Source: Verrucomicrobiales bacterium (GTDB taxonomy: Bacteria; Verrucomicrobiota; Verrucomicrobiia; Verrucomicrobiales; SLCJ01). Taken from it: a stretch of 64,000 nucleotides of DNA. The DNA lies in assembly GCA_046075565.1 (NCBI GenBank), contig JBJTQJ010000025.1, positions 73,326 through 137,325 on the forward strand, read 5' to 3'. Positions 1 to 64,000 of the stretch are shown here, one piece after another. The position numbers and the translations under genes are program-made. Positions within the stretch are counted from its first letter, which is position 1; each line of letters opens with the position of its first letter. The notes under the pieces are model-generated. The model was not told the origin of the DNA. It saw only the letters and a list, made by a program, of their open reading frames with translations, and ran no database searches.

Positions 1-123
1 CGTCACGAGCTCCTCGAGTTCGACGAGCAAAGCGCGTGCGGCTTCCTCGTCGCGACGGCTTTCGTGCACGCCGATCAGGAAGGCGCGTTCGACCTGTTCG
101 GGCCGTTCGCGGATCTCAAACAT
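1..123 (-). CDS. hflX: GTPase HflX, N-terminal part (runs off window start)
   Basis: Manual translation from ATG 123: MFEIRERPEQVERAFLIGVHESRRDEEAARALLVELEELVT, matching the HflX N-terminal ERA(F)LVG...L.EL..L pattern. Not in the ORF track; alternative ATG at 135. Confidence 0.75.
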   Translation of the reverse strand, partial: MFEIRERPEQVERAFLIGVHESRRDEEAARALLVELEELVT

Positions 124-144
124 CTGGAGGCTCATGGGAGTGGG

Positions 145-885
145 TCAGGGAAGTTTCCACGGTCCGCGCAGACGGGCATATTCCGCGCGGGGTAGCAACA
201 GATACATCGGCTTGGCCTGCGGGTCCAACCAGGCGATCATTTCGCGCAAACGCCACTCCGGCATGGTGGTGCAGCCGGTTGTCGCTTTGGCTCCGTTCGA
301 TCTCCAGACATGGAAAAAGATCGCACTGCCCCCGTTGAGCACGACATTCGGCGGGGCGTTGTGGTTGACGAAAAGTTTGAGGTTGTGCGCGGGGTCGTTG
401 AGTTTCATCTGCTGCTTCTTTTCCCATGCGGTGCGGGGCTCGGCATGGGGCAGCTTGAGATGGCGGTTGTAGTGAGGAGAGGTCGGATCCTCGACCCAGA
501 GGTCGCGGGGACCGATTTGTTCATAGACCATGCCGCGCTTGCGCGCGACCTGATCCGGACGGTACAGGCCATAGGCGTGGCCGAGCGTGAAGACCCCGGC
601 GGGCGCGCGGCTGTCCCCTTCGACCTTGAGTTTCGCGTCCTTCGGCGCGGCGTGGAGTCCGCGGCCCCAGACGAGGCCGGAGCGCCCGAGGCGTCCATTC
701 CAAGGGGTGCCAATCGCCTGCCAGCCTTTGCCTTTCCTTTCATATCGCTGGAGTGCAACATAGCTATCGTCCCAATTGCGGGCGATGCCCACGATGAGCT
801 GTCGGGTCTCGGCGGGAACAGGAGACTCCGCACGAGCCATCAGGGATGGGAAAACGACAAGCAGCAGGAGCAGACGGAGGGGCAT
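145..885 (-). CDS. Exported L,D-transpeptidase-like (YkuD family) protein
   Basis: Signal peptide from ATG 885 (MPLRLLLLLVVFPSLMARA); K.EGD.RAPAG.F motif; GSAIFFH...TTGC His/Cys catalytic motif. Confidence 0.8.
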   Translation of the reverse strand: MPLRLLLLLVVFPSLMARAESPVPAETRQLIVGIARNWDDSYVALQRYERKGKGWQAIGTPWNGRLGRSGLVWGRGLHAAPKDAKLKVEGDSRAPAGVFTLGHAYGLYRPDQVARKRGMVYEQIGPRDLWVEDPTSPHYNRHLKLPHAEPRTAWEKKQQMKLNDPAHNLKLFVNHNAPPNVVLNGGSAIFFHVWRSNGAKATTGCTTMPEWRLREMIAWLDPQAKPMYLLLPRAEYARLRGPWKLP

Positions 886-940
886 GCTGGAATGAAACGC
901 ATTTTGAGGAATCGTGCAAGACATCCCGGAAATTCCTTGA

Positions 941-969
941 TTGCCAGACGGGTGGATTTTTCTTAGATT
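941..969 (+). promoter_or_regulatory. Sigma70-like promoter for a near-leaderless transcript
   Basis: TTGCCA(941-946)-N17-TAGATT(964-969), 8 nt before ATG 978, no Shine-Dalgarno. Confidence 0.5.
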
Positions 970-977
970 AGGCCTTC

Positions 978-1964
978 ATGAGGTCCCGCCTCCTCGCCAT
1001 CGTGGTTTTCTCGATTGCCGTGCTCCCGGCGCGGGCGGTGATGTTTTTTTCGACTGGCGATCCGACGCACAACCTGAATACAGCTCCGACAGGCCCGCTG
1101 GCCGGCTCGGGTTGGCAATACCAGGGCTATTTCGGAAGTTTTCTCGGCACGGCCATCTCCCCGAAACATTTCATCACCGCCGCCCATGTCGGCACTTCCC
1201 CAACCTTCGTGTCGAAAAGCTTTTTCAATGGAGGCTCTGATGTGACGTATACCGTCGATACCACATTCAATGGCGGCATTGGATACAAGACACTTTCCGG
1301 CACGGATCTGAGGGTTTTCCAGATCACCGGAACCTTTCCGGCTTATGCGCCGCTCTATACAAAAACCGACGAGGTCGGTAAAGGACTGGTGGTAGTGGGA
1401 AGGGGCACACAACGCGGGGCCGAGGTGATCGTGAGCAGCGAATTGAAGGGCTGGAGGTGGGGAGCGGCCGACGGGCAGGCCCGCTGGGGCACGAATACGG
1501 TTTCAGCGGCCGTATCCAGCGGTGCCGGGGATTTGCTCCTCGCCGAATTCAATTCCGATGCCGGCGGGGACGAGGCCCATTTATCGGGAGGTGATTCCGG
1601 TGGCGCGGTTTTTATCAACGATGGTGGAATTTGGAAATTGGCGGGCATTAATTTTGCTGTCGAGGGGAGCTTCGACACGAACAATGTGGTCGATACGAAT
1701 GAATTCGAGGCCGCGCTTTTTGATATGGGCGGGCTCTACATCGGGAGGGACACACCGTCCCCGGATTGGACGTTCATTCCGGATCTGGCCACCGACATTC
1801 CAAGCCAATTTGCGGCCAGCCGCATCAGCAGTTCCGTTGGCGCGATCCTCGCTATCCCGGAAGTCGGAGCGCTGATCCCCGAGCCGGAGAACGGTGCCCT
1901 CCTGCTAGTGGCTTCCTCGCTGCTGTTTCGGAGACGGCGTGGGCGCCCCTTATCGCCCATGTAG
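978..1964 (+). CDS. Trypsin-like serine protease with PEP-CTERM sorting signal
   Basis: Signal peptide; TAAH (His) and GDSGG (Ser) motifs; C-terminal IPEP-hydrophobic-RRRR. Confidence 0.85.
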   Translation: MRSRLLAIVVFSIAVLPARAVMFFSTGDPTHNLNTAPTGPLAGSGWQYQGYFGSFLGTAISPKHFITAAHVGTSPTFVSKSFFNGGSDVTYTVDTTFNGGIGYKTLSGTDLRVFQITGTFPAYAPLYTKTDEVGKGLVVVGRGTQRGAEVIVSSELKGWRWGAADGQARWGTNTVSAAVSSGAGDLLLAEFNSDAGGDEAHLSGGDSGGAVFINDGGIWKLAGINFAVEGSFDTNNVVDTNEFEAALFDMGGLYIGRDTPSPDWTFIPDLATDIPSQFAASRISSSVGAILAIPEVGALIPEPENGALLLVASSLLFRRRRGRPLSPM

Positions 1965-1994
1965 GACGACGACAAGGAGTCGCCGACGTTCACC

Positions 1995-2405
1995 TCAGGC
2001 TTTCAATGCGGCGAGCCATTTGTGGATGACTGGATTCAGATCGGGAGCTTCGTTGGCATCGCGGGTGAAATACTTCGTCTCGATGGATGCAATCTCGGCT
2101 TCGAGTTCGGCGGCGCGTGTAGCATCGAGTTTTGGCGCCAACGCCTGTTTTATCCGGCGCAGGAAAGCGACGGTGGCGAAAGGGGTGGCTTCCGATGGCG
2201 GGAAAATTTCACCCACGCTTTCGACAACGGGTTTTGGTTTCCGTTTCATCCAGATGACGATCCCCACGAGAAGAACCAGGAGAGGAACAAGCACAAACCA
2301 GAGCTTATTGCCTGCGCCAGTTCCCGGGAGGACCACCCCCTTGGCGGCATCGGCGGGCGTGAGTTCGATGAGGTCGGCACAAAAGCCCCAAAGCCAGACA
2401 CGCAC
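1995..2405 (-). pseudogene. Probable C-terminal remnant of a larger membrane-anchored protein
   Basis: Protein-like from ADLIEL (~2378): TM helix, basic stop-transfer, helical tail. No credible start, RBS or signal upstream; the first 9 codons look non-coding. Confidence 0.45.
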
Positions 2406-2516
2406 CGATCAGAGGTTGTTACCATGGCCCAGCCCTCTCGATGCGCTCAGCGGTCAGGCCCCTCGAATGTGGCAAAAAGCCGTTGCCGGTAGCGGCTCAA
2501 GGTGGTTTCCTGTGCC

Positions 2517-3146
2517 ATGAAGACTGCCGGTTTGTTTCTGCCCCTGCTGGTCCTGTTCGCTGCTTGCGGACGCGAGACCAAAGAACCCGCCAGTCCGCCG
2601 CCAGCGGCGCAGTTGCAAATCCCCGCTGGGGCGGAAGCGGAAACCACCAAAGCCCGGGAAGCAGTCGCCTCCTACGCGGGCGAGTTGAAGGCAAAACTCA
2701 TGGCCGCCCTGGGGGAAGGTGGCGCGGTCGGGGCCATCGAAGTCTGCTCCAAGATTGCACCCGAATTGGCCACTGCCCACGGGGAAAAATCCGGCCTCAC
2801 CATCCGGCGGGTGACCACACGCAGTCGCAATCCCGACGCCGAGCCCGACGAGTGGGATCTGTAAACCATCGATGCCTTCGCCAACCGCCTGCGCATGGGA
2901 GCCTCCCCTCTCAATCTTGAACGCGCCGAAACCGCCACCATGGAGGGTCAGCCGGTGCTCCGTTATGCCAAGGCCATCCCCGTCGATGCCCTCTGCCTCA
3001 CCTGCCACGGGAAAGAAATCGCCCCGCCCATCGCCCAAAAACTCCGCGATCTTTACCCGGACGACAAGGCCACCGACTATCAGGTCGGCGACCTGCGGGG
3101 CATCTTCTCCGTCGTCGTGCCCATGGCGCAGGGCTCGGCCAACTGA
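2517..3146 (+). pseudogene. Tll0287/DUF3365-like c-type heme lipoprotein interrupted by in-frame TAA at 2862-2864
   Basis: ORFs 2502-2864 and 2895-3146 share a frame; lipobox-like FAAC, RNP..PDEW, CLTCH heme motif, Y..GDLRG.FS. Confidence 0.8.
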
Positions 3147-3248
3147 GGTGGAATTTCCCGGCGGCGGCACCCAGATTCCACCAAGATTGCCCTTTTCCCC
3201 GGGTCCGGCATCGGTCCTGCTTATCCAAACACTCCATCCCTTTCCCCA

Positions 3249-5993
3249 ATGCCCGAAAATCAAACGGAAAAGCCACTGCTCAACGACGGATTCCAGCTCC
3301 TGGAATCGGAACTTTCTTTCGCCCTGGAAGTTTTCGCCGGGGTTCTGGAACGGCTCGGGCAGGCCGGGTTGGCGGGCAAATTGCCATGGACCGGCAAGGC
3401 TTTGCCGGTGGTTGAAGGCCCGGATCGCTCGCTCGGGCAGGCGTATTCCATCGCCTTCCAGCTCCTGAACATCGTCGAGGAACGCGTGGCCGCTCAAGTC
3501 CGCCGCTGGCGGGAAAAACAGCAAGGACCCCAGGCTGAGAAAGGGCTCTGGCCGGACAAACTGGCCCAGATGCAACGATTGGGTTTGGATGAAGCCGCCC
3601 TGCTCGAGGTGCTCTCCGAGATCCGCGTCGAGCCGGTGCTAACCGCCCATCCAACGGAGGCGAAACGCGGCACGGTGCGCGAACGCCACCGCGAAATCTA
3701 CGATCTCATCCAAGCCCGCGAAAATCCCGCCTATACCGAACGCGAGCGGGAACGCGGACGTCGCTTTCTTGAAAACCAAATCGAGGCGCTCTGGCGCACG
3801 GGCGAAATCCATGTGACTCGCCCGACCATCGCGCAGGAACTCGACAATGCCCTCTTCTATCTGCGGGAGGTTTTCCCCGAAGCGGTTTCGCGTGCGCACA
3901 CCCATCTGCGCGAAGCCTGGCAGGCGGCCGGTTTTGATGTGAGCAAATTGGATGCGCTTCCCCCGATGGTTCGATTCGGCACGTGGATCGGAGGCGATCG
4001 CGATGGCCATCCGGGTGTGACCGCCGATGTGACACGCGACGCGCTCGCGAGTTTGCGTTACAACTCGCTGCGATTGTTTGCCCGCCAGCTCGAGCGCCTT
4101 GCCCACCATTTGCCGCTGAGCCGGTATTTCCAAACCGTCCCGCCCGCGCTCGAGAACCTGCTCGGAAAATTGCACGAGGAACTGCGCGCTGCCGGCAACA
4201 GCGAGGCCGACACACTCGTTGAACAACACCGCGAAGAACCATGGCGCGCGGTCGCCCATCTCATGCGCCAGAAGATCCTGCTTTCCCGCGACCAGCCTTC
4301 AGCGCCGTCGATCTATAGAGCTCCCGAAGATCTCCTAACCGATCTGGAGATCCTGGCAAAATCCCTCGAAACGGCGGGCGCGACCACCGCAGTTGCGGAA
4401 TTCATCGCGCCCTTGCGGCGTCAGCTCGCGACCTTTGGATTCCACTCGGCCATCCTCGATGTGCGTCAGAACTCCGCCTTCCACCAGAAGGCGCTCGGGC
4501 AGTTGCTCGCCAAGGCCGGTGTCCTCGGCGCGGAATCATTCGAAGCCTGGACGGAGGAGGACAAACGCGCCTTCCTCGAAAAGGAACTGCGCTCGCCGCG
4601 GCCATTTCTCGCTCCCGGCATGGCGGCGGGACCGGAAGCCGATGCGGTGCTGAATTGTTATCGGGTGCTGGCGAAGCACCGGGCACGTCATGGTGGCGCG
4701 GGACTGGGCGCGCTCATTGTCTCCATGACGCGCGGCGTATCCGATCTCCTCACGGTTTATGTGCTCGCTCGCGAAGCGGGGTTGATGGAGTTGGCGCACG
4801 GCGGCTTGCGGTGCCCGCTGCCCGTGGTGCCGCTCTTTGAAACCATGGACGATCTCGAGGCCGCGCCCGCCATCGTCGATCATTTCCTTGCCCATCCGGT
4901 CACTCGCCGCGGCTTGGGCGAGGATGCGGACTTCCAAATGATGCTGGGCTATTCCGACTCTAACAAAGACTGTGGTATTCTCTCCAGCCAGTGGGCATTG
5001 CACAAGGCGCAAAGAACTCTCGCGGAAACCTGCGCCCGCCATTGCATGCGGCCGGTCTTTTTCCACGGGCGCGGAGGCACCGTCGGGCGGGGCGCTGGAC
5101 CGACCCATTGGTTCATGGAAGCGTTGCCCCATGGCGCGCTCGGCGGAGCGTTCCGCATGACCGAACAAGGGGAAACCATCGCGCAGAAATACGCACACCT
5201 CGGTGCCGCGACCTACCATACCGAATTGCTCGTGGCATCGGTGAGCGCCGCCACCGCCAAGCACCGGAAAGGCAAGGCACCCGGCGAAGCCGACCCGGCT
5301 CTTTTGGAGAAACTTGCGGGTTGGAGCCGAGCTGCTTATCGCGAATTCCTCCACGCGCCCGACTTCATGGCATTCTATCGCACGGCCACACCGATTGACG
5401 CGCTGGAAAATGCCCGCATCGGTTCACGGCCCGCCCGCCGCACCGGACGCGCCACCTTGGAAGATCTTCGCGCCATCCCGTGGGTATTCTCGTGGACGCA
5501 GTCGCGCTTCTATCTCCCGGGATGGTTCGGCGCCGGCTCCGCTTTCCAAAAATTGCGCGAGGAAGATCCGGACGCTTTTACCCGGTTGGGTGAACAAACA
5601 CGCGGCGATGCCTTCCTGCGTTATGTCCTGACCAATATCGATGGATCTCTCGCCAGCACGAACGAGAAAATCATGACCGCCTACGCGGCCCTTGTGCCCG
5701 ATGCGGAAATCCGGGAAAATTTCCTCGGCACGATCCTGCGGGAACTCACCGCCACTCGTCAGGCCTTACATGATCTTTTCCGGGGCAGCTTCCAGGATCG
5801 CCGTCCGCGGATGGCCCGCACCCTCGCCATCCGTGAGGAACCGCTGCGCGTGCTCCACATGCAACAAATCTCGTTGCTGCGCGAGTGGCGTGCCCGCCTT
5901 GCCGCCGGCGATGCCAGTGGTGCCGACAGCATGGTGCCGGATTTGCTCATCTCCGTGAATGCTATCTCTTCCGGCCTGCGCACCACGGGGTGA
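3249..5993 (+). CDS. ppc: Phosphoenolpyruvate carboxylase
   Basis: VLTAHPTE, GGDRDG, MLGYSDSNKD, FHGRGGTVGRG, LRAIPWVF and terminal GLRTTG motifs. Confidence 0.98.
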   Translation: MPENQTEKPLLNDGFQLLESELSFALEVFAGVLERLGQAGLAGKLPWTGKALPVVEGPDRSLGQAYSIAFQLLNIVEERVAAQVRRWREKQQGPQAEKGLWPDKLAQMQRLGLDEAALLEVLSEIRVEPVLTAHPTEAKRGTVRERHREIYDLIQARENPAYTERERERGRRFLENQIEALWRTGEIHVTRPTIAQELDNALFYLREVFPEAVSRAHTHLREAWQAAGFDVSKLDALPPMVRFGTWIGGDRDGHPGVTADVTRDALASLRYNSLRLFARQLERLAHHLPLSRYFQTVPPALENLLGKLHEELRAAGNSEADTLVEQHREEPWRAVAHLMRQKILLSRDQPSAPSIYRAPEDLLTDLEILAKSLETAGATTAVAEFIAPLRRQLATFGFHSAILDVRQNSAFHQKALGQLLAKAGVLGAESFEAWTEEDKRAFLEKELRSPRPFLAPGMAAGPEADAVLNCYRVLAKHRARHGGAGLGALIVSMTRGVSDLLTVYVLAREAGLMELAHGGLRCPLPVVPLFETMDDLEAAPAIVDHFLAHPVTRRGLGEDADFQMMLGYSDSNKDCGILSSQWALHKAQRTLAETCARHCMRPVFFHGRGGTVGRGAGPTHWFMEALPHGALGGAFRMTEQGETIAQKYAHLGAATYHTELLVASVSAATAKHRKGKAPGEADPALLEKLAGWSRAAYREFLHAPDFMAFYRTATPIDALENARIGSRPARRTGRATLEDLRAIPWVFSWTQSRFYLPGWFGAGSAFQKLREEDPDAFTRLGEQTRGDAFLRYVLTNIDGSLASTNEKIMTAYAALVPDAEIRENFLGTILRELTATRQALHDLFRGSFQDRRPRMARTLAIREEPLRVLHMQQISLLREWRARLAAGDASGADSMVPDLLISVNAISSGLRTTG

Positions 5994-6172
5994 GCGCGTT
6001 ACTTTTCATAAGCGTGGCCTTGGATTGCCACGAACAGGCGTTCGAATCAAGCAGAATCGGAAAATTCACGTCTTTCCCGTGGCGAAACCCAGCCTCAAGC
6101 AATCGCGTGATGTGCGTGACTCCGACTTCGCTGCCGCCTCACAGGAAGCCGACTACTGGTGGGTCGGGTTTT

Positions 6173-6601
6173 TTAATCGAGCGGATTGATCCAGCGCAGG
6201 CTTGGGAAGCGCAGGAAATCGGAATCGGTGCTGTGGAGTTCACCCTGGTGTTCGACGGCCAGCGCAGCGAGTTGAGCGTCTGTTGTCAAATTTCCCGCTG
6301 TGCCAAGCAGGATCAGATACTCAAGAAATAGTGATTCGAATTTGGCGCCGGGGTGGATGATGCGAACGGGTTCTTGGGCCAGCCAGGAGCGCACATGTGC
6401 GACCGCTTCCCCCACGTCTAGCGGATGGGAAAGCACTCTGGGATGGGTCATCAGCCGGAGGAACCCGCTCATGCACACCCAGGGCAATCCCACGGGGACT
6501 CTGCCGTTCAGCAATCCTTCCCACCACGCTTTGGCCTTTTCGTGCTGCGGGGCCCGTTTGTTGTGGGCATAAATGAGAAGGTTGATATCCGGAATGATCA
6601 T
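6173..6601 (-). CDS. vapC: VapC family PIN-domain toxin
   Basis: IPDIN, DAQLAALA.E, STDSDF.RF..L.WINPL; start overlaps the antitoxin stop (ATGA). Confidence 0.92.
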   Translation of the reverse strand: MIIPDINLLIYAHNKRAPQHEKAKAWWEGLLNGRVPVGLPWVCMSGFLRLMTHPRVLSHPLDVGEAVAHVRSWLAQEPVRIIHPGAKFESLFLEYLILLGTAGNLTTDAQLAALAVEHQGELHSTDSDFLRFPSLRWINPLD

Positions 6602-6861
6602 GGCCGCGGGCCCTGTTTGGCTAGAAACTCTCCGGCCTCGATTTCATCCACCAGTTGATTCAGTTTTCCAGAATCGATGCCGGGGAGGAATGCGGACGAA
6701 TGGGGTTTCACCCGGTAAGGTTTCGGGCGTTTCGCTGCTGCCAAGCCCAGCCCTCTGCGCAGAGCCTCGTTGACAATCACCTTCAAAGGGCGCTTGCCTA
6801 ACGCCGCTTCCTGCTTGAGCCGGTCGGCTACCTCAGGATCTATCGTTAACGTTGTGCGCAT
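6598..6861 (-). CDS. vapB: VapB family antitoxin
   Basis: MRTTLTID...VNEALRRGL, 87 aa, directly upstream of the PIN toxin; start reassigned to ATG 6861. Confidence 0.88.
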   Translation of the reverse strand: MRTTLTIDPEVADRLKQEAALGKRPLKVIVNEALRRGLGLAAAKRPKPYRVKPHSSAFLPGIDSGKLNQLVDEIEAGEFLAKQGPRP

Positions 6862-6866
6862 GAGGC

Positions 6867-6905
6867 ATCTTCGCATCAATCTTTTTGATGTCAAGACATC
6901 AAAAA
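6867..6905 (-). promoter_or_regulatory. vapBC promoter with palindromic operator
   Basis: Perfect TTTTTGATGTC-AA-GACATCAAAAA (6882-6905) overlaps minus-strand TTGACA (6889-6894); GAAGAT -10-like element at 6867-6872. Confidence 0.7.
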
Positions 6906-6998
6906 TCGGAGGGAACCTCGCGGGGAAGCGGCGCATTTCACCATCGGCCGCAGTTGCAATCCCCGGGTATTTCGGCAAGACTGGGTCCACGACGGTTC

Positions 6999-7511
6999 AT
7001 GATTCCGCAGCATTATCCCATTGAAGACGGAAAACTTTATGGCGGGGAGTATCCCGCCGATAGGGATCCGAAAGTCGCAAGAGAACGCCTGTGGCCACTG
7101 GTCACTCTGGGCATCCGCACCTTCATTGACCTCACAAGCCCCGCTGACCGCATGGCTCCCTATGAAGCGATTCTCGGGGAATTGGAGAAAGAAGCCGGAT
7201 GTCATCTCCGCCGGATATCCGTGCCGATTGTGGACATGGGGATCCCCGAGAACAGCACGACGACGAAAACGATTCTTCAACATGTGAACGATTGTAAAAT
7301 CCACGCTCCGGCTGTCTATGTGCATTGTTGGGGCGGGATCGGTCGCACTGGCACGGTCGTCGGCTGTTGGCTCAGGGAATGTGGTTATGATCCGGAAGCC
7401 GCCTTGGCCCGTGTCCAGCACCTGTATGCCACGAACATGCCGAAAGTCCGCTTTCACCCGGAATCACCGCAGACGCCCGCGCAGAAGGATTACATCCGGA
7501 AGTGGTCGTAG
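6999..7511 (+). CDS. Protein-tyrosine/dual-specificity phosphatase family protein
   Basis: VHCWGGIGRTG CX5R P-loop, IVDMG acid loop, SPQT..Q C-terminal motif; start at ATG 6999. Confidence 0.9.
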   Translation: MIPQHYPIEDGKLYGGEYPADRDPKVARERLWPLVTLGIRTFIDLTSPADRMAPYEAILGELEKEAGCHLRRISVPIVDMGIPENSTTTKTILQHVNDCKIHAPAVYVHCWGGIGRTGTVVGCWLRECGYDPEAALARVQHLYATNMPKVRFHPESPQTPAQKDYIRKWS

Positions 7512-7534
7512 CAGTCGCGGATTCGCGATCACCG

Positions 7535-10021
7535 CTATTTGATCAACACTTCGCGAGGTTTCGCGCCTTCGCCGGGACCGACGTAGCCGCGTTGTTCCAG
7601 CAGATCCATCATTCGGGCGGCCCGTGTGTAACCGAGACGCAAACGCCGCTGGAGCAACGAGGTGGATGCACGCTTTTCCTGGATGATGACTTCCACGCAC
7701 TTCTGCAGCATTTCTTCATCCTCGTCGCTCACTTCCTCGCCATCATCGGAGTCACCGCCGGCGAGCACCTCTTCGATGCGGGTCTCGAATTTCTGTTCCC
7801 CTTGGCTGGAACAATGGTGGACCATACGATGCACTTCCTCGTCCGTTATGAAGGCGCCTTGGCAACGCAGGAGTTGCGCCGTGCCCGGCGGGAGATAGAG
7901 CATGTCGCCTTTGCCGACGAGTTTCTCCGCGCCATTCGCATCGAGGATGACCCGTGAATCGATACCCGAGGAAACTTGGAAGGCGATGCGGCTTGGGATG
8001 TTCGCTTTGATCACGCCGGTAATGACCGTTGAACGCGGCGTCTGGGTCGCGATGATCAAATGGATGCCGGCAGCACGGGCCTTCTGGGCGATTCGTGCGA
8101 TCAACATTTCAACATCCGCCGAAGCCGTCTGCATGAGGTCAGCCAACTCGTCGATGATGACCACGATGTAGGGGATCCGCTCTGGAATCGCTTCCTCTTC
8201 CGGTTCCGGTTCTTCATCAAAGTCCGGGCCGAACAGTTCTCCATCCTCGAGGGCGCGGGCCACGGATTCAATGGCTTCCTCATCCACTTCTTTGGATTCT
8301 TCTTCCGGTTCCGGTTCGGGCTCGACCGCCTTTTTCTCTTCTTGCGGTCGGTTGTTGAAGGAATCGAAGTTTCGCACTTTGACTTTGGCGAAAATCCGGT
8401 AGCGCCGTTCCATCTCAATCACCACCCAGCGCAGCGATTGAATCACCTTCTTCGCATCCGTTACCACCGGAGCGACGAGGTGAGGAAGTGTGTTGTATTC
8501 CGCCATCTCCACGACCTTCGGGTCCACCATGATCAACCGCAGCTCATCCGGCGTGAATCGGAACAACATCGACGCGATGATCGAGTTGAGACAGACCGAC
8601 TTACCCGAACCAGTGGAACCAGCCACGAGCAAGTGCGGCATGGCCGCGAGATCGCCCACGATGACATTCCCATACACATCCTTGCCGAGGGCGAGCGGGA
8701 TCTTTTTCTTCGACGAGGTGAACGCCGGATCCTCAAGCAACTCGCGCAGGGGCACCAGCACCTTCTTCGAATTCGCAATCTCGATGCCGACGGTATCCTT
8801 ACCGGGAATGGGCGCGATGATGTGGATGCGTTCAGCGCGGGTGGCCCGCGCGATATCGGCTTCAAGGGCGGCGATGCGGCTCACACGCAGGCCGGCCGTG
8901 GGATAAATTTCGTAGCGGGTGACGGTGGGGCCGCGGGTGATGTCGCCCGGTTTCACCATGATGCCGAACGTGGCCAATGTGTTGATGATGGTTTCCTGCG
9001 CGGCGATCAGCTCGTTTTTGTCGGCGGGCGTGTTGCCGGTCGGATCGCTCCAGTCGAGGATTTCCAATGTCGGCGTGGTGTAGCCGGGGAATTGCGCGCT
9101 CTCGAGTGGCTGCGGTTTCTTCTCCGGGAAGAGCACCGATCGTCCCGCCGGTTTTGTGGGTTGGCGGACGGACGAGTCAATGATCCGGCGCTCCGGCGCG
9201 AATTCGAGCGGTAATTCCGCCGGGACCGCTTCCGGCTCGGCCGGGGCGGGAATGACCACATCTTCCGGCAGGGGATCCTTCACCCGGCGCTGGCGTGTAG
9301 CTTTCGCAGGCGGGGGAGGCATCACGGGAGGAGCGACGGGCTGCGATGCCGTTTCTCGCTCGGCTTCCTCGCGGGCAAGTCGACGCTCTTCCAGCTTGTC
9401 AGCGAGCCCGCGTTTGCTCATTCTTGCGAATTGCCATGGGTGAATACCCGTGAAGAGCGGCAAAGCAACCAGATAAATCCCCACCAAAATCAGGATGGCA
9501 CCGACCTGTCCGAGCAGGCTCTCGAGCACCATCCCGCCGATGGCTTTGCCGAAGAATCCCCCGGGCGAATCCCCGAGTTGGTTGTAAATCGTGCCGTCGC
9601 CGTGCAGGAAAAGCCGCTGCACATGCAGCAAAGCCGCCGAACTGAGCAGCAGCAATCCCCAGCCCAGGAGCATTTTGCCCTGTTCGCGGCTGAGGCCCAT
9701 CAACCGACTCAAGCCCAGCCAGGCCATCCCAGCCGGCAAGAGATAAGCCGCCGCCCCGAATAGCAAATAGGCCCCAAGGGCCAGCACCGCCCCCACCGGA
9801 CCGATGAAATTCCTCGCTGGATGGTGCGGCTCGGCCAGGCTATTAAAACGAGTCCATGCCGGGAGGTCGCCGGCATCGAAGGAAATCAGGGCCAGGAAGA
9901 CCGCCAACGCGAAGATGCACAGCAGCACCGCGAAGATTGCACCTCGCTTCGGATGTTCGTCGGGACCATCCTCCTCCTCGAGTGGACGGGGATGGCGGAA
10001 GGTGTTCCTCGATGGTGCCAT
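7535..10021 (-). CDS. ftsK: DNA translocase FtsK
   Basis: N-terminal TM helices, Walker A GSTGSGKS, IIDELADLM, gamma domain STSLLQRRLRLGYTRAAR. Start is ATG 10021 or GTG 10045. Confidence 0.98.
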   Translation of the reverse strand: MAPSRNTFRHPRPLEEEDGPDEHPKRGAIFAVLLCIFALAVFLALISFDAGDLPAWTRFNSLAEPHHPARNFIGPVGAVLALGAYLLFGAAAYLLPAGMAWLGLSRLMGLSREQGKMLLGWGLLLLSSAALLHVQRLFLHGDGTIYNQLGDSPGGFFGKAIGGMVLESLLGQVGAILILVGIYLVALPLFTGIHPWQFARMSKRGLADKLEERRLAREEAERETASQPVAPPVMPPPPAKATRQRRVKDPLPEDVVIPAPAEPEAVPAELPLEFAPERRIIDSSVRQPTKPAGRSVLFPEKKPQPLESAQFPGYTTPTLEILDWSDPTGNTPADKNELIAAQETIINTLATFGIMVKPGDITRGPTVTRYEIYPTAGLRVSRIAALEADIARATRAERIHIIAPIPGKDTVGIEIANSKKVLVPLRELLEDPAFTSSKKKIPLALGKDVYGNVIVGDLAAMPHLLVAGSTGSGKSVCLNSIIASMLFRFTPDELRLIMVDPKVVEMAEYNTLPHLVAPVVTDAKKVIQSLRWVVIEMERRYRIFAKVKVRNFDSFNNRPQEEKKAVEPEPEPEEESKEVDEEAIESVARALEDGELFGPDFDEEPEPEEEAIPERIPYIVVIIDELADLMQTASADVEMLIARIAQKARAAGIHLIIATQTPRSTVITGVIKANIPSRIAFQVSSGIDSRVILDANGAEKLVGKGDMLYLPPGTAQLLRCQGAFITDEEVHRMVHHCSSQGEQKFETRIEEVLAGGDSDDGEEVSDEDEEMLQKCVEVIIQEKRASTSLLQRRLRLGYTRAARMMDLLEQRGYVGPGEGAKPREVLIK

Positions 10022-10143
10022 GGGGGCTGGAATAATAAAGCTCACCGAACCATCATGGTAGTAAAAATATCCCGCAAGGCAAAGCCGGGATTTTTCGAAT
10101 TTTGAGAACTTTTACCAATCCGGAGAATTTTCGACCGCGTCTC

Positions 10144-10680
10144 TCACCTCTTCCCGCTGATCGGTCTTCTCGATTCGACAAGCAATCGTGAACGCCGGTC
10201 ACGGCGGAGGGTGAACCGTTCGCGCAGGACACCGCGGGGTTTGTCTCCATGTTCGACCTCGATGGTGACCATCATGGGGAGGGCCTGGAAAGAAAGCACC
10301 CGGAAGAGAGGCGTGCGACGGGACCGGAGGAAGCAATGGAAAGGCACATCCTCATGGCGGGCATTCCAGAGGAAACCCGAAGGCGGAAAGTCGGATTCCT
10401 CGGAGAGGGCGGCGAAGGTTTCCCGCAGGATTTCCTCACCGTGTTCGCGCGCGAGTTTGGCGGCCTCGCGGCGGTTGAGGGCTTCTTCGATGGCGGCGGC
10501 GGGTCCGAGCCGGCGCGACTCGGCGATTTCGACGAGCAGGAACCGGGCGTGCGCGTCGATGGCGGCATGCAACTCTCGCCGGCTGATTTTTCCCAAATCA
10601 TACATCCGGAAGAGTTGGGCGGGGGTCGGCGGGGAGCGGAGCATCACGGCGGCGACAACAATACGCGGTTCAGGCATCCA
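10144..10680 (-). CDS. Hypothetical protein
   Basis: Helical protein-like ORF co-oriented with and overlapping the end of the M14 peptidase; start uncertain (10704/10680/10644). Confidence 0.65.
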   Translation of the reverse strand, partial: WMPEPRIVVAAVMLRSPPTPAQLFRMYDLGKISRRELHAAIDAHARFLLVEIAESRRLGPAAAIEEALNRREAAKLAREHGEEILRETFAALSEESDFPPSGFLWNARHEDVPFHCFLRSRRTPLFRVLSFQALPMMVTIEVEHGDKPRGVLRERFTLRRDRRSRLLVESRRPISGKR

Positions 10681-11449
10681 TGGCGCTTTCGACGGCGCGA
10701 ACAAACGCGGCCTGCGCGAGCACGCGGCGGTAGAGCGAAAACTCCGAGGGCGTCTCGAAGGTCAGCACTTGCCAGGCCCAATGGGTGTAAAGGGAAAAGG
10801 CCTCCGGCCATCCATCCATCCGGGGCAAGGCGGCGCGGCGAATCAATCCATCCTCGGCGGCCCGGCCTTCGATAACGTGGCGCGGATCATTCGGGATGTG
10901 CACGGTGGCGGCATCCATTGTCTCGCGTGCGAAGGCGCGGCGTCTGCGCCGGTAGAGTTCATAACAATAGTTGCCGCGCGCGTCGAAATCCTCGTGCAGA
11001 CAAACGGCGGTGTGGAACCAGCCTTCCGGGGTGTAACGCTCAAGCACACGTTCCCAGCGACGCACCAACGCGGGCATGGGGCTGGTGAAGGTCCGGTTCA
11101 GATCGCGGCCCCGGCGATCCTCGCGGCGATTGTGGACGAGACCCCATGGATTGAGGCAGGGAAAAATGAGCAACGGACGCTTCTGGCAGGCGAGGCGCAG
11201 GCGCGCCCATTCGATCAGGCCCCACACCGATGCCGGTTCGTCGCCGTGAATGCCCGCGCTCAGGTAGAGGCCGGGCTGGTCTGGATCACCCTCCTTGGCC
11301 ACCCAGATCACGGGAAAACCACCATCGGCGGCGAAGACTCCGATCTCAGCGCCCGCGTCGGAGGCCAGCACGCGCCATGCTTCAACCACGCCGCGATAGT
11401 CATGCGCGCGGTGGCGGGCGAGAAAATGATCTTCTTTGCGGGCGGGCAT
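10670..11449 (-). CDS. M14-family zinc carboxypeptidase (MpaA/desuccinylase-like)
   Basis: GIHGDE, NPWG, DLNR, LHED and FETP motifs; 12 bp downstream of mpl. Confidence 0.85.
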   Translation of the reverse strand: MPARKEDHFLARHRAHDYRGVVEAWRVLASDAGAEIGVFAADGGFPVIWVAKEGDPDQPGLYLSAGIHGDEPASVWGLIEWARLRLACQKRPLLIFPCLNPWGLVHNRREDRRGRDLNRTFTSPMPALVRRWERVLERYTPEGWFHTAVCLHEDFDARGNYCYELYRRRRRAFARETMDAATVHIPNDPRHVIEGRAAEDGLIRRAALPRMDGWPEAFSLYTHWAWQVLTFETPSEFSLYRRVLAQAAFVRAVESAMDA

Positions 11450-11461
11450 GCGATGGAAAAA

Positions 11462-12847
11462 TCAGAGACGCGCGAGCAGCTTGCCGTGGATACCACCGAA
11501 GCCGCCATTGCTGAGGACAAGCAAGACATCCCCATCGCGGGCAGCGGGCGCGACGCGCTCGACGATGGCATCAGCTCCACCCTCCAGCCAAGCCGGAATG
11601 CCGCGTATGGAAATCGATTCCACAAGGGCTCCGGGATCGAGGCGTTCGTCCTCCGGCACCTTGCCCGGATCCTCGACACGCGATATCACGGCGAGGTCTG
11701 CTCCTGCCACGGCATCGGCCAATTCGTTTTGGAAGACCTTGCGGCGGGTCGTGTTCGAACGCGGCTCGAAGATGGCCCACAACCGAGAACCAGGAAAACG
11801 CTGCCGCATGCTCGCGATGGACAGACGAATGGCGGTCGGATGATGGGCGAAATCATCGATCACCGAGACGCCATTTTTCACGCCGCGCAATTCCTGGCGT
11901 CGACCGACGCCATTGAATCCATCAAGAGCTTCTTGGATCTGCACATCGGTCAATCCCGCGTGCCTCGCGGCGGCGGCGGCCATGGCGGCATTCCGGATGT
12001 TGAATTCGCCATCCATGGGCACGGTGAAGACGGCTTCCCCGAGTCGGAAAGTTCCGCGTCCGGGCGCTGCTTCGTTCATGATGATGCGGTCGGTATTGTT
12101 TTCCCCGAAGCCGACCGATCGCACGGGAGCCGGGGACTGGGCCGTGACTTCGAGGCAGTTGGCGTCGTCGCCATTGATGATGACCAGTCCCCCGCGCGGA
12201 ACAACGCGCAGCAGACGCGAGAAGGTCAGTTTGACATCATCGATGGATTTATAAATATCGACGTGATCGAACTCGATGTTGTTCATCACGACCACTTCCG
12301 GCAGGTAGTGGAGGAACTTCGAGCGTTTGTCGAAGAACGCGGTGTCGTATTCATCGCCCTCGAGCACTGTCCATGGTGAGTCGGTGAAACGCGCGCCCAT
12401 GCCGAAGTTGCGCGGCATGCCACCGATGAGGAAACCCGGCTCACGCCCGGCATGCTCGAACATCCACGCCAGCATGCTCGTGGTCGTTGTCTTTCCGTGT
12501 GTGCCGCAGACCACGTAGTTGTGTTTGCCAATCAGGAAAAACCTCCGCAGCGCCTCCGGTAGCGATAGGTAGTCCATTTTCCGATCCAGCATGGCCTCGA
12601 CTTCCGGATTGCCGCGGCTGAGCGCGTTGCCAACCACCACCAGAGTGCCTTCGGGCGGAAGATTGGCCGGGTCATAGCCATCAAACAACCGGATGCCCGT
12701 GGTGCGCAGGAAATCCGACATGGGGGGATAACATTGGGCGTCGGACCCCGTGACTTGCCAGCCCCGGCGGGCCATGGCCGCCGCCACGGCCCCCATGGCC
12801 GTGCCGCAGACCCCGATAAAATGAATGGCGTTCGCGCCGTTTTGCAT
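11462..12847 (-). CDS. mpl: UDP-MurNAc:L-Ala-gamma-D-Glu-mDAP ligase Mpl
   Basis: GVCGTAMG, GTHGKTTT, EGDEYDTAFFDKRSKF, DDFAHHPTAI, EPRSNT, SNGGFGG. Confidence 0.95.
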   Translation of the reverse strand: MQNGANAIHFIGVCGTAMGAVAAAMARRGWQVTGSDAQCYPPMSDFLRTTGIRLFDGYDPANLPPEGTLVVVGNALSRGNPEVEAMLDRKMDYLSLPEALRRFFLIGKHNYVVCGTHGKTTTTSMLAWMFEHAGREPGFLIGGMPRNFGMGARFTDSPWTVLEGDEYDTAFFDKRSKFLHYLPEVVVMNNIEFDHVDIYKSIDDVKLTFSRLLRVVPRGGLVIINGDDANCLEVTAQSPAPVRSVGFGENNTDRIIMNEAAPGRGTFRLGEAVFTVPMDGEFNIRNAAMAAAAARHAGLTDVQIQEALDGFNGVGRRQELRGVKNGVSVIDDFAHHPTAIRLSIASMRQRFPGSRLWAIFEPRSNTTRRKVFQNELADAVAGADLAVISRVEDPGKVPEDERLDPGALVESISIRGIPAWLEGGADAIVERVAPAARDGDVLLVLSNGGFGGIHGKLLARL

Positions 12848-12999
12848 GCCCGGTATTCAAACCCCGGCAAGGCCCACCGGCAAGGGGAAAGGCGGGGCTT
12901 GCCTAGGGTCACCACAAATAAACCGCATTTCCGGGCAGCCTGCCACTCGGCCCAGAAAGCAGATATTGATCCCAGGCGATTGCCAGCCATGCTTCGGCC

Positions 13000-14052
13000 A
13001 TGGCCATCCACATCATCGTGCCACCCGAAAGCCGCGAACGCGCGGAGGAGCTGCGCGGCCGATTGCTGGCCGGTAGCACCATACCCGGCGCCCGGCTATC
13101 GGAGAAGCTAGGCACCGGGCCACCACCGGGCGACACCCCCGATTTCCTGCTCCGGCTGATCGCAACAAAAATGCCGAGGATCTTCGCGGAAAGTGAAATC
13201 AGCGGTGATGGCAGCGACTGGACACAGGAAGAGCTTCGTTTGTTAGGCGATGTTTCGGTGGCCGTAGATACGACCATCTTCGATGATGGCCGCCACCACT
13301 CGCCCCGTGTACATGAGAGGCGGTTCGGGGGCATGCTGGTTTTCACGCCGGGAGCGCTGTTGCGTGGCAATGGCATTTCACCACCTTGCGATCTCGCTGA
13401 AGTAACCGACTCCGCCGGGAACTTGGACGAGGATGCATTCACCGGCCTTTACCTCCGCCGCCTCAGCCCGGTTTTCGATTTCATTCATCATCGTGCTCTC
13501 GCTTTTGGCCAACGCGCTCTCGTTACCATGCCGGGACTTGGCTGCGGGCAATTTGCCGGGCGATTTGCCGGGAGGCTCGGGGCCATGCTTGGTCGCGCCC
13601 TTCACCACATCCTTTTGGTGAATGCAGCTAAATGGCCTGGCCTCGGCGCTGTTTATTACGATCCCTATTCCGAGGGGAAGAACGAACGTCATCGTATCGG
13701 AGAGACGGACTTTCTCATCCGCCCCTTGTGCCATGGAAACGAAGACAAGCCGCAGCTTTGTCCGCCGGAAAGTTATGCAGAAGCCGGAGATGATTTTTCC
13801 GGATTTCTTTTCCACGGCATCGTGGCATGGGACCATGTCTCCTGGCCCGGCAATGACTTCTGGGGAGGCGCTCGCGCGACGGATGACGGAGTCAAAGCCG
13901 CCGCGACCGATGTAATGAAATCCCTCACCGGAGTCGAAGGTTCCTACGATCCCGCGACCCATACCTACAAGCCACCGGGTCCTTGGCGAACCTGGGAAGA
14001 AGTCGCCAGTGCACACCACCCGGAATGGTGGCGAACGAATCTAAACCCCTAA
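13000..14052 (+). CDS. MavL-like macrodomain, putative ADP-ribosylhydrolase
   Basis: PGLGCGQFAG macro/PARG-type pyrophosphate loop; IFAES; AWDHVSWPGNDFWGGARATDDGVKAA matches the MavL catalytic loop as I recall it. Confidence 0.7.
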   Translation: MAIHIIVPPESRERAEELRGRLLAGSTIPGARLSEKLGTGPPPGDTPDFLLRLIATKMPRIFAESEISGDGSDWTQEELRLLGDVSVAVDTTIFDDGRHHSPRVHERRFGGMLVFTPGALLRGNGISPPCDLAEVTDSAGNLDEDAFTGLYLRRLSPVFDFIHHRALAFGQRALVTMPGLGCGQFAGRFAGRLGAMLGRALHHILLVNAAKWPGLGAVYYDPYSEGKNERHRIGETDFLIRPLCHGNEDKPQLCPPESYAEAGDDFSGFLFHGIVAWDHVSWPGNDFWGGARATDDGVKAAATDVMKSLTGVEGSYDPATHTYKPPGPWRTWEEVASAHHPEWWRTNLNP

Positions 14053-14088
14053 ATCACCGGCCTGACAGCCCGCTCGAGAGGATCCCCA

Positions 14089-17000
14089 TTACTCGAAGCG
14101 GCAAATGGCCTCAATTCCGGCGGCCGAGCCGTCGCGTAACCAGCCATCGAGTTGCGATTGATCCTTGAGTTGCTGGCCACGCGGGCGGGGCACGGCGAGG
14201 AAGCGGACTGCGGCATCGGGCAAAGTGGTCATGTCGCCCCAAAGCTTCTCGAACTGCGCCACCGGCAGGATGTCTTCTTGTCCATTGCCCCAGCGTTTCT
14301 TCACATCCTTAAGGGTCACATAAGTCGGCATACGTGCGGCCAGGGCCCGCACCCCGGCGGTCACGGCGTCGGCATCACCGAGCGACGCTCGATCGAGTTC
14401 GAAGAGGGCGAGCATCCGGTCGATGTGGATCCAGTTGGTGGCAGAGTTATAAAAGGTGAGTTTGAATTCGTCGTCGTCGCGCGCCATGGCGAGTCCTTCG
14501 ACCAAACGCAATTGCCCGTTGATGCGGGCGAGACCGCCGCCCCGGTCTTCGATGCGTCGGCGGATCACTTCGACACTCAAGGCCGCGCCTTCGAGAATGT
14601 GGCGGCCGAAGACTGTCGGATCGAGGTTCGCGCCGAGCGTGTCGATGTTGTGCAATAACAAATGCTCGAGGCGCGGGTTTTCCTTCACCATCGCGGCGAG
14701 TGTGCCATTGAGCAGAAGATTGGCGATCTCATACCAATGCCCGACTGGGTGCAGGCATTGCAAGGGCACATTGTCGGTGTAATCGCTGGCTTCACCATTT
14801 TGAATCGCCCAGTCGATAAGCGCCTTTTGCAAGCTGCGCCGGTTTTTCTCCTTCTGCGGATCGAGCTGTTGGTGCGCGACTTCTTCAAAAGCAAAGCGCA
14901 GGTCACGCGCCGTCGGAACCATACGCAAGCCGATGGATCGCCCCGGCGAAAGGATAACCTGACCGCCGTAGCCGAACTGCTCGTGTGTATCAAGGAACTC
15001 GCGGGTCGGCCCCTGCGTGAGGAAACTCGTGGTGAACACATGCGCCGGCAGACAGCCGTATTCCATGCCGATAGCCCGGCTCTTTGCCAAATGGGTCTCG
15101 AGGAAACTGCGGTGGCGGCCGGACAACTTCGCGAATGGATGCAAGGCCTTGACCGTGCCCGCGCCCTGGGTCCAGCGGCTCCCGGCTCCGGCGGCGAGTG
15201 TCACGACGGCAATCCGGCCTTCCGACAAGGCTTGCTCGCCGATGCGTTTGGCTTCCTCATCGGCATGGTAAAGTGAAACCACATCTCCCTCGCGCGCATC
15301 TTCCACGGTCGTGGTGACCGGCAATCGATTCTGGGCCAAGCCGATGCGCCCGGACCGCAGATCCTCGCGGATGCGTTCGTGCTGCACGGCATCAAATCCC
15401 TGTGCGGCCAACAACTCGGCGAGGTTGCCCTGTGGTTCGCCGCCTTTGCGTTCGGCGGGCGGGAAAATCCGGTGGATCAACGGGCCAACCAACGGGCGTT
15501 CACCCGCCATGAGGCTGCGTTCGGCGAAAGCATCCATCTCCTGGCGCGTTGTCGCCTTGAGCGTGCGCGGATCCTGGCGAAGCCAACGCGGCACCATCAT
15601 CAGATAATACTCCGAAGACAACATGGCTTCACTGCCAGTTAGGAGAACGGAGGTCGATCCATTCTCATTGATGGTGAAATCATAGACCACAGGATCCATG
15701 GCGAAAGGCAATGCATTCTCCAGTTCACCTTTGCTGCGCCGCATGATTTCCAGAATGGCGGCGCGGGCCGATGCCTTTTGCGCGGGATCAACCCAGAAGC
15801 CCATGCCGCCGCCGGACATGCCCCCGAGCATGACGAAACCACGGAAGGCGTCGCCGAGCGCTTCCTTCGCGCGTGCGATGAGCCATTCGGTGTAAGCGTT
15901 GCTCGCCCACGGGATGATGGCTTGCAGCGGACCGAAGAAATTGCGGGTGGTGAGTTCGGCCACACGATCCACTTCACCTGCTTGCAAGGCATTGACGATC
16001 CCATGCAGGATTTGCTGCGCTTCCAATCGTGCCTCCCACTCCTTTTCCAGTTTGAGCAGGTATTTCTCCGTCACCATCTCGAGAATGGGGCCGACATTCT
16101 GCGACATCCCGCCGTGCACGAGGATCAAGCTGTCCTGCAATTGCTGGCGCGTTTCCGGAGAAATGCGATCCTGCCCAAACAAAGTATGGCGTGGCAACAA
16201 ACGGCCGCGGCTGATACCGCATTCGGTATCACCATCAACCGCCGCCTCGCCTTGGATCAACTTGATGCCCGGCCAGACCCCGCCGGAGTCCTGCCATCCG
16301 CCGCCAGAACCACCCAGCCATTCGCCAAGAATGGCGCGGCTCGCGATGGTGCGGCGTTCATCTTCGCTCAGTCCGCCGGTCAGGCTTTCCGTCTGCCCGC
16401 TTGCCCGCATACAGAGCGCGATGAGGCATCCTAACAAATTGGTCGACACCGCCAGGCGCGAACCCTTCGGGATATCGCGCACCTGGGAAACAATTTCCAG
16501 GCCCTTGCCGGGTCCGCAGAGCGCGGCCAGCACATCCGACAAGGCATGACCAGAGCCCTCCATGGCTGATGGGATGATGCCGGAGGCAATGACGGCCGCC
16601 TTGAGCAGCCCGAGGTAATCCTTGGCAAAGTCGAACAAATCATCCAGCGAATCGACATCGGCAATGGCCCCGAGATCGACGCTGGCCAACCGCAGCACTG
16701 GCTCATCGATCACGCGCAGGTAAGCACCGACCGGCGGCAAGGTCGAGGTATCGCGACCGTGCACACCGAGATCGACGGAGATATTGAGCACCTTGGCTCC
16801 CTCCGGATAATCCATGCCAAGGAAAAAGATATCCGACCAAGCGGCATGACTCAGGTCCATACGCACCGAGGTTTGCTCGCGCAGCACCGGATACACGCCG
16901 TGTGCGCCGCCGCTTTGCAAAAGCTCCGGGCGCAGGCGCAAGGGATAGTCGGAAGGATGCCCGGTGCGGAACATCCATTGGTTTCCCTTCACCTTGCGCA

Positions 17001-17406
17001 CGGTTTTCTGCACCTGCTGGGCGAGAGTCTTGAATGCCAATCCATGATAGGCGGAGGCCAGCGCGCTGCTGAGCGGGTCACTCGCTCCTTGGATGCGCTG
17101 GTGCTCCAGATAAACAGAAATGGCTTCCTCGAACCGCCGCGAGAGGCAAAGCTCGTGGCCTTCGTAAGGAATGGTCCCGGTGGTGTCGGCCGGATAATGA
17201 GGAGGCAAAAAATATCGATGGATCGCTTCGAGGAAAAAGATGGCGCGGACGCGATGATAGAAGTTTCCCGCTTCGAGGCGGAAAGACTCGAAGGCGTCGG
17301 CCATCGCCTCCAAACCGGATCGATCCGACGATCGACAGAGGGCTTCGAATGATATCCCGTCGGCGGCGTTTCCTTCCACCAGGGATTGCAGGCGTGGGTC
17401 CAACAT
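14089..17406 (-). CDS. Fused GHMP-family sugar kinase / UDP-sugar pyrophosphorylase-like protein
   Basis: Kinase half: VRMDL, PKGSRLAVS, GGGWQD, LGGMSGGG. Transferase half: TLAAGAGSRW, HPVGH, HNIDTLG, QFEK, QLKD. Confidence 0.8.
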   Translation of the reverse strand: MLDPRLQSLVEGNAADGISFEALCRSSDRSGLEAMADAFESFRLEAGNFYHRVRAIFFLEAIHRYFLPPHYPADTTGTIPYEGHELCLSRRFEEAISVYLEHQRIQGASDPLSSALASAYHGLAFKTLAQQVQKTVRKVKGNQWMFRTGHPSDYPLRLRPELLQSGGAHGVYPVLREQTSVRMDLSHAAWSDIFFLGMDYPEGAKVLNISVDLGVHGRDTSTLPPVGAYLRVIDEPVLRLASVDLGAIADVDSLDDLFDFAKDYLGLLKAAVIASGIIPSAMEGSGHALSDVLAALCGPGKGLEIVSQVRDIPKGSRLAVSTNLLGCLIALCMRASGQTESLTGGLSEDERRTIASRAILGEWLGGSGGGWQDSGGVWPGIKLIQGEAAVDGDTECGISRGRLLPRHTLFGQDRISPETRQQLQDSLILVHGGMSQNVGPILEMVTEKYLLKLEKEWEARLEAQQILHGIVNALQAGEVDRVAELTTRNFFGPLQAIIPWASNAYTEWLIARAKEALGDAFRGFVMLGGMSGGGMGFWVDPAQKASARAAILEIMRRSKGELENALPFAMDPVVYDFTINENGSTSVLLTGSEAMLSSEYYLMMVPRWLRQDPRTLKATTRQEMDAFAERSLMAGERPLVGPLIHRIFPPAERKGGEPQGNLAELLAAQGFDAVQHERIREDLRSGRIGLAQNRLPVTTTVEDAREGDVVSLYHADEEAKRIGEQALSEGRIAVVTLAAGAGSRWTQGAGTVKALHPFAKLSGRHRSFLETHLAKSRAIGMEYGCLPAHVFTTSFLTQGPTREFLDTHEQFGYGGQVILSPGRSIGLRMVPTARDLRFAFEEVAHQQLDPQKEKNRRSLQKALIDWAIQNGEASDYTDNVPLQCLHPVGHWYEIANLLLNGTLAAMVKENPRLEHLLLHNIDTLGANLDPTVFGRHILEGAALSVEVIRRRIEDRGGGLARINGQLRLVEGLAMARDDDEFKLTFYNSATNWIHIDRMLALFELDRASLGDADAVTAGVRALAARMPTYVTLKDVKKRWGNGQEDILPVAQFEKLWGDMTTLPDAAVRFLAVPRPRGQQLKDQSQLDGWLRDGSAAGIEAICRFE

Positions 17407-17420
17407 GATTCCGGAGTGGG

Positions 17421-18269
17421 TTAGCGGCGGGCGGCGTCGAGGGAAAGTTCTTCGGCGAGTATGGCGAGCAACTCGGCCCGCGCAGGGCCGGCCAAGCCCA
17501 GCGCCAATTGGGCGCGCAAGACCCCGAAGCGTGCCTCCAGGTCAGCCCGTCTTCCGCGCAATTCCGCCGCCAGGTATTTTTCCCGCGAGGCAAGGCGTGC
17601 GAGCGCCGGGGTGAGTCCGGCTTTTCCATCTTTGGCTCGCGCCGCTTCTTCTTCTAACAAGGTGAAGATGCTCGGTCCGAGCACGTGCATGCCGAAAAAG
17701 CAGAGGTAAAATCCGCTCCGCAATCCCGGGACGACACATGATTGTTCGGCCAGCGTCGGGGTCGGCTTCTCATAGACATTCTCCACCGTGTAGAGGCCGG
17801 ACCGACCGGGGCACAGCAATCCCGCCACCGTGCCATAGTAGCGCAACTGGCTCTCGTGCGTGGCTTGCACCGCCGAGACCGAACAATCCTGCTCGGCAGC
17901 GATCTCCAGCAACTGCCGGGTGCAACTCGCCTCGACTTCGCTCACATAAAGATGGTCGCTCACTTGCAGCAGGAAAGGTTTGCCGGCGGTGAAATCCTTG
18001 CCGCAAAGCACCGCCTGGCCATAGCCGGAAGGTTTCGCCTGCTCGATGAGGGTGACTTTTCCCCCGAATCCGGAGAGAAGCTGCTCGTAGGCGGCCCGCT
18101 CCGATGGCTTCACCACCACCCCGGCTTTTTCAATCCCGGCCGAGAACAGTTCCTCCAACTGGATGACCATGGCCGCCTTCCAATCGCCCTGGCGATCATT
18201 CAGGTTCTGCATGGGCAGGCGGCGGGAATCCGGACCGGCGGCGGTGATAAGGGCATGTTTAGCTTTCAT
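17421..18269 (-). CDS. GalU-like sugar-phosphate nucleotidyltransferase (degenerate N-terminal motif)
   Basis: TAAGPDSRRLP, EQ..P.GYGQAV, PFLLQVSDH, YEKP. Confidence 0.8.
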   Translation of the reverse strand: MKAKHALITAAGPDSRRLPMQNLNDRQGDWKAAMVIQLEELFSAGIEKAGVVVKPSERAAYEQLLSGFGGKVTLIEQAKPSGYGQAVLCGKDFTAGKPFLLQVSDHLYVSEVEASCTRQLLEIAAEQDCSVSAVQATHESQLRYYGTVAGLLCPGRSGLYTVENVYEKPTPTLAEQSCVVPGLRSGFYLCFFGMHVLGPSIFTLLEEEAARAKDGKAGLTPALARLASREKYLAAELRGRRADLEARFGVLRAQLALGLAGPARAELLAILAEELSLDAARR

Positions 18270-18371
18270 GATAGGCGCTGAGGGCAGTGGCCCGCCACTA
18301 TCCGAAATATTGCCTCAGGAAACAAGTGATTTTAGCGCCATTCCGTTCGCCCGGAGGCGGGGGAAACGCCC

Positions 18372-18851
18372 TCACATCTTGGCTGCCACCGCCCGGCCAA
18401 TCTCCATCAGTCGCGCCTTTTCTTCGTCCGAGAAATCATGGGGCACCATCAGGCCCACGCCAAGCGTGCCCCGTAAGCTGCCGGTGTGCAGACAAGGCAC
18501 GGCCAGCGAGCCTTGCACGTTGGTCGCCCGCGCTCCGGGCTTCGCCACCCCTCCGAGGTCCGCCTGCAAATTGCACAATTCCACCGGCTCCCGGCGTTCG
18601 GCTGCCGCGCCCGCGATGCCCTTGCCTATCGGGATTTTTTCAATGACCGGCATCAATTGCGGCGGAATACCGCGCTGCGCGACCAGTGCCAGCAAATTCG
18701 TCTCCTCATCGAGCCGATGCAGCGTCCCGGTTGTCCCATTGAAGGAGGCGATGGTGGCATCAAGCACTTCCTGCCAATCGATGATGGGTGAGGATAAGAA
18801 ATCGTTAATCTTGGAATCCATGGTGATTGTGTCGGCAATGTATGTTCTCAC
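18372..18851 (-). CDS. Stand-alone GAF domain protein
   Basis: IPIGKGIAGAAAE..EPV and SLAVP....GTLGV GAF signatures; start may be ATG 18821. Confidence 0.85.
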   Translation of the reverse strand: MRTYIADTITMDSKINDFLSSPIIDWQEVLDATIASFNGTTGTLHRLDEETNLLALVAQRGIPPQLMPVIEKIPIGKGIAGAAAERREPVELCNLQADLGGVAKPGARATNVQGSLAVPCLHTGSLRGTLGVGLMVPHDFSDEEKARLMEIGRAVAAKM

Positions 18852-19174
18852 CTTTCCTCCATCTCGCGCAGTTTGTCGCCGATTTCGCGCAGATAGCCGT
18901 AGGAATAGATGCCGGTCCGGTGGCCGTCGGAAAAAGCGATGGCAAGAGCATATCCACCAACCGTCTGCCAGGAAATGACGCGCACTCCGGAGTGGTCGCG
19001 CTTTTCCTCGCCCCCGTATTGTTTTCCTAACAAATCACGTTCACCCATGGTTTCCGCGCTAGGCGACCACGCCCGCAGGCGGTCCATGGGATAAATGTCT
19101 TCCCTTCCATCGGACCAGCGGATGGCGAGAAAGTCGCCGATGGCCTGCACGTCGTCGGGGAGAGGAACTGACAT
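18848..19174 (-). CDS. DUF971 (GBBH N-terminal-like) protein
   Basis: I.WSDG, LRA.SPSAE, VGGYAL.I.FSDGH.TGIYS. Confidence 0.9.
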   Translation of the reverse strand: MSVPLPDDVQAIGDFLAIRWSDGREDIYPMDRLRAWSPSAETMGERDLLGKQYGGEEKRDHSGVRVISWQTVGGYALAIAFSDGHRTGIYSYGYLREIGDKLREMEER

Positions 19175-19181
19175 GGCGGGC

Positions 19182-20180
19182 TCACGCGTGGTTTTGCAGC
19201 AGACGCGCGGCTAACGGCGCGTGGTAAGTGAGGATCATGTCGGCCCCGGCACGTTTGATGCCCACCAATGATTCGAGCACGACCTTGTCGCGGTCGAGCC
19301 AACCGGCGGCGGCGGCCGCTTCGATCATTAGGTATTCACCGCTCACCTGGTAGGCGGCGAGTGGCAGGGTGGTGGACTCGCGCAAGCGGGCCAGCACGTC
19401 GAGATACGGCCCGGCAGGTTTGACCATGAGAATATCAGCACCCTCTTGCTCGTCGAGCATCGCCTCGCGTATGGCCTCGCGGGTGTTGGTCGGGTCCATC
19501 TGATACGTCATCTTGTCGCCTTCCTTGGGAGCGGAGTCGAGAGCCCCGCGGAATGGACCGTAGTAAGCGGACGCATATTTCGCGGTGTAGGCGAGGATGT
19601 TGATTGAGTCGAACCCGGCATCGTCGAGGCTGAAGCGCAGGGCCCCGACCCGACCGTCCATCATATCGCTGGGGGAAATGATATCGGCTCCCGCGCGGGC
19701 ATGGCAAAGGGCCTGCTGGCAAAGCGCATCAACCGTCGCGTCATTCACGATTTCCAGCGAACCATCGGCGGCTCGTTTGACCAATCCATCATGGCCGTCG
19801 GAGTTGTAGGGATCGAGCGCGACATCGGTGATGATACACAATCCCGGATGCGCCGACTTCAAGGCGCGGATGGCCCGCGGGATGAGACCATCGTCATTCC
19901 AAGCTTCTTCGGCACCCGGTGTTTTCAGTTCCGCCGCGATGGCCGGAAAAAGCACCACCGCGGGGATGCCAAGCGCGTGGGCCCGTCCGGCCTCGGCAAC
20001 GAGACCCTCCAGCGACCAACGGGTGCAACCCGGCATCGAAGCGATGGGCTGGTCGTCGTTTCCCGCATGCAGGAAAAGCGGGTAAATGAGGTCGCCGGGC
20101 GCGAGTCGTGTTTCCCGCACGAGCGAGCGGATCGCGGGAGTCCGCCGGTTGCGGCGCGGACGGATGGGGAGGTCGAGCAT
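19182..20180 (-). CDS. hemB: Porphobilinogen synthase
   Basis: RPRRNR, DVALDPY..DGHDG, SPSDMMDGR, YASAYYGPFR, MVKP, AYQVSGEY. Confidence 0.98.
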   Translation of the reverse strand: MLDLPIRPRRNRRTPAIRSLVRETRLAPGDLIYPLFLHAGNDDQPIASMPGCTRWSLEGLVAEAGRAHALGIPAVVLFPAIAAELKTPGAEEAWNDDGLIPRAIRALKSAHPGLCIITDVALDPYNSDGHDGLVKRAADGSLEIVNDATVDALCQQALCHARAGADIISPSDMMDGRVGALRFSLDDAGFDSINILAYTAKYASAYYGPFRGALDSAPKEGDKMTYQMDPTNTREAIREAMLDEQEGADILMVKPAGPYLDVLARLRESTTLPLAAYQVSGEYLMIEAAAAAGWLDRDKVVLESLVGIKRAGADMILTYHAPLAARLLQNHA

Positions 20181-20206
20181 CGCGATGACGAGGTGCCCGT
20201 TTGTCC

Positions 20207-20791
20207 TCAGGCGCGCACCGGGCTTGCCGACGGTGTCGACTGCCGGGCGGGCGCGAGGGCCACGAGGAAGAGGGCGGCGAAACCGAGGTTACCAGCCAGC
20301 GACTTGAGCAGGAAGGCCCAACTCGGGAGGAACCCGGGCAGCCCGGTGGTGTGCGCTTGCACGAGACCGGTCACGGTCTTCGGATAAAGCGGATTCACGG
20401 CCCAAGAAACCGAGTTGGCCAGCAGGTGGAAAGCAACCACGGCCAAGACCGTCGAACCGAGATAGGGAAGGGCCAGTGAAGCGCGGCGGGCCAGCGGGCG
20501 ACCGGCCAAAAATAGCACGGAGTAGAACCCGATGGTCAGCAGCATGTAGGGGTGGAAAGCCGAGGTCTTGTAAACCACGACATTCAGAATGAGATCCGAA
20601 ATCAGGAACGCGGCGGCAGGGACCCAGGCCAGGCGGGCGTTCGGGGCGAGCACGGCAGCTCCCAGCACGAGGGCGGCGAAAGGAGCGAAGCCGGACAATG
20701 GGGCGGCAAGGTCGGCGGAGGCAAATCCTGTCCCCACACGGTAAACCACAACAGCAACTAGGAGAAAGAGAGCAGTCAGTCGCGAATTCAT
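20207..20791 (-). CDS. DUF6580-like putative membrane transport protein
   Basis: About 6 TM helices, FAPFAAL, ISDL, Y.KT..GL.QA...GLP; start reassigned to ATG 20791. Confidence 0.7.
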   Translation of the reverse strand: MNSRLTALFLLVAVVVYRVGTGFASADLAAPLSGFAPFAALVLGAAVLAPNARLAWVPAAAFLISDLILNVVVYKTSAFHPYMLLTIGFYSVLFLAGRPLARRASLALPYLGSTVLAVVAFHLLANSVSWAVNPLYPKTVTGLVQAHTTGLPGFLPSWAFLLKSLAGNLGFAALFLVALAPARQSTPSASPVRA

Positions 20792-21002
20792 AGCCCCACA
20801 AAGTGAACGACACCGTGCCCCTGCGCAAGGGCGGAATGGGAAAATTTGAGGAGAAAGGGAAGAACCGATATCGGTTTTTCGCTTTCCATCATCCCAGCGA
20901 TCCGGAAGCCCTCCCGCCTTGATTTGCCCGATAAACGCAACTCCACGGGGTTTCGGCAATTCCCCTTGGCAATCGGGGCCAATCCGTGGCAGTCTCGTGC
21001 TC

Positions 21003-21407
21003 ATGGCGAACGAGATACCTTGGGAGCGATTGGTGGCTTTGGCGTGGGAGACCCGCGAGCGGGCCTATGCGCCGTATTCCAAATTCCATGTCGGAGCCGC
21101 ATTGCTGGCTGCAGATGGCCGCGTTTTCACTGGATGTAATGTCGAAAACCTGAGTTACGGGTTGACGATCTGCGCGGAGAGAGTGGCCATCGGGAGTGCA
21201 ATCGCGGCAGGAGCGCGAGAATTCCTCGCCCTGGCCGTGGTGGCGGATACCAATGAGCCGATTTCGCCCTGCGGGGCCTGCCGTCAGGTCATGGCGGAGT
21301 TCGGCGATTTCCCGGTGCGAGCATCCAACCGCGCGGGGTTGATGTTCGAGCAGATGGTTTCAGCCTGGCTGCCACGTGGTCACACGGGGATTCTTGACCG
21401 CGCCTGA
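21003..21407 (+). CDS. cdd: Cytidine deaminase
   Basis: AYAPYSKF.VGAA, GCNVEN, CAER, PCGACRQ. Confidence 0.97.
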   Translation: MANEIPWERLVALAWETRERAYAPYSKFHVGAALLAADGRVFTGCNVENLSYGLTICAERVAIGSAIAAGAREFLALAVVADTNEPISPCGACRQVMAEFGDFPVRASNRAGLMFEQMVSAWLPRGHTGILDRA

Positions 21408-21409
21408 GC

Positions 21410-21447
21410 AAAAAAAATTCCGGAGTGCCCGCAAGGTCACTCCGGAA
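21410..21447 (-). terminator. Intrinsic terminator, U-tract on the minus strand
   Basis: Minus strand TTCCGGAGTGACC-TTGC-GGGCACTCCGGAA followed by T8; 13-bp stem with one mismatch. Confidence 0.8.
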
Positions 21448-21568
21448 CAAAGCGCACGGAATTGAACCGGTTGGCTCCCCAACAGAGTCTTGACCCGGAC
21501 CGGTTTGAATTGTTTCCGGGGTCGGAGTTTGTTGACCGCAGAAGTTGGGTGAGGAGTTGGTCGTTCAT
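21437..21568 (-). other. Candidate 43-aa small ORF or small RNA
   Basis: AC-rich leader, ATG 21568, MNDQLLTQLLRSTNSDPGNNSNRSGSRLCWGANRFNSVRFVPE; stop lies in the terminator stem. Confidence 0.4.
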
Positions 21569-21706
21569 GAATTTGGTTCTGATTGGTTTTGTTTTTGTGG
21601 GACGGTCGGGCAGCACGGAATGTTCTTGCACAGATCCCGAGGGTCTTTTGGCGGGTTTTCTCCAGCGAAAGCATTAAAGTATCTTGGATTCCCCTTGTCG
21701 GCGGCG

Positions 21707-23131
21707 GTGCCAAAGTCTAGGCTCGGCGCGTTGGCGGACTTGCCGACGAGAATCCATTTTACCGGGGCCTGTGGGCGGACGGTCGGGTCGTTGGCCGTTG
21801 ATTTGAAGCGTCGCGGCCTGGATATCACCGCCAGCGATGGGGTGTTCCACTCTCCCATGGATCGGGTCTTGGCCGACGCTGGACTGAAAATCCGGGCAAA
21901 GTTTTCCGCCCGGAATGTGGCGGCTGGCACCGAGATGGTCGTGGCCGGGGGGATGGTCGGGCCGGACAACCCCGAATGGCGGGCGGCGAGACGGCGGGGT
22001 ATCCCGGTTCTGCCGATGGCGGAATTTCTCGGGAAACATTTTCCCGCCGGGCAGAAGCGCCTGGTCGTGGCGGGCACCAAGGGCAAGACGACCACCACCG
22101 CCATGCTCGCGTGGATCCTGCGGCACGCGGGCAAAGACCCGGATTGGTTGCTCGGCGGACTGTGTCCTCATTTCGAAATGCCGGTGCGATTCCGGGGCTC
22201 CCGCCGCATGGTGCTGGAGGGCGACGAGTATCCAACCGGGGTGACCGATCCCCGCCCGAAATTCCGCCACTACCGTCCGCATGTCCTCGTGGTCACGAAC
22301 CTCCATTTCGACCATGCCGAGGTCTTCTCCTCGCTGGATGAAATCCGGCGTCATTTTGTGGATGCGGCACGGGAATTGCCCGCGAGTGGCTTGCTGTTGT
22401 TAGGGCCGGATGTCGAAGGATGGAAAGAGATCGCGTCCGCATCCCGCGCTCCGGTTGTCCGCGTGGGATGGGGGAAAAGGTTTGATGCCATGCTTTCAGG
22501 ATTCCGCGTCCACGGCAAGGAAATGGTCTTCGGGGTTGGCGGGAAGGTTTTCAGCGTGCCCGGGGCAGGGCGGATGCTGGCGGTGGATGCGGCATTGGCC
22601 GCGCTTGCCGCCGCCCATATTGGAATCTCTTTGGAAAAATCGATGCAGGCGATGGCGGAGTTTCAGGGGGTGGAGCAACGGCTTCAACCGCTGCATGATT
22701 CGGAAAGGCTGGCGGTTTTAGTGGATAAAGCGTATCACCCCGCCGCCATACGGGAGAACATAGCGGCCTTGTGCTTGCGTTATCCCGGGCGCCGCCTCGC
22801 CATGCTGCTGCAACCCCGCTTTACCGAAGGGCGCGGTAGATATCAGGAACGGGAATTGCCGGAAATTCTAACAGAATTAGATCGACTCGTCTTGCTGGCG
22901 TCGAGTGATCCGAAGCTATTTCCGGGAGGAAAATTCCCGAGCTACCGATTGGCCGCATCGCTCCGCGGGCAGGGACTTGATGTCAGCCTGCTGCGAAAGA
23001 CCGTGGAACTGGCGACGAAACTGCCGCCACACGTGCGGCCAGGCGATGTCTGGTATCTTTGCCTGCCGGCGGGCTGTGAAATTCTAACCGATCCACTGCT
23101 CACAAAGCTCCGGAAGAAACTCGACCCATGA
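21707..23131 (+). CDS. Divergent Mpl/MurC-like Mur ligase
   Basis: IHFTGACG, GTKGKTTT, LEGDEY, NLHFDH, DKAYHP; start uncertain (GTG 21707 or TTG 21731). Confidence 0.85.
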   Translation: MPKSRLGALADLPTRIHFTGACGRTVGSLAVDLKRRGLDITASDGVFHSPMDRVLADAGLKIRAKFSARNVAAGTEMVVAGGMVGPDNPEWRAARRRGIPVLPMAEFLGKHFPAGQKRLVVAGTKGKTTTTAMLAWILRHAGKDPDWLLGGLCPHFEMPVRFRGSRRMVLEGDEYPTGVTDPRPKFRHYRPHVLVVTNLHFDHAEVFSSLDEIRRHFVDAARELPASGLLLLGPDVEGWKEIASASRAPVVRVGWGKRFDAMLSGFRVHGKEMVFGVGGKVFSVPGAGRMLAVDAALAALAAAHIGISLEKSMQAMAEFQGVEQRLQPLHDSERLAVLVDKAYHPAAIRENIAALCLRYPGRRLAMLLQPRFTEGRGRYQERELPEILTELDRLVLLASSDPKLFPGGKFPSYRLAASLRGQGLDVSLLRKTVELATKLPPHVRPGDVWYLCLPAGCEILTDPLLTKLRKKLDP

Positions 23132-24381
23132 AAATTCTCATGACCAATCATCGCCTGCTAAGCGCGGGCGGCACCGAATGGTTCATCGTCGAAACGGCGC
23201 GCGCGTTGCAGTCGCGTGGACATGAGGTGGCGGTCTTCACGCCGGTTGGCGGCGAGATGGCGGAGCGATTGCTGGCGGCGGCGATTCCCGCGGTCGCCTT
23301 GCCGCGTGATTGTCCTTTCGTTCCCGAGATCATCCATGGCCAGCACCATCTCGAGACCATGGCGGCGTTGGCAGCCTGGCCGGGCGTTCCCGCCATCTAT
23401 TTCATCCATGGAGCCACGCCTTGGGAGGAACATCCGCCCGCCCATCCGCGCATCTCGCGGTATCTCGCGCCCGCCCCGCGTTTCTCAAACTGGATCTCCC
23501 GCGAATGTGGCGTGCCCGAAACCATGGTCGAGGCGGTACGCAATTTTTTCGATCCCGACCGGTTTCCCGTGGTCCGTGCGCAGCCGCTGGCGGGCAAACG
23601 CGCCTTGGTTTTCCACAACACGATGGAGTCGGAAGGCGAAGCCGTGGCCGCGCTGCAAGCGGGTTGCGCTTCCGCCGGATACTCCCTCGACCGCGCGGGC
23701 GTGGCCTTCGGAAATATCCTTGCCGAACCCGGTCGTGTGCTGCCGGAATACGATGTGGTATTCGCGGCTGGACGTTCGGCCATTGAAGCGATGGCCTGCG
23801 GGTGCGGAGTGATCCCCGTGATGGCTCGTCAATCGGCGGAAAGGATCCATCCCGGGAATTATGCGGAGATGGTAGATAGAAACTTCACCGCCGAGATCAA
23901 TGCTCCTCCCATGGATGCCGCGAATATCGCCGGTCATCTGCGGGCCTTTCGTGCCGAAGAAATCGCCGAGATCTCCCGCCGCATAAGGGCGGAAGCGACG
24001 CTCGATGCGACGACGGAGCACTTGTTAGATGTTTACCGGACCGCGCTCTCTTCGCCGATTGAGCATACCCCGGAGGCGGAAGCCAAGGCAGTTTCCTCCT
24101 ATCTGGCCAGATTGTCAGCACGGGTGAAGGATGCGGATGCCGCCCGCGACCGGTTGATCGACGAGAAGGACCGCGCGAACCTGCGGTCCGCGAAGTGGAA
24201 AAAACGTGCGGAGACTCTGGCCCGGTCGTTGCGCAGCTTCGAGACCGAGGCAACGCGTGCGCCATTTTGGATACGCCGCTGGTGGCGACGTGTCCGGCGC
24301 GGGGGCAATACGCAACGATGGGCCTCCTCCCTTGGGGAAATCGAAAGCAGGACGATGAATGAGTTGGTCAGGTGCGGCTAA
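23128..24381 (+). CDS. GT-B/GT4-like glycosyltransferase with C-terminal coiled coil
   Basis: MKILMTN...GGTE, GHEV.V, IIHGQH, GRSAIEAMACG; ATGA overlap with the Mur ligase. Confidence 0.85.
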   Translation: MKILMTNHRLLSAGGTEWFIVETARALQSRGHEVAVFTPVGGEMAERLLAAAIPAVALPRDCPFVPEIIHGQHHLETMAALAAWPGVPAIYFIHGATPWEEHPPAHPRISRYLAPAPRFSNWISRECGVPETMVEAVRNFFDPDRFPVVRAQPLAGKRALVFHNTMESEGEAVAALQAGCASAGYSLDRAGVAFGNILAEPGRVLPEYDVVFAAGRSAIEAMACGCGVIPVMARQSAERIHPGNYAEMVDRNFTAEINAPPMDAANIAGHLRAFRAEEIAEISRRIRAEATLDATTEHLLDVYRTALSSPIEHTPEAEAKAVSSYLARLSARVKDADAARDRLIDEKDRANLRSAKWKKRAETLARSLRSFETEATRAPFWIRRWWRRVRRGGNTQRWASSLGEIESRTMNELVRCG

Positions 24382-24634
24382 GTTTCCGATCTTCTCTTTC
24401 CCGGAGGGACGCGATCCCGCAGGGCCGGGTCCGTTACCCGCGCGAATCACGGACCATGCCGGAGAAGCTGCCACGACCGTGCCATGTTCGTCCCTGGGGG
24501 CGGGAAAAGAGCAGGATCATACCCGAAGGATGCCGCTTCCGTCACTTGCCTCCAAGCGAATTCCAACGGCATCGGAAAATCTGTCGCGCCCTTGACGCGG
24601 GGCCATCCTGTCCCGAAACTCTCGTTTCGCCGCC

Positions 24635-26602
24635 ATGAGCCTCTCTTCATCCGCCCCGCATGCCCCTTCGGTTGTCATTACCGCCCTTGTTCCATCCGTG
24701 GATGGCGGGCGGCATCCCGTGAAACGCATCGCCGGTGATGTGCTGCGGGTGGAGGCCGACATTTTCAAGGACGGCCATGATGTGGTGGCGGCGGCTTTGC
24801 TCTGGCGTCCTGTTGGCGAGGAAATCTGGCACGAACAGGCCATGGAAAAAGGCGACAATGACCGCTGGTCGGCCGCCGTCGAGGTGCCGAGGGTCGGACG
24901 TTATGAATACACCGTGGCGGCTTGGCCGGATCTCTTGGTCACTTGGGTCAGGGATTTCCGGAAAAAGGTGGACGCGAGGGTGTCGCCGCTCGATCTCGAA
25001 TTGCAGGAAGGCGCTTTGCTCGTCAAAGGCGCGGCCTTGCGTGCCCGGCTGGCGGGATCGGAAGCCATGGCCCGCGACCTCGTGCAGTTGGGAGAATTGC
25101 TCGGCGGCTTGTCGCCGAACGAAGCCATCGAACTGATGGAAAGCCCGGACGTGAAGACCGTGCTCGCGCCGTGGCCGGATCGCGGGCTCCTCACCTTGCA
25201 CGAGCCGGTGCGTCATCTGATTGTCGAACCCGAGATCGCCCGCTTCTCGGCATGGTACGAGTTTTTCCCCCGCAACGCGCATTGTGATGGTCATACCCAC
25301 GCCACCTTGCGCCAATGCCGGCCCATGCTCGAACACGCCGCAGGTCTCGGCTTCGATGTCATTTATCTCCCTCCCGTGCATCCAATCGGTATCACGAACC
25401 GCAAAGGGAAAAACAACAGCACCACCTGCCAACCGGGCGAAATCGGTTCGCCCTGGGCCATCGGCGGACCAGCAGGCGGGCACACCGCCATCGAACCCGC
25501 ACTCGGGACACTGGCAGACTTCGACTTCTTCCTCTCCGAGGCTCGATCGCTCGGTCTCGAGGTGGCGATGGATTTTGCCCTGCAATGCTCGCCCGATCAT
25601 CCGTGGGTGCGTGAGCATCCCGAGTGGTTCCATGTGCGCCCGGATGGTTCGATCCAATACGCGGAGAATCCTCCGAAAAAATACCAGGACATTTATCCAC
25701 TGCATTTCCACAATCCGGACTGGCGCGCGATGTGGTCCACGCTTAAGGACGCGCTGCTCTTCTGGTGTGCCCGCGGAGTGAGGATCTTCCGGGTGGACAA
25801 TCCGCATACCAAGCCGGTCGCCTTCTGGGAATATGCGATCGCGGAAACGCGCGCCGTTTATCCCGAAACGATTTTTCTTTCCGAAGCTTTCACCACCCCG
25901 AAGATGATGGCCGAGTTGGCGAAGATTGGATTCTCGCAGAGCTACACGTATTTCACTTGGCGCACGAACAAACACGAACTCGCCGCCTACGTGGAAGAAT
26001 TGACCAGCCAACCGGTGGTCGAATTCATGCGCGGGAATTTCTGGCCGAACACACCCGACATCCTAGCCTACGAGTTGTGGAATGCCCCGCCGGCGAAGTT
26101 CCGCATCCGCGCGACACTGGCGGCCTTGCTCATGCCTTCGTGGGGTATGTATTCCGGTTACGAATTCTGCGAGAACAAACCGCTGCCACCGAAAGAGGAA
26201 TACCTCGACTCCGAGAAATACCAGCTCGTGGCCCGCAACCTGCGCGCACAAGGCATCACCGCCGACATCGCCGCCCTCAACCTCATCCGCCGCGAGAACC
26301 CCGCCTGCCGTCTCTACGACAACATCCGATTCGTGCCCGCTGCGAATGATCACATCCTCGCCTGGACCCGGGTAACTCCGGATCAACGCAACCGCCTGCT
26401 CGTGGTGGTGAACATGGATGCCGGCAACACGCAGGCGACCACGCTCGAGCTTCCGCTGCATCTTCTGGGACTTGGTGCCGATCGACCTTTCGCCGTGCGC
26501 GATTTGCTCACCGGGGAGCGGTGGACTTGGCAAGGTGCTCGCAACTACGTCGAGCTGAACCCGCAAATCCGCGTCGCCCACGTTTTCCTGATCGAGAGTT
26601 GA
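24635..26602 (+). CDS. glgE: Alpha-1,4-glucan:maltose-1-phosphate maltosyltransferase
   Basis: WYEFFPR, RKGKNN, AENPPKKYQDIYP, FRVDNPHTKP, SYTYFTWR, EEYLDSEKY. Confidence 0.97.
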   Translation: MSLSSSAPHAPSVVITALVPSVDGGRHPVKRIAGDVLRVEADIFKDGHDVVAAALLWRPVGEEIWHEQAMEKGDNDRWSAAVEVPRVGRYEYTVAAWPDLLVTWVRDFRKKVDARVSPLDLELQEGALLVKGAALRARLAGSEAMARDLVQLGELLGGLSPNEAIELMESPDVKTVLAPWPDRGLLTLHEPVRHLIVEPEIARFSAWYEFFPRNAHCDGHTHATLRQCRPMLEHAAGLGFDVIYLPPVHPIGITNRKGKNNSTTCQPGEIGSPWAIGGPAGGHTAIEPALGTLADFDFFLSEARSLGLEVAMDFALQCSPDHPWVREHPEWFHVRPDGSIQYAENPPKKYQDIYPLHFHNPDWRAMWSTLKDALLFWCARGVRIFRVDNPHTKPVAFWEYAIAETRAVYPETIFLSEAFTTPKMMAELAKIGFSQSYTYFTWRTNKHELAAYVEELTSQPVVEFMRGNFWPNTPDILAYELWNAPPAKFRIRATLAALLMPSWGMYSGYEFCENKPLPPKEEYLDSEKYQLVARNLRAQGITADIAALNLIRRENPACRLYDNIRFVPAANDHILAWTRVTPDQRNRLLVVVNMDAGNTQATTLELPLHLLGLGADRPFAVRDLLTGERWTWQGARNYVELNPQIRVAHVFLIES

Positions 26603-26609
26603 TCCCGCC

Positions 26610-28148
26610 ATGGGCACGGTCGCACCATCCGGGCTGGAGAAGCCGCGTTCGTCCGGGCGAGCGACCGCGGTGCGCCGGTTGGTTTTGATAGGTGCCGGGC
26701 TTGCTCTACTGGGGACGATCGAATCAGGCCGCGTCGGCAGTGTGATTCCGGCGATGGACGACCATTTGTTAGTTTCGATGCAGAAGTTCCTGCCTCCGGG
26801 ACGAAAAGGCCCGCTCGTGCTGGAGTCGAGGCCCGACAAGGATACGCGGGTTTTCGCACCAGCGCCCGATGATTCACCTTTGCCGGTGCCGCTCTGTCGT
26901 TACGAAAAGGCGGATCAATCGATTCTTGTGGAATGGCCACCAGGTCCCGTGGATCTCGCCATGGCCATCGAAACCATGGGCGCCGCCAAATCGCTGGCCC
27001 TTGCCTGGGCACCGGACTGGGAAGCTCCCGCCGAAGGCACGCTCGCGCTGCGCGCTTTTGCCAACGCGCGTTCCCAAGCAAAAGACCTGCCGTTTCTGCA
27101 CGCTTATTGGCCGGGCTTCACCGCCGCCGCGGACGAGAATGCCCTAGCTCTTCTTGCCCTGCCACCGGTGATCCCATCGTCAAACGTACGCGGCGAAGTC
27201 GCCAACATCCCCGAAGTGAACGACCCTGGCCCATGGCCGCCCGAAGCAGCGGGGTTGCCGCCCGCCGATGCCGGCTTCGGTCGATTGTTGTTGCTTGCGC
27301 CCCTCGATGCCCCACCGGCGCGCGTGGCTTTGCCGATGCTCGTTCGTTCCGGCGAACGAATTCTCCCCTCCCTGAGCCTGCTCGCGTTCACGCGGGCGAA
27401 TCGAATCGAGATTTCATCGGTCGATGTGCGCCTCGGTGGTGCCATTCTCGCCGGGAAAACAACCATCCCGGTGGATGAACGCGGTTGCCTGCTCCTCCCG
27501 ACCTCGTTCGCCAATCGGGTGCCCGTGATTTCACCACTGGCGGAAGATGCCCATGCCGTGGTTCGGGAAAAATGTGTTGTCATCGCCCACGAAGGCCTGG
27601 CCTCACAAAGCGGTGCCAGCGGCGATGTCGGGATGTGGACTGCCGCCGCACTTGGAGCCATGGAAGCGGATGACTTCGCTCTGCCAATCCGAATCCTGCG
27701 CCGCGCCCCGACCGCGGCGACCATTGGGGTGATGGCCCTGCTCATCCTCGGGAGTGTGGCCTCCCTCTGGTTTCCACGTCGCCAACGCTGGTGGGTGGCG
27801 GTGGCGCTGTTCGCCGCACTGGCCCTTTACGCCCGTTATGCCGCGCAAGCGCATGGACAGTTCATCGGTCTATCTTTGCCTCTCTTCATCTGGCTGGCGA
27901 CCACACTCCTGGCCATGCTTTTTTCGCCACCAATCGCGACAAAGCCTCTTGTTCTCCCGAGCGCGGAGCGACCATCGGCCACTCCACCCGAAGCACCCGC
28001 TGTGAGCACGGTAGTGGAGACATCCCCGCTGCCGGAACCTCTTCCGGCACCAACTTCGGAGCAGGAACTCAACCTTGCGGATCCGCGGAGGCCCGTGGAC
28101 CCGACCAGGACAAAGCCGAAGTCCGGAAAGCGCCGACGCAAAGGCTGA
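26610..28148 (+). CDS. CHASE2-like membrane protein with Pro-rich tail
   Basis: N-terminal anchor, EWPP.P.D, LPSLSL, IPVDERG, then 3 TM helices and a Pro/Lys-rich tail; no output domain. Confidence 0.65.
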   Translation: MGTVAPSGLEKPRSSGRATAVRRLVLIGAGLALLGTIESGRVGSVIPAMDDHLLVSMQKFLPPGRKGPLVLESRPDKDTRVFAPAPDDSPLPVPLCRYEKADQSILVEWPPGPVDLAMAIETMGAAKSLALAWAPDWEAPAEGTLALRAFANARSQAKDLPFLHAYWPGFTAAADENALALLALPPVIPSSNVRGEVANIPEVNDPGPWPPEAAGLPPADAGFGRLLLLAPLDAPPARVALPMLVRSGERILPSLSLLAFTRANRIEISSVDVRLGGAILAGKTTIPVDERGCLLLPTSFANRVPVISPLAEDAHAVVREKCVVIAHEGLASQSGASGDVGMWTAAALGAMEADDFALPIRILRRAPTAATIGVMALLILGSVASLWFPRRQRWWVAVALFAALALYARYAAQAHGQFIGLSLPLFIWLATTLLAMLFSPPIATKPLVLPSAERPSATPPEAPAVSTVVETSPLPEPLPAPTSEQELNLADPRRPVDPTRTKPKSGKRRRKG

Positions 28149-28193
28149 ATCGGCGTGGGCATCCGGCCCGCATCACAACACCACACCGGCATG

Positions 28194-28558
28194 TTCGTCG
28201 GCTCGCGGAGTAGGACAAAAAGTCAAGCTGCTATCTGCATGATCACACCATCTCGCGCATCGATGGGATAGTGATCCTGGCCATTGGGATGAGCTCTCGT
28301 GCGAAAAATGGGGTGCCGCCTTCTCTTGGCCGTCTATGGTCTCATTCGCGCTATCCCGAAGGGATTGTGTCCCGGAGCCCGGGGTTGCCCCGTGTGCGCG
28401 GCTACCCCGGGCTTTGGTGCGGAACCCCGTTGGGGTTCGATCTTGCCTGCCTCTGCTCCATCGAACGCACCGAAGGGCAACGCAGAGCAACACAATACAA
28501 ATCCACCCGATTTCCAGAAGAGCCGACTTTTTCGTCCTGCGCCCGTCGACTCGACGAA
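28194..28558. mobile_element. MITE-like element with imperfect terminal inverted repeats
   Basis: TTCGTCGGCTCGCGGAGTAGGACAAAAAGTC (28194-28224) aligns with the reverse complement of 28525-28558 (TTCGTCGAGTCGACGGGCGCAGGACGAAAAAGTC); no credible ORF inside. Confidence 0.45.
28353..28438. repeat. REP-like triple-hairpin palindrome
   Basis: ATCCC-GAA-GGGAT; AGCCCGGGGTTGCC-N10-GGCTACCCCGGGCT; GAACCCC-GTT-GGGGTTC. Confidence 0.65.
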
Positions 28559-28593
28559 AAGATACTAGTTCTTGTTAGGCGTTCGTGTTTACG

Positions 28594-29343
28594 TTAGAAC
28601 GACCATTGCAAGGCTGTGCCACCGTGAAAGAAATCGATCAATTGTTCATCCCCCGGAGATGTGGCAGCCCTGCTCAGTGCCCAACTGTAAGCGGTGTGCG
28701 CTGTTACTGAGATTGAATCCGTTAGGGCGAATTCCAATCCCGCGCTGATGGCAATGTGGTTGGCGCCGTCATGGCCGTCGGCCACGTAACCTTGGTTGAT
28801 CCCGAATGGAACGGAGACATTCAGGGAAAGATTATCGGTAATATAGAATTCACGGTTGGCGGAGATTTCCGCAAAAAATCCCTCGGCATCAAATGAGTAA
28901 TAGATATCGGCGGATAGTTCGACATCCAGCGGCAACCCCGACCATGTGATCCCGGCGCCAAGCTCGTTATCGTGCGCACCGTCAAACGGGAACCTGAGAT
29001 GGGTGTAACCCCCGTAGAACTCGAAGTCCCCGATGCTTTGGGAAAGGGAAAGCGCCAGTTGCAATTCATCATAGCGCTGGTCGGGTGAATACCCATACCA
29101 CACCCCTCCCGTGAGGTGCTTCCACCCCATCTCAAAACTGCCGACTAACAGGGAATCTCCATCCAGGTTGTCCCGGCCCTCCGAGAAATAGCGGCTTTCC
29201 CATCCCAGATGGGCGTGACCCTCGATTGATTCGTGATCATGCGGTCGCTCAAAGGGCTGATGCGCTTCGGGTTCGTGCCCGAATACGGTCAACGTGCTGG
29301 CAAAGCAGCAGACAAGAAAGGGCACGCTTGCTTTCAGGGACAT
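28594..29343 (-). CDS. Outer-membrane beta-barrel protein with His-rich N-terminus
   Basis: Signal peptide, HEPEAHQPFERPHDHESIEGHAH, alternating amphipathic strands, terminal LQWSF. Confidence 0.75.
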   Translation of the reverse strand: MSLKASVPFLVCCFASTLTVFGHEPEAHQPFERPHDHESIEGHAHLGWESRYFSEGRDNLDGDSLLVGSFEMGWKHLTGGVWYGYSPDQRYDELQLALSLSQSIGDFEFYGGYTHLRFPFDGAHDNELGAGITWSGLPLDVELSADIYYSFDAEGFFAEISANREFYITDNLSLNVSVPFGINQGYVADGHDGANHIAISAGLEFALTDSISVTAHTAYSWALSRAATSPGDEQLIDFFHGGTALQWSF

Positions 29344-29370
29344 GTGAATTTGCGTTGGTTGGATCTCTTT

Positions 29371-29481
29371 GCCCAGCTCCAAGAGCTGACACTCCCAGCC
29401 GCGGGCGCCAATCCGTAACAGAGCAATGGATGCAAATCAAAGGGATCCTTTTGACCCGGGGTTGGTAACACGTTGTTCTGT
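29371..29481 (-). other. Possible degenerate attC-like site
   Basis: Minus strand ACAGAACAA just after the upstream gene's stop and GCTGGGC (one mismatch to GTTRRRY) before the next gene; arm pairing is weak. Confidence 0.25.
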
Positions 29482-29491
29482 GCCGGTTGGT

Positions 29492-30007
29492 TCAGTTTTT
29501 CCGCAATTCTTCGATCTTGGAGAAATCGATCTCAAAGGGTTTCTCGCGTCCCTCCACGTCGATGGAAATCACCTCTTCTTTCCGGGTGACCTTGCCCCGC
29601 CAAATCCGCCAGAAGTCCCCGATTGGACCAATCTCATCGTCCCGGTAGCGTCTGGGAGTGCCTAACTCCGCATACGTCTTTTTCAAAACCACACCCTCAC
29701 TGGAATAGACCGTCAGCGCCTCTGTCTTGATGTCCTCCGCTTTCACGAATGTCCAGGCAACCCACAGAACGTGTTTCCCGTCGTTTGAGACCGAATAGTT
29801 GTTATGCCACACATCTTTCTTGAATGACCAAAGAACTTTTGTTCCCTCCCGGACTTCGTGCTGACCGCTCTTGGCGTTGATGTGGAGTAGGTATCGTCCA
29901 TTGGGAGACTTCACCTCCTCATCCTCCGGAGCGGCAAATTTAGTCGCTCTTGCGCTGCTGATAAGGCTGAAGAAAATGACTGTCGAAAAGGTGAGTAAGG
30001 TATTCAT
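29492..30007 (-). CDS. Exported hypothetical protein
   Basis: Signal peptide MNTLLTF...SSARA; SPNGRY and VSNDGK beta-propeller-like blades; Lys-rich and more AT-rich than the flanks. Confidence 0.7.
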   Translation of the reverse strand: MNTLLTFSTVIFFSLISSARATKFAAPEDEEVKSPNGRYLLHINAKSGQHEVREGTKVLWSFKKDVWHNNYSVSNDGKHVLWVAWTFVKAEDIKTEALTVYSSEGVVLKKTYAELGTPRRYRDDEIGPIGDFWRIWRGKVTRKEEVISIDVEGREKPFEIDFSKIEELRKN

Positions 30008-30126
30008 GGCAACTGAAGGACACGTTGGTTTCAAGTCTCTTGGAAATTTGTGTCTAAGAGTATTGTCGTTCGACCGGTCTTTGTTATGAAAAAAGGCGGC
30101 CGACGGTCGTGTGCCCGCGGTGGGCC

Positions 30127-30468
30127 TCAGCCCTTGACCGGTGGCAGTTCTTCCCCTTCGAGATCGTCGAAGTTGTATTCCTCGAAACCGTATTCGCCGA
30201 CACTTCCATCGCGGATGCGTTCGAGCGTTCGGGCGCTGCCCCGGCGGGAAGTGGGCCCGGTGACGCGTTGTTTCACCAGACTGGCGAGCAACGGGGCGGC
30301 AGCCAAAATGGCAATACCGATGAGCGTGACACCGGCGGCGCGTCGGGAGGAGGAATCGAGGGTGCCGCCAATCAACATGCCAATGCCGGCGCCGGCGGCG
30401 GCCGGACCGACCGAAAGGGCGATGGTGGTGGCCACGGGATTGACGGAATGATTGAGCGGATTATCCAT
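30127..30468 (-). CDS. Small membrane protein
   Basis: Gly/Ala-rich TM hairpin and acidic tail; start at ATG 30468. Confidence 0.7.
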   Translation of the reverse strand: MDNPLNHSVNPVATTIALSVGPAAAGAGIGMLIGGTLDSSSRRAAGVTLIGIAILAAAPLLASLVKQRVTGPTSRRGSARTLERIRDGSVGEYGFEEYNFDDLEGEELPPVKG

Positions 30469-30545
30469 ATTCCATTCATACCCCATTCCTCGCACGAGGA
30501 AAAGCGGATTCGTCGCTCGGATTCGAATCTTCTCGCCGGTGGCGA

Positions 30546-32609
30546 TCATCGGCCGCCGAAAAGCCGATCGAAAAGACCGCGTTTCTTCGGTGGTTCGGGC
30601 GGGGCCGCTTCCACAGGGCGGGCCGGGCGCACCGGCACGTTGATTCCCCGCAGCACTTCGGCGGCGACCGCACGCGCATCCTCGTTCTCGCCCGCGCCTC
30701 CGGCATTTTCCTCAGCCTCGGCGCGTTCGCGCGCGGCATCTTCGGCCTCGCGCATGGCGGTTTCGATGGCGTCGGTTTTTTTGCTCGCGAGCAATTCCTT
30801 GTCGGCCTTCACTTCGGCTTCCATGAGCGGGCCAAAAAAGGCCGAAGCCAGCGGGGCCGCGTTTTTGCCGCCGGAGACGGTTTGTCCCGGTGCCCCTTCA
30901 TGAAGAATCGCGAAGGCATATTTCGGTTTATTCACGGGCACGACACCTGCGAACCAAGCTACATACTGGTTCTTGGCCGGCACCCATTGGCCTGTGCCGG
31001 TTTTGCCGCCCAACTTGGCGGCCTTGATGCCCGCGCTTTTTCCGGTGCCGTAGCCGGAATTCACCACATCACTCATGCCCTGGAGAATGGTTTCAATGTC
31101 ATCACTGCGGAAAGTGAGCGGGGTACCGCGGGTTTCTGGCATGGGGAGGAGATTATGGTTCAAATCCTGGATTTGGCGAACGAGGCGCACCGGGGGCAAC
31201 TCCGCGCCGTTGCCGATGGCGGCCATGGCGCGGCATACCTGCAATGGTGTCGAGAGCAAGGCACCTTGGCCGATACCAAAGTTGGCGAGATCGCCGCCGG
31301 CGAGTTTCGGGCGGCCCATGATCTTCTGGGCCCAAGTGTGATCGGGCACGAAGCCCTTGGCCTCGCCCGTAAGCGGGATGCCTGTGCGTTGCCCGTATCC
31401 CAAGGCCAACGAGGTGCGGATGAGCGGGTCGCCGCCCATCTTGAGAGCGACCTGGTAAAACCATGTGTTGGTCGAGCGGGCCAGTGCCTTTTCGACATCG
31501 ATGTCCCCCTCGTGGGTTTTCGACCAGTTGTTGAATACACGGTTGCCAACCTGAAGGGATGGCGGGCCGGGCAGCAGGGTGTGTTTGTCCACCACACCGC
31601 TATCGAGTGCGGCCAGACCTACGGTCAGTTTGTAAACCGACGCCGGGGGATACATCGACTGGTAAGCTCTAGCGAGCAATGGCTTCGATGGATCATCGTT
31701 CAACTTCGCCAGATCTTCCGGGCTGATCGCCGGAATAAAAACATTCGGATCGAAGGTCGGCCAGGATCCCATCACCAGCACTTCGCCGGTTTTGACATCC
31801 ATCACCACGAAAGCACCCCGGCGCGAATTTTGCGCGATGATACTTTCCACCCTTTTCTGCATCGCAAGATCGAGCGTGGTAACGACGGTGTGCCCGGGCA
31901 CCGGTTTCGTGTCCACTTCCCACGAGATACGACTTCCATCGGCTCCGTACAAGGCGCTGAGGCTGCCCTCCTTGCCTTTGAGTTCTTTGTCCATAGTCAA
32001 TTCAAGTCCGGCCCGACCTTCGCTGTCTTCCCAGAGTGGATCGCCATTCTCCGCGGGACCGGTCGGGAACCACCCGACTTTTCCCACATAACCGACGATA
32101 TGGGCGGCCGCGTTCCCTTGTGGATAAAAGCGCTGGTAACTGGCGTGGAGGAAAAGATGCTCCGACTTCAGCGGCTCGAGTTTCTTTTCCTGTTCCTCGG
32201 TCAGGATGGGAGTGAAGGCGAGCGGCAACCAGCGCCGGTTCTGGTAGTGATTCAAGATCACCTTGTCTTCCAGATCCCATTTTTGCCCGACTGCGGTGTT
32301 GGCGCTAACGAATTGCCTGCGTGCGAAGGCAAGGATCTCGGCATCGGTGGCATTGCGGAGAAGGGGAAAATTGATCGCCATCTGCCGCACGACGCGGTTT
32401 TGGGCGAGCGGACGCCCATGACGATCGGTGATGAGTCCGCGCGGCGCGGGCACCCGCAAACGCAAAGCCCGCGCGTGGGGATTGGTCTGCCATTGGGCTT
32501 CGAGGACCGCCTTGGCTTCGCGCACGGGAGGCGCCTCCTCCTCCTGGGCCGGAAGATGAAGACCCGCCGCGAATGTGACGGCGGCGATACGGACCAATGT
32601 TTGTTTCAT
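30546..32609 (-). CDS. mrdA: Penicillin-binding protein 2 (class B transpeptidase)
   Basis: APRGLITDR, R.YP.G...AHIVGYVG, SVYK (SxxK), STN (SxN), KTGT. Confidence 0.9.
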   Translation of the reverse strand: MKQTLVRIAAVTFAAGLHLPAQEEEAPPVREAKAVLEAQWQTNPHARALRLRVPAPRGLITDRHGRPLAQNRVVRQMAINFPLLRNATDAEILAFARRQFVSANTAVGQKWDLEDKVILNHYQNRRWLPLAFTPILTEEQEKKLEPLKSEHLFLHASYQRFYPQGNAAAHIVGYVGKVGWFPTGPAENGDPLWEDSEGRAGLELTMDKELKGKEGSLSALYGADGSRISWEVDTKPVPGHTVVTTLDLAMQKRVESIIAQNSRRGAFVVMDVKTGEVLVMGSWPTFDPNVFIPAISPEDLAKLNDDPSKPLLARAYQSMYPPASVYKLTVGLAALDSGVVDKHTLLPGPPSLQVGNRVFNNWSKTHEGDIDVEKALARSTNTWFYQVALKMGGDPLIRTSLALGYGQRTGIPLTGEAKGFVPDHTWAQKIMGRPKLAGGDLANFGIGQGALLSTPLQVCRAMAAIGNGAELPPVRLVRQIQDLNHNLLPMPETRGTPLTFRSDDIETILQGMSDVVNSGYGTGKSAGIKAAKLGGKTGTGQWVPAKNQYVAWFAGVVPVNKPKYAFAILHEGAPGQTVSGGKNAAPLASAFFGPLMEAEVKADKELLASKKTDAIETAMREAEDAARERAEAEENAGGAGENEDARAVAAEVLRGINVPVRPARPVEAAPPEPPKKRGLFDRLFGGR

Positions 32610-33379
32610 GGTTTCGGGGCTTGGGCGGGGGAAGCGGGCACGGGCTCTTTCGGACCGAGATGTTTGGGCCCGGTGTCGAATACATACAAATCAAGTATCA
32701 TACGCACGCGGGCCAGCCGCTCTCGCAGCCAATTGCGGGCTCCGGCAGCTCCCGTCGGTTCGCCACCGCTGTTCAATCCGATGGCGTCGATATCGTGGTG
32801 GCGGGCCAGACAGATTGCCCGCTCGTTGTGGAAGCCCTGCGTGACAAAAAGAACCGAGGTCTGGCCGAAAACCTCCTTGACCCGCACCACGGAATCGAGC
32901 GTGCGCAGGCCCGCGAAATCGCGCACGATGCGGTCGGCCGGCACCCCTCGCGCCACCAGTTCGTTCTGCATGGCCTGGGGTTCGTTGTATTCCTTGGCCC
33001 GGTTGTCGCCCGAGACGATGATGAAGGGGACTTTGCCTGATTTCCACAAGGCCGCCGCCGCATCCATGCGGGCGGTGAAATAGGGGTTGTCCACACCGGG
33101 CGCGAGGAGAGGTGCCGTTCCGAAGACCAACGCCGGTCTACCCGAGGGGACGGATTCCACCGAGTCGTAGAGGCGATCCTTGGAAAGAAAACGAACGTAA
33201 CCGTCGGCGGCGGCCATCAGGAGCAACGTGACCAATACCACCACCAGAACGAAGCCGAAAATTCTCCGGAAAACCGCCCGCCAGACCGACGGCTTCTTCG
33301 GTTCAACATAGGCCGCCTCGAAGCCGCCCAACATCCGGGGGCCAACAGTCGAAGGGGAGCTGAAGCCGTCTCGTTTCAT
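32606..33379 (-). CDS. sanA: SanA/ElyC/YdcF (DUF218) family protein
   Basis: NPYF..R, VSGDN....YNEP..M, DFAGLRTLDS, TQ.FHNERA, LRE.LAR. Confidence 0.9.
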   Translation of the reverse strand: MKRDGFSSPSTVGPRMLGGFEAAYVEPKKPSVWRAVFRRIFGFVLVVVLVTLLLMAAADGYVRFLSKDRLYDSVESVPSGRPALVFGTAPLLAPGVDNPYFTARMDAAAALWKSGKVPFIIVSGDNRAKEYNEPQAMQNELVARGVPADRIVRDFAGLRTLDSVVRVKEVFGQTSVLFVTQGFHNERAICLARHHDIDAIGLNSGGEPTGAAGARNWLRERLARVRMILDLYVFDTGPKHLGPKEPVPASPAQAPKP

Positions 33380-33427
33380 CCGGGTTGGTGGGTGCGGAGG
33401 GGTTCGGCGGTCGCGATCAACCCGCCG

Positions 33428-34405
33428 TCAGCGAGATTTGGAAAGCAACGGGATGGAATCGGGACCGTGTTCGAGTGCCGCAACCGGTTCATGCTCCAGC
33501 ACGTCTTCCGCTTCGAGATCCAACTCGGGACGGAAATCCGCCGCATGATACGAGCTGCGCACCAGCGGCCCCGAGGCCACATGGCGGAATCCTTTCTCCA
33601 CGGCTCGTTCCTTATACCATTCGAATTTTACCGGTTCGATATATTCGACGACCGGCAAGTGGTTGATCGATGGCCGAAGATACTGGCCGAGCGTGAGCAC
33701 GGTGACCATCGATTCGCGCAGATCGTCCATGGCCCGGAGCACTTCGTCTTCTTTTTCTCCAAGCCCTAACATCATGCCGCTTTTCGTGGCCACCCGCCCG
33801 CCTGCCATCAGCTTGGCCTTTCTCAAGACGGAAAGCGAACGCGTGTAGCGTGCGCGCGAACGAACCAAGGGGGTAAGCCGCTCCACTGTCTCAAGGTTGT
33901 GATTGAAAATGTGCGGGCGCGCCTCCATGACCATCTGCAGCGCCCAGTCCTTGTCGTTGAAATCCGGGACGAGCACCTCGATGATGATTCCCGGCACTGC
34001 TTCGCGCACCGCCTCGATGACATGGGCGAAATGCTCGGCTCCCCCGTCCTTGAGATCGTCGCGGGCCACCGCCGTGATGACGACATGGCGCAAGCCCATC
34101 CGCTTGGTGGCTTCGGCCACGCGTTGCGGTTCGTCGGCTTCGAGGGCGAAGGGTTTCGCCGTTTTCACCGCGCAGAAACCGCAAGCCCGCGTGCAGCGGT
34201 CACCGGCAATCATGAAGGTCGCGGTCCCTTGCCCCCAACATTCCCAGCGATTCGGGCACTGGGCCTCCTCGCACACCGTCACCAGCTTCAAATCCGAAAC
34301 CATGGCCTTGGTGGACCAGAAAACCGGATTGTTGGGCAACCTCACCTTGATCCAGGATGGTTTTTTCTCCTGGTGCAGTTTCGGGTCGATTTTGGAGCAG
34401 GACAT
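33428..34405 (-). CDS. lipA: Lipoyl synthase
   Basis: CEEAQCPNRWEC, CTRACGFC, NHNLETV, LVRSSYHA. Confidence 0.98.
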   Translation of the reverse strand: MSCSKIDPKLHQEKKPSWIKVRLPNNPVFWSTKAMVSDLKLVTVCEEAQCPNRWECWGQGTATFMIAGDRCTRACGFCAVKTAKPFALEADEPQRVAEATKRMGLRHVVITAVARDDLKDGGAEHFAHVIEAVREAVPGIIIEVLVPDFNDKDWALQMVMEARPHIFNHNLETVERLTPLVRSRARYTRSLSVLRKAKLMAGGRVATKSGMMLGLGEKEDEVLRAMDDLRESMVTVLTLGQYLRPSINHLPVVEYIEPVKFEWYKERAVEKGFRHVASGPLVRSSYHAADFRPELDLEAEDVLEHEPVAALEHGPDSIPLLSKSR

Positions 34406-34703
34406 GGCAGCGGACAAGATACGATCCCCGCCCGTCGGCGCAATCCCAGCCCGCAAAAATCTTCCGGGATGGCCCCCGGAACGAAAATTTTCGCGATTTT
34501 GGGCTTTTCTCCCCGCGTACCGAAGTGTAAAAAGTGGCTTTGACGGCCCATAGGTCCGGTTCTTTCGGTTCCGGCAGAATTTGCAGAAATTTCCTAAACC
34601 GCGCCCGGAGGATCGGACATCTGCCTACTACCCATCTCCCGTCCACGCCCTGCCCCCCGAAAGGTGGGGAAGGTTTGGTCGGCCAACCCGTCCACCCTCA
34701 GTT

Positions 34704-37037
34704 ATGAAAACAAATCCATCCGTCCGCCCATGGACCTTATCCCGTCGTGCCCGCTTGCTCCCTTTACTCGCGGCCGCCTGTCTGCCCTCCTCCTTCCTCT
34801 CCGCCGCCACCATTGATGGCATCCGCGATGTCGGCGACGGATATATTGAATTGGCCGTGCAGGGAATCTCTACCGGCTGGGGTTCCGGAAACCATCTTTC
34901 CAAAATCGCCGCCATCCAAGACGGCTCGTCGTTGGCTGTTTTTCTCGGAGGGAAACCGGCCGGCAACGCGATCCTTCTTTTCATTGATTCAAAAGCGGGC
35001 GGACCAAGCACCATCAGCAACACGCAGATTGCCTCGGGGCAGCAGGAGCCTTTCACCATTAACAACCTCGGTCCCTCCGGAGCAGACACCGGTATGACCT
35101 TTGAGACTGGCTTCCAGCCCGACTATGCAGTGCGCATTTACGGAAATGGCGCGGGCACCGAGGCGCATGTCAATCGCTACGATCTGCAGGCGGGAACCAG
35201 CAGTTACGTCGGACAATGCTCCGGGACCACCCTCAACCCCGGTACCGGATTCGTGACATCGATCAGCACGATCTGGACGGATCTGACCGGCGCACAGTCC
35301 GCGGTTATCAACGGCGTCGAGATGAAACTTAGCCTCAGCCAAATGGGCGTGCCCTCCGCCTCGGGCCAGACCGTGAAAATGATGGCCGTGCTGGTGAATG
35401 ACAGTTCCAGTTGGGGTTCCAACCAGGTTTTGGGTTCGCCCGCCACTCCTTTTGGCGACATCGCTGGCAATATCAACAACATTGATTTCGGGACCGTTGG
35501 CGGCGTGCAGACGCTTTCGATCACCGTTGACAACAACGACAACGACGGCGACGGCACCCCTGATCCTTCGGATCCGGACGACGACAACGACGGGCTCACC
35601 GACCTCGTGGAAACCAACACCGGGGTCTTTGTGGACGATAATGACACCGGCTCGAACCCCTTTATCGCCGACACCGACGGCGATGGCTTCACCGACCTGT
35701 CAGAAGTCACGGGTAGCCATGGACAACTCGGCGGCCCTTCCGATCCGAATATCTACAACCCGACCGACATCGTGTTGGCGGGAAATTTCCCCGCGGGCAC
35801 CACAAATGATTGGAAGCCAGAGGGAGTCGTATCCCCGAACACCTTCGCTACCCGCACCGGCAACGATCTCTTCAGCAGCCAGCTTGTGTTCGAGTTGGAT
35901 TTCCACCTGACGGCACCCAATCCATCGATCGCCTACAAATACACCAATGCCCTGGATTGGGGCGCTTCCGGCCACCGCAACTGGGGCGCGGGCGGTGCTC
36001 CGAACTCGTTGGCCGTAAATGGTGGAGATTTAATCGCCAACATCGGACCCTCCGGCATCTACCGTTTTTCCGGTAACTTCAAGAACCTCACCCATAGCCT
36101 CGTGCGCCGGAATTTATCCAGCGAAGTGTATGCCAACTTCCAGGACGCCTACGGCATCGGGCTCGCGGAGGAAGATGATGATGGGGATGGCTGGACCAAC
36201 GAACAGGAACAAGCCGCCAATACCGACCCGGAAAACGCCGATACCGATGGAGATGGGCTGGAGGATGATGTTGATCCGAACCCGCTCGTCCGCGAGCCGG
36301 AATCCCGCAACGTGGTCTTCCGTGTAAACATGAATGTTCAAGCCGCTCTCGGGCACTTCAGCCTTTCCACCGACAATGTGGTCGTCAAGGTTTTCTCCGG
36401 CGTCCTTTCCGGCGGAAGTGACATTCCCATGACCGATGTGGACAACGACGGCATTTACGTGTCCGCTGCGATTCCGGTCTCCGGATTCGCCGGCACCAGC
36501 TTCGGAACCTTCAAATTCTTCAATACGACTCCGGGTGCGCCCAACTTCGGCTACGAGGAGGGAGCGGATCGTACATTCAACCTCGCCGCCAACGGCACGA
36601 CCCAAACCGTGCCCGATCCTGTCGCCTTCTTCAGCAACAACTCGACCATGCCGGATGGGTATGTGGCTTGGGCCGGCCCTAGTGGTTACAACCTCGCGCC
36701 CAAAGATGGAAGGAATGACGATGCCGACGGCGATGGTTTCACCAACCACCAAGAGTTCTGTTTCGGCACGGTGCCAAACGCGCCCAACAGCGCGCTTATG
36801 ACTTACACGTCAGGTCCCGCAGCCAACCAGATGACCATGGTCTGGTTGCAAAGGAACACGGGTGTGACCTACACCCTGATGGAAAACTCCGATCTCGGGG
36901 CGTGGAGTCCCAGTGCGATCGCAACGGCCCCAGCTTCGAACCAGGTTGGTGTGCCGGTTGGTTACACCCGCTTCCAAGCGACGGTGCCCACCAGCCCGGA
37001 TCCGAATCATTTCTTCACCGTCAAAGCTGAAGAATAA
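34704..37037 (+). CDS. Large secreted multidomain protein with Ca-binding DxDGDG repeats and CBM-like domains
   Basis: Signal peptide; repeated DxDGDG.D..E motifs; LAGNF...W.P and FRVNMN...DNDGIY...FKF carbohydrate-binding-like modules. Confidence 0.75.
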   Translation: MKTNPSVRPWTLSRRARLLPLLAAACLPSSFLSAATIDGIRDVGDGYIELAVQGISTGWGSGNHLSKIAAIQDGSSLAVFLGGKPAGNAILLFIDSKAGGPSTISNTQIASGQQEPFTINNLGPSGADTGMTFETGFQPDYAVRIYGNGAGTEAHVNRYDLQAGTSSYVGQCSGTTLNPGTGFVTSISTIWTDLTGAQSAVINGVEMKLSLSQMGVPSASGQTVKMMAVLVNDSSSWGSNQVLGSPATPFGDIAGNINNIDFGTVGGVQTLSITVDNNDNDGDGTPDPSDPDDDNDGLTDLVETNTGVFVDDNDTGSNPFIADTDGDGFTDLSEVTGSHGQLGGPSDPNIYNPTDIVLAGNFPAGTTNDWKPEGVVSPNTFATRTGNDLFSSQLVFELDFHLTAPNPSIAYKYTNALDWGASGHRNWGAGGAPNSLAVNGGDLIANIGPSGIYRFSGNFKNLTHSLVRRNLSSEVYANFQDAYGIGLAEEDDDGDGWTNEQEQAANTDPENADTDGDGLEDDVDPNPLVREPESRNVVFRVNMNVQAALGHFSLSTDNVVVKVFSGVLSGGSDIPMTDVDNDGIYVSAAIPVSGFAGTSFGTFKFFNTTPGAPNFGYEEGADRTFNLAANGTTQTVPDPVAFFSNNSTMPDGYVAWAGPSGYNLAPKDGRNDDADGDGFTNHQEFCFGTVPNAPNSALMTYTSGPAANQMTMVWLQRNTGVTYTLMENSDLGAWSPSAIATAPASNQVGVPVGYTRFQATVPTSPDPNHFFTVKAEE

Positions 37038-37090
37038 GGGAGACCCCGGGGATCTTGAGACAATCCCCCCCGCCGCCTCCCGGCAACCAT

Positions 37091-37129
37091 GGGCGCCGCT
37101 TCCGCGAGGGAGTGGCGCCCGATTCTTTT
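37091..37129 (+). terminator. Intrinsic terminator
   Basis: GGGCGCCGCTTCC-GCGA-GGGAGTGGCGCCC followed by GATTCTTTT. Confidence 0.7.
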
Positions 37130-37233
37130 GTGGAGATGGAAGCACGCTTTCCGGACAGGGTCTTTGGATACAAGAGGCAAGAGTCTCCAATAATACGGCG
37201 TAGCCGATTTCGTAGACCATCACAACCAGACTT

Positions 37234-38520
37234 ATGCATCCGAACGATTATCCGTCCCGCCGCAGCTTTCTTGGCAGGACCGCGAAAACAGCGGGTGCTC
37301 TTGCCGCTTTCTCCACATTTTCGCGCAGACTTCATGCCGCTGATTCTCCGAACTCCACCATTGGAGTCGGTTGTATCGGCATCGGCACCCGGGGTGGCGA
37401 CGTGATGAAAAACGTTCTTGCCGTGCAGGGAGTGAAAGTCGTCGCGGTATGTGATGTTTTTCAACCTCACGTGCAAAAAGGTCTGGCTCTCGCCGGCAAT
37501 CCGGAGGCCAAGGGCTATCGCGACTACCGTGAACTGTTGGCCGACCCCAAGGTGGATGCAGTGGTCATCGTCACTCCCGACCATTGGCACTGCCAGATGG
37601 TATTGGATGCGGTGGCGGCAGGCAAAGATATCTACTGCGAAAAAGGTTTTTCCCGCACCTTGGCAGAGGCAAAACAAATGCGCGATGCCGTCAATTCCAG
37701 CAAGGTGGTGTTCCAACTCGGCCATCAGGGAAGGCAGAACACCGCCGCCTTCCAGGCCAAACAACTCTTTGCCTCCGGCATCTTTGGACAGGTGACCTTG
37801 GCTCGCGTCGGTCGTTTCATGAGCAGCAGCCTTGAGCATCCGACGTGGCGCTGGTATGGCTACTACAGCCAACGCGAACGCCCTGGTCCGGCGGAGGTCG
37901 CGCGTCAACTCGACTGGGAAAGTTGGCTTGGCCCGGCGCCGAAGATTCCATGGAATGAACGGCATTTCTGGCACTGGCGTTGTTACTGGCCCTACGGCAC
38001 CGGTCAGGCGGGGGATCTGCTTTCCCACGAGATGGATATGCTCCAGTATGTGCCCGGTCACGGCATTCCCGATACCTGCAATTGCTCGGGTCTGGTGGCC
38101 CGACTCAAGGACGACCGTGAAGTGCCGGATACCTGGGTCGCGACCTACCAGTTCGAGAAGCTGGGAAGAACCATCATTTTTATCGGTAGCATGAACACCC
38201 GCGGCGGCCAACCGGTCGAGATTTGCGGCGAGAATGCGACGCTGCGTTTCGATGACATCGGCCAGAATGTCTCCAACTTCGAGATCATCCCGGAACGCCA
38301 CTACGACGGGCCCGAACTTCCCAGCGGCTATCGCCCGCGCGAATCACCGAAACAGCCATCCCACATGCAGGATTTCTTCAATTGCGTGCGGGACCGGGGC
38401 ACCCCCAAGTGTCCGGTGGGCGAGGCATTTATCGAAGCGGCCACTTTCCTCATGTCGGTGGAATCGTACCGGCAAGGCAGGATGGTGCGTTGGGACGCGG
38501 CCCGCGAGGAGATCGTGTGA
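37234..38520 (+). CDS. Tat-exported Gfo/Idh/MocA oxidoreductase
   Basis: SRRSFL twin-arginine signal, GIGTRG, TPDHWH, YCEK, WR.YW.YG.G..GD..SH..D. Confidence 0.93.
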   Translation: MHPNDYPSRRSFLGRTAKTAGALAAFSTFSRRLHAADSPNSTIGVGCIGIGTRGGDVMKNVLAVQGVKVVAVCDVFQPHVQKGLALAGNPEAKGYRDYRELLADPKVDAVVIVTPDHWHCQMVLDAVAAGKDIYCEKGFSRTLAEAKQMRDAVNSSKVVFQLGHQGRQNTAAFQAKQLFASGIFGQVTLARVGRFMSSSLEHPTWRWYGYYSQRERPGPAEVARQLDWESWLGPAPKIPWNERHFWHWRCYWPYGTGQAGDLLSHEMDMLQYVPGHGIPDTCNCSGLVARLKDDREVPDTWVATYQFEKLGRTIIFIGSMNTRGGQPVEICGENATLRFDDIGQNVSNFEIIPERHYDGPELPSGYRPRESPKQPSHMQDFFNCVRDRGTPKCPVGEAFIEAATFLMSVESYRQGRMVRWDAAREEIV

Positions 38521-38523
38521 AGG

Positions 38524-39228
38524 TCAGATGTCGGCGGCGGCATCACCCCGCTCCCAGACCCGTTGCTCGAGGGCATTCATGGCCGCTTGGGTTTCCGCCT
38601 GCTTTTTGCTGGAACCGGCACCGCGGCCGAGTTCCATGCCTTGCCAGCTGACCACGCTGTGAAACTCCTTGGCATGGTCGGGCCCGGTTTCTTGCAAAAT
38701 GGTGTAAACCGGTCCGGGGGAATCGGGACCTTGCAGAAGTTCCTGCAGTTCGCCTTTGGGGTTCATTTCCTCGGGTTCATGCGCAATCGCTTCCAATTCC
38801 GGTTCGCAGGATCGCAGGATGAATGTTTTCGCCTCCTCAATGCCGCTATCGAGATAAACCGCGCCAATGAGCGCCTCGAAGGCGTCGGAAAGGGCCGAAG
38901 CACGCGCGCGGCCTCCGCTGGCTTCCTCGCCCCGGCCAAGCAGGAGAAAGCCTCCCAAACTGAGACGGTCCGCGTAGGCCCGCAAGGCATCGCGCGAAAC
39001 CAGGCGGGAGCGCAGCTTGGTCAACCGCCCCTCGGGGAAGCCCGGGAACAAACGGTAGAGATGTTCGGTCAGGACGAGCTGGAGCACCGCGTCACCAAGG
39101 AATTCAAGCCGTTGATTGTCGAAATGCGGCTTCCGGGTTTCATAAGCGAGGCTCGGGTGGGTGAGCGCCTCTCCCAGCAACAGGGAGTTGCGGAATTTGT
39201 AACCCATGCGCTCTTCCAGCGGAATCAT
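38524..39228 (-). CDS. rnc: Ribonuclease III
   Basis: ALTHPS, NQRLEFLGDAVL, DAFEALIGAVYLD, dsRBD NPKGELQE...SKKQAE. Confidence 0.98.
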   Translation of the reverse strand: MIPLEERMGYKFRNSLLLGEALTHPSLAYETRKPHFDNQRLEFLGDAVLQLVLTEHLYRLFPGFPEGRLTKLRSRLVSRDALRAYADRLSLGGFLLLGRGEEASGGRARASALSDAFEALIGAVYLDSGIEEAKTFILRSCEPELEAIAHEPEEMNPKGELQELLQGPDSPGPVYTILQETGPDHAKEFHSVVSWQGMELGRGAGSSKKQAETQAAMNALEQRVWERGDAAADI

Positions 39229-39236
39229 CTTCCGGG

Positions 39237-39266
39237 ATGCTAAACCTTGCCCGATGGGAATGGCAA
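39237..39266 (-). promoter_or_regulatory. Sigma70-like promoter for rnc, near-leaderless
   Basis: Minus strand TTGCCA-N18-TAGCAT, 8 nt before ATG 39228. Confidence 0.45.
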
Positions 39267-39303
39267 ACGCTTTGCACGCCACCGGGCGCGGAAATTTTTC
39301 CCA

Positions 39304-39379
39304 TGGGGTGATCGACGGGGCTCGAACCCGCGACAGCCAGAACCACAATCTGGAGCTCTACCAACTGAGCTACGACCAC
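39304..39379 (-). tRNA. tRNA-His (GTG)
   Basis: GTGGTCGTAGCTCAGTTGGTAGAGCTCCAGATTGTGGTTCTGG...GGTTCGAGCCC...CACCCCA; encoded CCA and G-1 at 39380. Confidence 0.98.
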
Positions 39380-39524
39380 CATTAGGGAATTGAACGGATG
39401 CCGGGCGGAACCGGTTACCGGATTGGCAATTTACCACCAGTCGATTTTCGCGCCAGTGGAAATTTTCTTCCCAAACGGGGACATTGGGCCGACTACGTCA
39501 AGGATTCGATGGCTTCGCCCGCCC

Positions 39525-40541
39525 TTAGTCGGCCTCCGGTTTCGGCTGCCGACCGAACAATTCCGTAAGCGCTGCGGCAGGATCCTTGCCTTCATGCAAG
39601 ACAGCATGCACGGCGTCGATGATCGGGGTTTCCACTCCCGATAACCGAGCCGCTTCATAAATGGATGCGGTATTCGGCACCCCCTCGACGACCATATGCC
39701 CCATGGCCGCTAGCGCCTCAGCGACCGTCTTGCCTTGCCCTAAGGCCCGTCCAAGGCGGTGGTTCCGGGAATGTTCGGAGTAGCAAGTGACAACCAAATC
39801 ACCGACCCCGGACAACCCCTGGAATGTTTCTGCCCGGCCTCCCATTGCTGTTCCCAGCCGCGTCATTTCCGCGAGCCCTCGCGTCACGAGCGCTGCTTTC
39901 GCATTGTCGCCAAGCCCGAGGCCTTCCGCGATGCCGCCGCCAATAGCGAAAACATTTTTCATCGCTCCCCCGAGTTCGATGCCCGCTACATCCGTGCTGC
40001 TATAGACCCGAAACCAAGGCAAACGAAAGGTCTCCTGCAACGCTTCGGCCACCGCCTGATCTTCGCACCCCACAACCGATGCGGTCGCCAACCGTTTGGC
40101 CACTTCTTCGGCATGATTCGGACCCGATAAAACCGCAACCGGATGCTCTGGCAACCTCTGCTTCATTACCTCCGACATCCGGCGCCCCGTGTGCGCCTCG
40201 ATTCCTTTGCTACACGAAACCAAGACCGCGCCCGTGGACAAACCCGCCCCCGCCAGCGCTTCCGCTGTCGCGTCTGCCGCCGCCGAAGGCGTGACAACAA
40301 GCACAAGCGGAGCCATCGTCACGCCGCTTAAATCCGAGGTTACCGCAATCGCATCCGGAAGCTTGGCTCCCGGCAAATACTCGGAGTTTTCCCTAGTGGC
40401 GGACATTTCTTCTGCCTGACGTGGATTCCTACACCAGAGATTCACCAATAGCCCGCGCTCGGCGAGTGCCAACGCCAAAGCCGTTCCCCACGATCCTGCT
40501 CCAACGACGGTGGCGATGGAAAATGGCGGTGTATCCTTCAT
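39525..40541 (-). CDS. gpsA: NAD(P)H-dependent glycerol-3-phosphate dehydrogenase
   Basis: GAGSWGTALA, SKGIE, SGPNHAEE, GAMKN, GDLVVTC.S.HSRN. Confidence 0.97.
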   Translation of the reverse strand: MKDTPPFSIATVVGAGSWGTALALALAERGLLVNLWCRNPRQAEEMSATRENSEYLPGAKLPDAIAVTSDLSGVTMAPLVLVVTPSAAADATAEALAGAGLSTGAVLVSCSKGIEAHTGRRMSEVMKQRLPEHPVAVLSGPNHAEEVAKRLATASVVGCEDQAVAEALQETFRLPWFRVYSSTDVAGIELGGAMKNVFAIGGGIAEGLGLGDNAKAALVTRGLAEMTRLGTAMGGRAETFQGLSGVGDLVVTCYSEHSRNHRLGRALGQGKTVAEALAAMGHMVVEGVPNTASIYEAARLSGVETPIIDAVHAVLHEGKDPAAALTELFGRQPKPEAD

Positions 40542-41194
40542 TGCGATTTTGAATCGGAGTTTTCCGGCTGAGGTGGGCGTGTGGACTCAAAGCGGTGTTC
40601 GCGTCCCGCCTTGAGATTCTGAATGTTGGAGCGATGGCGCCAAATGGCCAAAACGGCAATCGCAATCGTGAATCCGAGGAAGTAGGGACGCCACTCGCCT
40701 TTCGCCAAGGAGAATCCGATTTCAGCACACGGAATGGCCACAGCCGCAGCCATGGAAGCGACGGAAACATAGCGGGTTGCCTTGAAGGCAACACCCCAAA
40801 CCGCCAGAGCAATCAAAAGCGGCCACGGAAGTAATCCGAGCAACACACCGGCGGAAGTGGCGATCCCCTTTCCGCCTTTGAAACCCACCCAAGGTGAATA
40901 GTTGTGCCCGAGAATCGCGGCCAAACCCGTGGCAATGGACACCCACTCGGGAGAAGGAGTGGCGGCAAACCACCCCAAACTGGCCAGCACGGGCAGCAAC
41001 CCCTTGAGGAAATCGAAAACAAAAACTGCGATCCCGTAGGGTTTCCCAACCACCCGCAGCACATTCGTCGCCCCGATATTCCCCGATCCATGCTTTCGGA
41101 TATCAACCCCCTTCCACCTTGCTACAAGCAAGCCAAATGGAATTGACCCGGCGGCAAACCCCACCAAAGGGAGAATAAAGTTGGAGGAAAACAC
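40538..41194 (-). CDS. plsY: Glycerol-3-phosphate acyltransferase PlsY
   Basis: GSIPFG, GSGNIGATN, FKGGKGIAT, RHRSNI. Confidence 0.97.
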   Translation of the reverse strand: MFSSNFILPLVGFAAGSIPFGLLVARWKGVDIRKHGSGNIGATNVLRVVGKPYGIAVFVFDFLKGLLPVLASLGWFAATPSPEWVSIATGLAAILGHNYSPWVGFKGGKGIATSAGVLLGLLPWPLLIALAVWGVAFKATRYVSVASMAAAVAIPCAEIGFSLAKGEWRPYFLGFTIAIAVLAIWRHRSNIQNLKAGREHRFESTRPPQPENSDSKSQ

Positions 41195-41245
41195 CCACCA
41201 CTAAATCCCGTGCCCCCCCGCCCCGCAAATCTAACTCGTTCCTTT

Positions 41246-41307
41246 ATATTGTCTGTCCCTATGTCTGACAAAAAAATCTTGACATATTGCCCGTCCCTAT
41301 GTATCTT
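41246..41307 (+). promoter_or_regulatory. Transposase promoter with two 19-bp direct repeats
   Basis: ATATTGTCTGTCCCTATGT (41246-41264) and ATATTGCCCGTCCCTATGT (41284-41302); TTGACA(41279)-N17-TATCTT(41302), 5 nt before ATG. Confidence 0.65.
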
Positions 41308-41312
41308 GGTAT

Positions 41313-42389
41313 ATGCGCCGTTGCAGAATGTTAGTGCCCCCGCAAATGGATGGGCTATATCACGTGGTCAGCCGGGTCGTAGATCGGCGAAAGGTGTTCG
41401 GGGAGGCGGAGAAGAAACGCTTCCGCGATTTGCTCTTGGCCTATGCCGGATTCAGCGGCATTACCGTGGTGGCTTGGTGTATCATGGGGAATCATTTCCA
41501 TCTGTTGCTGGATGTGCCCGCGAAGGCAAATGGCGGCGCCCAGGCTCTTTCCGAAGAAGAAGTTGTCCGAAGGATCGGGCTGATTCACGGGCCGTCCGCG
41601 TCTCTAGAGTTGGCCCGTCAGTTGTCACTTTGTTCTGCCGAAGAAAGCAAAACTCAATTGCTCCATCCCTATGTGCGAAGAATGGGTGATTTGGGTTTGA
41701 TGATGAAAACCTTGAAGCAACGCTTCACCCAATGGTTCAATCGTCGTCATGAACGCCGCGGGACGCTGTGGGAAGATCGTTACCGGAGCGTTATCGTGGA
41801 GAAATCCGACTCCGATGGCTCAATGGGAGGGGTGGCGAAGATTGTAGCGGCTTACATCGACCTGAACCCCGTCCGCGCCGGCATCACTTCCAATCCCGCC
41901 GCGTACCCTTGGAGCAGCTTTGGTTCATCCTCGGCGAATGATGTGGCATCGCGCACATCTCTAGCTCGATTATGGGGGATGGATGCTGATGCGGCATTGG
42001 CAGAACACATGGAGTTGCTCTATGAAGAGGGCTGCGCACAAAGGATCGCCGAAGAAGGACCAAAATCCGATCGTGCCCCGATCGCGGCACCGGAAGGAAA
42101 AGGTGGTGGCTCGCGCCTGAAAAAGTCGCTGCGCGTCCCTGTTCCCACGGCTCTACGCTTGCGTTTGCGACATTTCACCGCCGGAGGCATTCTTGGCAGC
42201 AAGGCATTTCTTGAAAAGCTCTCAACGACGCCAGGCATTCTGGATCCAACAGGCGAATCCGGAAAGTTTGCCGCCAAAGCGGGAGTGATCGTGCCCCGCG
42301 GAGAATGGGGAGCGTCTCTCCGAGCCTTGCGGGCCTTGCGCCTTCGCCAAGTCGGTCAATCCGATGTGGCTGAAAAATCAATTGATTGA
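41313..42389 (+). CDS. REP-associated tyrosine transposase (RAYT, Y1 HUH family)
   Basis: YHVVSR, MGNHFHLL (HUH), RGTLWEDRY, YIDLNPVRAG, YPWSS. Confidence 0.9.
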   Translation: MRRCRMLVPPQMDGLYHVVSRVVDRRKVFGEAEKKRFRDLLLAYAGFSGITVVAWCIMGNHFHLLLDVPAKANGGAQALSEEEVVRRIGLIHGPSASLELARQLSLCSAEESKTQLLHPYVRRMGDLGLMMKTLKQRFTQWFNRRHERRGTLWEDRYRSVIVEKSDSDGSMGGVAKIVAAYIDLNPVRAGITSNPAAYPWSSFGSSSANDVASRTSLARLWGMDADAALAEHMELLYEEGCAQRIAEEGPKSDRAPIAAPEGKGGGSRLKKSLRVPVPTALRLRLRHFTAGGILGSKAFLEKLSTTPGILDPTGESGKFAAKAGVIVPRGEWGASLRALRALRLRQVGQSDVAEKSID

Positions 42390-42432
42390 GGTTTTCCGCT
42401 AACGCACGGCGGCATAGATGCTAGACTTCCGC

Positions 42433-43962
42433 ATGATGGGATCGAACCTTTCCTTGGCTGCGAACCTTGTACAGTGGTTTCTACGGAGTGGTGCAAGGGA
42501 AATCGTGCTTTGCGCTGGCGCCAGAAACCTAGCCCTCGTCGCGGCGGCAACCAAAACCGCGGGCATCAAAACATGGCATCACCCGGAGGAACGATCGGCG
42601 GGATTCTTCGCCATGGGCCGTGCCAAGGCAAGCGGTCGCCCGGTGGCCATCGTGGTCACATCCGGCACCGCGGTTGCGGAGCTTCTTCCCGCGGTGATTG
42701 AAGCCCACTATCAAGGCATACCCCTGGTTGTGATTTCGGCGGACCGCCCGGCTTGCTACCGGGAAACAGGATCTCCACAGACCATCGAGCAACGCGGCAT
42801 CTTCGGTCCTCACGCTGCCTTTTTGGGCGAGTTCGAAGCGGGAGATTCTTCGGAACTCCCCGCGGACCAAATGATCGACCGACCAGTCCATCTAAATGTT
42901 TGCTTTGACGAGCCGATTCTCGACGGATTGTTGGAACAAAACATCGCACCTGCGACCAATTCGCTCGCCTGTCCAATTTCAGTCGAGAAACTGCAAAGTC
43001 CTCCCGCATGGGATGACTTTGGAAGCACGGGCAAAATCCTCGTCATGGTCGGCGCATTGTCGTCTGCCGAACGCGCGTCTGTGCTTCGTTTCCTCGAGAA
43101 GCTTGGTGCACCGGTATGGTTGGAGGCGACAAGCGGACTTTGGGGACAGCCAGGCTTGTCACGACTCTGGGTTCGAAACCCAGCGAAACTACCTGCCGAG
43201 GGACCAACACATGTTTTGCGATTGGGTGGCGTGCCTTGTGATCGCCTTTGGCGCGACCTCGAAAAACGTGATGAAATTCAGGTCCGCTCTTGGTCTTCGC
43301 AAGGATGGCCGGGACTCGCACGCCCTTGCGAGAACGCCATCTGTGATCTCTCCCAACTGCGAACCGGTTCTATCAAACCACACTCCAACTGGTCAACCGA
43401 AGCGAGCCGCTTCCCTGTCCCGTCAGCGAACATTCCATGCTCCGAAACTGCATGGTTTGGCGCACTTTCGAGGCATATACCAGATGATGCATTGGTTTTT
43501 CTCGGAAACAGCCTGCCCATACGCGAGTGGCAAGCCGCTGCCGATTGGCGCGTGGGATTGGAAATCCACGCGAACCGCGGCGTCAACGGTATTGATGGCG
43601 AGATTTCGACCTTTCTGGGACTGGCTGCCGATCATCCGGCCGAATCCTGGGGCATTTTCGGAGATCTGACCACACTCTATGATCTGGCGGGGCCGTGGAT
43701 TCTGTCTCAAATGCCGGGAAGAGTTGTCCGCTTCGTAGTGGTCAACAATGGAGGTGGGGCCATCTTCCGCGATCTTCCGGCTCTCCGAGCCGCCGAAGCG
43801 GCCACACGCGAAATTGTCTGCAACGAGCACTCTCTCGATTTTGCCGGTTGGGCCTCACTTTGGAGGCTGCCATACGTGCGGCTTGAGGATCCCGTCAACT
43901 GGTCGTCCTTCCTGCCCGAAGGATCCTGCGTCTTGGAAATCGTGCCGAAACGGGACCAATAA
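42433..43962 (+). CDS. menD: SEPHCHC synthase MenD
   Basis: EERSAGFFA.G, TSGTAVAE, SADRP, NSLPIR, NRGVNGIDG, GDL..LYD, NNGGG.IF. Confidence 0.95.
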   Translation: MMGSNLSLAANLVQWFLRSGAREIVLCAGARNLALVAAATKTAGIKTWHHPEERSAGFFAMGRAKASGRPVAIVVTSGTAVAELLPAVIEAHYQGIPLVVISADRPACYRETGSPQTIEQRGIFGPHAAFLGEFEAGDSSELPADQMIDRPVHLNVCFDEPILDGLLEQNIAPATNSLACPISVEKLQSPPAWDDFGSTGKILVMVGALSSAERASVLRFLEKLGAPVWLEATSGLWGQPGLSRLWVRNPAKLPAEGPTHVLRLGGVPCDRLWRDLEKRDEIQVRSWSSQGWPGLARPCENAICDLSQLRTGSIKPHSNWSTEASRFPVPSANIPCSETAWFGALSRHIPDDALVFLGNSLPIREWQAAADWRVGLEIHANRGVNGIDGEISTFLGLAADHPAESWGIFGDLTTLYDLAGPWILSQMPGRVVRFVVVNNGGGAIFRDLPALRAAEAATREIVCNEHSLDFAGWASLWRLPYVRLEDPVNWSSFLPEGSCVLEIVPKRDQ

Positions 43963-44046
43963 ATCCCGCCCTCGAAGAGCTCACGAACTCCCACTCGCTC
44001 GCACGAAGGGCACGAGCAGAGAGGGGTAGCGCAACCGACGAAAACC

Positions 44047-45030
44047 TTATTCCTTCGGTTGTTCGGCCGGTTGTTCCGCGGGTTGTGCTTTGGCAGCTTC
44101 TATCGTTGCTTCAATACGAGGGCGGATCTGGGCGAACTCTTTGGCGGTATCGGACTCAGGCGCAATGGCAACGATCTCGTCGAGCAACTTGAGTGCGCCG
44201 ACGTTATCCTTGCGCATGCCCGCGAGTTGCAACTTGAGGGTCATTGCGCGTTGTTTCATCTCGCCTTCGTATTTGCCATCGGCGATCAGCTTGTCGATGA
44301 TTTGACCGGCTCCATCAAAATCACCGGCTTGGACCTTTTCATCAAGTTGAGGCACGACCTCCTTGACCTTCTCTTCAAATGCCTTGGTGTCGGAGGCAAG
44401 TTTGGCCTTTTTCCCGAAACCAAGGGTGTCTTCTTTGTCCGCCGCGATAATGGCGTCCACTTCGGCCTGGTAGAATGCTCCTTGCAATTCGGGGGCGATT
44501 TTGGCCAGTCCTTCGGCAAGCAATTTTGCTTTCTCGAGGCCCTCCGCCTTTTCAGCTTTTGCGAACGCGGCATCGCGGGCGGTCTTGGCCTCGCGCAGGG
44601 TGGCGAGATGGGTGACATATTTTTCCGGACCACCTTCTTCGTAGCCGGTCTTCGCGTAGGGACGACCACTGGCATCGGCTAGGATGATGGTGGGAAATCC
44701 TTCGATGGCGTATGTCTTCTGGAGACCTTCGTTTTGCTTCTTGATCTCGGGAGCGACCTTGGCTTCGTCCTGGGGAAAGTCGAGTTCCACGAGCACGAAG
44801 TCGTTTGGAACAACATTGCGGAAAGCATCCTTGGAAAAGACCTCCTCGTTCAACTTGATACACCATCCGCACCAATCGGAACCGGTAAAGTCGATCAAGA
44901 GATCCTTTTTGTCTTTGGCGGCAGTCGCTTTGGCGGCTTCAAAGTCCTGAACCCAGACCTCGCCGCCAGCGAGGAGGTGTCCCGCGCCGAGGATGGCGGC
45001 GGCAATGGTGGAAATGAGTTGTCGTATCAT
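44047..45030 (-). CDS. Exported thioredoxin-family protein with helical C-terminus
   Basis: Signal peptide, FTGSDWCGWC, GFPT cis-Pro loop. Confidence 0.9.
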   Translation of the reverse strand: MIRQLISTIAAAILGAGHLLAGGEVWVQDFEAAKATAAKDKKDLLIDFTGSDWCGWCIKLNEEVFSKDAFRNVVPNDFVLVELDFPQDEAKVAPEIKKQNEGLQKTYAIEGFPTIILADASGRPYAKTGYEEGGPEKYVTHLATLREAKTARDAAFAKAEKAEGLEKAKLLAEGLAKIAPELQGAFYQAEVDAIIAADKEDTLGFGKKAKLASDTKAFEEKVKEVVPQLDEKVQAGDFDGAGQIIDKLIADGKYEGEMKQRAMTLKLQLAGMRKDNVGALKLLDEIVAIAPESDTAKEFAQIRPRIEATIEAAKAQPAEQPAEQPKE

Positions 45031-45092
45031 GGCAGACCGCCAGCATCCGCCCCAGCGGCCATGCCTGCAAGCTCAATTCCAGCGACTTTCGT

Positions 45093-45476
45093 TTATTCGG
45101 CTGTTTTGGCCCCGGCGGCGAGGGACCGCGCCCGCCCGAGCGAGCCAAGGTCGTGGACTTGGCTGTAGCCCAGTTTGCGCAAGGTGCGGACGGCGAACGC
45201 GCTCCGGGTCCCGCTCAAGCAATGAACGAGGACCGGTTGATTTTTGTCCGGGGCGACAGTGGCAATCCGGGCTTCAAGCGAATCGAGCGGAACATTGATC
45301 GCTCCCTCCACATGGTCGGAGGCGAATTCGCCCGGACCGCGAACGTCGATCATCACCGCTCCGTCCCTGATTAAGGCAACGGCATCGGATTTCGGCACCT
45401 GACCGAGTCTCTTGAAAAGAATGAAGCCGATGACGATCACCAGCGGGATAATCCAGATGGCGTGGTCTTTGAACAT
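45093..45476 (-). CDS. Membrane-anchored rhodanese-like protein
   Basis: N-terminal TM, IDVR..EF...H..GAINVP, HCLSGTRS. Confidence 0.92.
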   Translation of the reverse strand: MFKDHAIWIIPLVIVIGFILFKRLGQVPKSDAVALIRDGAVMIDVRGPGEFASDHVEGAINVPLDSLEARIATVAPDKNQPVLVHCLSGTRSAFAVRTLRKLGYSQVHDLGSLGRARSLAAGAKTAE

Positions 45477-45493
45477 GATGTAATTTTGGCTTG

Positions 45494-46552
45494 TTAGGAT
45501 TCCGGTGCGCCGGGCAGCAGACCGTCATGGCGAGCGCGGCGCAGACGTTCGTTCAGGGCGAGGCCGATTCCGTGCTCAGGAAGCGGTTCGGCGACGATGG
45601 CGTCTGTTCCGAGTTCATCAAGCCGGCGGAGCAGTGCGTAGAAGCGCACGGCGGCTTCGATGATTTTTCCTGAACCCGGGCTGAGGATTTCCATCGCCGC
45701 CCAGTCCGTTAGGCCGATGAAACCATCTTCGGCATCCCCACGATAACTGAGCAAAGCATACCTTTTTCCCGGCACCGGGTGGAAATCCGCGGGCGAAGCG
45801 GGCGTGAGCAATGGCGTTCGGGGAGCGTAGTGGCTATCGAGTTGTCCGGGCACTTCCGGCAATGTCCCACTCCCCCGCTCTCGTTCGACCACCTTCACTT
45901 TGCCGAAGGGTTTGAGCATATCCTTGGTCACCGGGCCGGGACGCAGAATTTCAATGAGCGGCTTTTTCTCGCCCGGAGTGATGCGGATAATCGTGCTCTC
46001 GACCCCGTCGCGGGCGGCTCCCCCGTCAATGACGAGGGGGATGCGGCCTTCAAGTTCGGTCATTACGGCCCCGGCGGTGGTGGGGGAAATTCGCCCGAAG
46101 CGATTCGCCGAGGGGGCGGCGAGCGGACGACCGAGTTCCTTGAGAATGCCGCGAACGAGGGCATGGGACGGTGCGCGAACGGCCACCGTGGGCAGACCCG
46201 CGCATACGGAATCGTGAACGCGGGGGCCTCGGGGCAGCACGATGGTCAATGGACCTGGCCAGAACTCCTCGGTCAGGCGTCGGAAAGCGGGTTCAATTTC
46301 CTCCGGCACCACGGCGACGCCATCGAGCATGCCACGCCCGAGCACATGGACAATCAGGGGATCGTGAGATGGGCGGTCTTTGGCTTTGAAAACACGCGCG
46401 ACAGCGGCGGGGTTGAAGGCGTCGGCGGCGAGCCCGTAAACGGTTTCGGTAGGCAAGGCGACGGTCTGGCCTTGGGCCAGCAACTCGGCGGCTTCCTTGG
46501 CCACCTCGCGGTGGCTGGTGAAAAGTTCGAGCTCGATGAGTTTGGTTTCCAT
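45494..46552 (-). CDS. tsaC: L-threonylcarbamoyladenylate synthase (Sua5 type)
   Basis: PTETVYGL, K.RP..DPLIVH, WPGPLT, APSAN, PG.L.SHYAP Sua5 linker. Confidence 0.95.
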   Translation of the reverse strand: METKLIELELFTSHREVAKEAAELLAQGQTVALPTETVYGLAADAFNPAAVARVFKAKDRPSHDPLIVHVLGRGMLDGVAVVPEEIEPAFRRLTEEFWPGPLTIVLPRGPRVHDSVCAGLPTVAVRAPSHALVRGILKELGRPLAAPSANRFGRISPTTAGAVMTELEGRIPLVIDGGAARDGVESTIIRITPGEKKPLIEILRPGPVTKDMLKPFGKVKVVERERGSGTLPEVPGQLDSHYAPRTPLLTPASPADFHPVPGKRYALLSYRGDAEDGFIGLTDWAAMEILSPGSGKIIEAAVRFYALLRRLDELGTDAIVAEPLPEHGIGLALNERLRRARHDGLLPGAPES

Positions 46553-46630
46553 GGGACTTGGGGTTCGGGCCGCGGAGGCGGCACGATATTTGCTGGTCCT
46601 CATCCATAACAGGGCTTATCTTCCCGCGCA

Positions 46631-47263
46631 ATGGCAGATGCCGAATCCGACCACGATCTTCTCCCTCCCCGGACTCCCCCGCGGGCGAGGAACATCGTGC
46701 TTGTCGGGTTCATGGCGACCGGTAAGACAACCCTCGGGCGGCTGGTGGCACGCAAGGCCGGATTCACCTTTGTGGACATGGACAAGAAAATCGAGGAAGC
46801 GGCTGGCATGAGCATCCCGAAAATCTTTGAATTGGAGGGCGAGGATGGTTTTCGGGCCCGGGAGACCTCGGTGCTGCGCGAGTTGGTCGGTTCGGAGCGC
46901 CATGTCATCGCCACCGGCGGCGGAGTCGTGACGCGGGAGGAGAATCATCCCTTGTTGCGCGACCTCGGCTTCGTCGTGTGGTTGCACACGCGTAAAAAGA
47001 TCATCTTCGACCGGGTGACCCGCAATCCCCACCGCCCTTTGCTGCGCACGGCGGATCCCTACGCGACCATCAAGGCGATGGTGGAGGAGCGGAAGCCCCT
47101 TTACAAGGCCGTCGCCGATTTGAAGGTGAAAACCTGTGATCTTTCGCAATCAGAGTCGGTCGGAGGAATTCTCGACAGTGCTTGCTGGTTTTTCCGGGCA
47201 CATTTTCCCGGGGAACACGAATGTGGAGATGCAAAGTCTTCCCCGCCTCCGGCGACGCTCTGA
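46631..47263 (+). CDS. aroK: Shikimate kinase
   Basis: GFMATGKTT, GE.GFR.RE, IATGGG, RPLL. Confidence 0.95.
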   Translation: MADAESDHDLLPPRTPPRARNIVLVGFMATGKTTLGRLVARKAGFTFVDMDKKIEEAAGMSIPKIFELEGEDGFRARETSVLRELVGSERHVIATGGGVVTREENHPLLRDLGFVVWLHTRKKIIFDRVTRNPHRPLLRTADPYATIKAMVEERKPLYKAVADLKVKTCDLSQSESVGGILDSACWFFRAHFPGEHECGDAKSSPPPATL

Positions 47264-47341
47264 GCGCCTCGGTCCGATTTCACGGATATTTCATCCCCCT
47301 TTCACGGTCCTTTCACGGAGCCGCTCCACGATAGCGGCACC

Positions 47342-48007
47342 ATGCAACTCGAACGTCTTCTCACTTCCGACCACCTTTCGACCGGTCGTCGCGACGTGTT
47401 CAGTTCGCTGGGTCTTTTCGTGGTTGGTTGTTTGCTCTACGGCCTCGGCATGGGGGCTTGGCGATCCTGGACAATGGGAGTCTATGTCGCGATTAAACTG
47501 CCGTTCTGCCTGCTGGCGACACTCGGGATCAACGGACTCTTCAGCGTGATCATCGCGGCCTTTACCGGAAGCGGTTTGGGCATGCGCGAAACCCTGGCCA
47601 TGCAACTCCGCGCTTGTTCGGTATCGGCGGTGGTGTTGGGTGGCTTTGCTCCGGTGGGAATTTTTCTGGCCCGTGTGCTACCTTCGCCGCCCGATAGCCC
47701 GGTGGCTCACATCCATGCGGGCCTGATGTTTTTCCACACCCTGATGATTGCGTTTGCCGGAGTGATCGGCCTGGCCTCGTTGCGGCGGATCCTCCTCCGT
47801 CATGCCAGTGGGCCCGGTCCGGCGCGCTGGACCATGCTGGCTTGGTTGACGGGAAACTTTCTCGCCGGCTCACAAGTTGCTTGGTTCCTGCGCCCGTTTT
47901 TCGGCTCCGCTTATTTGCCAGTGGAGTTTCTCAGAGAGGATCCATTCTCGAGCGGATTCCTCGAATCCCTGCTCCTAGCCATCCCGCGCCTTCTCAAAGC
48001 TTTCTAA
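47342..48007 (+). CDS. Five-TM membrane protein (YIP1-like), first of a paralog pair
   Basis: Hydrophobic helices, AIKLP, FAPV, QVAWFLRPFFG. Confidence 0.75.
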   Translation: MQLERLLTSDHLSTGRRDVFSSLGLFVVGCLLYGLGMGAWRSWTMGVYVAIKLPFCLLATLGINGLFSVIIAAFTGSGLGMRETLAMQLRACSVSAVVLGGFAPVGIFLARVLPSPPDSPVAHIHAGLMFFHTLMIAFAGVIGLASLRRILLRHASGPGPARWTMLAWLTGNFLAGSQVAWFLRPFFGSAYLPVEFLREDPFSSGFLESLLLAIPRLLKAF

Positions 48008-48020
48008 CTTGAAAAATCAT

Positions 48021-48743
48021 ATGAACTCGAATCCTGAAACCATGAGCACCACCCAACTCCTCGACACCATCTTGCGCCAACCGCGCGATCAAGCCCGTGA
48101 ACTTGCCACCACATCGCCACCGGCCCGACTCCTCATCATCCTTGGCAGCACGGCAATTGTTTCCATCCTCGTCTTCGGTCTGGTGATTGGATGGTTCGGC
48201 GGCGGTGCTGCTCTTTGGCAGACTCCCCTCAAACTCACGGGAGGACTGCTCTTCACCTGTCTCATTTGTTTTCCCAGCCTCTGTATCCTTGGGGCCCTCG
48301 CGGGATCCGATGCCGGACCCCGCGGCCATTTCGCGGTTTTGCTTGGTGGTCTCGCCCTAACAGGACTTCTGCTCCTCGGTCTCGCGCCCGTATTGTGGGT
48401 TTTCTCGCAGTCTACCGGCTCGCCCGGGTTCTTTGGATTCCTCGCCCTCGGTCTCTGGTGGATCTGCATGTTGGCCGGTCTGTTTTTCATCGCCCGGGGC
48501 CTGCGCGGGACGACCATTCGGGGATTCGGTCCTCTCGCTCTCTGGACCGGTATCTTCCTCCTCGTGGCATTACAAACGGTGACGAGCTTGCGCCCCCTGC
48601 TTGAACCCACGGACAAACTTTTCGCGGAAAAGAAAATGTTCTTCCTCGAACATTGGGTGAGTGTGATGAACGGTGAGTCCCAAAACGCCTCGGATGAGGA
48701 GGTCGATTGTGAAGGGGAAACCGTCGTCGATTCGTCCCGATAA
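48021..48743 (+). CDS. Five-TM membrane protein (YIP1-like), second of a paralog pair
   Basis: PLKL, CFPSL, LAPV, QTVTSLRPLL; start at 48009, 48021 or 48042. Confidence 0.75.
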   Translation: MNSNPETMSTTQLLDTILRQPRDQARELATTSPPARLLIILGSTAIVSILVFGLVIGWFGGGAALWQTPLKLTGGLLFTCLICFPSLCILGALAGSDAGPRGHFAVLLGGLALTGLLLLGLAPVLWVFSQSTGSPGFFGFLALGLWWICMLAGLFFIARGLRGTTIRGFGPLALWTGIFLLVALQTVTSLRPLLEPTDKLFAEKKMFFLEHWVSVMNGESQNASDEEVDCEGETVVDSSR

Positions 48744-48818
48744 CCAGCGCCTCGAGTGTTTTGATCGTTCCGAAAGATGACGGCAGACCTTACGGTCGGG
48801 GGTTCTTCGATTTGGATA

Positions 48819-49820
48819 TCAATCACCTGACGGCCGGAAACCCAGCACGTGGAAAGCTTCCCCCGCCCTCATGCCAGGGTCATTGGCATCAACCCGGGGG
48901 TGGTGGGTTCGAATAAACTCCGATTGGCTTTCCGGTGGTTGGCAGACGATACCGCATTGTTCGCACCAAGCTGCGAGGTCGGTGAAGTTCACATCGCAGG
49001 TGATGTCTTGTGAGCCAAGTCTGCGGAAAACATCGAGACCGGCGAGGCGTTCCTGCCGCCAATAGGCGCGCAGGGTGCCGGCGGGCCGGCGGTGATAAAG
49101 CGTCGGGAAAACATCGCCATAGTCAATCCACAAGCCAGCGCCCTTGCGCCATTGGGAAACCCATTCCTGCATCCATTCGGAGAAGGAGACCAGGTGTTCT
49201 ACACGCTGGCCGTTGGGAATGCTCCCTCCGGGCCAAGCCCGAGCTTCGAGAAAACCGGCGGATTTCCCGTCTGGCGTCCAGAGCCGCGTGGTTTCACGGA
49301 TGAGTCCATCACTTTGGACCTCGAGGCAACATTCATTCCAAATGCTGCCATCCCATGACAAGACCTCAGGAGGGAAAGCATCGACAAGCTCGTTCGCAAA
49401 CAAGATGGCGCGTCCATCGCATGCGGATAACGCATCTCTCATGTTCTCGTGCCAGCGGACGCGGCTTCCGAGTATTTCCTTTTGCCGTTGGCGTAAGGTC
49501 AATGAAGTATCGACTATATGATAGCGCGGCTTCCGCCAGCCCGGCCATTGCTTGAGGATGGTTCGCGCCAGGGATCCATCGCCGGCGCCGATCTCGATGA
49601 GATCACGAATGCCGGAGTGTTTCGACTGTGCATGCGCCCATCGGCTGATGGCCGTGCCCAGCGAGACCCCGAGAGTGGCATTGGTGGAGAAATCGCCGGT
49701 TCGTCCTACTGTTCCGATGTTGGCGGTGTAGTAGCCGCTCTCGGGATCATGAAGTGCCCGGGCGATAATGTCGCGGAAACCATGGATGCCGGGTTCGAGC
49801 ATGTTGTTAGGCTTTGCCAT
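48819..49820 (-). CDS. MidA/NDUFAF7-family SAM-dependent methyltransferase
   Basis: ALHDP..GYY, G..GDFST, EIGAGDG, NELVDAFP, IDYG, QDIT.DVNF. Confidence 0.9.
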   Translation of the reverse strand: MAKPNNMLEPGIHGFRDIIARALHDPESGYYTANIGTVGRTGDFSTNATLGVSLGTAISRWAHAQSKHSGIRDLIEIGAGDGSLARTILKQWPGWRKPRYHIVDTSLTLRQRQKEILGSRVRWHENMRDALSACDGRAILFANELVDAFPPEVLSWDGSIWNECCLEVQSDGLIRETTRLWTPDGKSAGFLEARAWPGGSIPNGQRVEHLVSFSEWMQEWVSQWRKGAGLWIDYGDVFPTLYHRRPAGTLRAYWRQERLAGLDVFRRLGSQDITCDVNFTDLAAWCEQCGIVCQPPESQSEFIRTHHPRVDANDPGMRAGEAFHVLGFRPSGD

Positions 49821-50643
49821 CTCCGCGCGGACCGTAGAAGACTTCGACCATGGTCAGCCCCTCGGCTCCGGCGCAGAGCGGGCTTTTGATCAAGCGACCG
49901 GTCTTGTCGATTTTCGCTTCAAACAGCCTGCGCAAGCCCTCGGCGTCGAGGGATCCGCGGCCCACATGGATCAGTGCACCGACCATCAGCCGCACCATCT
50001 TGTAAAGGAATCCTTTGCCTTCGATGTCCATGGTCAGATACGGACCATCGACCGTCACGTCGAAACGCCAGACGCGGCGGATATTGCGTCCGGACTCGGG
50101 TGCGGCATCGGTGCCATCGTGACGGAAGGCGGCGAAGGCGGAGAAGTCATGTTCACCGAGAAAGACCGGGGCGGCTGCGATCATCGCCTCTGTGTCGAGC
50201 GGCCATGGCCAGTGCCAGACCACGCCGTGATCGAGCGGGGGCAAAATGGGACCATTGAACAAACGATACCGGTAGTGTTTGCCCGTCGAGCTCCGGCGCG
50301 CGTGGAAATCAGGTGGTGCGTCATCCGTTTCGAGCACGCGGATGGTCGGCGGCAGCAGGGGATTGAGGGCACGTGTCCAGGCCGCGCCATCCATACGCCA
50401 ATCCCCCGGCACATCAAAATGGGCGATCTGGGCGAGGGCATGCACACCCGCGTCGGTCCGGCCCGAGGCATGGACACGAGTGAGTTGATCCGATTTCAAA
50501 ACCCGGGCGATGGCAGCTTCCAGTTGTTCCTGGACCGAACGTCCGTCGCCCACATGCTGCCAGCCCGAATGATGCCGACCGTCGTAGGCCAGCACCAGCT
50601 TCATCCGGTGGGGAGGAGGGGTTGTTTCGGTGGAAGAACTCAT
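49807..50643 (-). CDS. truA: tRNA pseudouridine(38-40) synthase
   Basis: YDG...GWQ, GRTDAGVHA, FHAR, GEHDFSAF, FLYKMVR. Confidence 0.97.
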   Translation of the reverse strand: MSSSTETTPPPHRMKLVLAYDGRHHSGWQHVGDGRSVQEQLEAAIARVLKSDQLTRVHASGRTDAGVHALAQIAHFDVPGDWRMDGAAWTRALNPLLPPTIRVLETDDAPPDFHARRSSTGKHYRYRLFNGPILPPLDHGVVWHWPWPLDTEAMIAAAPVFLGEHDFSAFAAFRHDGTDAAPESGRNIRRVWRFDVTVDGPYLTMDIEGKGFLYKMVRLMVGALIHVGRGSLDAEGLRRLFEAKIDKTGRLIKSPLCAGAEGLTMVEVFYGPRGDGKA

Positions 50644-50685
50644 CTCAGCTTGGAGCGAATTGGGGAGACGGATGAAATTCTAGAG

Positions 50686-51183
50686 TCAGAGTTCCCCGGC
50701 CTTGAGGGCTTTGAGGAATGATTCATAGGAATGGATTTGCACGACGTTGGCGGCGGCGGGCAAATGTTTTTTCAATTCACCGGAGAGATACCATTCCTTG
50801 AGGGTCCATCCATCACCCCCGAGCACGAGCAAGGCTTTGGTGTAGCGGTCTTCCTGCTTTTCGGCTTTTGCACTCTGGGCGATGGCCTCGGCGAGGCAGA
50901 TCATTTCGTAAGGAATCTTCTGTTCGGCTGTGCCACCGGCTTGCTGCCATTTGAGGGACACGAGGATATTGCGTCCTTCTTTGCGCGCTACGACATCGAC
51001 GTAGTGGCGTCCGCCATCCGGGCGGGTGCCCGCCAGGACCTGATGGGCTGTGTTGTAACCTGCTTCCTTGAAATCGGCTTCAACTTGGTTTTCAAAGTCA
51101 CGACCGGTGGTGGTGTCGCGGGCGGGTTCCTCGGCACCGAGACAGGCGACAAAGCAGAGCCAGAGCACACGGAGGCATTTCAT
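50686..51183 (-). CDS. PD-(D/E)XK restriction-like nuclease with putative signal peptide
   Basis: G.DFE, YVD, VSLKWQQ..GTAEQKIPYE; hydrophobic N-terminus MKCLRVLWLCFVACLGA. Confidence 0.75.
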   Translation of the reverse strand: MKCLRVLWLCFVACLGAEEPARDTTTGRDFENQVEADFKEAGYNTAHQVLAGTRPDGGRHYVDVVARKEGRNILVSLKWQQAGGTAEQKIPYEMICLAEAIAQSAKAEKQEDRYTKALLVLGGDGWTLKEWYLSGELKKHLPAAANVVQIHSYESFLKALKAGEL

Positions 51184-51189
51184 GTGCCC

Positions 51190-51218
51190 AGTAGAACCGA
51201 GACGCGTCGTGATGGCAA
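51190..51218 (-). promoter_or_regulatory. Sigma70-like promoter for the nuclease gene
   Basis: Minus strand TTGCCA-N17-TCTACT, 6 nt before ATG 51183. Confidence 0.4.
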
Positions 51219-51225
51219 GCTCCGA

Positions 51226-52149
51226 TTACCAACCGAGCAGTTCGAGGGAGGCCCCGGCATAGAAGCCGTTGTCCAAATCCGTGTCGAAGAGGGATTGCCC
51301 ATCTTGTTGGAGTTCGACTTCGGAGTAGAGCGTGTAACCGGCCTGAAGATTGAGCCAAAGGTGCGGCGAGTCGGCAAGTCGGCGGCGCACGGAGATTCCG
51401 GCGCGTCCGTAGCTGACGCTGGCGATATCCGGCCCAGCCTCGCCCTCATCGAGATCCGCCACGAAGCTTCGCGGACGGAAGGTCGCGGAGACAATCCAGT
51501 CTTCAGTTGGCATCCATGAAGCGGCGAGCTGGGGTGGGATCAGACTGAACAACCATTGGTCGTTTGGTTTCCAAGTGAAGCCGATACCTGGAACAGCGAA
51601 GATTCGATCCACATCGTAGCTGAAGTAGCCTCCGAACCCAATGGCGAGATTATTTCCGAACTGGCGCATGGCTACGGCGAAAGTGCGAAAGGCGAAATCA
51701 TCACTGTCGATGCTTTCAAAATCCGTTCGCAATCCGGGCACGACCTGACCGAGCCAGAACCATTGGCTGCCGGGTGTGCGGTGAGTGAAGGACAGCGGAA
51801 CATAGAGGGCATGCAGTTGGCCATCCCAAGCGATGGCTTCGTTGTCGATACTGAGATCGGTGAGCGAGTAGTCGATGCCGACCGCGAGTCGGGTTCCGTT
51901 GCCGAAATTGCGATAGAAGACCGGTGATCGAAGTTCAAAAACACTGATGTCGGCGGAGCCGGAACCGTCCTCGAAATCCATGGTGTCAAGCCATTCATAA
52001 GAAAGCGACGCCAAAGCCGGCACGGCCGGGCGAACGTCGGCGAGGAAATCGCGTGCGTCGGCGGCGGGGTCTTGGGAGGATTGGTCCGCCATTTGCGCAG
52101 AGAGAACCCCGGCAGTGGCGAGAAGAGCAAGGAAGGGCAAAAGCTTCAT
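51226..52149 (-). CDS. Outer-membrane beta-barrel protein (DUF6268-like)
   Basis: Signal peptide, amphipathic strands, PGLRTDF, P.IGFTW.P..QW....IPP, terminal Trp. Confidence 0.75.
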   Translation of the reverse strand: MKLLPFLALLATAGVLSAQMADQSSQDPAADARDFLADVRPAVPALASLSYEWLDTMDFEDGSGSADISVFELRSPVFYRNFGNGTRLAVGIDYSLTDLSIDNEAIAWDGQLHALYVPLSFTHRTPGSQWFWLGQVVPGLRTDFESIDSDDFAFRTFAVAMRQFGNNLAIGFGGYFSYDVDRIFAVPGIGFTWKPNDQWLFSLIPPQLAASWMPTEDWIVSATFRPRSFVADLDEGEAGPDIASVSYGRAGISVRRRLADSPHLWLNLQAGYTLYSEVELQQDGQSLFDTDLDNGFYAGASLELLGW

Positions 52150-52221
52150 GCCCGAGACACTACGCCTAACGGAGGGATCGTGGCGAGTGGATTTTTGGCC
52201 TCCACGATTTTCCAGTCAATT

Positions 52222-53664
52222 TCACTTCTTCTTCGGCGGCGGCTGATAGGTGGCCCCGTTATCGGCGGGCAGGGAATTGTGCCACGCCACAACCTCCGCT
52301 TTCAGGCGGGCGGTTTCGGAAACTTCATTCGCTGCGAGGTTCTCGCTCTCCGAGGGATCCGCAATGAGATCGTAAAGTTGCGGGGATGAGCCATCGTAGG
52401 CACAAAGGAGTTTCCACCGACCGTCGCGCACGGCGAGATCAGGGAGATTGGGTTCACCCGAAAAAGTGGCGCGGTCCGGAGGTCGGCGGAAAAAGAGCGG
52501 CTTTCCGCGGGGGGATTCGGAGTTTCCAAGCAAGGTTGCCGGCAGGGAAACGCCATCGAAGTTGACGCCTTCCGGGGCGGATACGGCGGCGATCGAGAGC
52601 AGCGTGGGTGTGATGTCGAGGGTCGAGAAGAAGGAAACGCCGTTGCTTGTGCCCGTTTTCGAGGCATTGACGTATCCGGGCCCCCAGACGACAAGCGGAG
52701 AGCGGATGCCGCCTTCATACAACATCGCTTTGCTGCCGCGGAATGGACCCGCCGACCCGACCTCGAATTCGGGTCCATTGTCCGAGCAGATCAATATCAA
52801 CGTGTTGTTCCTGAGCGCGGGATCGGAGCGGACACGTTCGAACAACTTCCCGAACTGACGGTCCATCGCCTCGAGCACGGAATGATAGAGACCCCGTTTG
52901 CCGTCCCGCCATTGATATACCGGGGGCCAGAACGGGCTGTGCACATCATCCGGCCATACGTTCACATAAAATGTCTTTCCCGTTTCCACGGAAAGATTGA
53001 TGAACTCCAACGCGGAATCAACGAAGCCAGTGGTGATCTTCGAGCGTTCCATCCAGGTGAACGGCTTGCCGAGTCGCTCGGCATCTCCCCAGATGCGCCC
53101 GGGTGTCTCATCCCCCGGCTTGAGGGTGAGAGGAAGCAACTTCGGACCCATGCCCTCGAAATTGGTGAGCGAAACATGAAATCCATAAGTCGTGATCGGC
53201 GGGGCATCGTCCACGTCACGCTGACCGCCCATGTGCCATTTACCGAAATGGCCGGTCGCGTATCCCGCGTCCCGCAACATGCGGGCGAGCATCGGGGCTT
53301 TCGGATCGAGCCAGTGGTCCATCCCCCGGGCCGTATTGGCAGCGCGGAATGCCAGATACGAGCCGATCCGCCAGCGCTGGGGATATTGCCCGGTCGAGAG
53401 ACCGACGCGGGATGGCGAGCAGAGCGGTGAGGCGACGTAAAACTGTTCAAAACGCAGGCCTTCCGAGGCCATGCGATCGATATTCGGAGTCTTGGCCTCC
53501 TTGTTGCCGAAACAGGATAAATCTCCCCATCCCATGTCGTCGATGAGGATCATGATGATATTCGGGCGACGGGCGGGCGCTGATTCCGCGGCGGAAACGA
53601 CGGGTGCCGGGCCGCAAATCGCCAGCGCGAGCAGCGGGACCATCAGGCATGTTAGACATTTCAT
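52222..53664 (-). CDS. Exported Cys-type (formylglycine) sulfatase
   Basis: RPNII.IL.DD.GWGD, CSPSR...TG, GKWH, SDNG, YEGGIR.P, LYDL..DP.E. Confidence 0.96.
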   Translation of the reverse strand: MKCLTCLMVPLLALAICGPAPVVSAAESAPARRPNIIMILIDDMGWGDLSCFGNKEAKTPNIDRMASEGLRFEQFYVASPLCSPSRVGLSTGQYPQRWRIGSYLAFRAANTARGMDHWLDPKAPMLARMLRDAGYATGHFGKWHMGGQRDVDDAPPITTYGFHVSLTNFEGMGPKLLPLTLKPGDETPGRIWGDAERLGKPFTWMERSKITTGFVDSALEFINLSVETGKTFYVNVWPDDVHSPFWPPVYQWRDGKRGLYHSVLEAMDRQFGKLFERVRSDPALRNNTLILICSDNGPEFEVGSAGPFRGSKAMLYEGGIRSPLVVWGPGYVNASKTGTSNGVSFFSTLDITPTLLSIAAVSAPEGVNFDGVSLPATLLGNSESPRGKPLFFRRPPDRATFSGEPNLPDLAVRDGRWKLLCAYDGSSPQLYDLIADPSESENLAANEVSETARLKAEVVAWHNSLPADNGATYQPPPKKK

Positions 53665-53707
53665 GGCGGTGGTCGGATTGGTTTTGCGCGGAATTCGCAC
53701 AACAGAA

Positions 53708-55234
53708 TCATGGGACGACCTTGCCGGTGATCACGAGGTTCCGTTTGGGGATCGTGAAGATAAAGGCCACCACGGAAGAGGCGGTCATCCGCGCTTTGGA
53801 ATCATATCCAGCGTTGTCGCGATTCGGTTGATAATAAAAAGTCCCGTCGTTGCACTGCGCCATGGTGAACCACCAGCGGTTGGCATCCATCAGCTTCCGG
53901 AAGTTCTGAGCCTCGGTATTCGCACCGAGCGCCTCGTAAGCCATGCCCATTGGGGGTGATCCGTGGGTATCTGGAAAACTTTGCGGATGTTTTCCGATGA
54001 TGTCCGAGTATTGCCGGGCTTGTTGGCGATAGTCGCCATCGGGATACGGGCTAACAAAGCAGGCGATACCGGCGGCACCTGTCCGGCCCATGTCGGCCCA
54101 GTCGTCCGGTCCGCCGCCGCGGGAATCGCCATACCAGAGATATCCATTCTCGCCGGTTCCCCTTTTGAGAAAAGCATAAGCCGCGTCATGACGGGCGCGG
54201 TCGATCTTGATGCCACACCGATGCATGAGGGAATAGGCAAGCGCGCCCTGGGCGGTGATCATGGCAATCGGACCATAACCCTCGAATCCGGGATTGTGTC
54301 CCCATCCTCCATGGGATTGCTTGGGCCCCTTGGGATAGTCATCAGGATGTGATTCTTTGACCTTCGGATCAATTTGGGACATGTCGAGATACTGCCCCTG
54401 CTCCATCAGGCTCCGGATATTCTCCAGCTCCGGCAATACCCAGGACTTCCTGGTGATCAAATAGTATTCGCTCAGCACGATGGCCGCGCCCATGTGGGTC
54501 CAGTTCATCAGGCCATACTTTCTGTCTTCCGGCCCCGTTTCACGGATGCTCTCGCAAAGATGGCGCAGGTTTCTTTCCACATCCGACAGGTATTTCTTTT
54601 CGCCGCATCCGAGCAGGGCGAGCGAAGCGAACGTATTGTGTACCGGATCGCCAAATGAGCCGCTCTCTTCCTGTTGTTTGGCGATGTAAGTGAGCAACTC
54701 CTTCAGGATGGCATCCGACTTCGGACAATTGGCCGGGTAGGTGGCGGCATAGCTGCCATACTTTTTCCCGATATCTAGCTCAACTTCGATCATTTCCCCG
54801 CCTCGTTTCACCATGAGCGGGAGTTTGCCCGTGCCGGACTTCCCTTGGCAGGCCTCCAATGCTTCGGCCAGTTCCAGCACCGGGCCGTCCGCACCAAAGA
54901 CCTCCATGCCATACCCATTGCGGTGTGGATGCTGGAACTTCTTGCCGTTGGCTCCGATGATAAAGTCGTCGATTTTGATCGGGTTCCTCGCCGGTGTCCT
55001 CGGCAGCACGTATTTCACCAGCAAGGCTTTGGGTTCGTCCTCCACCAATCTGGCCCGGATGCCGGTGAGGCCGAGATTGTAGAACCAGCCGGGAACCTCG
55101 GCGTCTGGCCCCGAATCGGCACGCTGGTTCCATGGTTGATCGCCATCATAAGCGACCTGCGCGACCAGTGGCCGGAGGCCGGTGGCCAGGAATGCCACGG
55201 AAACAAGGGATGAAACTAGAATGGTGGTCTTCAT
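53708..55234 (-). CDS. Exported DUF6288-like protein (PDZ-like plus alpha/alpha-barrel-like)
   Basis: Signal peptide from ATG 55234; NLGLTGIR, V...TPA...I..DD.I.GANG PDZ-like segment; Q...GSF and GGWGH repeats. Confidence 0.7.
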   Translation of the reverse strand: MKTTILVSSLVSVAFLATGLRPLVAQVAYDGDQPWNQRADSGPDAEVPGWFYNLGLTGIRARLVEDEPKALLVKYVLPRTPARNPIKIDDFIIGANGKKFQHPHRNGYGMEVFGADGPVLELAEALEACQGKSGTGKLPLMVKRGGEMIEVELDIGKKYGSYAATYPANCPKSDAILKELLTYIAKQQEESGSFGDPVHNTFASLALLGCGEKKYLSDVERNLRHLCESIRETGPEDRKYGLMNWTHMGAAIVLSEYYLITRKSWVLPELENIRSLMEQGQYLDMSQIDPKVKESHPDDYPKGPKQSHGGWGHNPGFEGYGPIAMITAQGALAYSLMHRCGIKIDRARHDAAYAFLKRGTGENGYLWYGDSRGGGPDDWADMGRTGAAGIACFVSPYPDGDYRQQARQYSDIIGKHPQSFPDTHGSPPMGMAYEALGANTEAQNFRKLMDANRWWFTMAQCNDGTFYYQPNRDNAGYDSKARMTASSVVAFIFTIPKRNLVITGKVVP

Positions 55235-55446
55235 GGAATGCGGATTGTTCGGAGATCTGGTCGACATGACCGTTGCCACCAAAACTTGACCGTATATCCG
55301 AGATATCCACAAGTTATATTGGGGACCGCGTTTGGCCAGATAAAGCCCAACTTTGTTGGATTCTGTATGGTCATTCCCCATGGCTTTCCTGCGGTGGGGC
55401 GAAGCAAGTTTGTCACCGTCATAGGTCCTGCTTTGACCATCTTGTG

Positions 55447-55475
55447 TTGACATTGTAATGTCCCAATGTCATAAG
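55447..55475 (+). promoter_or_regulatory. Promoter with palindromic operator upstream of the pseudopilin cassette
   Basis: TTGACA (55447-55452) overlapped by perfect TGACATTG-N8-CAATGTCA (55448-55471); CATAAG at the -10 position. Confidence 0.6.
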
Positions 55476-55487
55476 CGACCTTAATAA

Positions 55488-56180
55488 ATGAAGGGCCACC
55501 CACCCAATTCCCATCTATCCGGAGGCTTCTCCCTTGTGGAGTTGCTTATCGTGATGGCAATTGCCGGGGCATTGCTTGTTCTGGCGGCCTCGAGCGGCGA
55601 CGGTTGGGGCGAGCAAGCAGCGCAGCGCGGGGCCATCAGCCAAGTGGCTTCTGCGTTGGATCGCGCGCGCGCGCATGCTATCGCGAATGACGGATATGCT
55701 GCCTTCGTGGTGGCCGGTCCGGAGGCGCAGGAGAAGGCCTGGCGCCAGGTGGCGGTGGTAGCGGTGCGCGAGTTGCCGGCAGGCGGGGATTTTCCTTATG
55801 AATTGGCCGACGCCAGCGACACGCCGGGTGTGGAAGCTCCGGCGGATCCGATTGATTTGGTGATGCCGTGGATGGATTTGCCCAAGGGATTGATTCTATT
55901 CGGCAGGGCTCACGGCGCTCCCGTGGAATCAATGGTCGACGACACGGCAGCGTTGAAAGTGCCGACGCTCAAGAATGGTCCACTCACCGGCTGCAAGGTG
56001 ATCGTCTTCAATGGGCAGGGAGCGGTTGTTTATCCGACGCAGAAGAGCCGCCGCGTCGCCCGTGTCGCACCCGGCGAGGGCGACGGCACTGCCACGAAAA
56101 TTCTCCAACCCGACCGCGCCGAGGCGATGCCGGCTGCGTTTGTGGAACGCTTCACCGGCCGCATCCGGCTGGTGAAATAA
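55488..56180 (+). CDS. Prepilin-type protein (GspH/FimT-like; Verru_Chthon D-like)
   Basis: G|FSLVELL class III signal; L..AR..AI; F...G; ..FTGR. Confidence 0.88.
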   Translation: MKGHPPNSHLSGGFSLVELLIVMAIAGALLVLAASSGDGWGEQAAQRGAISQVASALDRARAHAIANDGYAAFVVAGPEAQEKAWRQVAVVAVRELPAGGDFPYELADASDTPGVEAPADPIDLVMPWMDLPKGLILFGRAHGAPVESMVDDTAALKVPTLKNGPLTGCKVIVFNGQGAVVYPTQKSRRVARVAPGEGDGTATKILQPDRAEAMPAAFVERFTGRIRLVK

Positions 56181-56193
56181 ACCAACTCTCCGC

Positions 56194-56787
56194 ATGTCCG
56201 TTTTACCTCCATCGCATGTCCGCAGCGTCAGAAAATCCCCCAGGCGGGGATTCACGCTCATCGAGGTATCGCTGGCGGTGGCGATCTTTGCGACCGTCCT
56301 TTTGGGGATGCTTGCCCTTCTGGCCAATGGCGTTTCCACACGCGCCCAAGTGCGGCGAGACACCATCGGCGTTCATCTCTGCCAGCAAATCCATCAGGCA
56401 CTGCGCGGCTACCGCAAAGGCATCGACGATATCCAACCGGCGGCCCCGGGAGGAATTCCCGGTTTGTTGGACGAATTTTTGCCCTTTGATTTCGCGCAAT
56501 TTCCAGGAGCGGGAAAACCCGCCTTCGTGCTCGGATTTGATTCCGAAGGCAAACCCCGCGGCAAGAATCTTTCCGGCGATTACCAAAGCGGGACACTGCA
56601 GGATGGCGTGCGCTACCTTGCCACCATCGAGGGGAAACCCGTGGTCGGGAAAACGGGTCTAACGGAAGTGTTGGTCGGCATCGAGTTCCCAGCCGGGGAA
56701 TCGAAAAAGGGACGCAAACGCCAGGAATTCCGCGTGCTCATGACCCCACGCGCGGTCGAGGCGACCAAACCGGGAGGCACGCCATGA
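56194..56787 (+). CDS. Prepilin-type protein (GspI/PilV-like; Verru_Chthon B-like)
   Basis: RRG|FTLIEV.LA.AI; FD.EG; V.IEFP. Confidence 0.88.
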   Translation: MSVLPPSHVRSVRKSPRRGFTLIEVSLAVAIFATVLLGMLALLANGVSTRAQVRRDTIGVHLCQQIHQALRGYRKGIDDIQPAAPGGIPGLLDEFLPFDFAQFPGAGKPAFVLGFDSEGKPRGKNLSGDYQSGTLQDGVRYLATIEGKPVVGKTGLTEVLVGIEFPAGESKKGRKRQEFRVLMTPRAVEATKPGGTP

Positions 56788-57548
56788 GGACATTCGTCCA
56801 ACGAGCCGCCGCATCGGGCATGACCTTGCTTGAAGTGCTAGTCGCGGTCTCGATCAGCTCCATTCTCATCCTCGCGCTGGCGACGATTCTTGGGAACACG
56901 GGCGGAATTTACGCCGACACCGAACGAACGGTCGAGACCTTGCGCGACGGGCGCGCCGCTCTTGGCATCCTGCGTGATGACATGGCCGGCTTCATGGGCA
57001 CCGAGCAAGGACTGCCCGTCGTTTACGAGCGCAACGATGCAAGCTTCTCAACCCGGTGGGGGTTCTTCACCTCGCGCTCCGCGCGCGCGCAAGAAACCGG
57101 GCGGAATCCCGGTGACGTGTGTTTTGTCTGGTATTACACGGCCATTACCACGGAAAGCAACGGCCGCACTTCGCGGAAACTTTTCCGAAAATTCATCAGC
57201 AGCGCCGATGCGATTTCCTATCTCGGCAAACCGACCCCACCGCAACTCACGCCGGATCCTGAAAACGACGACGCCATCGCTTTCAACGTGCTGGATTTCC
57301 GGTGCGACTACCGCCGACGCGGGACGAATGGCCAATGGGTGGTGGCCAAGACGGCGGAGGAAATCCGGCAAGCGGGAGAGGTGACCGTGGTCCTTCGCGT
57401 GCTCACCAACGAAGCCGCCGGATCGCTGGAAGAGGCTGCCGACTGGTCGCCCGGTGGCAATACCGGGGAAGGATTTGATTTTGACGAGGACGAGGATGAC
57501 GACGCCTCCGCCAGTAGTTTCCGCGCCCGTTACCTGCTCGAACGATGA
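56784..57548 (+). CDS. Prepilin-type protein (GspJ/PilW-like; Verru_Chthon C-like)
   Basis: G|MTLLEVLVA; R.AL..L..D; GDVCFV.YY; IA.NV. Confidence 0.88.
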   Translation: MRTFVQRAAASGMTLLEVLVAVSISSILILALATILGNTGGIYADTERTVETLRDGRAALGILRDDMAGFMGTEQGLPVVYERNDASFSTRWGFFTSRSARAQETGRNPGDVCFVWYYTAITTESNGRTSRKLFRKFISSADAISYLGKPTPPQLTPDPENDDAIAFNVLDFRCDYRRRGTNGQWVVAKTAEEIRQAGEVTVVLRVLTNEAAGSLEEAADWSPGGNTGEGFDFDEDEDDDASASSFRARYLLER

Positions 57549-60502
57549 AAACCCACCGCCCGAATTTTCCACCGCGCGTCACCAGACCGGGCCGAGCTTT
57601 CGCCTTGGTCTCCACCATGCTCGTGCTCTCGGCGATTTCGATCCTCTGTGTCGCCCTCTTCACCCTCATGCGTTACGAGGTGGCGACGGTGGGTGCGCAC
57701 GAACGTCAGTTCCGGGCCGAACTCGGGATCGAAAGCGGGCTCAATGCCGCCGTGCAGTCTCTGGCCGCCGCCACCGCCGATGATCTGAGTGTAATCCACG
57801 CGAAAAAAACAAGTGACGGGACGCCGGTGCTGCTCGCCTCACGCCACGACACCTCCGGAATGTGGAAAACCCAGCCGTTGGTTTCGGGCACATGGCGACC
57901 GGCCGATACCGGAGATCTTTCTAAGATCGAGACTCCGCCCGCAGGTTCGGCGCCGGTCCGCCTGCCCGGCGGACTCGGCGTGAATGGATTGGCGCGCGTG
58001 AATTGGGAGGCGATGCCTGCGGTGCCCGGTTCGCCTATCACGGTGCGTTATGCCTATTGGGTCGAGGACATGCAAAGCCGCGTGGATGCGGAAACAGCCG
58101 GCAACGAGGAAGGCACAAGCCAAGCCCACCGCCGTTCCGGTCCGACCGACGTCGGTGCTGCCCCCGGCCTCGGACGTGTGCCGAACACACCAGCCCCCGT
58201 CGAAAAAGCCCTGCGCGACCTGGCGCTTTATGCCCTTGACCCGGATAGCACGGCCCTTGATGGCGGCACCTTGGATAATCACGTGATCAAGAACCGCTTC
58301 GCCCCGACACTCGGCACGTTGGTGGCGTTGCGCGGCGGGACCGGGCAGAGGAATCCCACCACCGGCAAACCTCTCGACCCTCGCGACGCCGCCCTTGAGG
58401 AAAGCGTGGTTGTCGGATTGCAGCCTTACGACGAAGCCGCCCTGATTCCCTACGCGACCGACACCACGGGCAAACGGCTGTTCGCCAAAGCCGGACAACC
58501 GATGATGGATTTGAATGATCCCAACCTCGTGTCGGACCCTGCGCGGTTCATCGACAATTTCGCCAACACCATCCGGGACAATCTGCCCGACTTCGAGCGT
58601 CTGCGCAAAGGCGGCTTCCCGGAAAACTATCTCGAAACCCTCGGTGCTTCCGCTCGCGATTACGCAGACCTCGATAGCGGACCCAATATCGCCGCGGGCC
58701 GTTACCGTGGTCAGGAGGCCTATCCAAGTGTCAGCGAGATGTATTACCGGTTCCGATGGGAAAACATCGAACGCCGGGACGGCCGGGTTTACGCGTTTTT
58801 CACCATCACGCCGTATGTCGAATTGTGGAATCCGACCAATGTGGACATCCAAGGGTCCTTCCAGCTTTCTCTCGAAGCCAATTACGTGCTCAACATTGGA
58901 TTCAACCAATACAGTTTCACCGGCGGAGCCATCCCCGGAGCGGGCGACGCCGCGATCTGCACGCCGCTGCCGGCGCGGCGCGACGGTGATTTCTGGTGCC
59001 CCGTGGTTGATATCTCAAGCTCCGCGAACATCCTTCCGCGCAGCGGAACCCGGCCATCGGGAGCTCTCCGACCGAATGAATACCGGATGTATGAGTTGCA
59101 GCAATTCACTTTCCGCTTCGATGGCGGGCCGGCCAGCGTGGTGATCCCTTCTCCTCTCGCCATGAACGAGGACAACACCAGCGGTTACCGTTTCATGTTC
59201 AACGGACAAGAGGTCGATCGTAGCGCCGGGCCGGTGCGTCGTCTCAACATGAGCCTCTATTATCCGAACGACGCCGCCACCAACTCGCGCCAGCAATACC
59301 GCGGCACGTTGCCCGGCCACAGCTACCGGCCCGCGGGCTTCGTGAACAATATGGGCGACTCGCGTATGGCCTATTACATCCCCGCGCCGCAGGATCCCAG
59401 TGCCTATCCCGACAATGCCAGCCCGGGTCGCCGCAACGTCCGTTGGGAAATCTTCCGCTCGAACGCGAACCGTATTTTCGGACGAGTGAAACCCTCGGAG
59501 TGGCCGGATGGCGGCCATGACGCTCTCATGGGCACTCCCGTGAGTGTCCCGAGCGATCGCCGGATCAACATGGATGATACGCGGTTCTATGCCGGAGCGC
59601 CGCCCGTCGAACCCGAGAAGGCCCCGCAGCGTCTTAGTAATCGAGGGTACTTTGTGAGCGCCACCGAACTGGGCCACATCTATGATCCGGTGATGTGGGA
59701 TCAGGGAATGGATAGCGACGTCACCAGCACCTCCTTGCTGCACGACATTGCCACTTCGGCCAGAGCCAGTGCGAACCACGGTGGTGGCAATACGCTCCGC
59801 ATAGGACGCGTCGAACACCGGCAGTTCGATGTGGCTGGAGCGCGCGCCTCCCATCTCATGGATCTTTTCCAGGCCGGGCAAACCCTGCAGGGCGTGAAAG
59901 CAGGATTCCGGCGCATCGAAGGACACGTGAACCTCAACACCGCCACCCGTGACACACTGCGTGCTCTCGCCGCCGGACCATTGTTGCAGGACCCGTTGAC
60001 CAACGACGTGAGCCGCGAGGATTCAGCCAGCGGCGACAAGCAGACCCAAGCCCGTGTTTTTTCCGCGCCCACCACCACACGTGAAGCCGACCTTTTCGCC
60101 GACGCCGTCATCGCGCATCGCGAGGCGAATGGGCCGTTCCAATCCCTCGGCGAGTTCGCGCGACTGCGTCGATCTGATGGCACGTCTTTTTTCGGAAATC
60201 TCGCCAACTACAACACGCGGCGCGCCCAACTCACCTCGGGCACATGGACGATGGGCTCGGAATGGTCGGATCCCGCCGCGGAAGAACTTTACGCCCGCGT
60301 GGCCAATGGATCGACGGTGCGTTCGCGCAATTTCCGCGTGCACGTAACCGCCGAGGTGGTCTCCACCAACGGAGGCCGCGTACTGGCACGGCGTTCCCGT
60401 TTCTTCCAAGTCTTCATGCAACCCGGCGAACGCTCGACCGCGGCCAGCCCCATGCCCGCCGGATTCCCGCGCGCGGTGCTCGTCCATTCCAGCGAACCTT
60501 AA
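57545..60502 (+). CDS. Large GspK/PilX-like pseudopilin (Verru_Chthon A-like)
   Basis: A|FALV without Glu5; RYAYWVED; VELWNP; VNLNTA; GPF.S.GEF; TVRS.NFRV. Confidence 0.85.
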   Translation: MKTHRPNFPPRVTRPGRAFALVSTMLVLSAISILCVALFTLMRYEVATVGAHERQFRAELGIESGLNAAVQSLAAATADDLSVIHAKKTSDGTPVLLASRHDTSGMWKTQPLVSGTWRPADTGDLSKIETPPAGSAPVRLPGGLGVNGLARVNWEAMPAVPGSPITVRYAYWVEDMQSRVDAETAGNEEGTSQAHRRSGPTDVGAAPGLGRVPNTPAPVEKALRDLALYALDPDSTALDGGTLDNHVIKNRFAPTLGTLVALRGGTGQRNPTTGKPLDPRDAALEESVVVGLQPYDEAALIPYATDTTGKRLFAKAGQPMMDLNDPNLVSDPARFIDNFANTIRDNLPDFERLRKGGFPENYLETLGASARDYADLDSGPNIAAGRYRGQEAYPSVSEMYYRFRWENIERRDGRVYAFFTITPYVELWNPTNVDIQGSFQLSLEANYVLNIGFNQYSFTGGAIPGAGDAAICTPLPARRDGDFWCPVVDISSSANILPRSGTRPSGALRPNEYRMYELQQFTFRFDGGPASVVIPSPLAMNEDNTSGYRFMFNGQEVDRSAGPVRRLNMSLYYPNDAATNSRQQYRGTLPGHSYRPAGFVNNMGDSRMAYYIPAPQDPSAYPDNASPGRRNVRWEIFRSNANRIFGRVKPSEWPDGGHDALMGTPVSVPSDRRINMDDTRFYAGAPPVEPEKAPQRLSNRGYFVSATELGHIYDPVMWDQGMDSDVTSTSLLHDIATSARASANHGGGNTLRIGRVEHRQFDVAGARASHLMDLFQAGQTLQGVKAGFRRIEGHVNLNTATRDTLRALAAGPLLQDPLTNDVSREDSASGDKQTQARVFSAPTTTREADLFADAVIAHREANGPFQSLGEFARLRRSDGTSFFGNLANYNTRRAQLTSGTWTMGSEWSDPAAEELYARVANGSTVRSRNFRVHVTAEVVSTNGGRVLARRSRFFQVFMQPGERSTAASPMPAGFPRAVLVHSSEP

Positions 60503-60517
60503 ACTATTTTTTCACCC

Positions 60518-61186
60518 ATGCGGTTCCTTTCTTTCCTCTTCCTCCTCGCCTGCACTGCCATCCTTCAAGCCCAGGAGGGCAAGGGGGTCGGCTTCGTGCG
60601 CTTCGTCAACGCCGTCGGCCTCGAGGGAAATCTTGATATCAAGATGGACGGTTCCTCGGTGCGCGCCAACGGGTTCGCGCCCGGCGATCTAACCGGTGGG
60701 GTAGGCCTCACCGAAGGCAACCACAATTTCAAATTCCTCCACTCCCTATGCAGCGGAGCGGATATGGCATTGAAGGTCGAGCCTCGTGTCACCCGCACCA
60801 TCGTGCTCGTTTACGAGGAAAAGAAGGACAAGGAAGGTGAGGTCAAAGAGCGCTTGCTCAAGGCGCGCGAGTTTCCGGCGCGCGAGAGGGATCGCAAATC
60901 GAGCGTGACTTTGTATTCTTTCAGCACCCAACCCGTGCTCACCATGCGTGGTTTCATCAACAACAAGCCGCCGGGCGTGGATATCGTGCTGAAGACCGGC
61001 GAATCCCAGAACATCGCGCTGCCGGGTTCCGGTGATTTCCTGCTTGGCATGGGGCAGACCAAATTGCTCGCCCTTACGATCGAAGATCCGGGCCACTACG
61101 CCGCCGTTATTTACGATGACCCGGCAAAACCGGGTTCCGTGCGTGTCGTCTATTTCCTCAATGAAATCTTCGAAGTCGGAGGTTGA
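60518..61186 (+). CDS. Exported beta-rich protein (DUF4397-like)
   Basis: Signal peptide, GFVRFVNAV, two beta-sandwich-like halves. Confidence 0.7.
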   Translation: MRFLSFLFLLACTAILQAQEGKGVGFVRFVNAVGLEGNLDIKMDGSSVRANGFAPGDLTGGVGLTEGNHNFKFLHSLCSGADMALKVEPRVTRTIVLVYEEKKDKEGEVKERLLKAREFPARERDRKSSVTLYSFSTQPVLTMRGFINNKPPGVDIVLKTGESQNIALPGSGDFLLGMGQTKLLALTIEDPGHYAAVIYDDPAKPGSVRVVYFLNEIFEVGG

Positions 61187-61207
61187 ATTTTCCCTTCCAT
61201 CACCGCC

Positions 61208-61786
61208 ATGATTCGTCGCCAACTTCTCGCATGGTTTGCCCTGCCATTCTTCGTTTCCGCGCAAGCGGAGCAGCAACCACCCGCGGACAGTCCGTCCGGC
61301 TGGTTGGCCGTCGTGTATTGTGTTCCCGGTGCCGGGGCGGTTCAGGTCACGGTGAGCGAGGGGGTGCAAGCGCAAGCAACCACCGGCCAAATCCTCGGTC
61401 CGGTCGGACTGAAACCTGGAACCATCAACCTGCAGGCGCGCCATGGAGACAAAAACATCAGCAGCCCGGTCGAATTGAAAAAAGATCAGCGTGTGCTCGC
61501 CCTGCTTGTCGTCGATGAAAAGGCCGGTCTGGCCGTGAAGTCGATGGTGCTTCCTTCCTCCGAAGGCAAACGTCTCGCCATTCGTTTGCCTGGCAACGGT
61601 GCCAAGGTTTGGAAAGCGGGGAAAAAGGATCTGCCCGTGGGAGAAGCGGTTGAATTCACGGGGCGTCCGATGATCAAGGATGCCGATGGTGCGGAAGTCG
61701 TGGCCATCGAGGCGGAGGAACCGGGCGTTTATTTACTCGTGCCTTCCGAAGATGAAGGCAAGACGAAAGTGATCTTCCTTCCATGA
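61208..61786 (+). CDS. Exported hypothetical protein, possible paralog of the preceding gene
   Basis: Signal peptide, GWLAVVYCVPG, EEPGVY similar to EDPGHY. Confidence 0.65.
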   Translation: MIRRQLLAWFALPFFVSAQAEQQPPADSPSGWLAVVYCVPGAGAVQVTVSEGVQAQATTGQILGPVGLKPGTINLQARHGDKNISSPVELKKDQRVLALLVVDEKAGLAVKSMVLPSSEGKRLAIRLPGNGAKVWKAGKKDLPVGEAVEFTGRPMIKDADGAEVVAIEAEEPGVYLLVPSEDEGKTKVIFLP

Positions 61787-62458
61787 TCAGAACGTGTGAT
61801 GCTCGCTCTTGGCATCGAGGCGGAACAGGGTTTCAGCCGCGACATTCTTCGCCTGATCACCGACGCGCTCCAGTGACTTCGCAATGATGGCGAGGTTCGC
61901 GTAGGCGGAACCACTGAGCTGGTTTTCCCCGAGACGGACGGCGGCGGTGAACTTTTCCGTGATGTTGCGGCAGAGCTCATCCAGTTCATCATCTCGCCCG
62001 GCGATGGCCGCCGCTGCGACGGCATCCCGATTGGCCATGGCGAGCAGGGCGTCGTTAAAAAGAATGCGCGCCGCGTCGAACAACGGCTCGAGCAGTTTCG
62101 TCTGCGCGGCTTCCTCTTCAAGGGCGAGCAAACGCGCTCTTCGGGCGATAGAGACACATTCGTCGCCGACGCGCTCGAGGCCGGTTGCGAGTTTGATCGC
62201 GCTCACCACCACCCGCAAGTCCGCCGCCACGGGATTGAAGAGCGTGACAATTTCCATGGCCAGACGTCCGACCTCGGCTTCGAGATCATCGATTTCCTCG
62301 TCGGCGGCTACCGACGCGTTGCAGGCATCGATATCGCGGTGGAAGAGTCCCTTTGCCGCCTGGGCCAGTGACTCGCGCCCGAGACCGCCCATGCGCAGCA
62401 GCGCGTCGTCGAGGCGGGTGAGACGTTCTTCAAAGGCGGAGGAGAAATGGGCAGACAT
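61787..62458 (-). CDS. phoU: Phosphate signalling protein PhoU
   Basis: DEEIDDLE, P.A.DLR, LERVGD twice, D.ELD.L. Confidence 0.93.
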   Translation of the reverse strand: MSAHFSSAFEERLTRLDDALLRMGGLGRESLAQAAKGLFHRDIDACNASVAADEEIDDLEAEVGRLAMEIVTLFNPVAADLRVVVSAIKLATGLERVGDECVSIARRARLLALEEEAAQTKLLEPLFDAARILFNDALLAMANRDAVAAAAIAGRDDELDELCRNITEKFTAAVRLGENQLSGSAYANLAIIAKSLERVGDQAKNVAAETLFRLDAKSEHHTF

Positions 62459-62548
62459 CGGGGCAGTAGACACACTACCACCGATCCGCACGCCGGAAAG
62501 TCCGATTGTCTGATCCCGCCTATTAACTGCGGCAGCCCGCACAGCCTT

Positions 62549-63154
62549 TCACTCGCCCTTCTTCTCAACCGGTGGCAGGAGCACCTGCAATTCCCACGTT
62601 GATTTGGCGCGGGGCGTGCGCGGGCCATTGTAACCGAGCAACCGGTAAGTGGGATTCTCGATGCCCTTTTCTTGCAACTTCGCTTCGAGAGCCGTCCTCG
62701 CCTTGAGCAGATTCGGGCCGGAGTCAGGTCCTTGCCACGCGTAGGTCAGCACCTTGGCCGCCGGGACGTCCCGCACCTCAACTTCTTCCCCATCCTTACC
62801 CGCTTTTCCAACCTGCTGGTTCTGGTAGAGGAATGCCATGGTGCCACGATCCATACTCTTGCCTTCGACCTTCATGCCCATCTCGACCGGAGCGGTCATG
62901 GGGATATCGTGTTTCTTGATGTGGCCAAATAGGGTCATGAACTCCGATTTGAGCAGGCGAGGGGGGGTGAAGGCGGCCCGATAGGCGGGCAGTTGTTTTT
63001 CGACCGCCTCATCGTACGGACCGGGGGTGGGCCAGCCTTCCGGCAGCGGGGCCTCGTCCACATACTCCGGCTTCGCCGCCGGTTCGCCGGTGGCTTTGGA
63101 AAGCAAAGCCCAACCACCGATGGCGAGCACGAGGAGAAGGAATGGATTCTTCAT
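62549..63154 (-). CDS. SOUL-family heme-binding protein
   Basis: F..LF.HI....IPMTAPV, MAFLY, LGYNGP...WE. Confidence 0.85.
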   Translation of the reverse strand: MKNPFLLLVLAIGGWALLSKATGEPAAKPEYVDEAPLPEGWPTPGPYDEAVEKQLPAYRAAFTPPRLLKSEFMTLFGHIKKHDIPMTAPVEMGMKVEGKSMDRGTMAFLYQNQQVGKAGKDGEEVEVRDVPAAKVLTYAWQGPDSGPNLLKARTALEAKLQEKGIENPTYRLLGYNGPRTPRAKSTWELQVLLPPVEKKGE

Positions 63155-63259
63155 GATTTCTAAAGAACGCCGCGACCCGGTCTGACGGATGCGGACGATT
63201 CTCCGTCAAAACCAAACATCGTTATTGACATCTGCGGTCCAAATAGGCCTTCTCGCCCC

Positions 63260-64000
63260 ATGAAAGCAACAACCTTCTCCTCGTTCGCTTTTCTGCTGCT
63301 GGCGTTTCCCTGCCGCATCATGGCCCAGGCGCCTGCCAACGATCACTTCGCCAGCGCCCTGGTCTTGGCCGGAGCAACTGCATCGGCCACGGGTAATAAT
63401 ACCAACGCAACTCTTGAATCGGGAGAAGTCAATCCGGCGGGAGAAGGCGGTGCTTCCGTCTGGTTTTCGTGGACCGCTCCGTCCACCGGATGGCACACGG
63501 TCCACACTTCGTCAAACAATCCGGCCAATGGTCTAGACACGGTCATCGCGCTTTTTGCCGGAGGATCCACGGTTTCCAACACGGTCATGCTCGGTCACAA
63601 TGACGAGAGCGCTCGTTTTCCCGGAGATTATCCTTCCGCCGTCTATCCGGGGGAATTCGGACCCTCCCGCCTGGTTTTCCAAGCGACGGCCGGAACCACC
63701 TACCGGATTGCGGTGCATGGTTCTTCCAGTGCCACCGGGCCGTTCTAGATCCACCTTGGTCCGGAGACCACTCCCGAGTTTATCGTGGCATCGGTGACGT
63801 TCGTTCCGGCCAGCGTTGATATCACGGGAGGCCCATTGGCTACAACGGCCACCCTGCAGATCCTGACGCAGGATCCATTCGGTTTCGCCAACGTCTCCCG
63901 GATGAGGTCTTCGAACGGCAGTGAATTTGCCTCGAATTTTCTCTCCTCGATCCCGACCAATGGCACGTATCCCACCGAATTTACGATCACCAACTACGAA
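63260..64000 (+). pseudogene. Secreted PPC/Ig-like domain protein with in-frame TAG at 63746-63748; runs off window
   Basis: Signal peptide, PANDHFA.A, AT.E.GE, SVWFSWTAP, GTTYRIAV.G; after the TAG the frame stays open to 64000 (IHLGPETTPEFIVASVTFVPASVDITGG...). Confidence 0.75.

Follow-up and report, generated by a model that had tools for sequence, protein, structure and literature searches.

Macrodomains that release ADP-ribose specifically from arginine were recognized recently, and only in effectors of Legionella and in a pair of proteins from flies. When assayed, the class members MavL, Larg1, CG2909 and CG3568 all turned out to be arginine specific (PMC10951314, cited here and below from excerpts). 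In MavL, F105 and E107 position the arginine, and T331-D332-D333 coordinate the catalytic water and the 2'' OH of the ribose; mutational data exist for the catalytic residues of this enzyme (PMC10951314). DUF4804 is found in bacteria, fungi and arthropods, according to the same source.

The DNA considered here, a stretch of 64,000 nucleotides from a Verrucomicrobiales bacterium (the window), harbors a gene of the MavL type. We think it rather probable that the gene product is an active, cytoplasmic, stand-alone MavL-type hydrolase acting on mono-ADP-ribosyl-arginine, which in many lineages goes together with a dedicated phosphatase of the DSP type.

The macrodomain gene and its catalytic residues

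The features referred to in the text are the following:

6999..7511, + strand: DSP-type Cys phosphatase of 170 amino acids with an intact HCWGGIGRTG active site; reading frame open from 6885; candidate partner of the macrodomain protein
13000..14052, + strand: MavL-family macrodomain gene, 350 amino acids, ATG start; predicted mono-ADP-ribosyl-arginine hydrolase
13180..13194, + strand: IFAES loop, residues 61-65, in which F62 and E64 align with F105 and E107 of MavL
13528..13554, + strand: di-phosphate-binding loop MPGLGCGQF, residues 177-185, with F185 corresponding to MavL F227
13531..13560, + strand: PGLGCGQFAG, residues 178-187
13828..13863, + strand: catalytic loop WDHVSWPGNDFW, residues 277-288, containing D278, N285 and D286
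13831..13902, + strand: DHVSWPGNDFWGGARATDDGVKAA stretch, from residue 278
13879..13887, + strand: T294-D295-D296, aligned with MavL T331-D332-D333

A first-pass annotation of this DNA had quoted the reading frame 13000-14052, its motifs and its catalytic residues, all of which were found where it had placed them, and the MavL numbering that it had given (D315, N322, D323, D333) agrees with PMC10951314. It had also proposed a MavL-like macrodomain of a fold independent of DraG and akin to Larg1 and to the animal DUF4804 proteins. Profile, PDB and structure comparisons all agree with this proposal, as does PMC10951314 with respect to the kinship. The protein matches PF24754 (MavL) with 379.3 bits against a Pfam cut-off of 27 (E = 1.6e-113; residues 5-327, profile positions 3-323 of 325), a sequence match far above chance, and phmmer against the PDB finds the crystal-structure chains of MavL at E~1e-60 over residues 2-328. 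Neither PF16062 (DUF4804) nor PF03747 (DraG/ARH) matches the protein at E<=1. The comparison of an AlphaFold model with MavL and Larg1, which had been suggested as a check, gave superposition on MavL: the best Foldseek matches of the AF2 model (mean pLDDT 82.6) are all MavL (TM 0.86-0.89, rmsd 2.3-2.9 Å), followed, at E = 3.9e-8 to 2.6e-5, by Drosophila CG3568 and CG2909 and then by Larg1. The model has the overall MavL fold, with pLDDT <50 in the active-site loops 59-68 and 279-285.

In the alignment F62, E64, H99, F185 and Y223 correspond to F105, E107, H142, F227 and Y265 of MavL, and in the phmmer alignment D278, N285, D286 and D296 pair with D315, N322, D323 and D333 of 8xep_A and T294 with T331. 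The set catalytically required in MavL (F105, E107, F227, D315, D323, D333) is present in its entirety, and judged by sequence the window protein is a MavL-type macrodomain with a complete catalytic set. The loop WDHVSWPGNDFW fits WDxx[S/A]xPGN[D/E][F/Y][F/W/Y] exactly and is invariant among 15 homologs, as are I61, F62, A63, E64 and S65. The loop MPGLGCGQF keeps the glycines and the aromatic residue of [V/I/L]xGxGxGx[F/W/Y] and deviates only by the M at position 1, a conservative exchange with which the strict pattern fails. The proximal-ribose contacts K236 and T224 of MavL are replaced by G194 and C182, a point against a MavL-like activity. Identity across phyla is ~50%, and the alignment of the 15 sequences has 90 invariant columns.

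By a MavL-like, substrate-assisted mechanism the enzyme would remove mono-ADP-ribose from arginine side chains: water held by T294 and D296 would be activated by the phosphates of ADP-ribose, D278, N285 and D286 would hold the distal ribose, and F62 and E64 would position the arginine. The protein appears to be cytoplasmic. The 19-residue Kyte-Doolittle mean peaks at 1.12 and the N-terminus is charged; neither a signal peptide, whose lack had already been noted in the first-pass annotation, nor a membrane helix is apparent from the hydropathy profile and from inspection of the N-terminus.

Distribution, neighborhood and the search for a writer

The occurrence of such a gene outside Legionella had been taken to be special, which did not stand, the family being widespread and already curated. 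A family search yielded 1423 protein clusters, the species-representative genomes contain 247 MavL-like stretches from at least 8 phyla, and in RefSeq and UniRef such proteins already carry the name of DUF4804- or MavL-domain protein. The window gene is an ordinary member of a catalogued family common among environmental bacteria and alone adds little. Most of the family resides in free-living environmental bacteria, the carriers being mostly free-living Verrucomicrobiota, methanotrophs, Chloroflexota and cyanobacteria, and the effector of Legionella appears to be an offshoot of this environmental clade. What the family does in these free-living bacteria is, to our knowledge, a question that nobody has asked.

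The window protein groups with those of free-living Verrucomicrobiota. Its nearest proteins are 74-76% identical, and a metagenome scan for relatives returned 12 loci, none with more than 61% identity. Among 61 related genomes the gene is present in two. The family tree largely tracks phyla, with 17 label changes versus a shuffled mean of 38.5. In phages homologs are nearly absent (none in 50,697 records, one IMG/VR locus). More distant homologs were seen in Legionella brunensis, in Candidatus Berkiella and on a Piscirickettsia plasmid.

These distant homologs, together with ankyrin repeats in some long MavL forms, would fit a secreted effector directed, like MavL in Legionella, against a eukaryotic host or predator. 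Such a role of the window protein is nevertheless highly improbable: it has no signal peptide, it stops near aligned MavL residue 365 and is missing the C-terminal tail of MavL, and the carriers of the family are mostly the free-living organisms named above.

From 7535 to 21004 the + strand carries no gene but that of the macrodomain protein, in line with the opposite orientation to its neighbors that had been claimed for it. Both flanking genes, those of Mpl and of a 1105-aa protein, are on the - strand; with Mpl, an AstE/MpaA-like peptidase, FtsK and HemB as neighbors in the window the context is a housekeeping one. In three of seven relatives Mpl is linked to an MpaA-like gene, and in none of the seven does the 1105-aa gene lie beside Mpl. 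Synteny on the side of the 1105-aa gene is not conserved (0/7), and the comparison speaks neither for nor against an insertion of the macrodomain gene between otherwise adjacent genes. Composition was rejected as a sign of transfer: the GC3 of the macrodomain gene is 0.624 (mean 0.675, sd 0.045; sixth lowest of 50 window genes), that of the phosphatase gene is thirteenth lowest of the 50, and values only about 1 sd below the mean are too weak a signal.

The reported absence of an ADP-ribosyltransferase from the window was confirmed for the 33 ORFs scanned with Pfam (within 145-42389; ORFs of at least about 110 aa), none of which matches an ADP-ribosyltransferase family. The survey of neighborhoods that had been recommended gave the same answer: for 114 immediate neighbors of MavL-like genes, there is no ART family among the 25 families listed, all those matched by at least two neighbors included. 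The ART families PF01129, PF07357, PF03496 and PF01375 gave no match in the genome of the window; these are weak negatives because the control genomes are equally silent. Since no ADP-ribosyltransferase was seen next to these genes, the eraser would act on modifications written elsewhere, be it by an incoming toxin, by an enzyme of a phage or by one of the cell's own enzymes whose gene is not linked.

If the writer is foreign, the protein could confer orphan immunity, reversing the arginine ADP-ribosylation that phages bring about with Alt/Mod-type enzymes, or other bacteria with ART toxins, in the way in which DraG-type Tri1 counteracts Tre1. Besides the missing linked writer and the patchy occurrence among the 61 related genomes, two loci point in this direction: in a genome of the same family (G001) the genes next to the MavL-like one encode a PLD-like protein and the methylase of a type I restriction-modification system, and the copy on a Sphaerotilus plasmid belongs to an island that also contains BrxD, WYL and DUF262 genes. 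The fusions of erasers of several folds described below would fit a broad-spectrum detoxifier. On the other hand, no PADLOC defence family is matched by more than two of the 114 immediate neighbors, the neighbors in the window are housekeeping genes, homologs are nearly absent from phages, and a tree that tracks phyla looks more like long residence in lineages than like a fast-moving immunity gene. We regard a protective role of this kind as possible rather than probable.

The writer could also be endogenous and encoded at a distance, for example an enzyme of the Sir2 type or an ART that escaped detection, and the eraser would then reset a protein of the cell in a regulatory cycle comparable to that of DraT and DraG. 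Adjacency, which is usual for known writer-eraser pairs, is absent here, and this reading is in our opinion unlikely. In its favor, the Sphaerotilus plasmid has on one strand an operon of AAA ATPase, SIR2, MavL-like and DSP phosphatase genes, the genome of the window has one SIR2 gene and one ARH gene elsewhere (the ARH gene being the sole PF03747 match, on contig C113), and the ~50% identity across phyla with its 90 invariant columns would fit a conserved target. SIR2 is, however, found beside a MavL-like gene in the Sphaerotilus locus only, and the Sphaerotilus Sir2 protein matched no other locus compared; the SIR2 of the window's genome is uninformative because its family is present in 10 of 14 control genomes. 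The surroundings of the ARH gene are uninformative as well.

Association with a DSP phosphatase and with other erasers

The first-pass annotation had overlooked a phosphatase link and a set of fusions: the fold of the family is independent of DraG, yet its members are frequently fused to a domain of the DraG type. The phosphatase gene of the window sits 5.5 kb upstream of the macrodomain gene, with four housekeeping genes on the - strand in between. Its product matches PF22784 PTP-SAK (3.8e-14) and PF22785 (2.3e-12), and also PF22741, a DSP-PTPase family fused to NAD+ kinase. Phosphatases whose genes directly adjoin MavL-like genes in other Verrucomicrobiota share 59-70% identity with it. In 12 of 80 MavL genome loci a homolog is adjacent on the same strand, either upstream or downstream of the MavL gene; for full-length stand-alone copies the gaps are 35-73 bp, and on the Sphaerotilus plasmid the gap is 19 bp. 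One carrier of the adjacent pair is a cultured Luteolibacter. A PF03747 domain is fused in 93 of 120 long phosphatase homologs, among the matches listed, and in 39 of 66 long MavL homologs. A single protein combines ARH, microbial PARG and phosphatase domains, and in some long forms ankyrin repeats are fused to phosphatase homologs and to MavL homologs. Our literature search found no paper tying this type of DSP-PTPase to ADP-ribosylglycohydrolase fusions or to MavL.

The coupling of MavL and phosphatase is facultative. The phosphatase is absent from all 12 metagenome MavL loci, and in two of five further MavL-positive Verrucomicrobiota genomes it is found elsewhere in the genome. Co-occurrence of the two genes at the level of genomes was also considered and is not supported among the relatives, G001 having a MavL-like gene without a phosphatase match and 20 other relatives a phosphatase match without a MavL match. 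Among the scanned neighbors of the phosphatase-only loci in G010 and G031 there are no ADP-ribose-related genes. A complex prediction for the macrodomain protein with the phosphatase of the window (score 0.00, mark 0.32) is evidence for neither side.

The pairing and the DraG-type fusions suggest an eraser module without a linked writer. In many lineages a dedicated DSP-type cysteine phosphatase would work alongside the eraser, and we infer that the ortholog in the window belongs to the same functional unit as the macrodomain protein. More tentatively, and with considerable doubt, we propose that domains of the MavL, DraG and microbial PARG types can replace one another as heads of a widespread two-enzyme module without a linked writer, of which the DSP phosphatase is the constant part and which reverses a compound modification. 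If this is true, the module would reverse ADP-ribosylation plus phosphorylation, or remove a phospho-ADP-ribosyl group, the modification stemming from foreign toxins, from phage enzymes or from Sir2-type defence effectors that are held in check; the window would then contain a split copy, phosphatase 6999-7511 and macrodomain 13000-14052.

A variant in which the substrate is not a protein is quite improbable. Together with the phosphatase, the hydrolase would here process a phosphorylated derivative of ADP-ribose or an ADP-ribosylated end of a nucleic acid. The match of the phosphatase to PF22741 would fit. Since the hydrolases of ADP-ribose with which it is linked, ARH, microbial PARG and MavL, have three unrelated folds, the common denominator may be ADP-ribose-phosphate chemistry. 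Against this stand the four assayed members of the class, which are specific for arginine-linked protein or peptide substrates (PMC10951314), the invariance in 15 homologs of F62 and E64, the residues predicted to position the arginine, and the ankyrin repeats on both phosphatase and MavL homologs, which suggest protein targets.

For the preferred reading, an arginine-specific hydrolase assisted in many lineages by a phosphatase, the pairing and the DraG-type fusions provide a concrete, testable handle on the role of the MavL family. The questions raised are whether the pair is a two-step eraser, which substrate it has, and whether it protects against ADP-ribosylating toxins or phage enzymes.

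Comparison with known systems

Legionella pneumophila MavL (lpg2526; PDB 8DMP, 8DMR, 8IPW, 8XEP, 6OMI) and the window protein have PF24754 and the fold in common and are about 35% identical when aligned by structure. The signature loops of MavL both recur in the window protein, as do equivalents of F105, E107, F227, D315, N322, D323, T331 and D333. The window protein lacks the N-terminal 41 residues of MavL and the region beyond about residue 365, the alignment ending at MavL residue 365 and query residue 328 of 350. In the SidE pathway MavL serves as a Dot/Icm metaeffector; the window protein is no Dot/Icm effector and is not filed here as a functional ortholog. Since its host has neither ubiquitin nor a SidE system, the physiological substrate must differ from that of MavL.

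Drosophila CG2909 and CG3568 (DUF4804, PF16062) and Legionella Larg1 (Lpg0081) belong to the same class of arginine-specific macrodomains (PMC10951314) but are far more distant from the window protein (8-14% identity, TM 0.45-0.60). DarG and other TARG1-type proteins are likewise macrodomain erasers that neutralize an ADP-ribosyltransferase, with an active-site architecture that differs from the MavL type (PMC10951314). The gene of DarG, which acts on thymidine in single-stranded DNA, adjoins that of its writer DarT (PMC11668277, from an excerpt), whereas no linked writer was seen for the window gene. DraG, ARH1 and Tri1 (PF03747) have an unrelated fold and need two metal ions (PMC10951314). 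The reaction predicted for the window protein is nevertheless the same as theirs, the removal of ADP-ribose from arginine. Immunity by means of such an enzyme has its precedent in Tri1.

The MavL-like protein and its active site

The ORF at 13000-14052 (+ strand, ATG start) encodes a protein of 350 amino acids that belongs to the MavL family beyond doubt. It matches Pfam PF24754 (Macrodomain effector MavL) with E = 1.6e-113 (379 bits versus a cut-off of 27, profile positions 3-323 of 325), and six different MavL chains from the PDB align with its residues 2-328 at E = 6e-60 to 7e-59. With an AlphaFold2 model derived from an alignment of 15 sequences (mean pLDDT 82.6, pTM 0.87), Foldseek returned as best PDB hits exclusively MavL entries (E about 1e-32, TM 0.86-0.89, about 35% identity), followed by Drosophila CG3568 and CG2909 and then by Larg1/Lpg0081, in agreement with the family as delineated in PMC10951314. 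The first-pass annotation had thus correctly recognized both the MavL-like macrodomain and its kinship with Larg1 and animal DUF4804 proteins. On re-reading, its ORF, its motifs with their coordinates, and D278, N285, D286 and D296 agreed exactly:

13180-13194, + strand, IFAES (residues 61-65)
13531-13560, + strand, PGLGCGQFAG (residues 178-187)
from 13831, + strand, long acidic stretch starting at residue 278

In the alignment to MavL (crystal chain 8xep_A), F62, E64, H99, F185 and Y223 correspond to MavL F105, E107, H142, F227 and Y265, and D278, N285, D286, T294 and D296 to D315, N322, D323, T331 and D333; counting along it reproduced the numbering of D315, N322, D323 and D333 in PMC10951314, as cited in the first-pass annotation. 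As described in PMC10951314, these ten MavL residues hold adenine, distal ribose, arginine and the proposed catalytic water, and activity suffers when D315, D323, D333, F227, F105 or E107 is mutated. The window protein agrees exactly with the published catalytic-loop motif, and with the published di-phosphate-loop motif at all but the first position (M instead of V/I/L). It differs from MavL in the proximal-ribose contacts K236 and T224, replaced by G194 and C182, which are invariant across the environmental clade. The structural check suggested earlier bore out the fold; it did not extend to superposition of individual residues, since pLDDT is <50 in both active-site loops (residues 59-68 and 279-285).

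Most MavL homologs begin at MavL Met41 according to PMC8699189, a start point that the window protein fits because its residue 2 aligns to MavL residue 42. It has neither a hydrophobic N-terminus nor a membrane helix (maximum 19-residue Kyte-Doolittle mean 1.12), as expected from the claimed absence of a signal peptide. A complete conserved MavL-type active site is present in an apparently cytoplasmic stand-alone protein. The cytoplasmic location need not hold for every family member: one homolog (P0120) is extended at its N-terminus by about 110 residues, in which a lipoprotein-like hydrophobic stretch precedes a Cys.

Distribution and phylogeny

Occurrence outside Legionella, which had been put forward as a special feature, is the rule and not the exception. 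In a protein-cluster search, 1423 clusters out of 8000 scored candidates passed E<=1e-3; among the matches listed, 120 of 120 carry PF24754, are 49-76% identical to the query and have source names including Verrucomicrobiota, Anaerolineaceae and others. In contigs from one genome per species, 259 stretches matched the search pattern and 247 of them code for a relative. The 80 loci retained represent Verrucomicrobiota, Methylococcales, Chromatiales, Chloroflexota, Cyanobacteriota, Planctomycetota, Thermodesulfobacteriota, Bacteroidota and other groups. In UniRef the name "Macrodomain effector MavL domain-containing protein" is already in use, and RefSeq labels a plasmid-borne homolog "DUF4804 domain-containing protein". 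According to PMC8699189, L. pneumophila shares MavL homologs with only one other Legionella species.

In the order to which the window belongs, the gene occurs patchily: it was found in 2 of 61 genomes searched (G000 and the same-family G001). Plasmids seldom carry it (2 of 72,556), and it is all but absent from phages, with none of 50,697 records and, in a pattern-limited scan of IMG/VR, 1 locus. This sole viral-collection locus (L115; gene at 6001-6978, 40% identity) lies on an 85-kb contig that may be a true phage or a misclassified piece of a chromosome. Four genomes have two loci each on different contigs (L004/L016, L008/L023, L032/L043, L047/L072), which may be paralogs or assembly duplicates.

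A quick maximum-likelihood tree of 76 rows was calculated from 68 locus ORFs of at least 320 amino acids, the window protein and 7 database proteins, leaving aside loci missed by the crude gene caller (e.g. L029, L037) and the duplicates L001 and L081. The window protein groups with two relatives of 67-76% identity inside a mainly Verrucomicrobiota clade; the proteins of Legionella brunensis and Candidatus Berkiella form long-branch rows of unsure placement outside the environmental clade. Phylum labels are clustered (17 changes versus a shuffled mean of 38.5). That the tree largely follows lineages speaks against the earlier proposal of orphan immunity, in which the MavL-like eraser protects against foreign ADP-ribosylation.

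Gene context and the DSP-type phosphatase

The surroundings of the gene in the window, assigned via Pfam, are housekeeping, which also argues against orphan immunity:

3249-5993, + strand, PEP carboxylase
6173-6601, - strand, PIN-domain (VapC-like) protein (PF01850, 7.2e-8), directly upstream of the phosphatase gene
6999-7511, + strand, dual-specificity-type (DSP) cysteine phosphatase
7535-10045, - strand, FtsK
10670-11449, - strand, AstE/MpaA-like peptidase
11462-12847, - strand, Mpl, flanking the MavL-like gene
13000-14052, + strand, MavL-like gene
14089-17406, - strand, 1105-aa protein with a weak UDPGP match, flanking the MavL-like gene
17421-18269, - strand, nucleotidyltransferase
19182-20180, - strand, HemB

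Further metabolic genes follow beyond HemB. Between 7535 and 21004 the MavL-like gene is the sole + strand gene, as the claim that it lies opposite to all neighbours implied. The - strand genes on either side (10670-12847 and 14089-18269) may form a cluster for cell-wall recycling or sugar nucleotides; in 3 of 7 relatives Mpl and the MpaA-like gene are likewise linked. Farther along the + strand, the ORFs 26610-28148, 30882-33083 and 34581-37037 (512, 733 and 818 aa) matched nothing in Pfam at E<=1e-4, and an IS200-like Y1 transposase ORF (PF01797) and the next ORF, together spanning 41313-43962, have a low GC3 of 0.58-0.59, the lowest and third-lowest of 50 window genes measured.

The phosphatase (about 170 aa; Pfam matches PF22784 PTP-SAK, PF22785 and PF22741) has an intact HCWGGIGRTG site. 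Tblastn with it found a copy in 12 of the 80 genome loci (in 65 of which the MavL-like gene has >600 bp on each side), always directly beside the MavL-like gene and on the same strand, and in none of 12 metagenome loci. Seven of the twelve are from Verrucomicrobiota (gaps 35-73 bp), with the phosphatase upstream in L005, L008, L010, L014 and L037 and downstream in L003 and L029 (copies partial in L008 and L029); five are from Methylococcaceae or Crenothrix, where the phosphatase has a C-terminal ankyrin-repeat extension (copy partial in L061). The window phosphatase is 59-70% identical to the Verrucomicrobiota copies adjoining MavL-like genes; the best matches in MavL-negative genomes of the window's order reach only 50-51%. 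In the window the phosphatase lies 5.5 kb upstream of the MavL-like gene with four - strand genes in between. The coupling is facultative: G001 has the MavL-like gene without a phosphatase match, the reverse is true of 20 MavL-negative relatives, and of 5 more Verrucomicrobiota genomes positive for MavL only 2 have the phosphatase, on another contig. No ADP-ribose-related neighbours were found at the phosphatase-only loci examined.

The same pair, with a 19-bp gap, is present on the betaproteobacterial Sphaerotilus sulfidivorans plasmid NZ_CP035707, where AAA ATPase, SIR2, DUF4804 (MavL-like) and DSP phosphatase genes follow on the same strand (locus L116, 3789-8516) in an island that also has brxD, a WYL gene and a DUF262 gene. 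The arrangement is a candidate for a defence operon that includes its own eraser pair. ORFs directly 5' of the MavL-like gene in Halochromatium (L076, 7307-7975) and a Chloroflexi bin (L075, 7394-7813) resemble the C-terminal half of the AAA ATPase and a hypothetical protein of the Sphaerotilus operon. In G001 (L091, 385-9016) the MavL-like gene adjoins a PLD-like gene, a type I HsdM methylase and two large same-strand ORFs.

Linked genes, domain fusions and proposed function

In the window, no ADP-ribosyltransferase (writer) family was found among 33 ORFs scanned with Pfam, all within 145-42389, in line with the earlier statement that a cognate writer is absent. PF01129, PF07357, PF03496 and PF01375 were not found across the window's assembly, the control genomes being equally silent, so that the negative holds for these families only; the genome's one PF03747 (DraG/ARH) gene is on contig C113 and its one SIR2 gene on C40, in each case in an uninformative context. 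All-against-all clustering of 830 crude ORFs from 83 sequences (82 loci and the window stretch) gave largest neighbour clusters of 7 loci each, leaving out the MavL cluster and its antisense-ORF cluster (7 loci). Among 114 immediate neighbours of MavL-like genes the commonest Pfam family was M24 peptidase (5). The neighbourhood survey proposed earlier revealed no writer among the 25 families listed, a set that takes in all those with at least 2 of 114 matches and beyond which lie 118 further families. DUF1810 (PF08837) and Fic (PF02661) were matched by 2 of the 114 each. No PADLOC family had >2 matches, a low defence-gene content that weighs against orphan immunity; the writer-less context itself is compatible with it, as are the two defence-island cases (G001 and the Sphaerotilus plasmid) and the eraser fusions.

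Among MavL homologs >613 aa, 39 of the 66 listed combine PF24754 with PF03747; in two that were rescanned the ARH domain is N-terminal and the MavL domain C-terminal. The corresponding search with the phosphatase gave 638 long homologs at E<=1e-3 among 1329 candidates, and 93 of 120 among the matches listed carry PF03747, the phosphatase being N-terminal and the ARH domain C-terminal in two rescanned cases. One protein consists of ARH, microbial-type PARG and phosphatase; another joins a truncated MavL domain to a truncated phosphatase and may reflect a deletion or assembly artefact. Fusions and adjacency thus show one phosphatase clade repeatedly joined to three unrelated ADP-ribose-hydrolase folds, in a network connecting phosphatase, ARH domains and MavL domains.

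From homology with the four characterised members described in PMC10951314, the window enzyme would hydrolyse Arg-linked mono-ADP-ribose. MavL-like genes are widely distributed and have no linked writer among the neighbours examined; the enzyme would erase marks written in trans, often acting together with the phosphatase, which may remove phosphate from a phospho-ADP-ribosyl group or from a product, or a second, independent mark on the same target.

A search of the accessible literature found no paper connecting MavL or DUF4804 with a DSP phosphatase and no description of ARH-DSP fusions. The window gene belongs to a known, already curated family. Judging by the Pfam names PTP-SAK and PTP-NADK, comparative-genomics work has probably treated the phosphatase clade as well.

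Follow-up and report, generated by a model that had tools for sequence, protein, structure and literature searches.

The window, that is, the whole 64,000-nt stretch of Verrucomicrobiales DNA that was analysed, encodes a protein of 1105 amino acids with a sugar kinase-like and a nucleotidyltransferase domain, which raises the question of whether one polypeptide could convert a sugar into a nucleotide sugar, and which sugar this would be. Bifunctional kinase/pyrophosphorylases, FKP among them, are mainstays of chemoenzymatic glycan synthesis, and define how sugars are recycled or committed in cells. From our analyses, we conclude with a probability of roughly 0.55 that the protein is a bifunctional sugar-activating enzyme, which in this clade works together with a GalU-fold partner. 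Its fucokinase/heptokinase-like GHMP domain would transfer phosphate from ATP to the anomeric hydroxyl of a sugar or sugar phosphate, and its C-terminal UDPGP-type domain would convert sugar-1-phosphate and UTP to a UDP-sugar, most likely of a gluco- or galacto-type hexose. The partner, having lost the NTP-clamping loop, would most likely be a non-catalytic or weakly catalytic regulatory subunit, as are GalF and GMPPA. What the analyses show directly are the folds, the pairing of the genes, conserved catalytic residues, and the genomic settings and fusions of relatives; the two activities, which nucleotide and sugar are used, and what the partner does are inferred. The features are as follows.

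14089..17406, minus strand: whole fusion gene P0001, 1105 aa, with N-terminal domain, GHMP kinase-like domain, linker and UDPGP-type domain (ORF list and translation)
16897..17406, minus strand: N-terminal helical domain, approximately residues 1–170 (DSSP and alignment to FKP 9iit_A)
15634..16896, minus strand: GHMP sugar-kinase-like domain, approximately residues 171–591 (VIA-align, NCBIfam FKP, alignment A2)
16441..16470, minus strand: divergent GHMP motif II (phosphate-binding loop) PKGSRLAVST, residues 313–322 (translation)
16288..16305, minus strand: GGGWQD, residues 368–373 (translation)
15445..15633, minus strand: interdomain linker, approximately residues 592–654, partly helical (AF2 confidence and DSSP)
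14092..15444, minus strand: UDPGP-type nucleotidyltransferase domain, approximately residues 655–1105 (VIA-align, Pfam, family profile)
15148..15198, minus strand: nucleotide-binding loop LAAGAGSRWTQGAGTVK, residues 737–753 (translation and HMM alignment to 8c0b)
17421..18269, minus strand: partner gene P0273, 282 aa, GalU/YngB fold without the GXG(T/S)R loop (profiles, AF2, junction sequence)

The AF2 model of the fusion protein has a pLDDT of 90.9 and a pTM of 0.89, its sole low-confidence stretch being residues 653–658 inside the interdomain linker (per-residue confidence). The model was compared with known structures by VIA-align (50 matches listed), and residue conservation was counted in an alignment of 50 relatives (A2). 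The initial annotation had described a helical N-terminus, a fucokinase-like GHMP kinase and a eukaryote-type UDPGP domain, and this architecture is borne out. The ORF and every motif quoted are present in the ORF list and translation, and DSSP places helices at residues 4–147 of the model. The FKP kinase part (9iip) aligns with a Z of 36.9 (rmsd 2.8, 354 of 361 residues), yeast Ugp1 (2i5k) aligns to the UDPGP domain with a Z of 33.6 (rmsd 3.1, 346 residues, chain 46–407), and the score of 28.5 bits against Pfam UDPGP (PF01704), above the gathering cut-off of 22, places the protein in that family. Full-length FKP (9iit_A) aligns over residues 1..589 of the model to chain residues 486..949 (Z 33.5, 453 residues aligned); the structural match begins at chain residue 486, and the N-terminal GDP-fucose pyrophosphorylase domain of FKP is not matched. 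Judging from this superposition, the N-terminal helical domain is the counterpart of the helical linker located ahead of the fucokinase domain in FKP. Among PDB sequences, the family profile matches UGP 8c0b (E 7.6e-24) and FKP 9iip (E 1.1e-18), and the kinase and UDPGP resemblance is far above chance.

The middle region adopts the two-lobed GHMP fold, and the possibility, raised earlier as a refutation, that it lacks such a fold is rejected by the match to the FKP kinase. Further matches are the heptokinase WcbL (4usm, Z 36.2), 3k85 (Z 29.7) and the galactokinase 1s4e (Z 29.7). The sequence matches the kinase part of the NCBIfam FKP model (E 1.1e-22, query 178–557) and 9iip (E 3.8e-11), but scores only 79.6 bits against the cut-off of 721 for the FKP equivalog NF009948, to which its match is confined to profile positions 613–950, the kinase part. 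In FKP, Asp762 is the proposed general base and Trp599 stacks on C4–C6 of fucose (available part of PMC11982464). Arg592, Asp601, Glu751, Gln761, Asp762 and Ser719 of FKP correspond to R182, D192, E362, Q372, D373 and S321 of the fusion, each present in all 50 relatives of A2, and Trp599 corresponds to W190 (46/50); both the catalytic Arg and the general-base Asp of sugar-1-kinases (R182, D373) are therefore invariant. A further motif, GGMSGGG, occupies residues 528–534. The phosphate-binding loop is less orthodox. PKGSRLAVST aligns to FKP residues 711–720, PAGSGLGTSS (HMMER alignment to 5yys), and departs from the canonical PxGSGLG(S/T)S in that Gly715 is replaced by R317 and Gly717 by A319; the P, G, S, L and metal-binding Ser are retained. 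R317 is found in 47 of the 50 relatives, with Gly in the other 3, and A319, V320 and S321 are each invariant. With an ATP loop altered in this way (G to R, G to A), the kinase domain may be changed or may merely bind ligand.

The UDPGP-type domain likewise resembles UAP1 (9g53, Z 31.6); USP structures were not found among the 50 structural matches listed. It is limited to the catalytic core and lacks the C-terminal beta-helix found in eukaryotic UGPs. Its motifs are LAAGAGSR (residues 737–744, with G740 in 49/50), HPVGHW (886–891), HNIDTLGA (919–926), QFE (1051–1053) and LKD (1080–1082). According to the available part of PMC10470519, Lys135 of Aspergillus nidulans UGP is essential and binds phosphate together with His228, Asp258 binds Mg, Asn256, Asn329, Asn331 and Glu307 form the glucose pocket, Lys403 is a second essential Lys, and Gln198 binds uridine. 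HMM alignment to 8c0b equates Lys135 with K753 (48/50), Gly227 and His228 with G889 and H890 (each 50/50), Asp258 with D922 (49/50), Asn256 with N920 (47/50), Asn329 with N987 (47/50) and Glu307 with E970 (48/50). The equivalent of Asn331, position 989, is variable (M 21, L 14, N 6, A 5, other 4 of 50). Lys403 and Gln198 fall outside the alignment, and K1081 (50/50, in VPRxRGQQLK), judged by its position alone, may be the counterpart of Lys403. Because its loop is UGP-like, the nucleotide used by the fusion is probably UTP rather than GTP.

The initial annotation had proposed a single-chain enzyme. Kinase and transferase do reside in one polypeptide, but this description overlooks the GalU-fold gene that directly precedes the fusion on the same strand. 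This pairing occurs in 78 of 80 related genome loci, and in 68 of 76 loci of the GSRLAVS/GSRFAVS type. In the window, the partner's stop codon lies 14 nt ahead of the fusion ATG (junction sequence); across loci, most gaps are below 20 nt, and several pairs overlap by 1 or 4 nt. The fold of P0273 (AF2 pLDDT 93.9) is that of GalU (5j49, Z 31.6) and resembles GMPPA/GMPPB (7d72, Z 24.2), and the partner profile matches YngB (7o2n, E 1.3e-35), but at 69.8 bits against a cut-off of 326.8 (TIGR01099) P0273 falls outside the GalU family. The complete GXG(T/S)R motif was found in 0 of 40 partner sequences (Arg in 22/40, the second Gly in 6/40), and neither was the LPxTK lysine (0/40), while Q77, D105, E167-K168-P169 and R241 are each present in 40/40. 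Disruption of the GXG(T/S)R loop lowers GalU activity about 500-fold (PMC4643126, part of the source). Because this catalytic loop is missing in 40/40, the partner is probably a GalF/GMPPA-like accessory subunit. The predicted complex of the partner with fusion residues 1–715 hints that the two may bind: the ipSAE was 0.32 (three runs 0.32, 0.04 and 0.67), against 0.00 for the best of 3 controls. In the calibration, 116 of 157 solved complexes but also 2 of 215 mismatches came up to the mark; with scores of 0.60 or less, only 18 of the 157 solved complexes did so, and both mismatches. The runs share at least 4% of contacts, with a partner pLDDT of at least 85. The partner was not found in 5 genomes of partner-less clades, and would therefore be dispensable for the core chemistry.

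The altered kinase loop gives rise to an alternative that we regard as unlikely, namely that the Arg-loop GHMP domain is a non-phosphorylating sugar sensor, with or without ATP, which switches a UDPGP domain using preformed sugar-1-phosphate. Gal3p, a galactokinase paralogue, became a ligand sensor via a change in the same loop. Such a role would agree with the motif GSRLAVST in place of GSGLG(S/T)SS and with the prevalence of R317. It would also agree with the Pfam GHMP_kinases_N model, which does not match the fusion even at an E of 0.1 but does match the GSGLAVST-type relative P0151 (E 3e-6). The recruitment by this clade of a second, apparently non-catalytic nucleotidyltransferase-fold protein further suggests layered regulation. 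Against a sensor speaks the full conservation (50/50), in Arg-type and Gly-type members alike, of the metal-binding Ser and of the catalytic Arg, Glu and Asp. Nor is Ala at the second Gly position special to the Arg type, since every member has it, those with a Gly-type loop too. In addition, the Arg loop, as GSRMAVST, is also found in one clade without a partner.

The bifunctional enzyme that we favour belongs to a large family. At least 8000 clusters at 90% identity match it, 583 of 600 candidate stretches of species-representative genomes encode a relative, and it is unusually conserved, with 55–75% identity across two phyla. Neither a glycosyltransferase nor a transporter is a conserved neighbour in the fusion's own clade, and the same holds for ROK, SIS and phosphatase genes. 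The older, GSGLAVST-type relatives lack a GalU-fold partner. At eight such loci, the neighbours include a GmhA-like SIS protein (4/8), a cellulose-synthase-like GT2 (3/8), ROK (2), a beta-phosphoglucomutase-family HAD (1; 153.1 bits, cut-off 153.35) and GH5 (1). The SIS neighbours have 1tk9 as the nearest PDB entry (E 9.7e-8) and score 40.7–58.3 bits with the gmhA model, below its cut-off. Two relatives, P0141 and P0154, are fused to ROK and Inositol_P (inositol-phosphatase) domains. In a third, P0252, the order is reverse, with UDPGP at 125–481 and GHMP at 732–1212, so that the kinase and UDPGP domains remain joined across very distant relatives, in both orders. This lasting union and the sugar-nucleotide setting of the relatives speak for the bifunctional enzyme.

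Among relatives, ROK kinases, SIS isomerases and sugar-phosphate phosphatases or mutases occur as neighbours or as fused domains, which points to a sugar phosphate as substrate as much as to a free sugar. In the corresponding scheme, which is rather unlikely, a ROK or SIS protein would supply an aldose-6(7)-phosphate, the kinase would form the 1,6(7)-bisphosphate, and trimming by a phosphatase or mutase would precede UDP-sugar formation, making the module an HldE/HddA analogue that is phosphomutase-independent and does not serve salvage. In fold the kinase domain is as near to the heptose-7-phosphate kinase WcbL and 3k85 as to fucokinase, the ROK and Inositol_P fusions and the SIS and HAD neighbours would fit, and R317 in the phosphate loop could bind an additional phosphate. 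However, these contexts come from 8 distant GSGLAVST-type loci and three giant proteins, and the ROK, SIS and phosphatase neighbours are not conserved in the fusion's clade. Moreover, the fucose-stacking W190 is kept in the fusion's clade but not in the distant GSGLAVST-type one, and the host genome has heptose-pathway genes of its own, namely GmhA-like (183.7 bits), RfaE-domain-I-like (246.2 bits) and GT9 genes, so the fusion is not the LPS heptose enzyme. The host further has two PGM-family genes and an ordinary UGPase. Because these ordinary UGPase, PGM and heptose genes are present, the fusion module would be an extra route; judged by gene content, the host pathways show no gap that requires it.

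A speculative, distinctly improbable reading joins these elements: the core would be a second machine of the HldE kind that arose independently. It would take the 6(7)-phosphate of a sugar from a ROK kinase or GmhA-like isomerase, phosphorylate it at C1 and turn it into the UDP-sugar, all without a phosphomutase. The Arg introduced into the kinase phosphate loop in this clade would sense the extra phosphate, and the partner, without an NTP clamp but with its UDP-sugar pocket kept, would act as product sensor and feed back on the enzyme. Taken together, these parts would supply a dedicated UDP-sugar pool by a route that is self-contained and regulates itself.

That the fusion is a plain large UTP–glucose-1-phosphate uridylyltransferase with structural extra domains, as the database names among the matches listed and the retained UGP catalytic and most glucose-binding residues might suggest, is very improbable, because the host has a separate, bona fide UDPGP-type UGPase (370.7 bits against 26 bits for the fusion domain in the same search), because some 650 conserved kinase-like residues, among them invariant catalytic ones, would hardly serve as scaffold alone, and because the family is patchy (14/201 Verrucomicrobiota and 12/201 Planctomycetota genomes sampled), unlike a housekeeping UGPase.

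Every source name among the matches listed is either 'UTP--glucose-1-phosphate uridylyltransferase' or 'hypothetical protein', and the expectation that annotation masks the kinase thus proved correct. The family is misnamed in databases and appears unstudied in the literature searched, in which no paper on the kinase–UDPGP fusion family was found. New here are the pairing with a GalU-fold partner, the partner-less GSGLAVST relatives with their contexts and fusions, and the reverse-order relative. If active, the family would provide a one- or two-protein route from sugar to UDP-sugar, a new fold combination for making UDP-sugars, and possibly a new case in which a catalytic fold is regulated by an unrelated pseudo-nucleotidyltransferase. 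Once the sugar is known, thousands of Verrucomicrobiota and Planctomycetota genes from soil, freshwater and marine habitats would be annotated correctly.

Several known systems resemble the proposed enzyme. HldE (RfaE) has a kinase followed by a nucleotidyltransferase in one protein, built from ribokinase and cytidylyltransferase folds; it shares the order of the fusion in other folds. The initial annotation had stressed a reversed domain order, which holds relative to FKP but is not unique, given the shared logic of HldE and the opposite order in P0252. Plant FKGP also combines a GHMP kinase and a pyrophosphorylase in one polypeptide. FKP of Bacteroides fragilis (5yys, 9iit, 9iip), an L-fucokinase/GDP-L-fucose pyrophosphorylase, likewise joins a GHMP anomeric kinase to a sugar-1-phosphate nucleotidyltransferase (PMC11982464, part of the source). 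Its kinase domain and preceding helical linker superpose on the fusion, which keeps both the catalytic residues (Arg, Glu, Asp) and those that contact the sugar (Trp, Asp, Gln). FKP differs in having an N-terminal transferase with a beta-helix, where that of the fusion is C-terminal and of the UDPGP fold, and in its loop (GSGLGTSS against GSRLAVST). The FKP order is nevertheless mimicked at the operon level, with a nucleotidyltransferase-fold partner encoded just ahead of linker and kinase. Zebrafish DrGKUP, a glucuronokinase/UDP-GlcA pyrophosphorylase, is another one-polypeptide route to a nucleotide sugar; as described in the available part of PMC3938481, its bacterial-type nucleotidyltransferase of about 260 aa is N-terminal and its GHMP kinase C-terminal, an order opposite to that of the fusion and with a transferase of another family. 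The HddA/GmhB/HddC NDP-heptose pathway is linked to the fusion by the closeness in fold of its GHMP heptokinases, and by the GmhA-like SIS and HAD genes that adjoin distant relatives. With the eukaryote-type UGP, UAP1/AGX and USP enzymes (PF01704) the fusion has a fold in common, and with UGP, as far as the source describes it, the nucleotide-binding loop, His, Asp, Glu and two of three sugar-binding Asn. UGP continues into a C-terminal beta-helix oligomerisation domain, whereas the fusion ends where the Ugp1 alignment stops, at chain residue 407.

GalF, GMPPA and the large subunit of plant ADP-Glc pyrophosphorylase are low-activity regulators with a nucleotidyltransferase fold; a K44R result for the last of these is quoted in the available part of PMC4643126. 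From the same source, GalF, like P0273, no longer has the (T/S)R in its GXG(T/S)R loop, and P0273 retains the sugar-phosphate-binding EKP and the Mg-binding Asp. GalF and GMPPA accompany their own paralogues, GalU and GMPPB, whereas P0273 accompanies a protein of different fold (UDPGP and GHMP).

We read the 1105-aa fusion protein P0001, at a rough probability of 0.55, as an anomeric kinase joined to a uridylyltransferase that would form a UDP-sugar from a sugar or a sugar phosphate with the help of a GalF-like partner, P0273. This reading draws on the sequence matches and predicted structures of the following gene pair.

14089-17406, minus strand: uninterrupted open reading frame of the fusion protein P0001, encoding 1105 residues
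17421-18269, minus strand: gene of the partner P0273, 282 aa, its end 14 bases upstream of the fusion ATG

All motifs quoted in the initial annotation were found at their places in the P0001 translation. Residues 178-557 matched the kinase half of the NCBIfam fucokinase/fucose-1-phosphate guanylyltransferase model (E 1.1e-22; 79.6 bits, far under the cut-off of 721 bits) and solved chains of the bifunctional Bacteroides fragilis enzyme FKP (E 3.8e-11), and residues 886-998 matched Pfam UDPGP (28.5 bits, cut-off 22) and yeast Ugp1 (E 3.3e-7). Both matches were sharpened by a profile of 50 family members, which found the UDP-glucose pyrophosphorylase (UGP) 8c0b at E 7.6e-24 and FKP 9iip at E 1.1e-18, as well as UAP 8yp3 at E 3e-9 over residues 690-821. 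The AlphaFold2 model predicted on the 50-member alignment is confident, with a mean pLDDT of 90.9, a pTM of 0.89 and values below 50 only at residues 653-658. When it was compared with solved structures by Foldseek and VIA-align, residues ~171-591 of the model superposed on the fucokinase part of FKP (Z 36.9, rmsd 2.8, 354 of 361 residues aligned), and the GHMP fold proposed earlier for the middle of the chain is thus borne out. Other kinases that aligned with the same region were the heptose-7-phosphate kinase WcbL (Z 36.2), the HddA-like 3k85 and a galactokinase (Z 29.7 each). For residues ~655-1105 the scores were Z 33.6 with yeast Ugp1, over its chain residues 46-407, and about 31 with UDP-GlcNAc pyrophosphorylases of fungal and human origin. 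Since full-length FKP chain 486-949 aligns onto model residues 1-589, the counterpart of the helical N-terminal domain is the helical linker ahead of the FKP kinase.

Unlike P0001, FKP carries a transferase of a different fold at its N-terminus. Plant FKGP is reportedly also a kinase/pyrophosphorylase with an N-terminal transferase, of a fold unlike that in P0001. The transferase of zebrafish DrGKUP, as described in excerpts of PMC3938481, likewise differs from that of P0001 in being N-terminal and of another fold. Full-text searches, whose coverage excludes subscription journals, turned up no publication on a protein joining GHMP and UDPGP domains or on the fusion/P0273 gene pair.

The sugar site and the kinase catalytic machinery of P0001 look intact, because the residues equivalent to those of FKP are kept in the family alignment.

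Kinase residues of FKP, with roles from excerpts of PMC11982464, their P0001 equivalents by HMMER alignment, and conservation among the 50 aligned family sequences
Arg592, stabilises the leaving group: R182, 50/50
Trp599, stacks on the sugar: W190, 46/50
Asp601, binds O3/O4: D192, 50/50
Ser719, metal ligand: S321, 50/50
Glu751, E751A inactive: E362, 50/50
Gln761, binds the sugar: Q372, 50/50
Asp762, general base: D373, 50/50

The glycine-rich loop of FKP (residues 712-720, AGSGLGTSS) reads KGSRLAVST in P0001. The Gly715 position is Arg in 47 of the 50 sequences and Gly in the three most distant members only; the Gly717 position, the backbone NH of which binds phosphate in FKP (excerpts of PMC11982464), is Ala in all 50. 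The putative triphosphate clamp is therefore changed across the whole family, and changed further in the clade of P0001. A kinase domain altered in this way could be a Gal3p-like sensor, an explanation that we consider unlikely; it takes up the changed loop and stands beside a sugar site and catalytic residues that are kept almost without exception.

For the uridylyltransferase half of the preferred reading, residues were mapped by HMM alignment to Aspergillus nidulans UGP.

UDPGP-domain residues of A. nidulans UGP (residue list from excerpts of PMC10470519), their P0001 equivalents, and counts in the same 50 sequences
Leu121: L737, 47/50
Gly124: G740, 49/50
Lys135: K753, 48/50
Gly227 and His228: G889 and H890, 50/50
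Asn256: N920, 47/50
Asp258: D922, 49/50
Glu307: E970, 48/50
Asn329: N987, 47/50
Asn331: position 989, variable (M 21, L 14, N 6, A 5, other 4)

Lys403 and Gln198 of UGP fell outside the HMM alignment, with K1081 (50/50) a candidate for Lys403 by position. By these residues the domain resembles an active uridylyltransferase, with a sugar pocket that appears near but not identical to that of UGP. It comprises the catalytic core only and lacks the C-terminal beta-helix that mediates oligomerisation of eukaryotic UGPs and that spans residues 405-514 of the A. nidulans enzyme (excerpts of PMC10470519).

The partner P0273 is a weak relative of GalU (69.8 bits, cut-off 326.8). Its family profile aligned end to end with Bacillus subtilis YngB (E 1.3e-35), and its AlphaFold2 model (pLDDT 93.9) superposed on GalU 5j49 with Z 31.6 over 258 residues. 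A homologue lay directly upstream of the fusion gene, on the same strand, in 78 of the best 80 loci from species-representative genomes, mostly at a spacing below 20 nt and with several overlaps of 1 or 4 nt; the two exceptions were L039, which has just 730 nt of upstream DNA, and L046. At the positions equivalent to GXG(T/S)R in 40 partner sequences, the first Gly was present in 24, the second in 6 and the Arg in 22, and the Thr/Ser site was Gln in 35; none of the 40 had the complete motif or the Lys of LPxTK. Q77, G82, D105-H106, E167-K168-P169 and R241 of P0273 were each found in all 40. In Escherichia coli GalU, replacement of the loop Thr-Arg lowered activity about 500-fold, and the natural absence of this pair explains the low activity of GalF (excerpts of PMC4643126). 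Since P0273 has lost the loop motif as in GalF, we read it as a GalF- or GMPPA-like accessory that would be at best weakly catalytic and would still bind a sugar phosphate or UDP-sugar. The genome of the window encodes no GalU above the cut-off, the best match being P0273 itself (67 bits).

Complex prediction of P0273 with P0001 residues 1-715, that is, without the C-terminal domain, gave a score of 0.32 (runs 0.32, 0.04 and 0.67; best of three controls 0.00). In the calibration, 116 of the 157 solved complexes and 2 of the 215 mismatched pairs attained the mark; those that did so with a score of at most 0.60 were only 18 of the 157 complexes, but both mismatches. The runs shared at least 4% of contacts, with a partner pLDDT of at least 85. 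These predictions lend weak support to binding of P0273 to residues 1-715.

The family is large: 8000 or more clusters, formed at 90% identity, matched, and all of those with a specific name are called 'UTP--glucose-1-phosphate uridylyltransferase'. In an ESM Atlas search of named clusters, P0001 residues 1-620 brought up no names other than those of the protein's own family, and an exhaustive search of representatives gave 2564 clusters at E 0.001 and 530 at 1e-30, many of them fragments. By record title, carriers belong to Opitutaceae, Akkermansiaceae or Verrucomicrobiaceae, Chthoniobacterales and Limisphaerales in the Verrucomicrobiota, and to Pirellulaceae, Planctomycetaceae, and Tepidisphaerales or Phycisphaerales in the Planctomycetota; a few Chloroflexota and Rhodothermales MAGs are also carriers, and identity to the window protein is 55-74%. 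The family is not universal in either sampled phylum: where sampling was restricted to genomes of 90% completeness or more, it occurred in 14 of 201 from the window's phylum, representing 13 of 104 genera, and in 12 of 201 from the phylum of a Stieleria genome. A FastTree phylogeny of 83 sequences, from which rows below 950 aa were left out, clustered mostly by phylum, requiring three changes for Verrucomicrobiota and two for Planctomycetota; Phycisphaerae, three Chloroflexota and one Rhodothermota MAG were nested among Verrucomicrobiota. One eukaryote, the oxymonad Blattamonas nauphoetae, has a homologue of 1292 aa (P0149), for which the source gives the name 'putative UTP--glucose-1-phosphate uridylyltransferase'; this homologue shares 45% identity with the window protein in its GHMP part and may reflect gene transfer.

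When the open reading frames of the 80 loci were clustered, no gene beyond the pair proved conserved; the next genuine cluster comprised 7 loci of close relatives, and a cluster of 22 loci consisted of antisense shadow frames. The GAF, DUF971-like (GBBH-like_N), HemB-like and MavL-like genes and a 461-aa frame at 11462-12847 were ruled out as members of the module, each matching 0 of 80 related loci. A defence system was rejected as well, PADLOC matching neither P0001 nor P0273. Promoter and terminator scans did not exceed shuffled sequence (2 against a mean of 1.3; 9 against 5.4, sd 2.3). Three of the neighbours have the following features.

13000-14052, plus strand: 350-aa frame convergent with the fusion gene, matching Pfam PF24754 'Macrodomain effector MavL' (E 1.6e-113) almost end to end (residues 5-327 against profile 3-323 of 325)
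18372-18851, minus strand: 159-aa GAF-domain protein (GAF_2, E 2.4e-10), on the strand of the pair and upstream of it
18848-19174, minus strand: 108-aa GBBH-like_N/DUF971-type protein (E 1.9e-17), likewise upstream and on that strand, overlapping the GAF gene by 4 nt

One would not expect PF24754, which takes its name from a Legionella effector, in an Opitutaceae-like genome; the frame had no NCBIfam or PADLOC match.

Loop type and partner were further examined in 89 loci, 10 from genomes and 79 from metagenomes.

Loop type in the GHMP domain and occurrence of the partner
GSRLAVS: 73 loci, partner upstream in 65
GSRFAVS: 3 loci, partner upstream in 3
GSRMAVS ('PVC group'): 5 loci, adjacent partner in 0
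GSGLAVS: 8 loci, partner upstream in 0

Of the eight partnerless GSRLAVS loci, six have less than 450 nt of upstream DNA. Strict coupling of the loop Arg to the partner was rejected, as the five 'PVC group' loci combine GSRMAVST with no adjacent partner. A search with the partner profile at E 1e-5 gave no match in four GSRMAVS-clade genomes or in one Omnitrophota genome, all of unstated completeness. Because the GSRMAVS and GSGLAVS types occur without the partner, the kinase-UDPGP core is the older unit and sufficient by itself, and the partner joined it later in the window's clade.

Among the eight GSGLAVS loci, four have an upstream protein of 391-426 aa with a GmhA-like SIS domain (nearest solved relative phosphoheptose isomerase 1tk9, E 9.7e-8; 40.7-58.3 bits to the gmhA model, under its cut-off), and three have a downstream GT2 of ~820 aa that weakly resembles cellulose synthase CelA. 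A GH5 cellulase, a beta-phosphoglucomutase-family HAD protein (153.1 bits, cut-off 153.35) and a ROK glucokinase-family neighbour occur at one locus each. Metagenome locus L097 is open in one frame along its full length of 18,457 nt and encodes a protein of more than 6,150 aa that runs past both ends and contains a ROK domain, two tandem GSGLAVST-type cores and a second ROK domain. ROK, core and an inositol-monophosphatase family domain form one chain in P0141 (2318 aa), and core then ROK in P0154/P0272. The order is reversed in P0252 (1246 aa; UDPGP 125-481, GHMP 732-1212), from an Omnitrophota MAG named 'Candidatus Kaelpia imicola' at its source. P0180 and P0213, considered as single chains of partner and core, gave patchy matches only and were excluded as poor gene calls. 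These contexts and fusions indicate that the kinase and UDPGP domains form a functional unit, and that its metabolic company is the chemistry of hexose or heptose phosphates that supplies a glycan synthase; this pertains to the distant relatives and not to the substrate of the window's clade. An HldE-like sugar-phosphate route, which would refine the best reading without contradicting it, touches on this company, and we regard it as quite unlikely. In the 'PVC group' MAGs, isocitrate/isopropylmalate dehydrogenase and malic enzyme genes follow the fusion in the close relatives L093, L095 and L096, HMGL-like + dCache in L093 and L095 only, and a fumarase gene in L095 only; this recurrent neighbourhood has no evident tie to sugar activation.

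The genome that contains the window, 3.9 Mb in size and 100% complete, encodes a canonical UDPGP enzyme (370.7 bits), which excludes the module as sole UGPase, and two PGM_PMM_I (phosphohexomutase-family) genes, which exclude it as a forced PGM bypass. A role as LPS heptose enzyme was set aside given a GmhA-like gene (183.7 bits), an RfaE-domain-I-like kinase gene (246.2 bits) and five GT9 (heptosyltransferase) matches; five ROK genes are also present. With its own UGPase, PGM, ROK and heptose genes, the genome has no pathway gap that forces a role on the module, which would be an additional, dedicated route. That P0001 is the plain UGPase of its database name is very improbable; the name is shared by the matched clusters, and the chain carries the kinase domain described here besides the UDPGP core.

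A control search for UDPGP matched none of 14 well-known prokaryote genomes. The ordinary UDP-glucose pyrophosphorylase of the window's genome, a frame of ~482 aa outside the window (G000:C52:64609-65709), appears by sequence to belong to the eukaryote-type UDPGP family.
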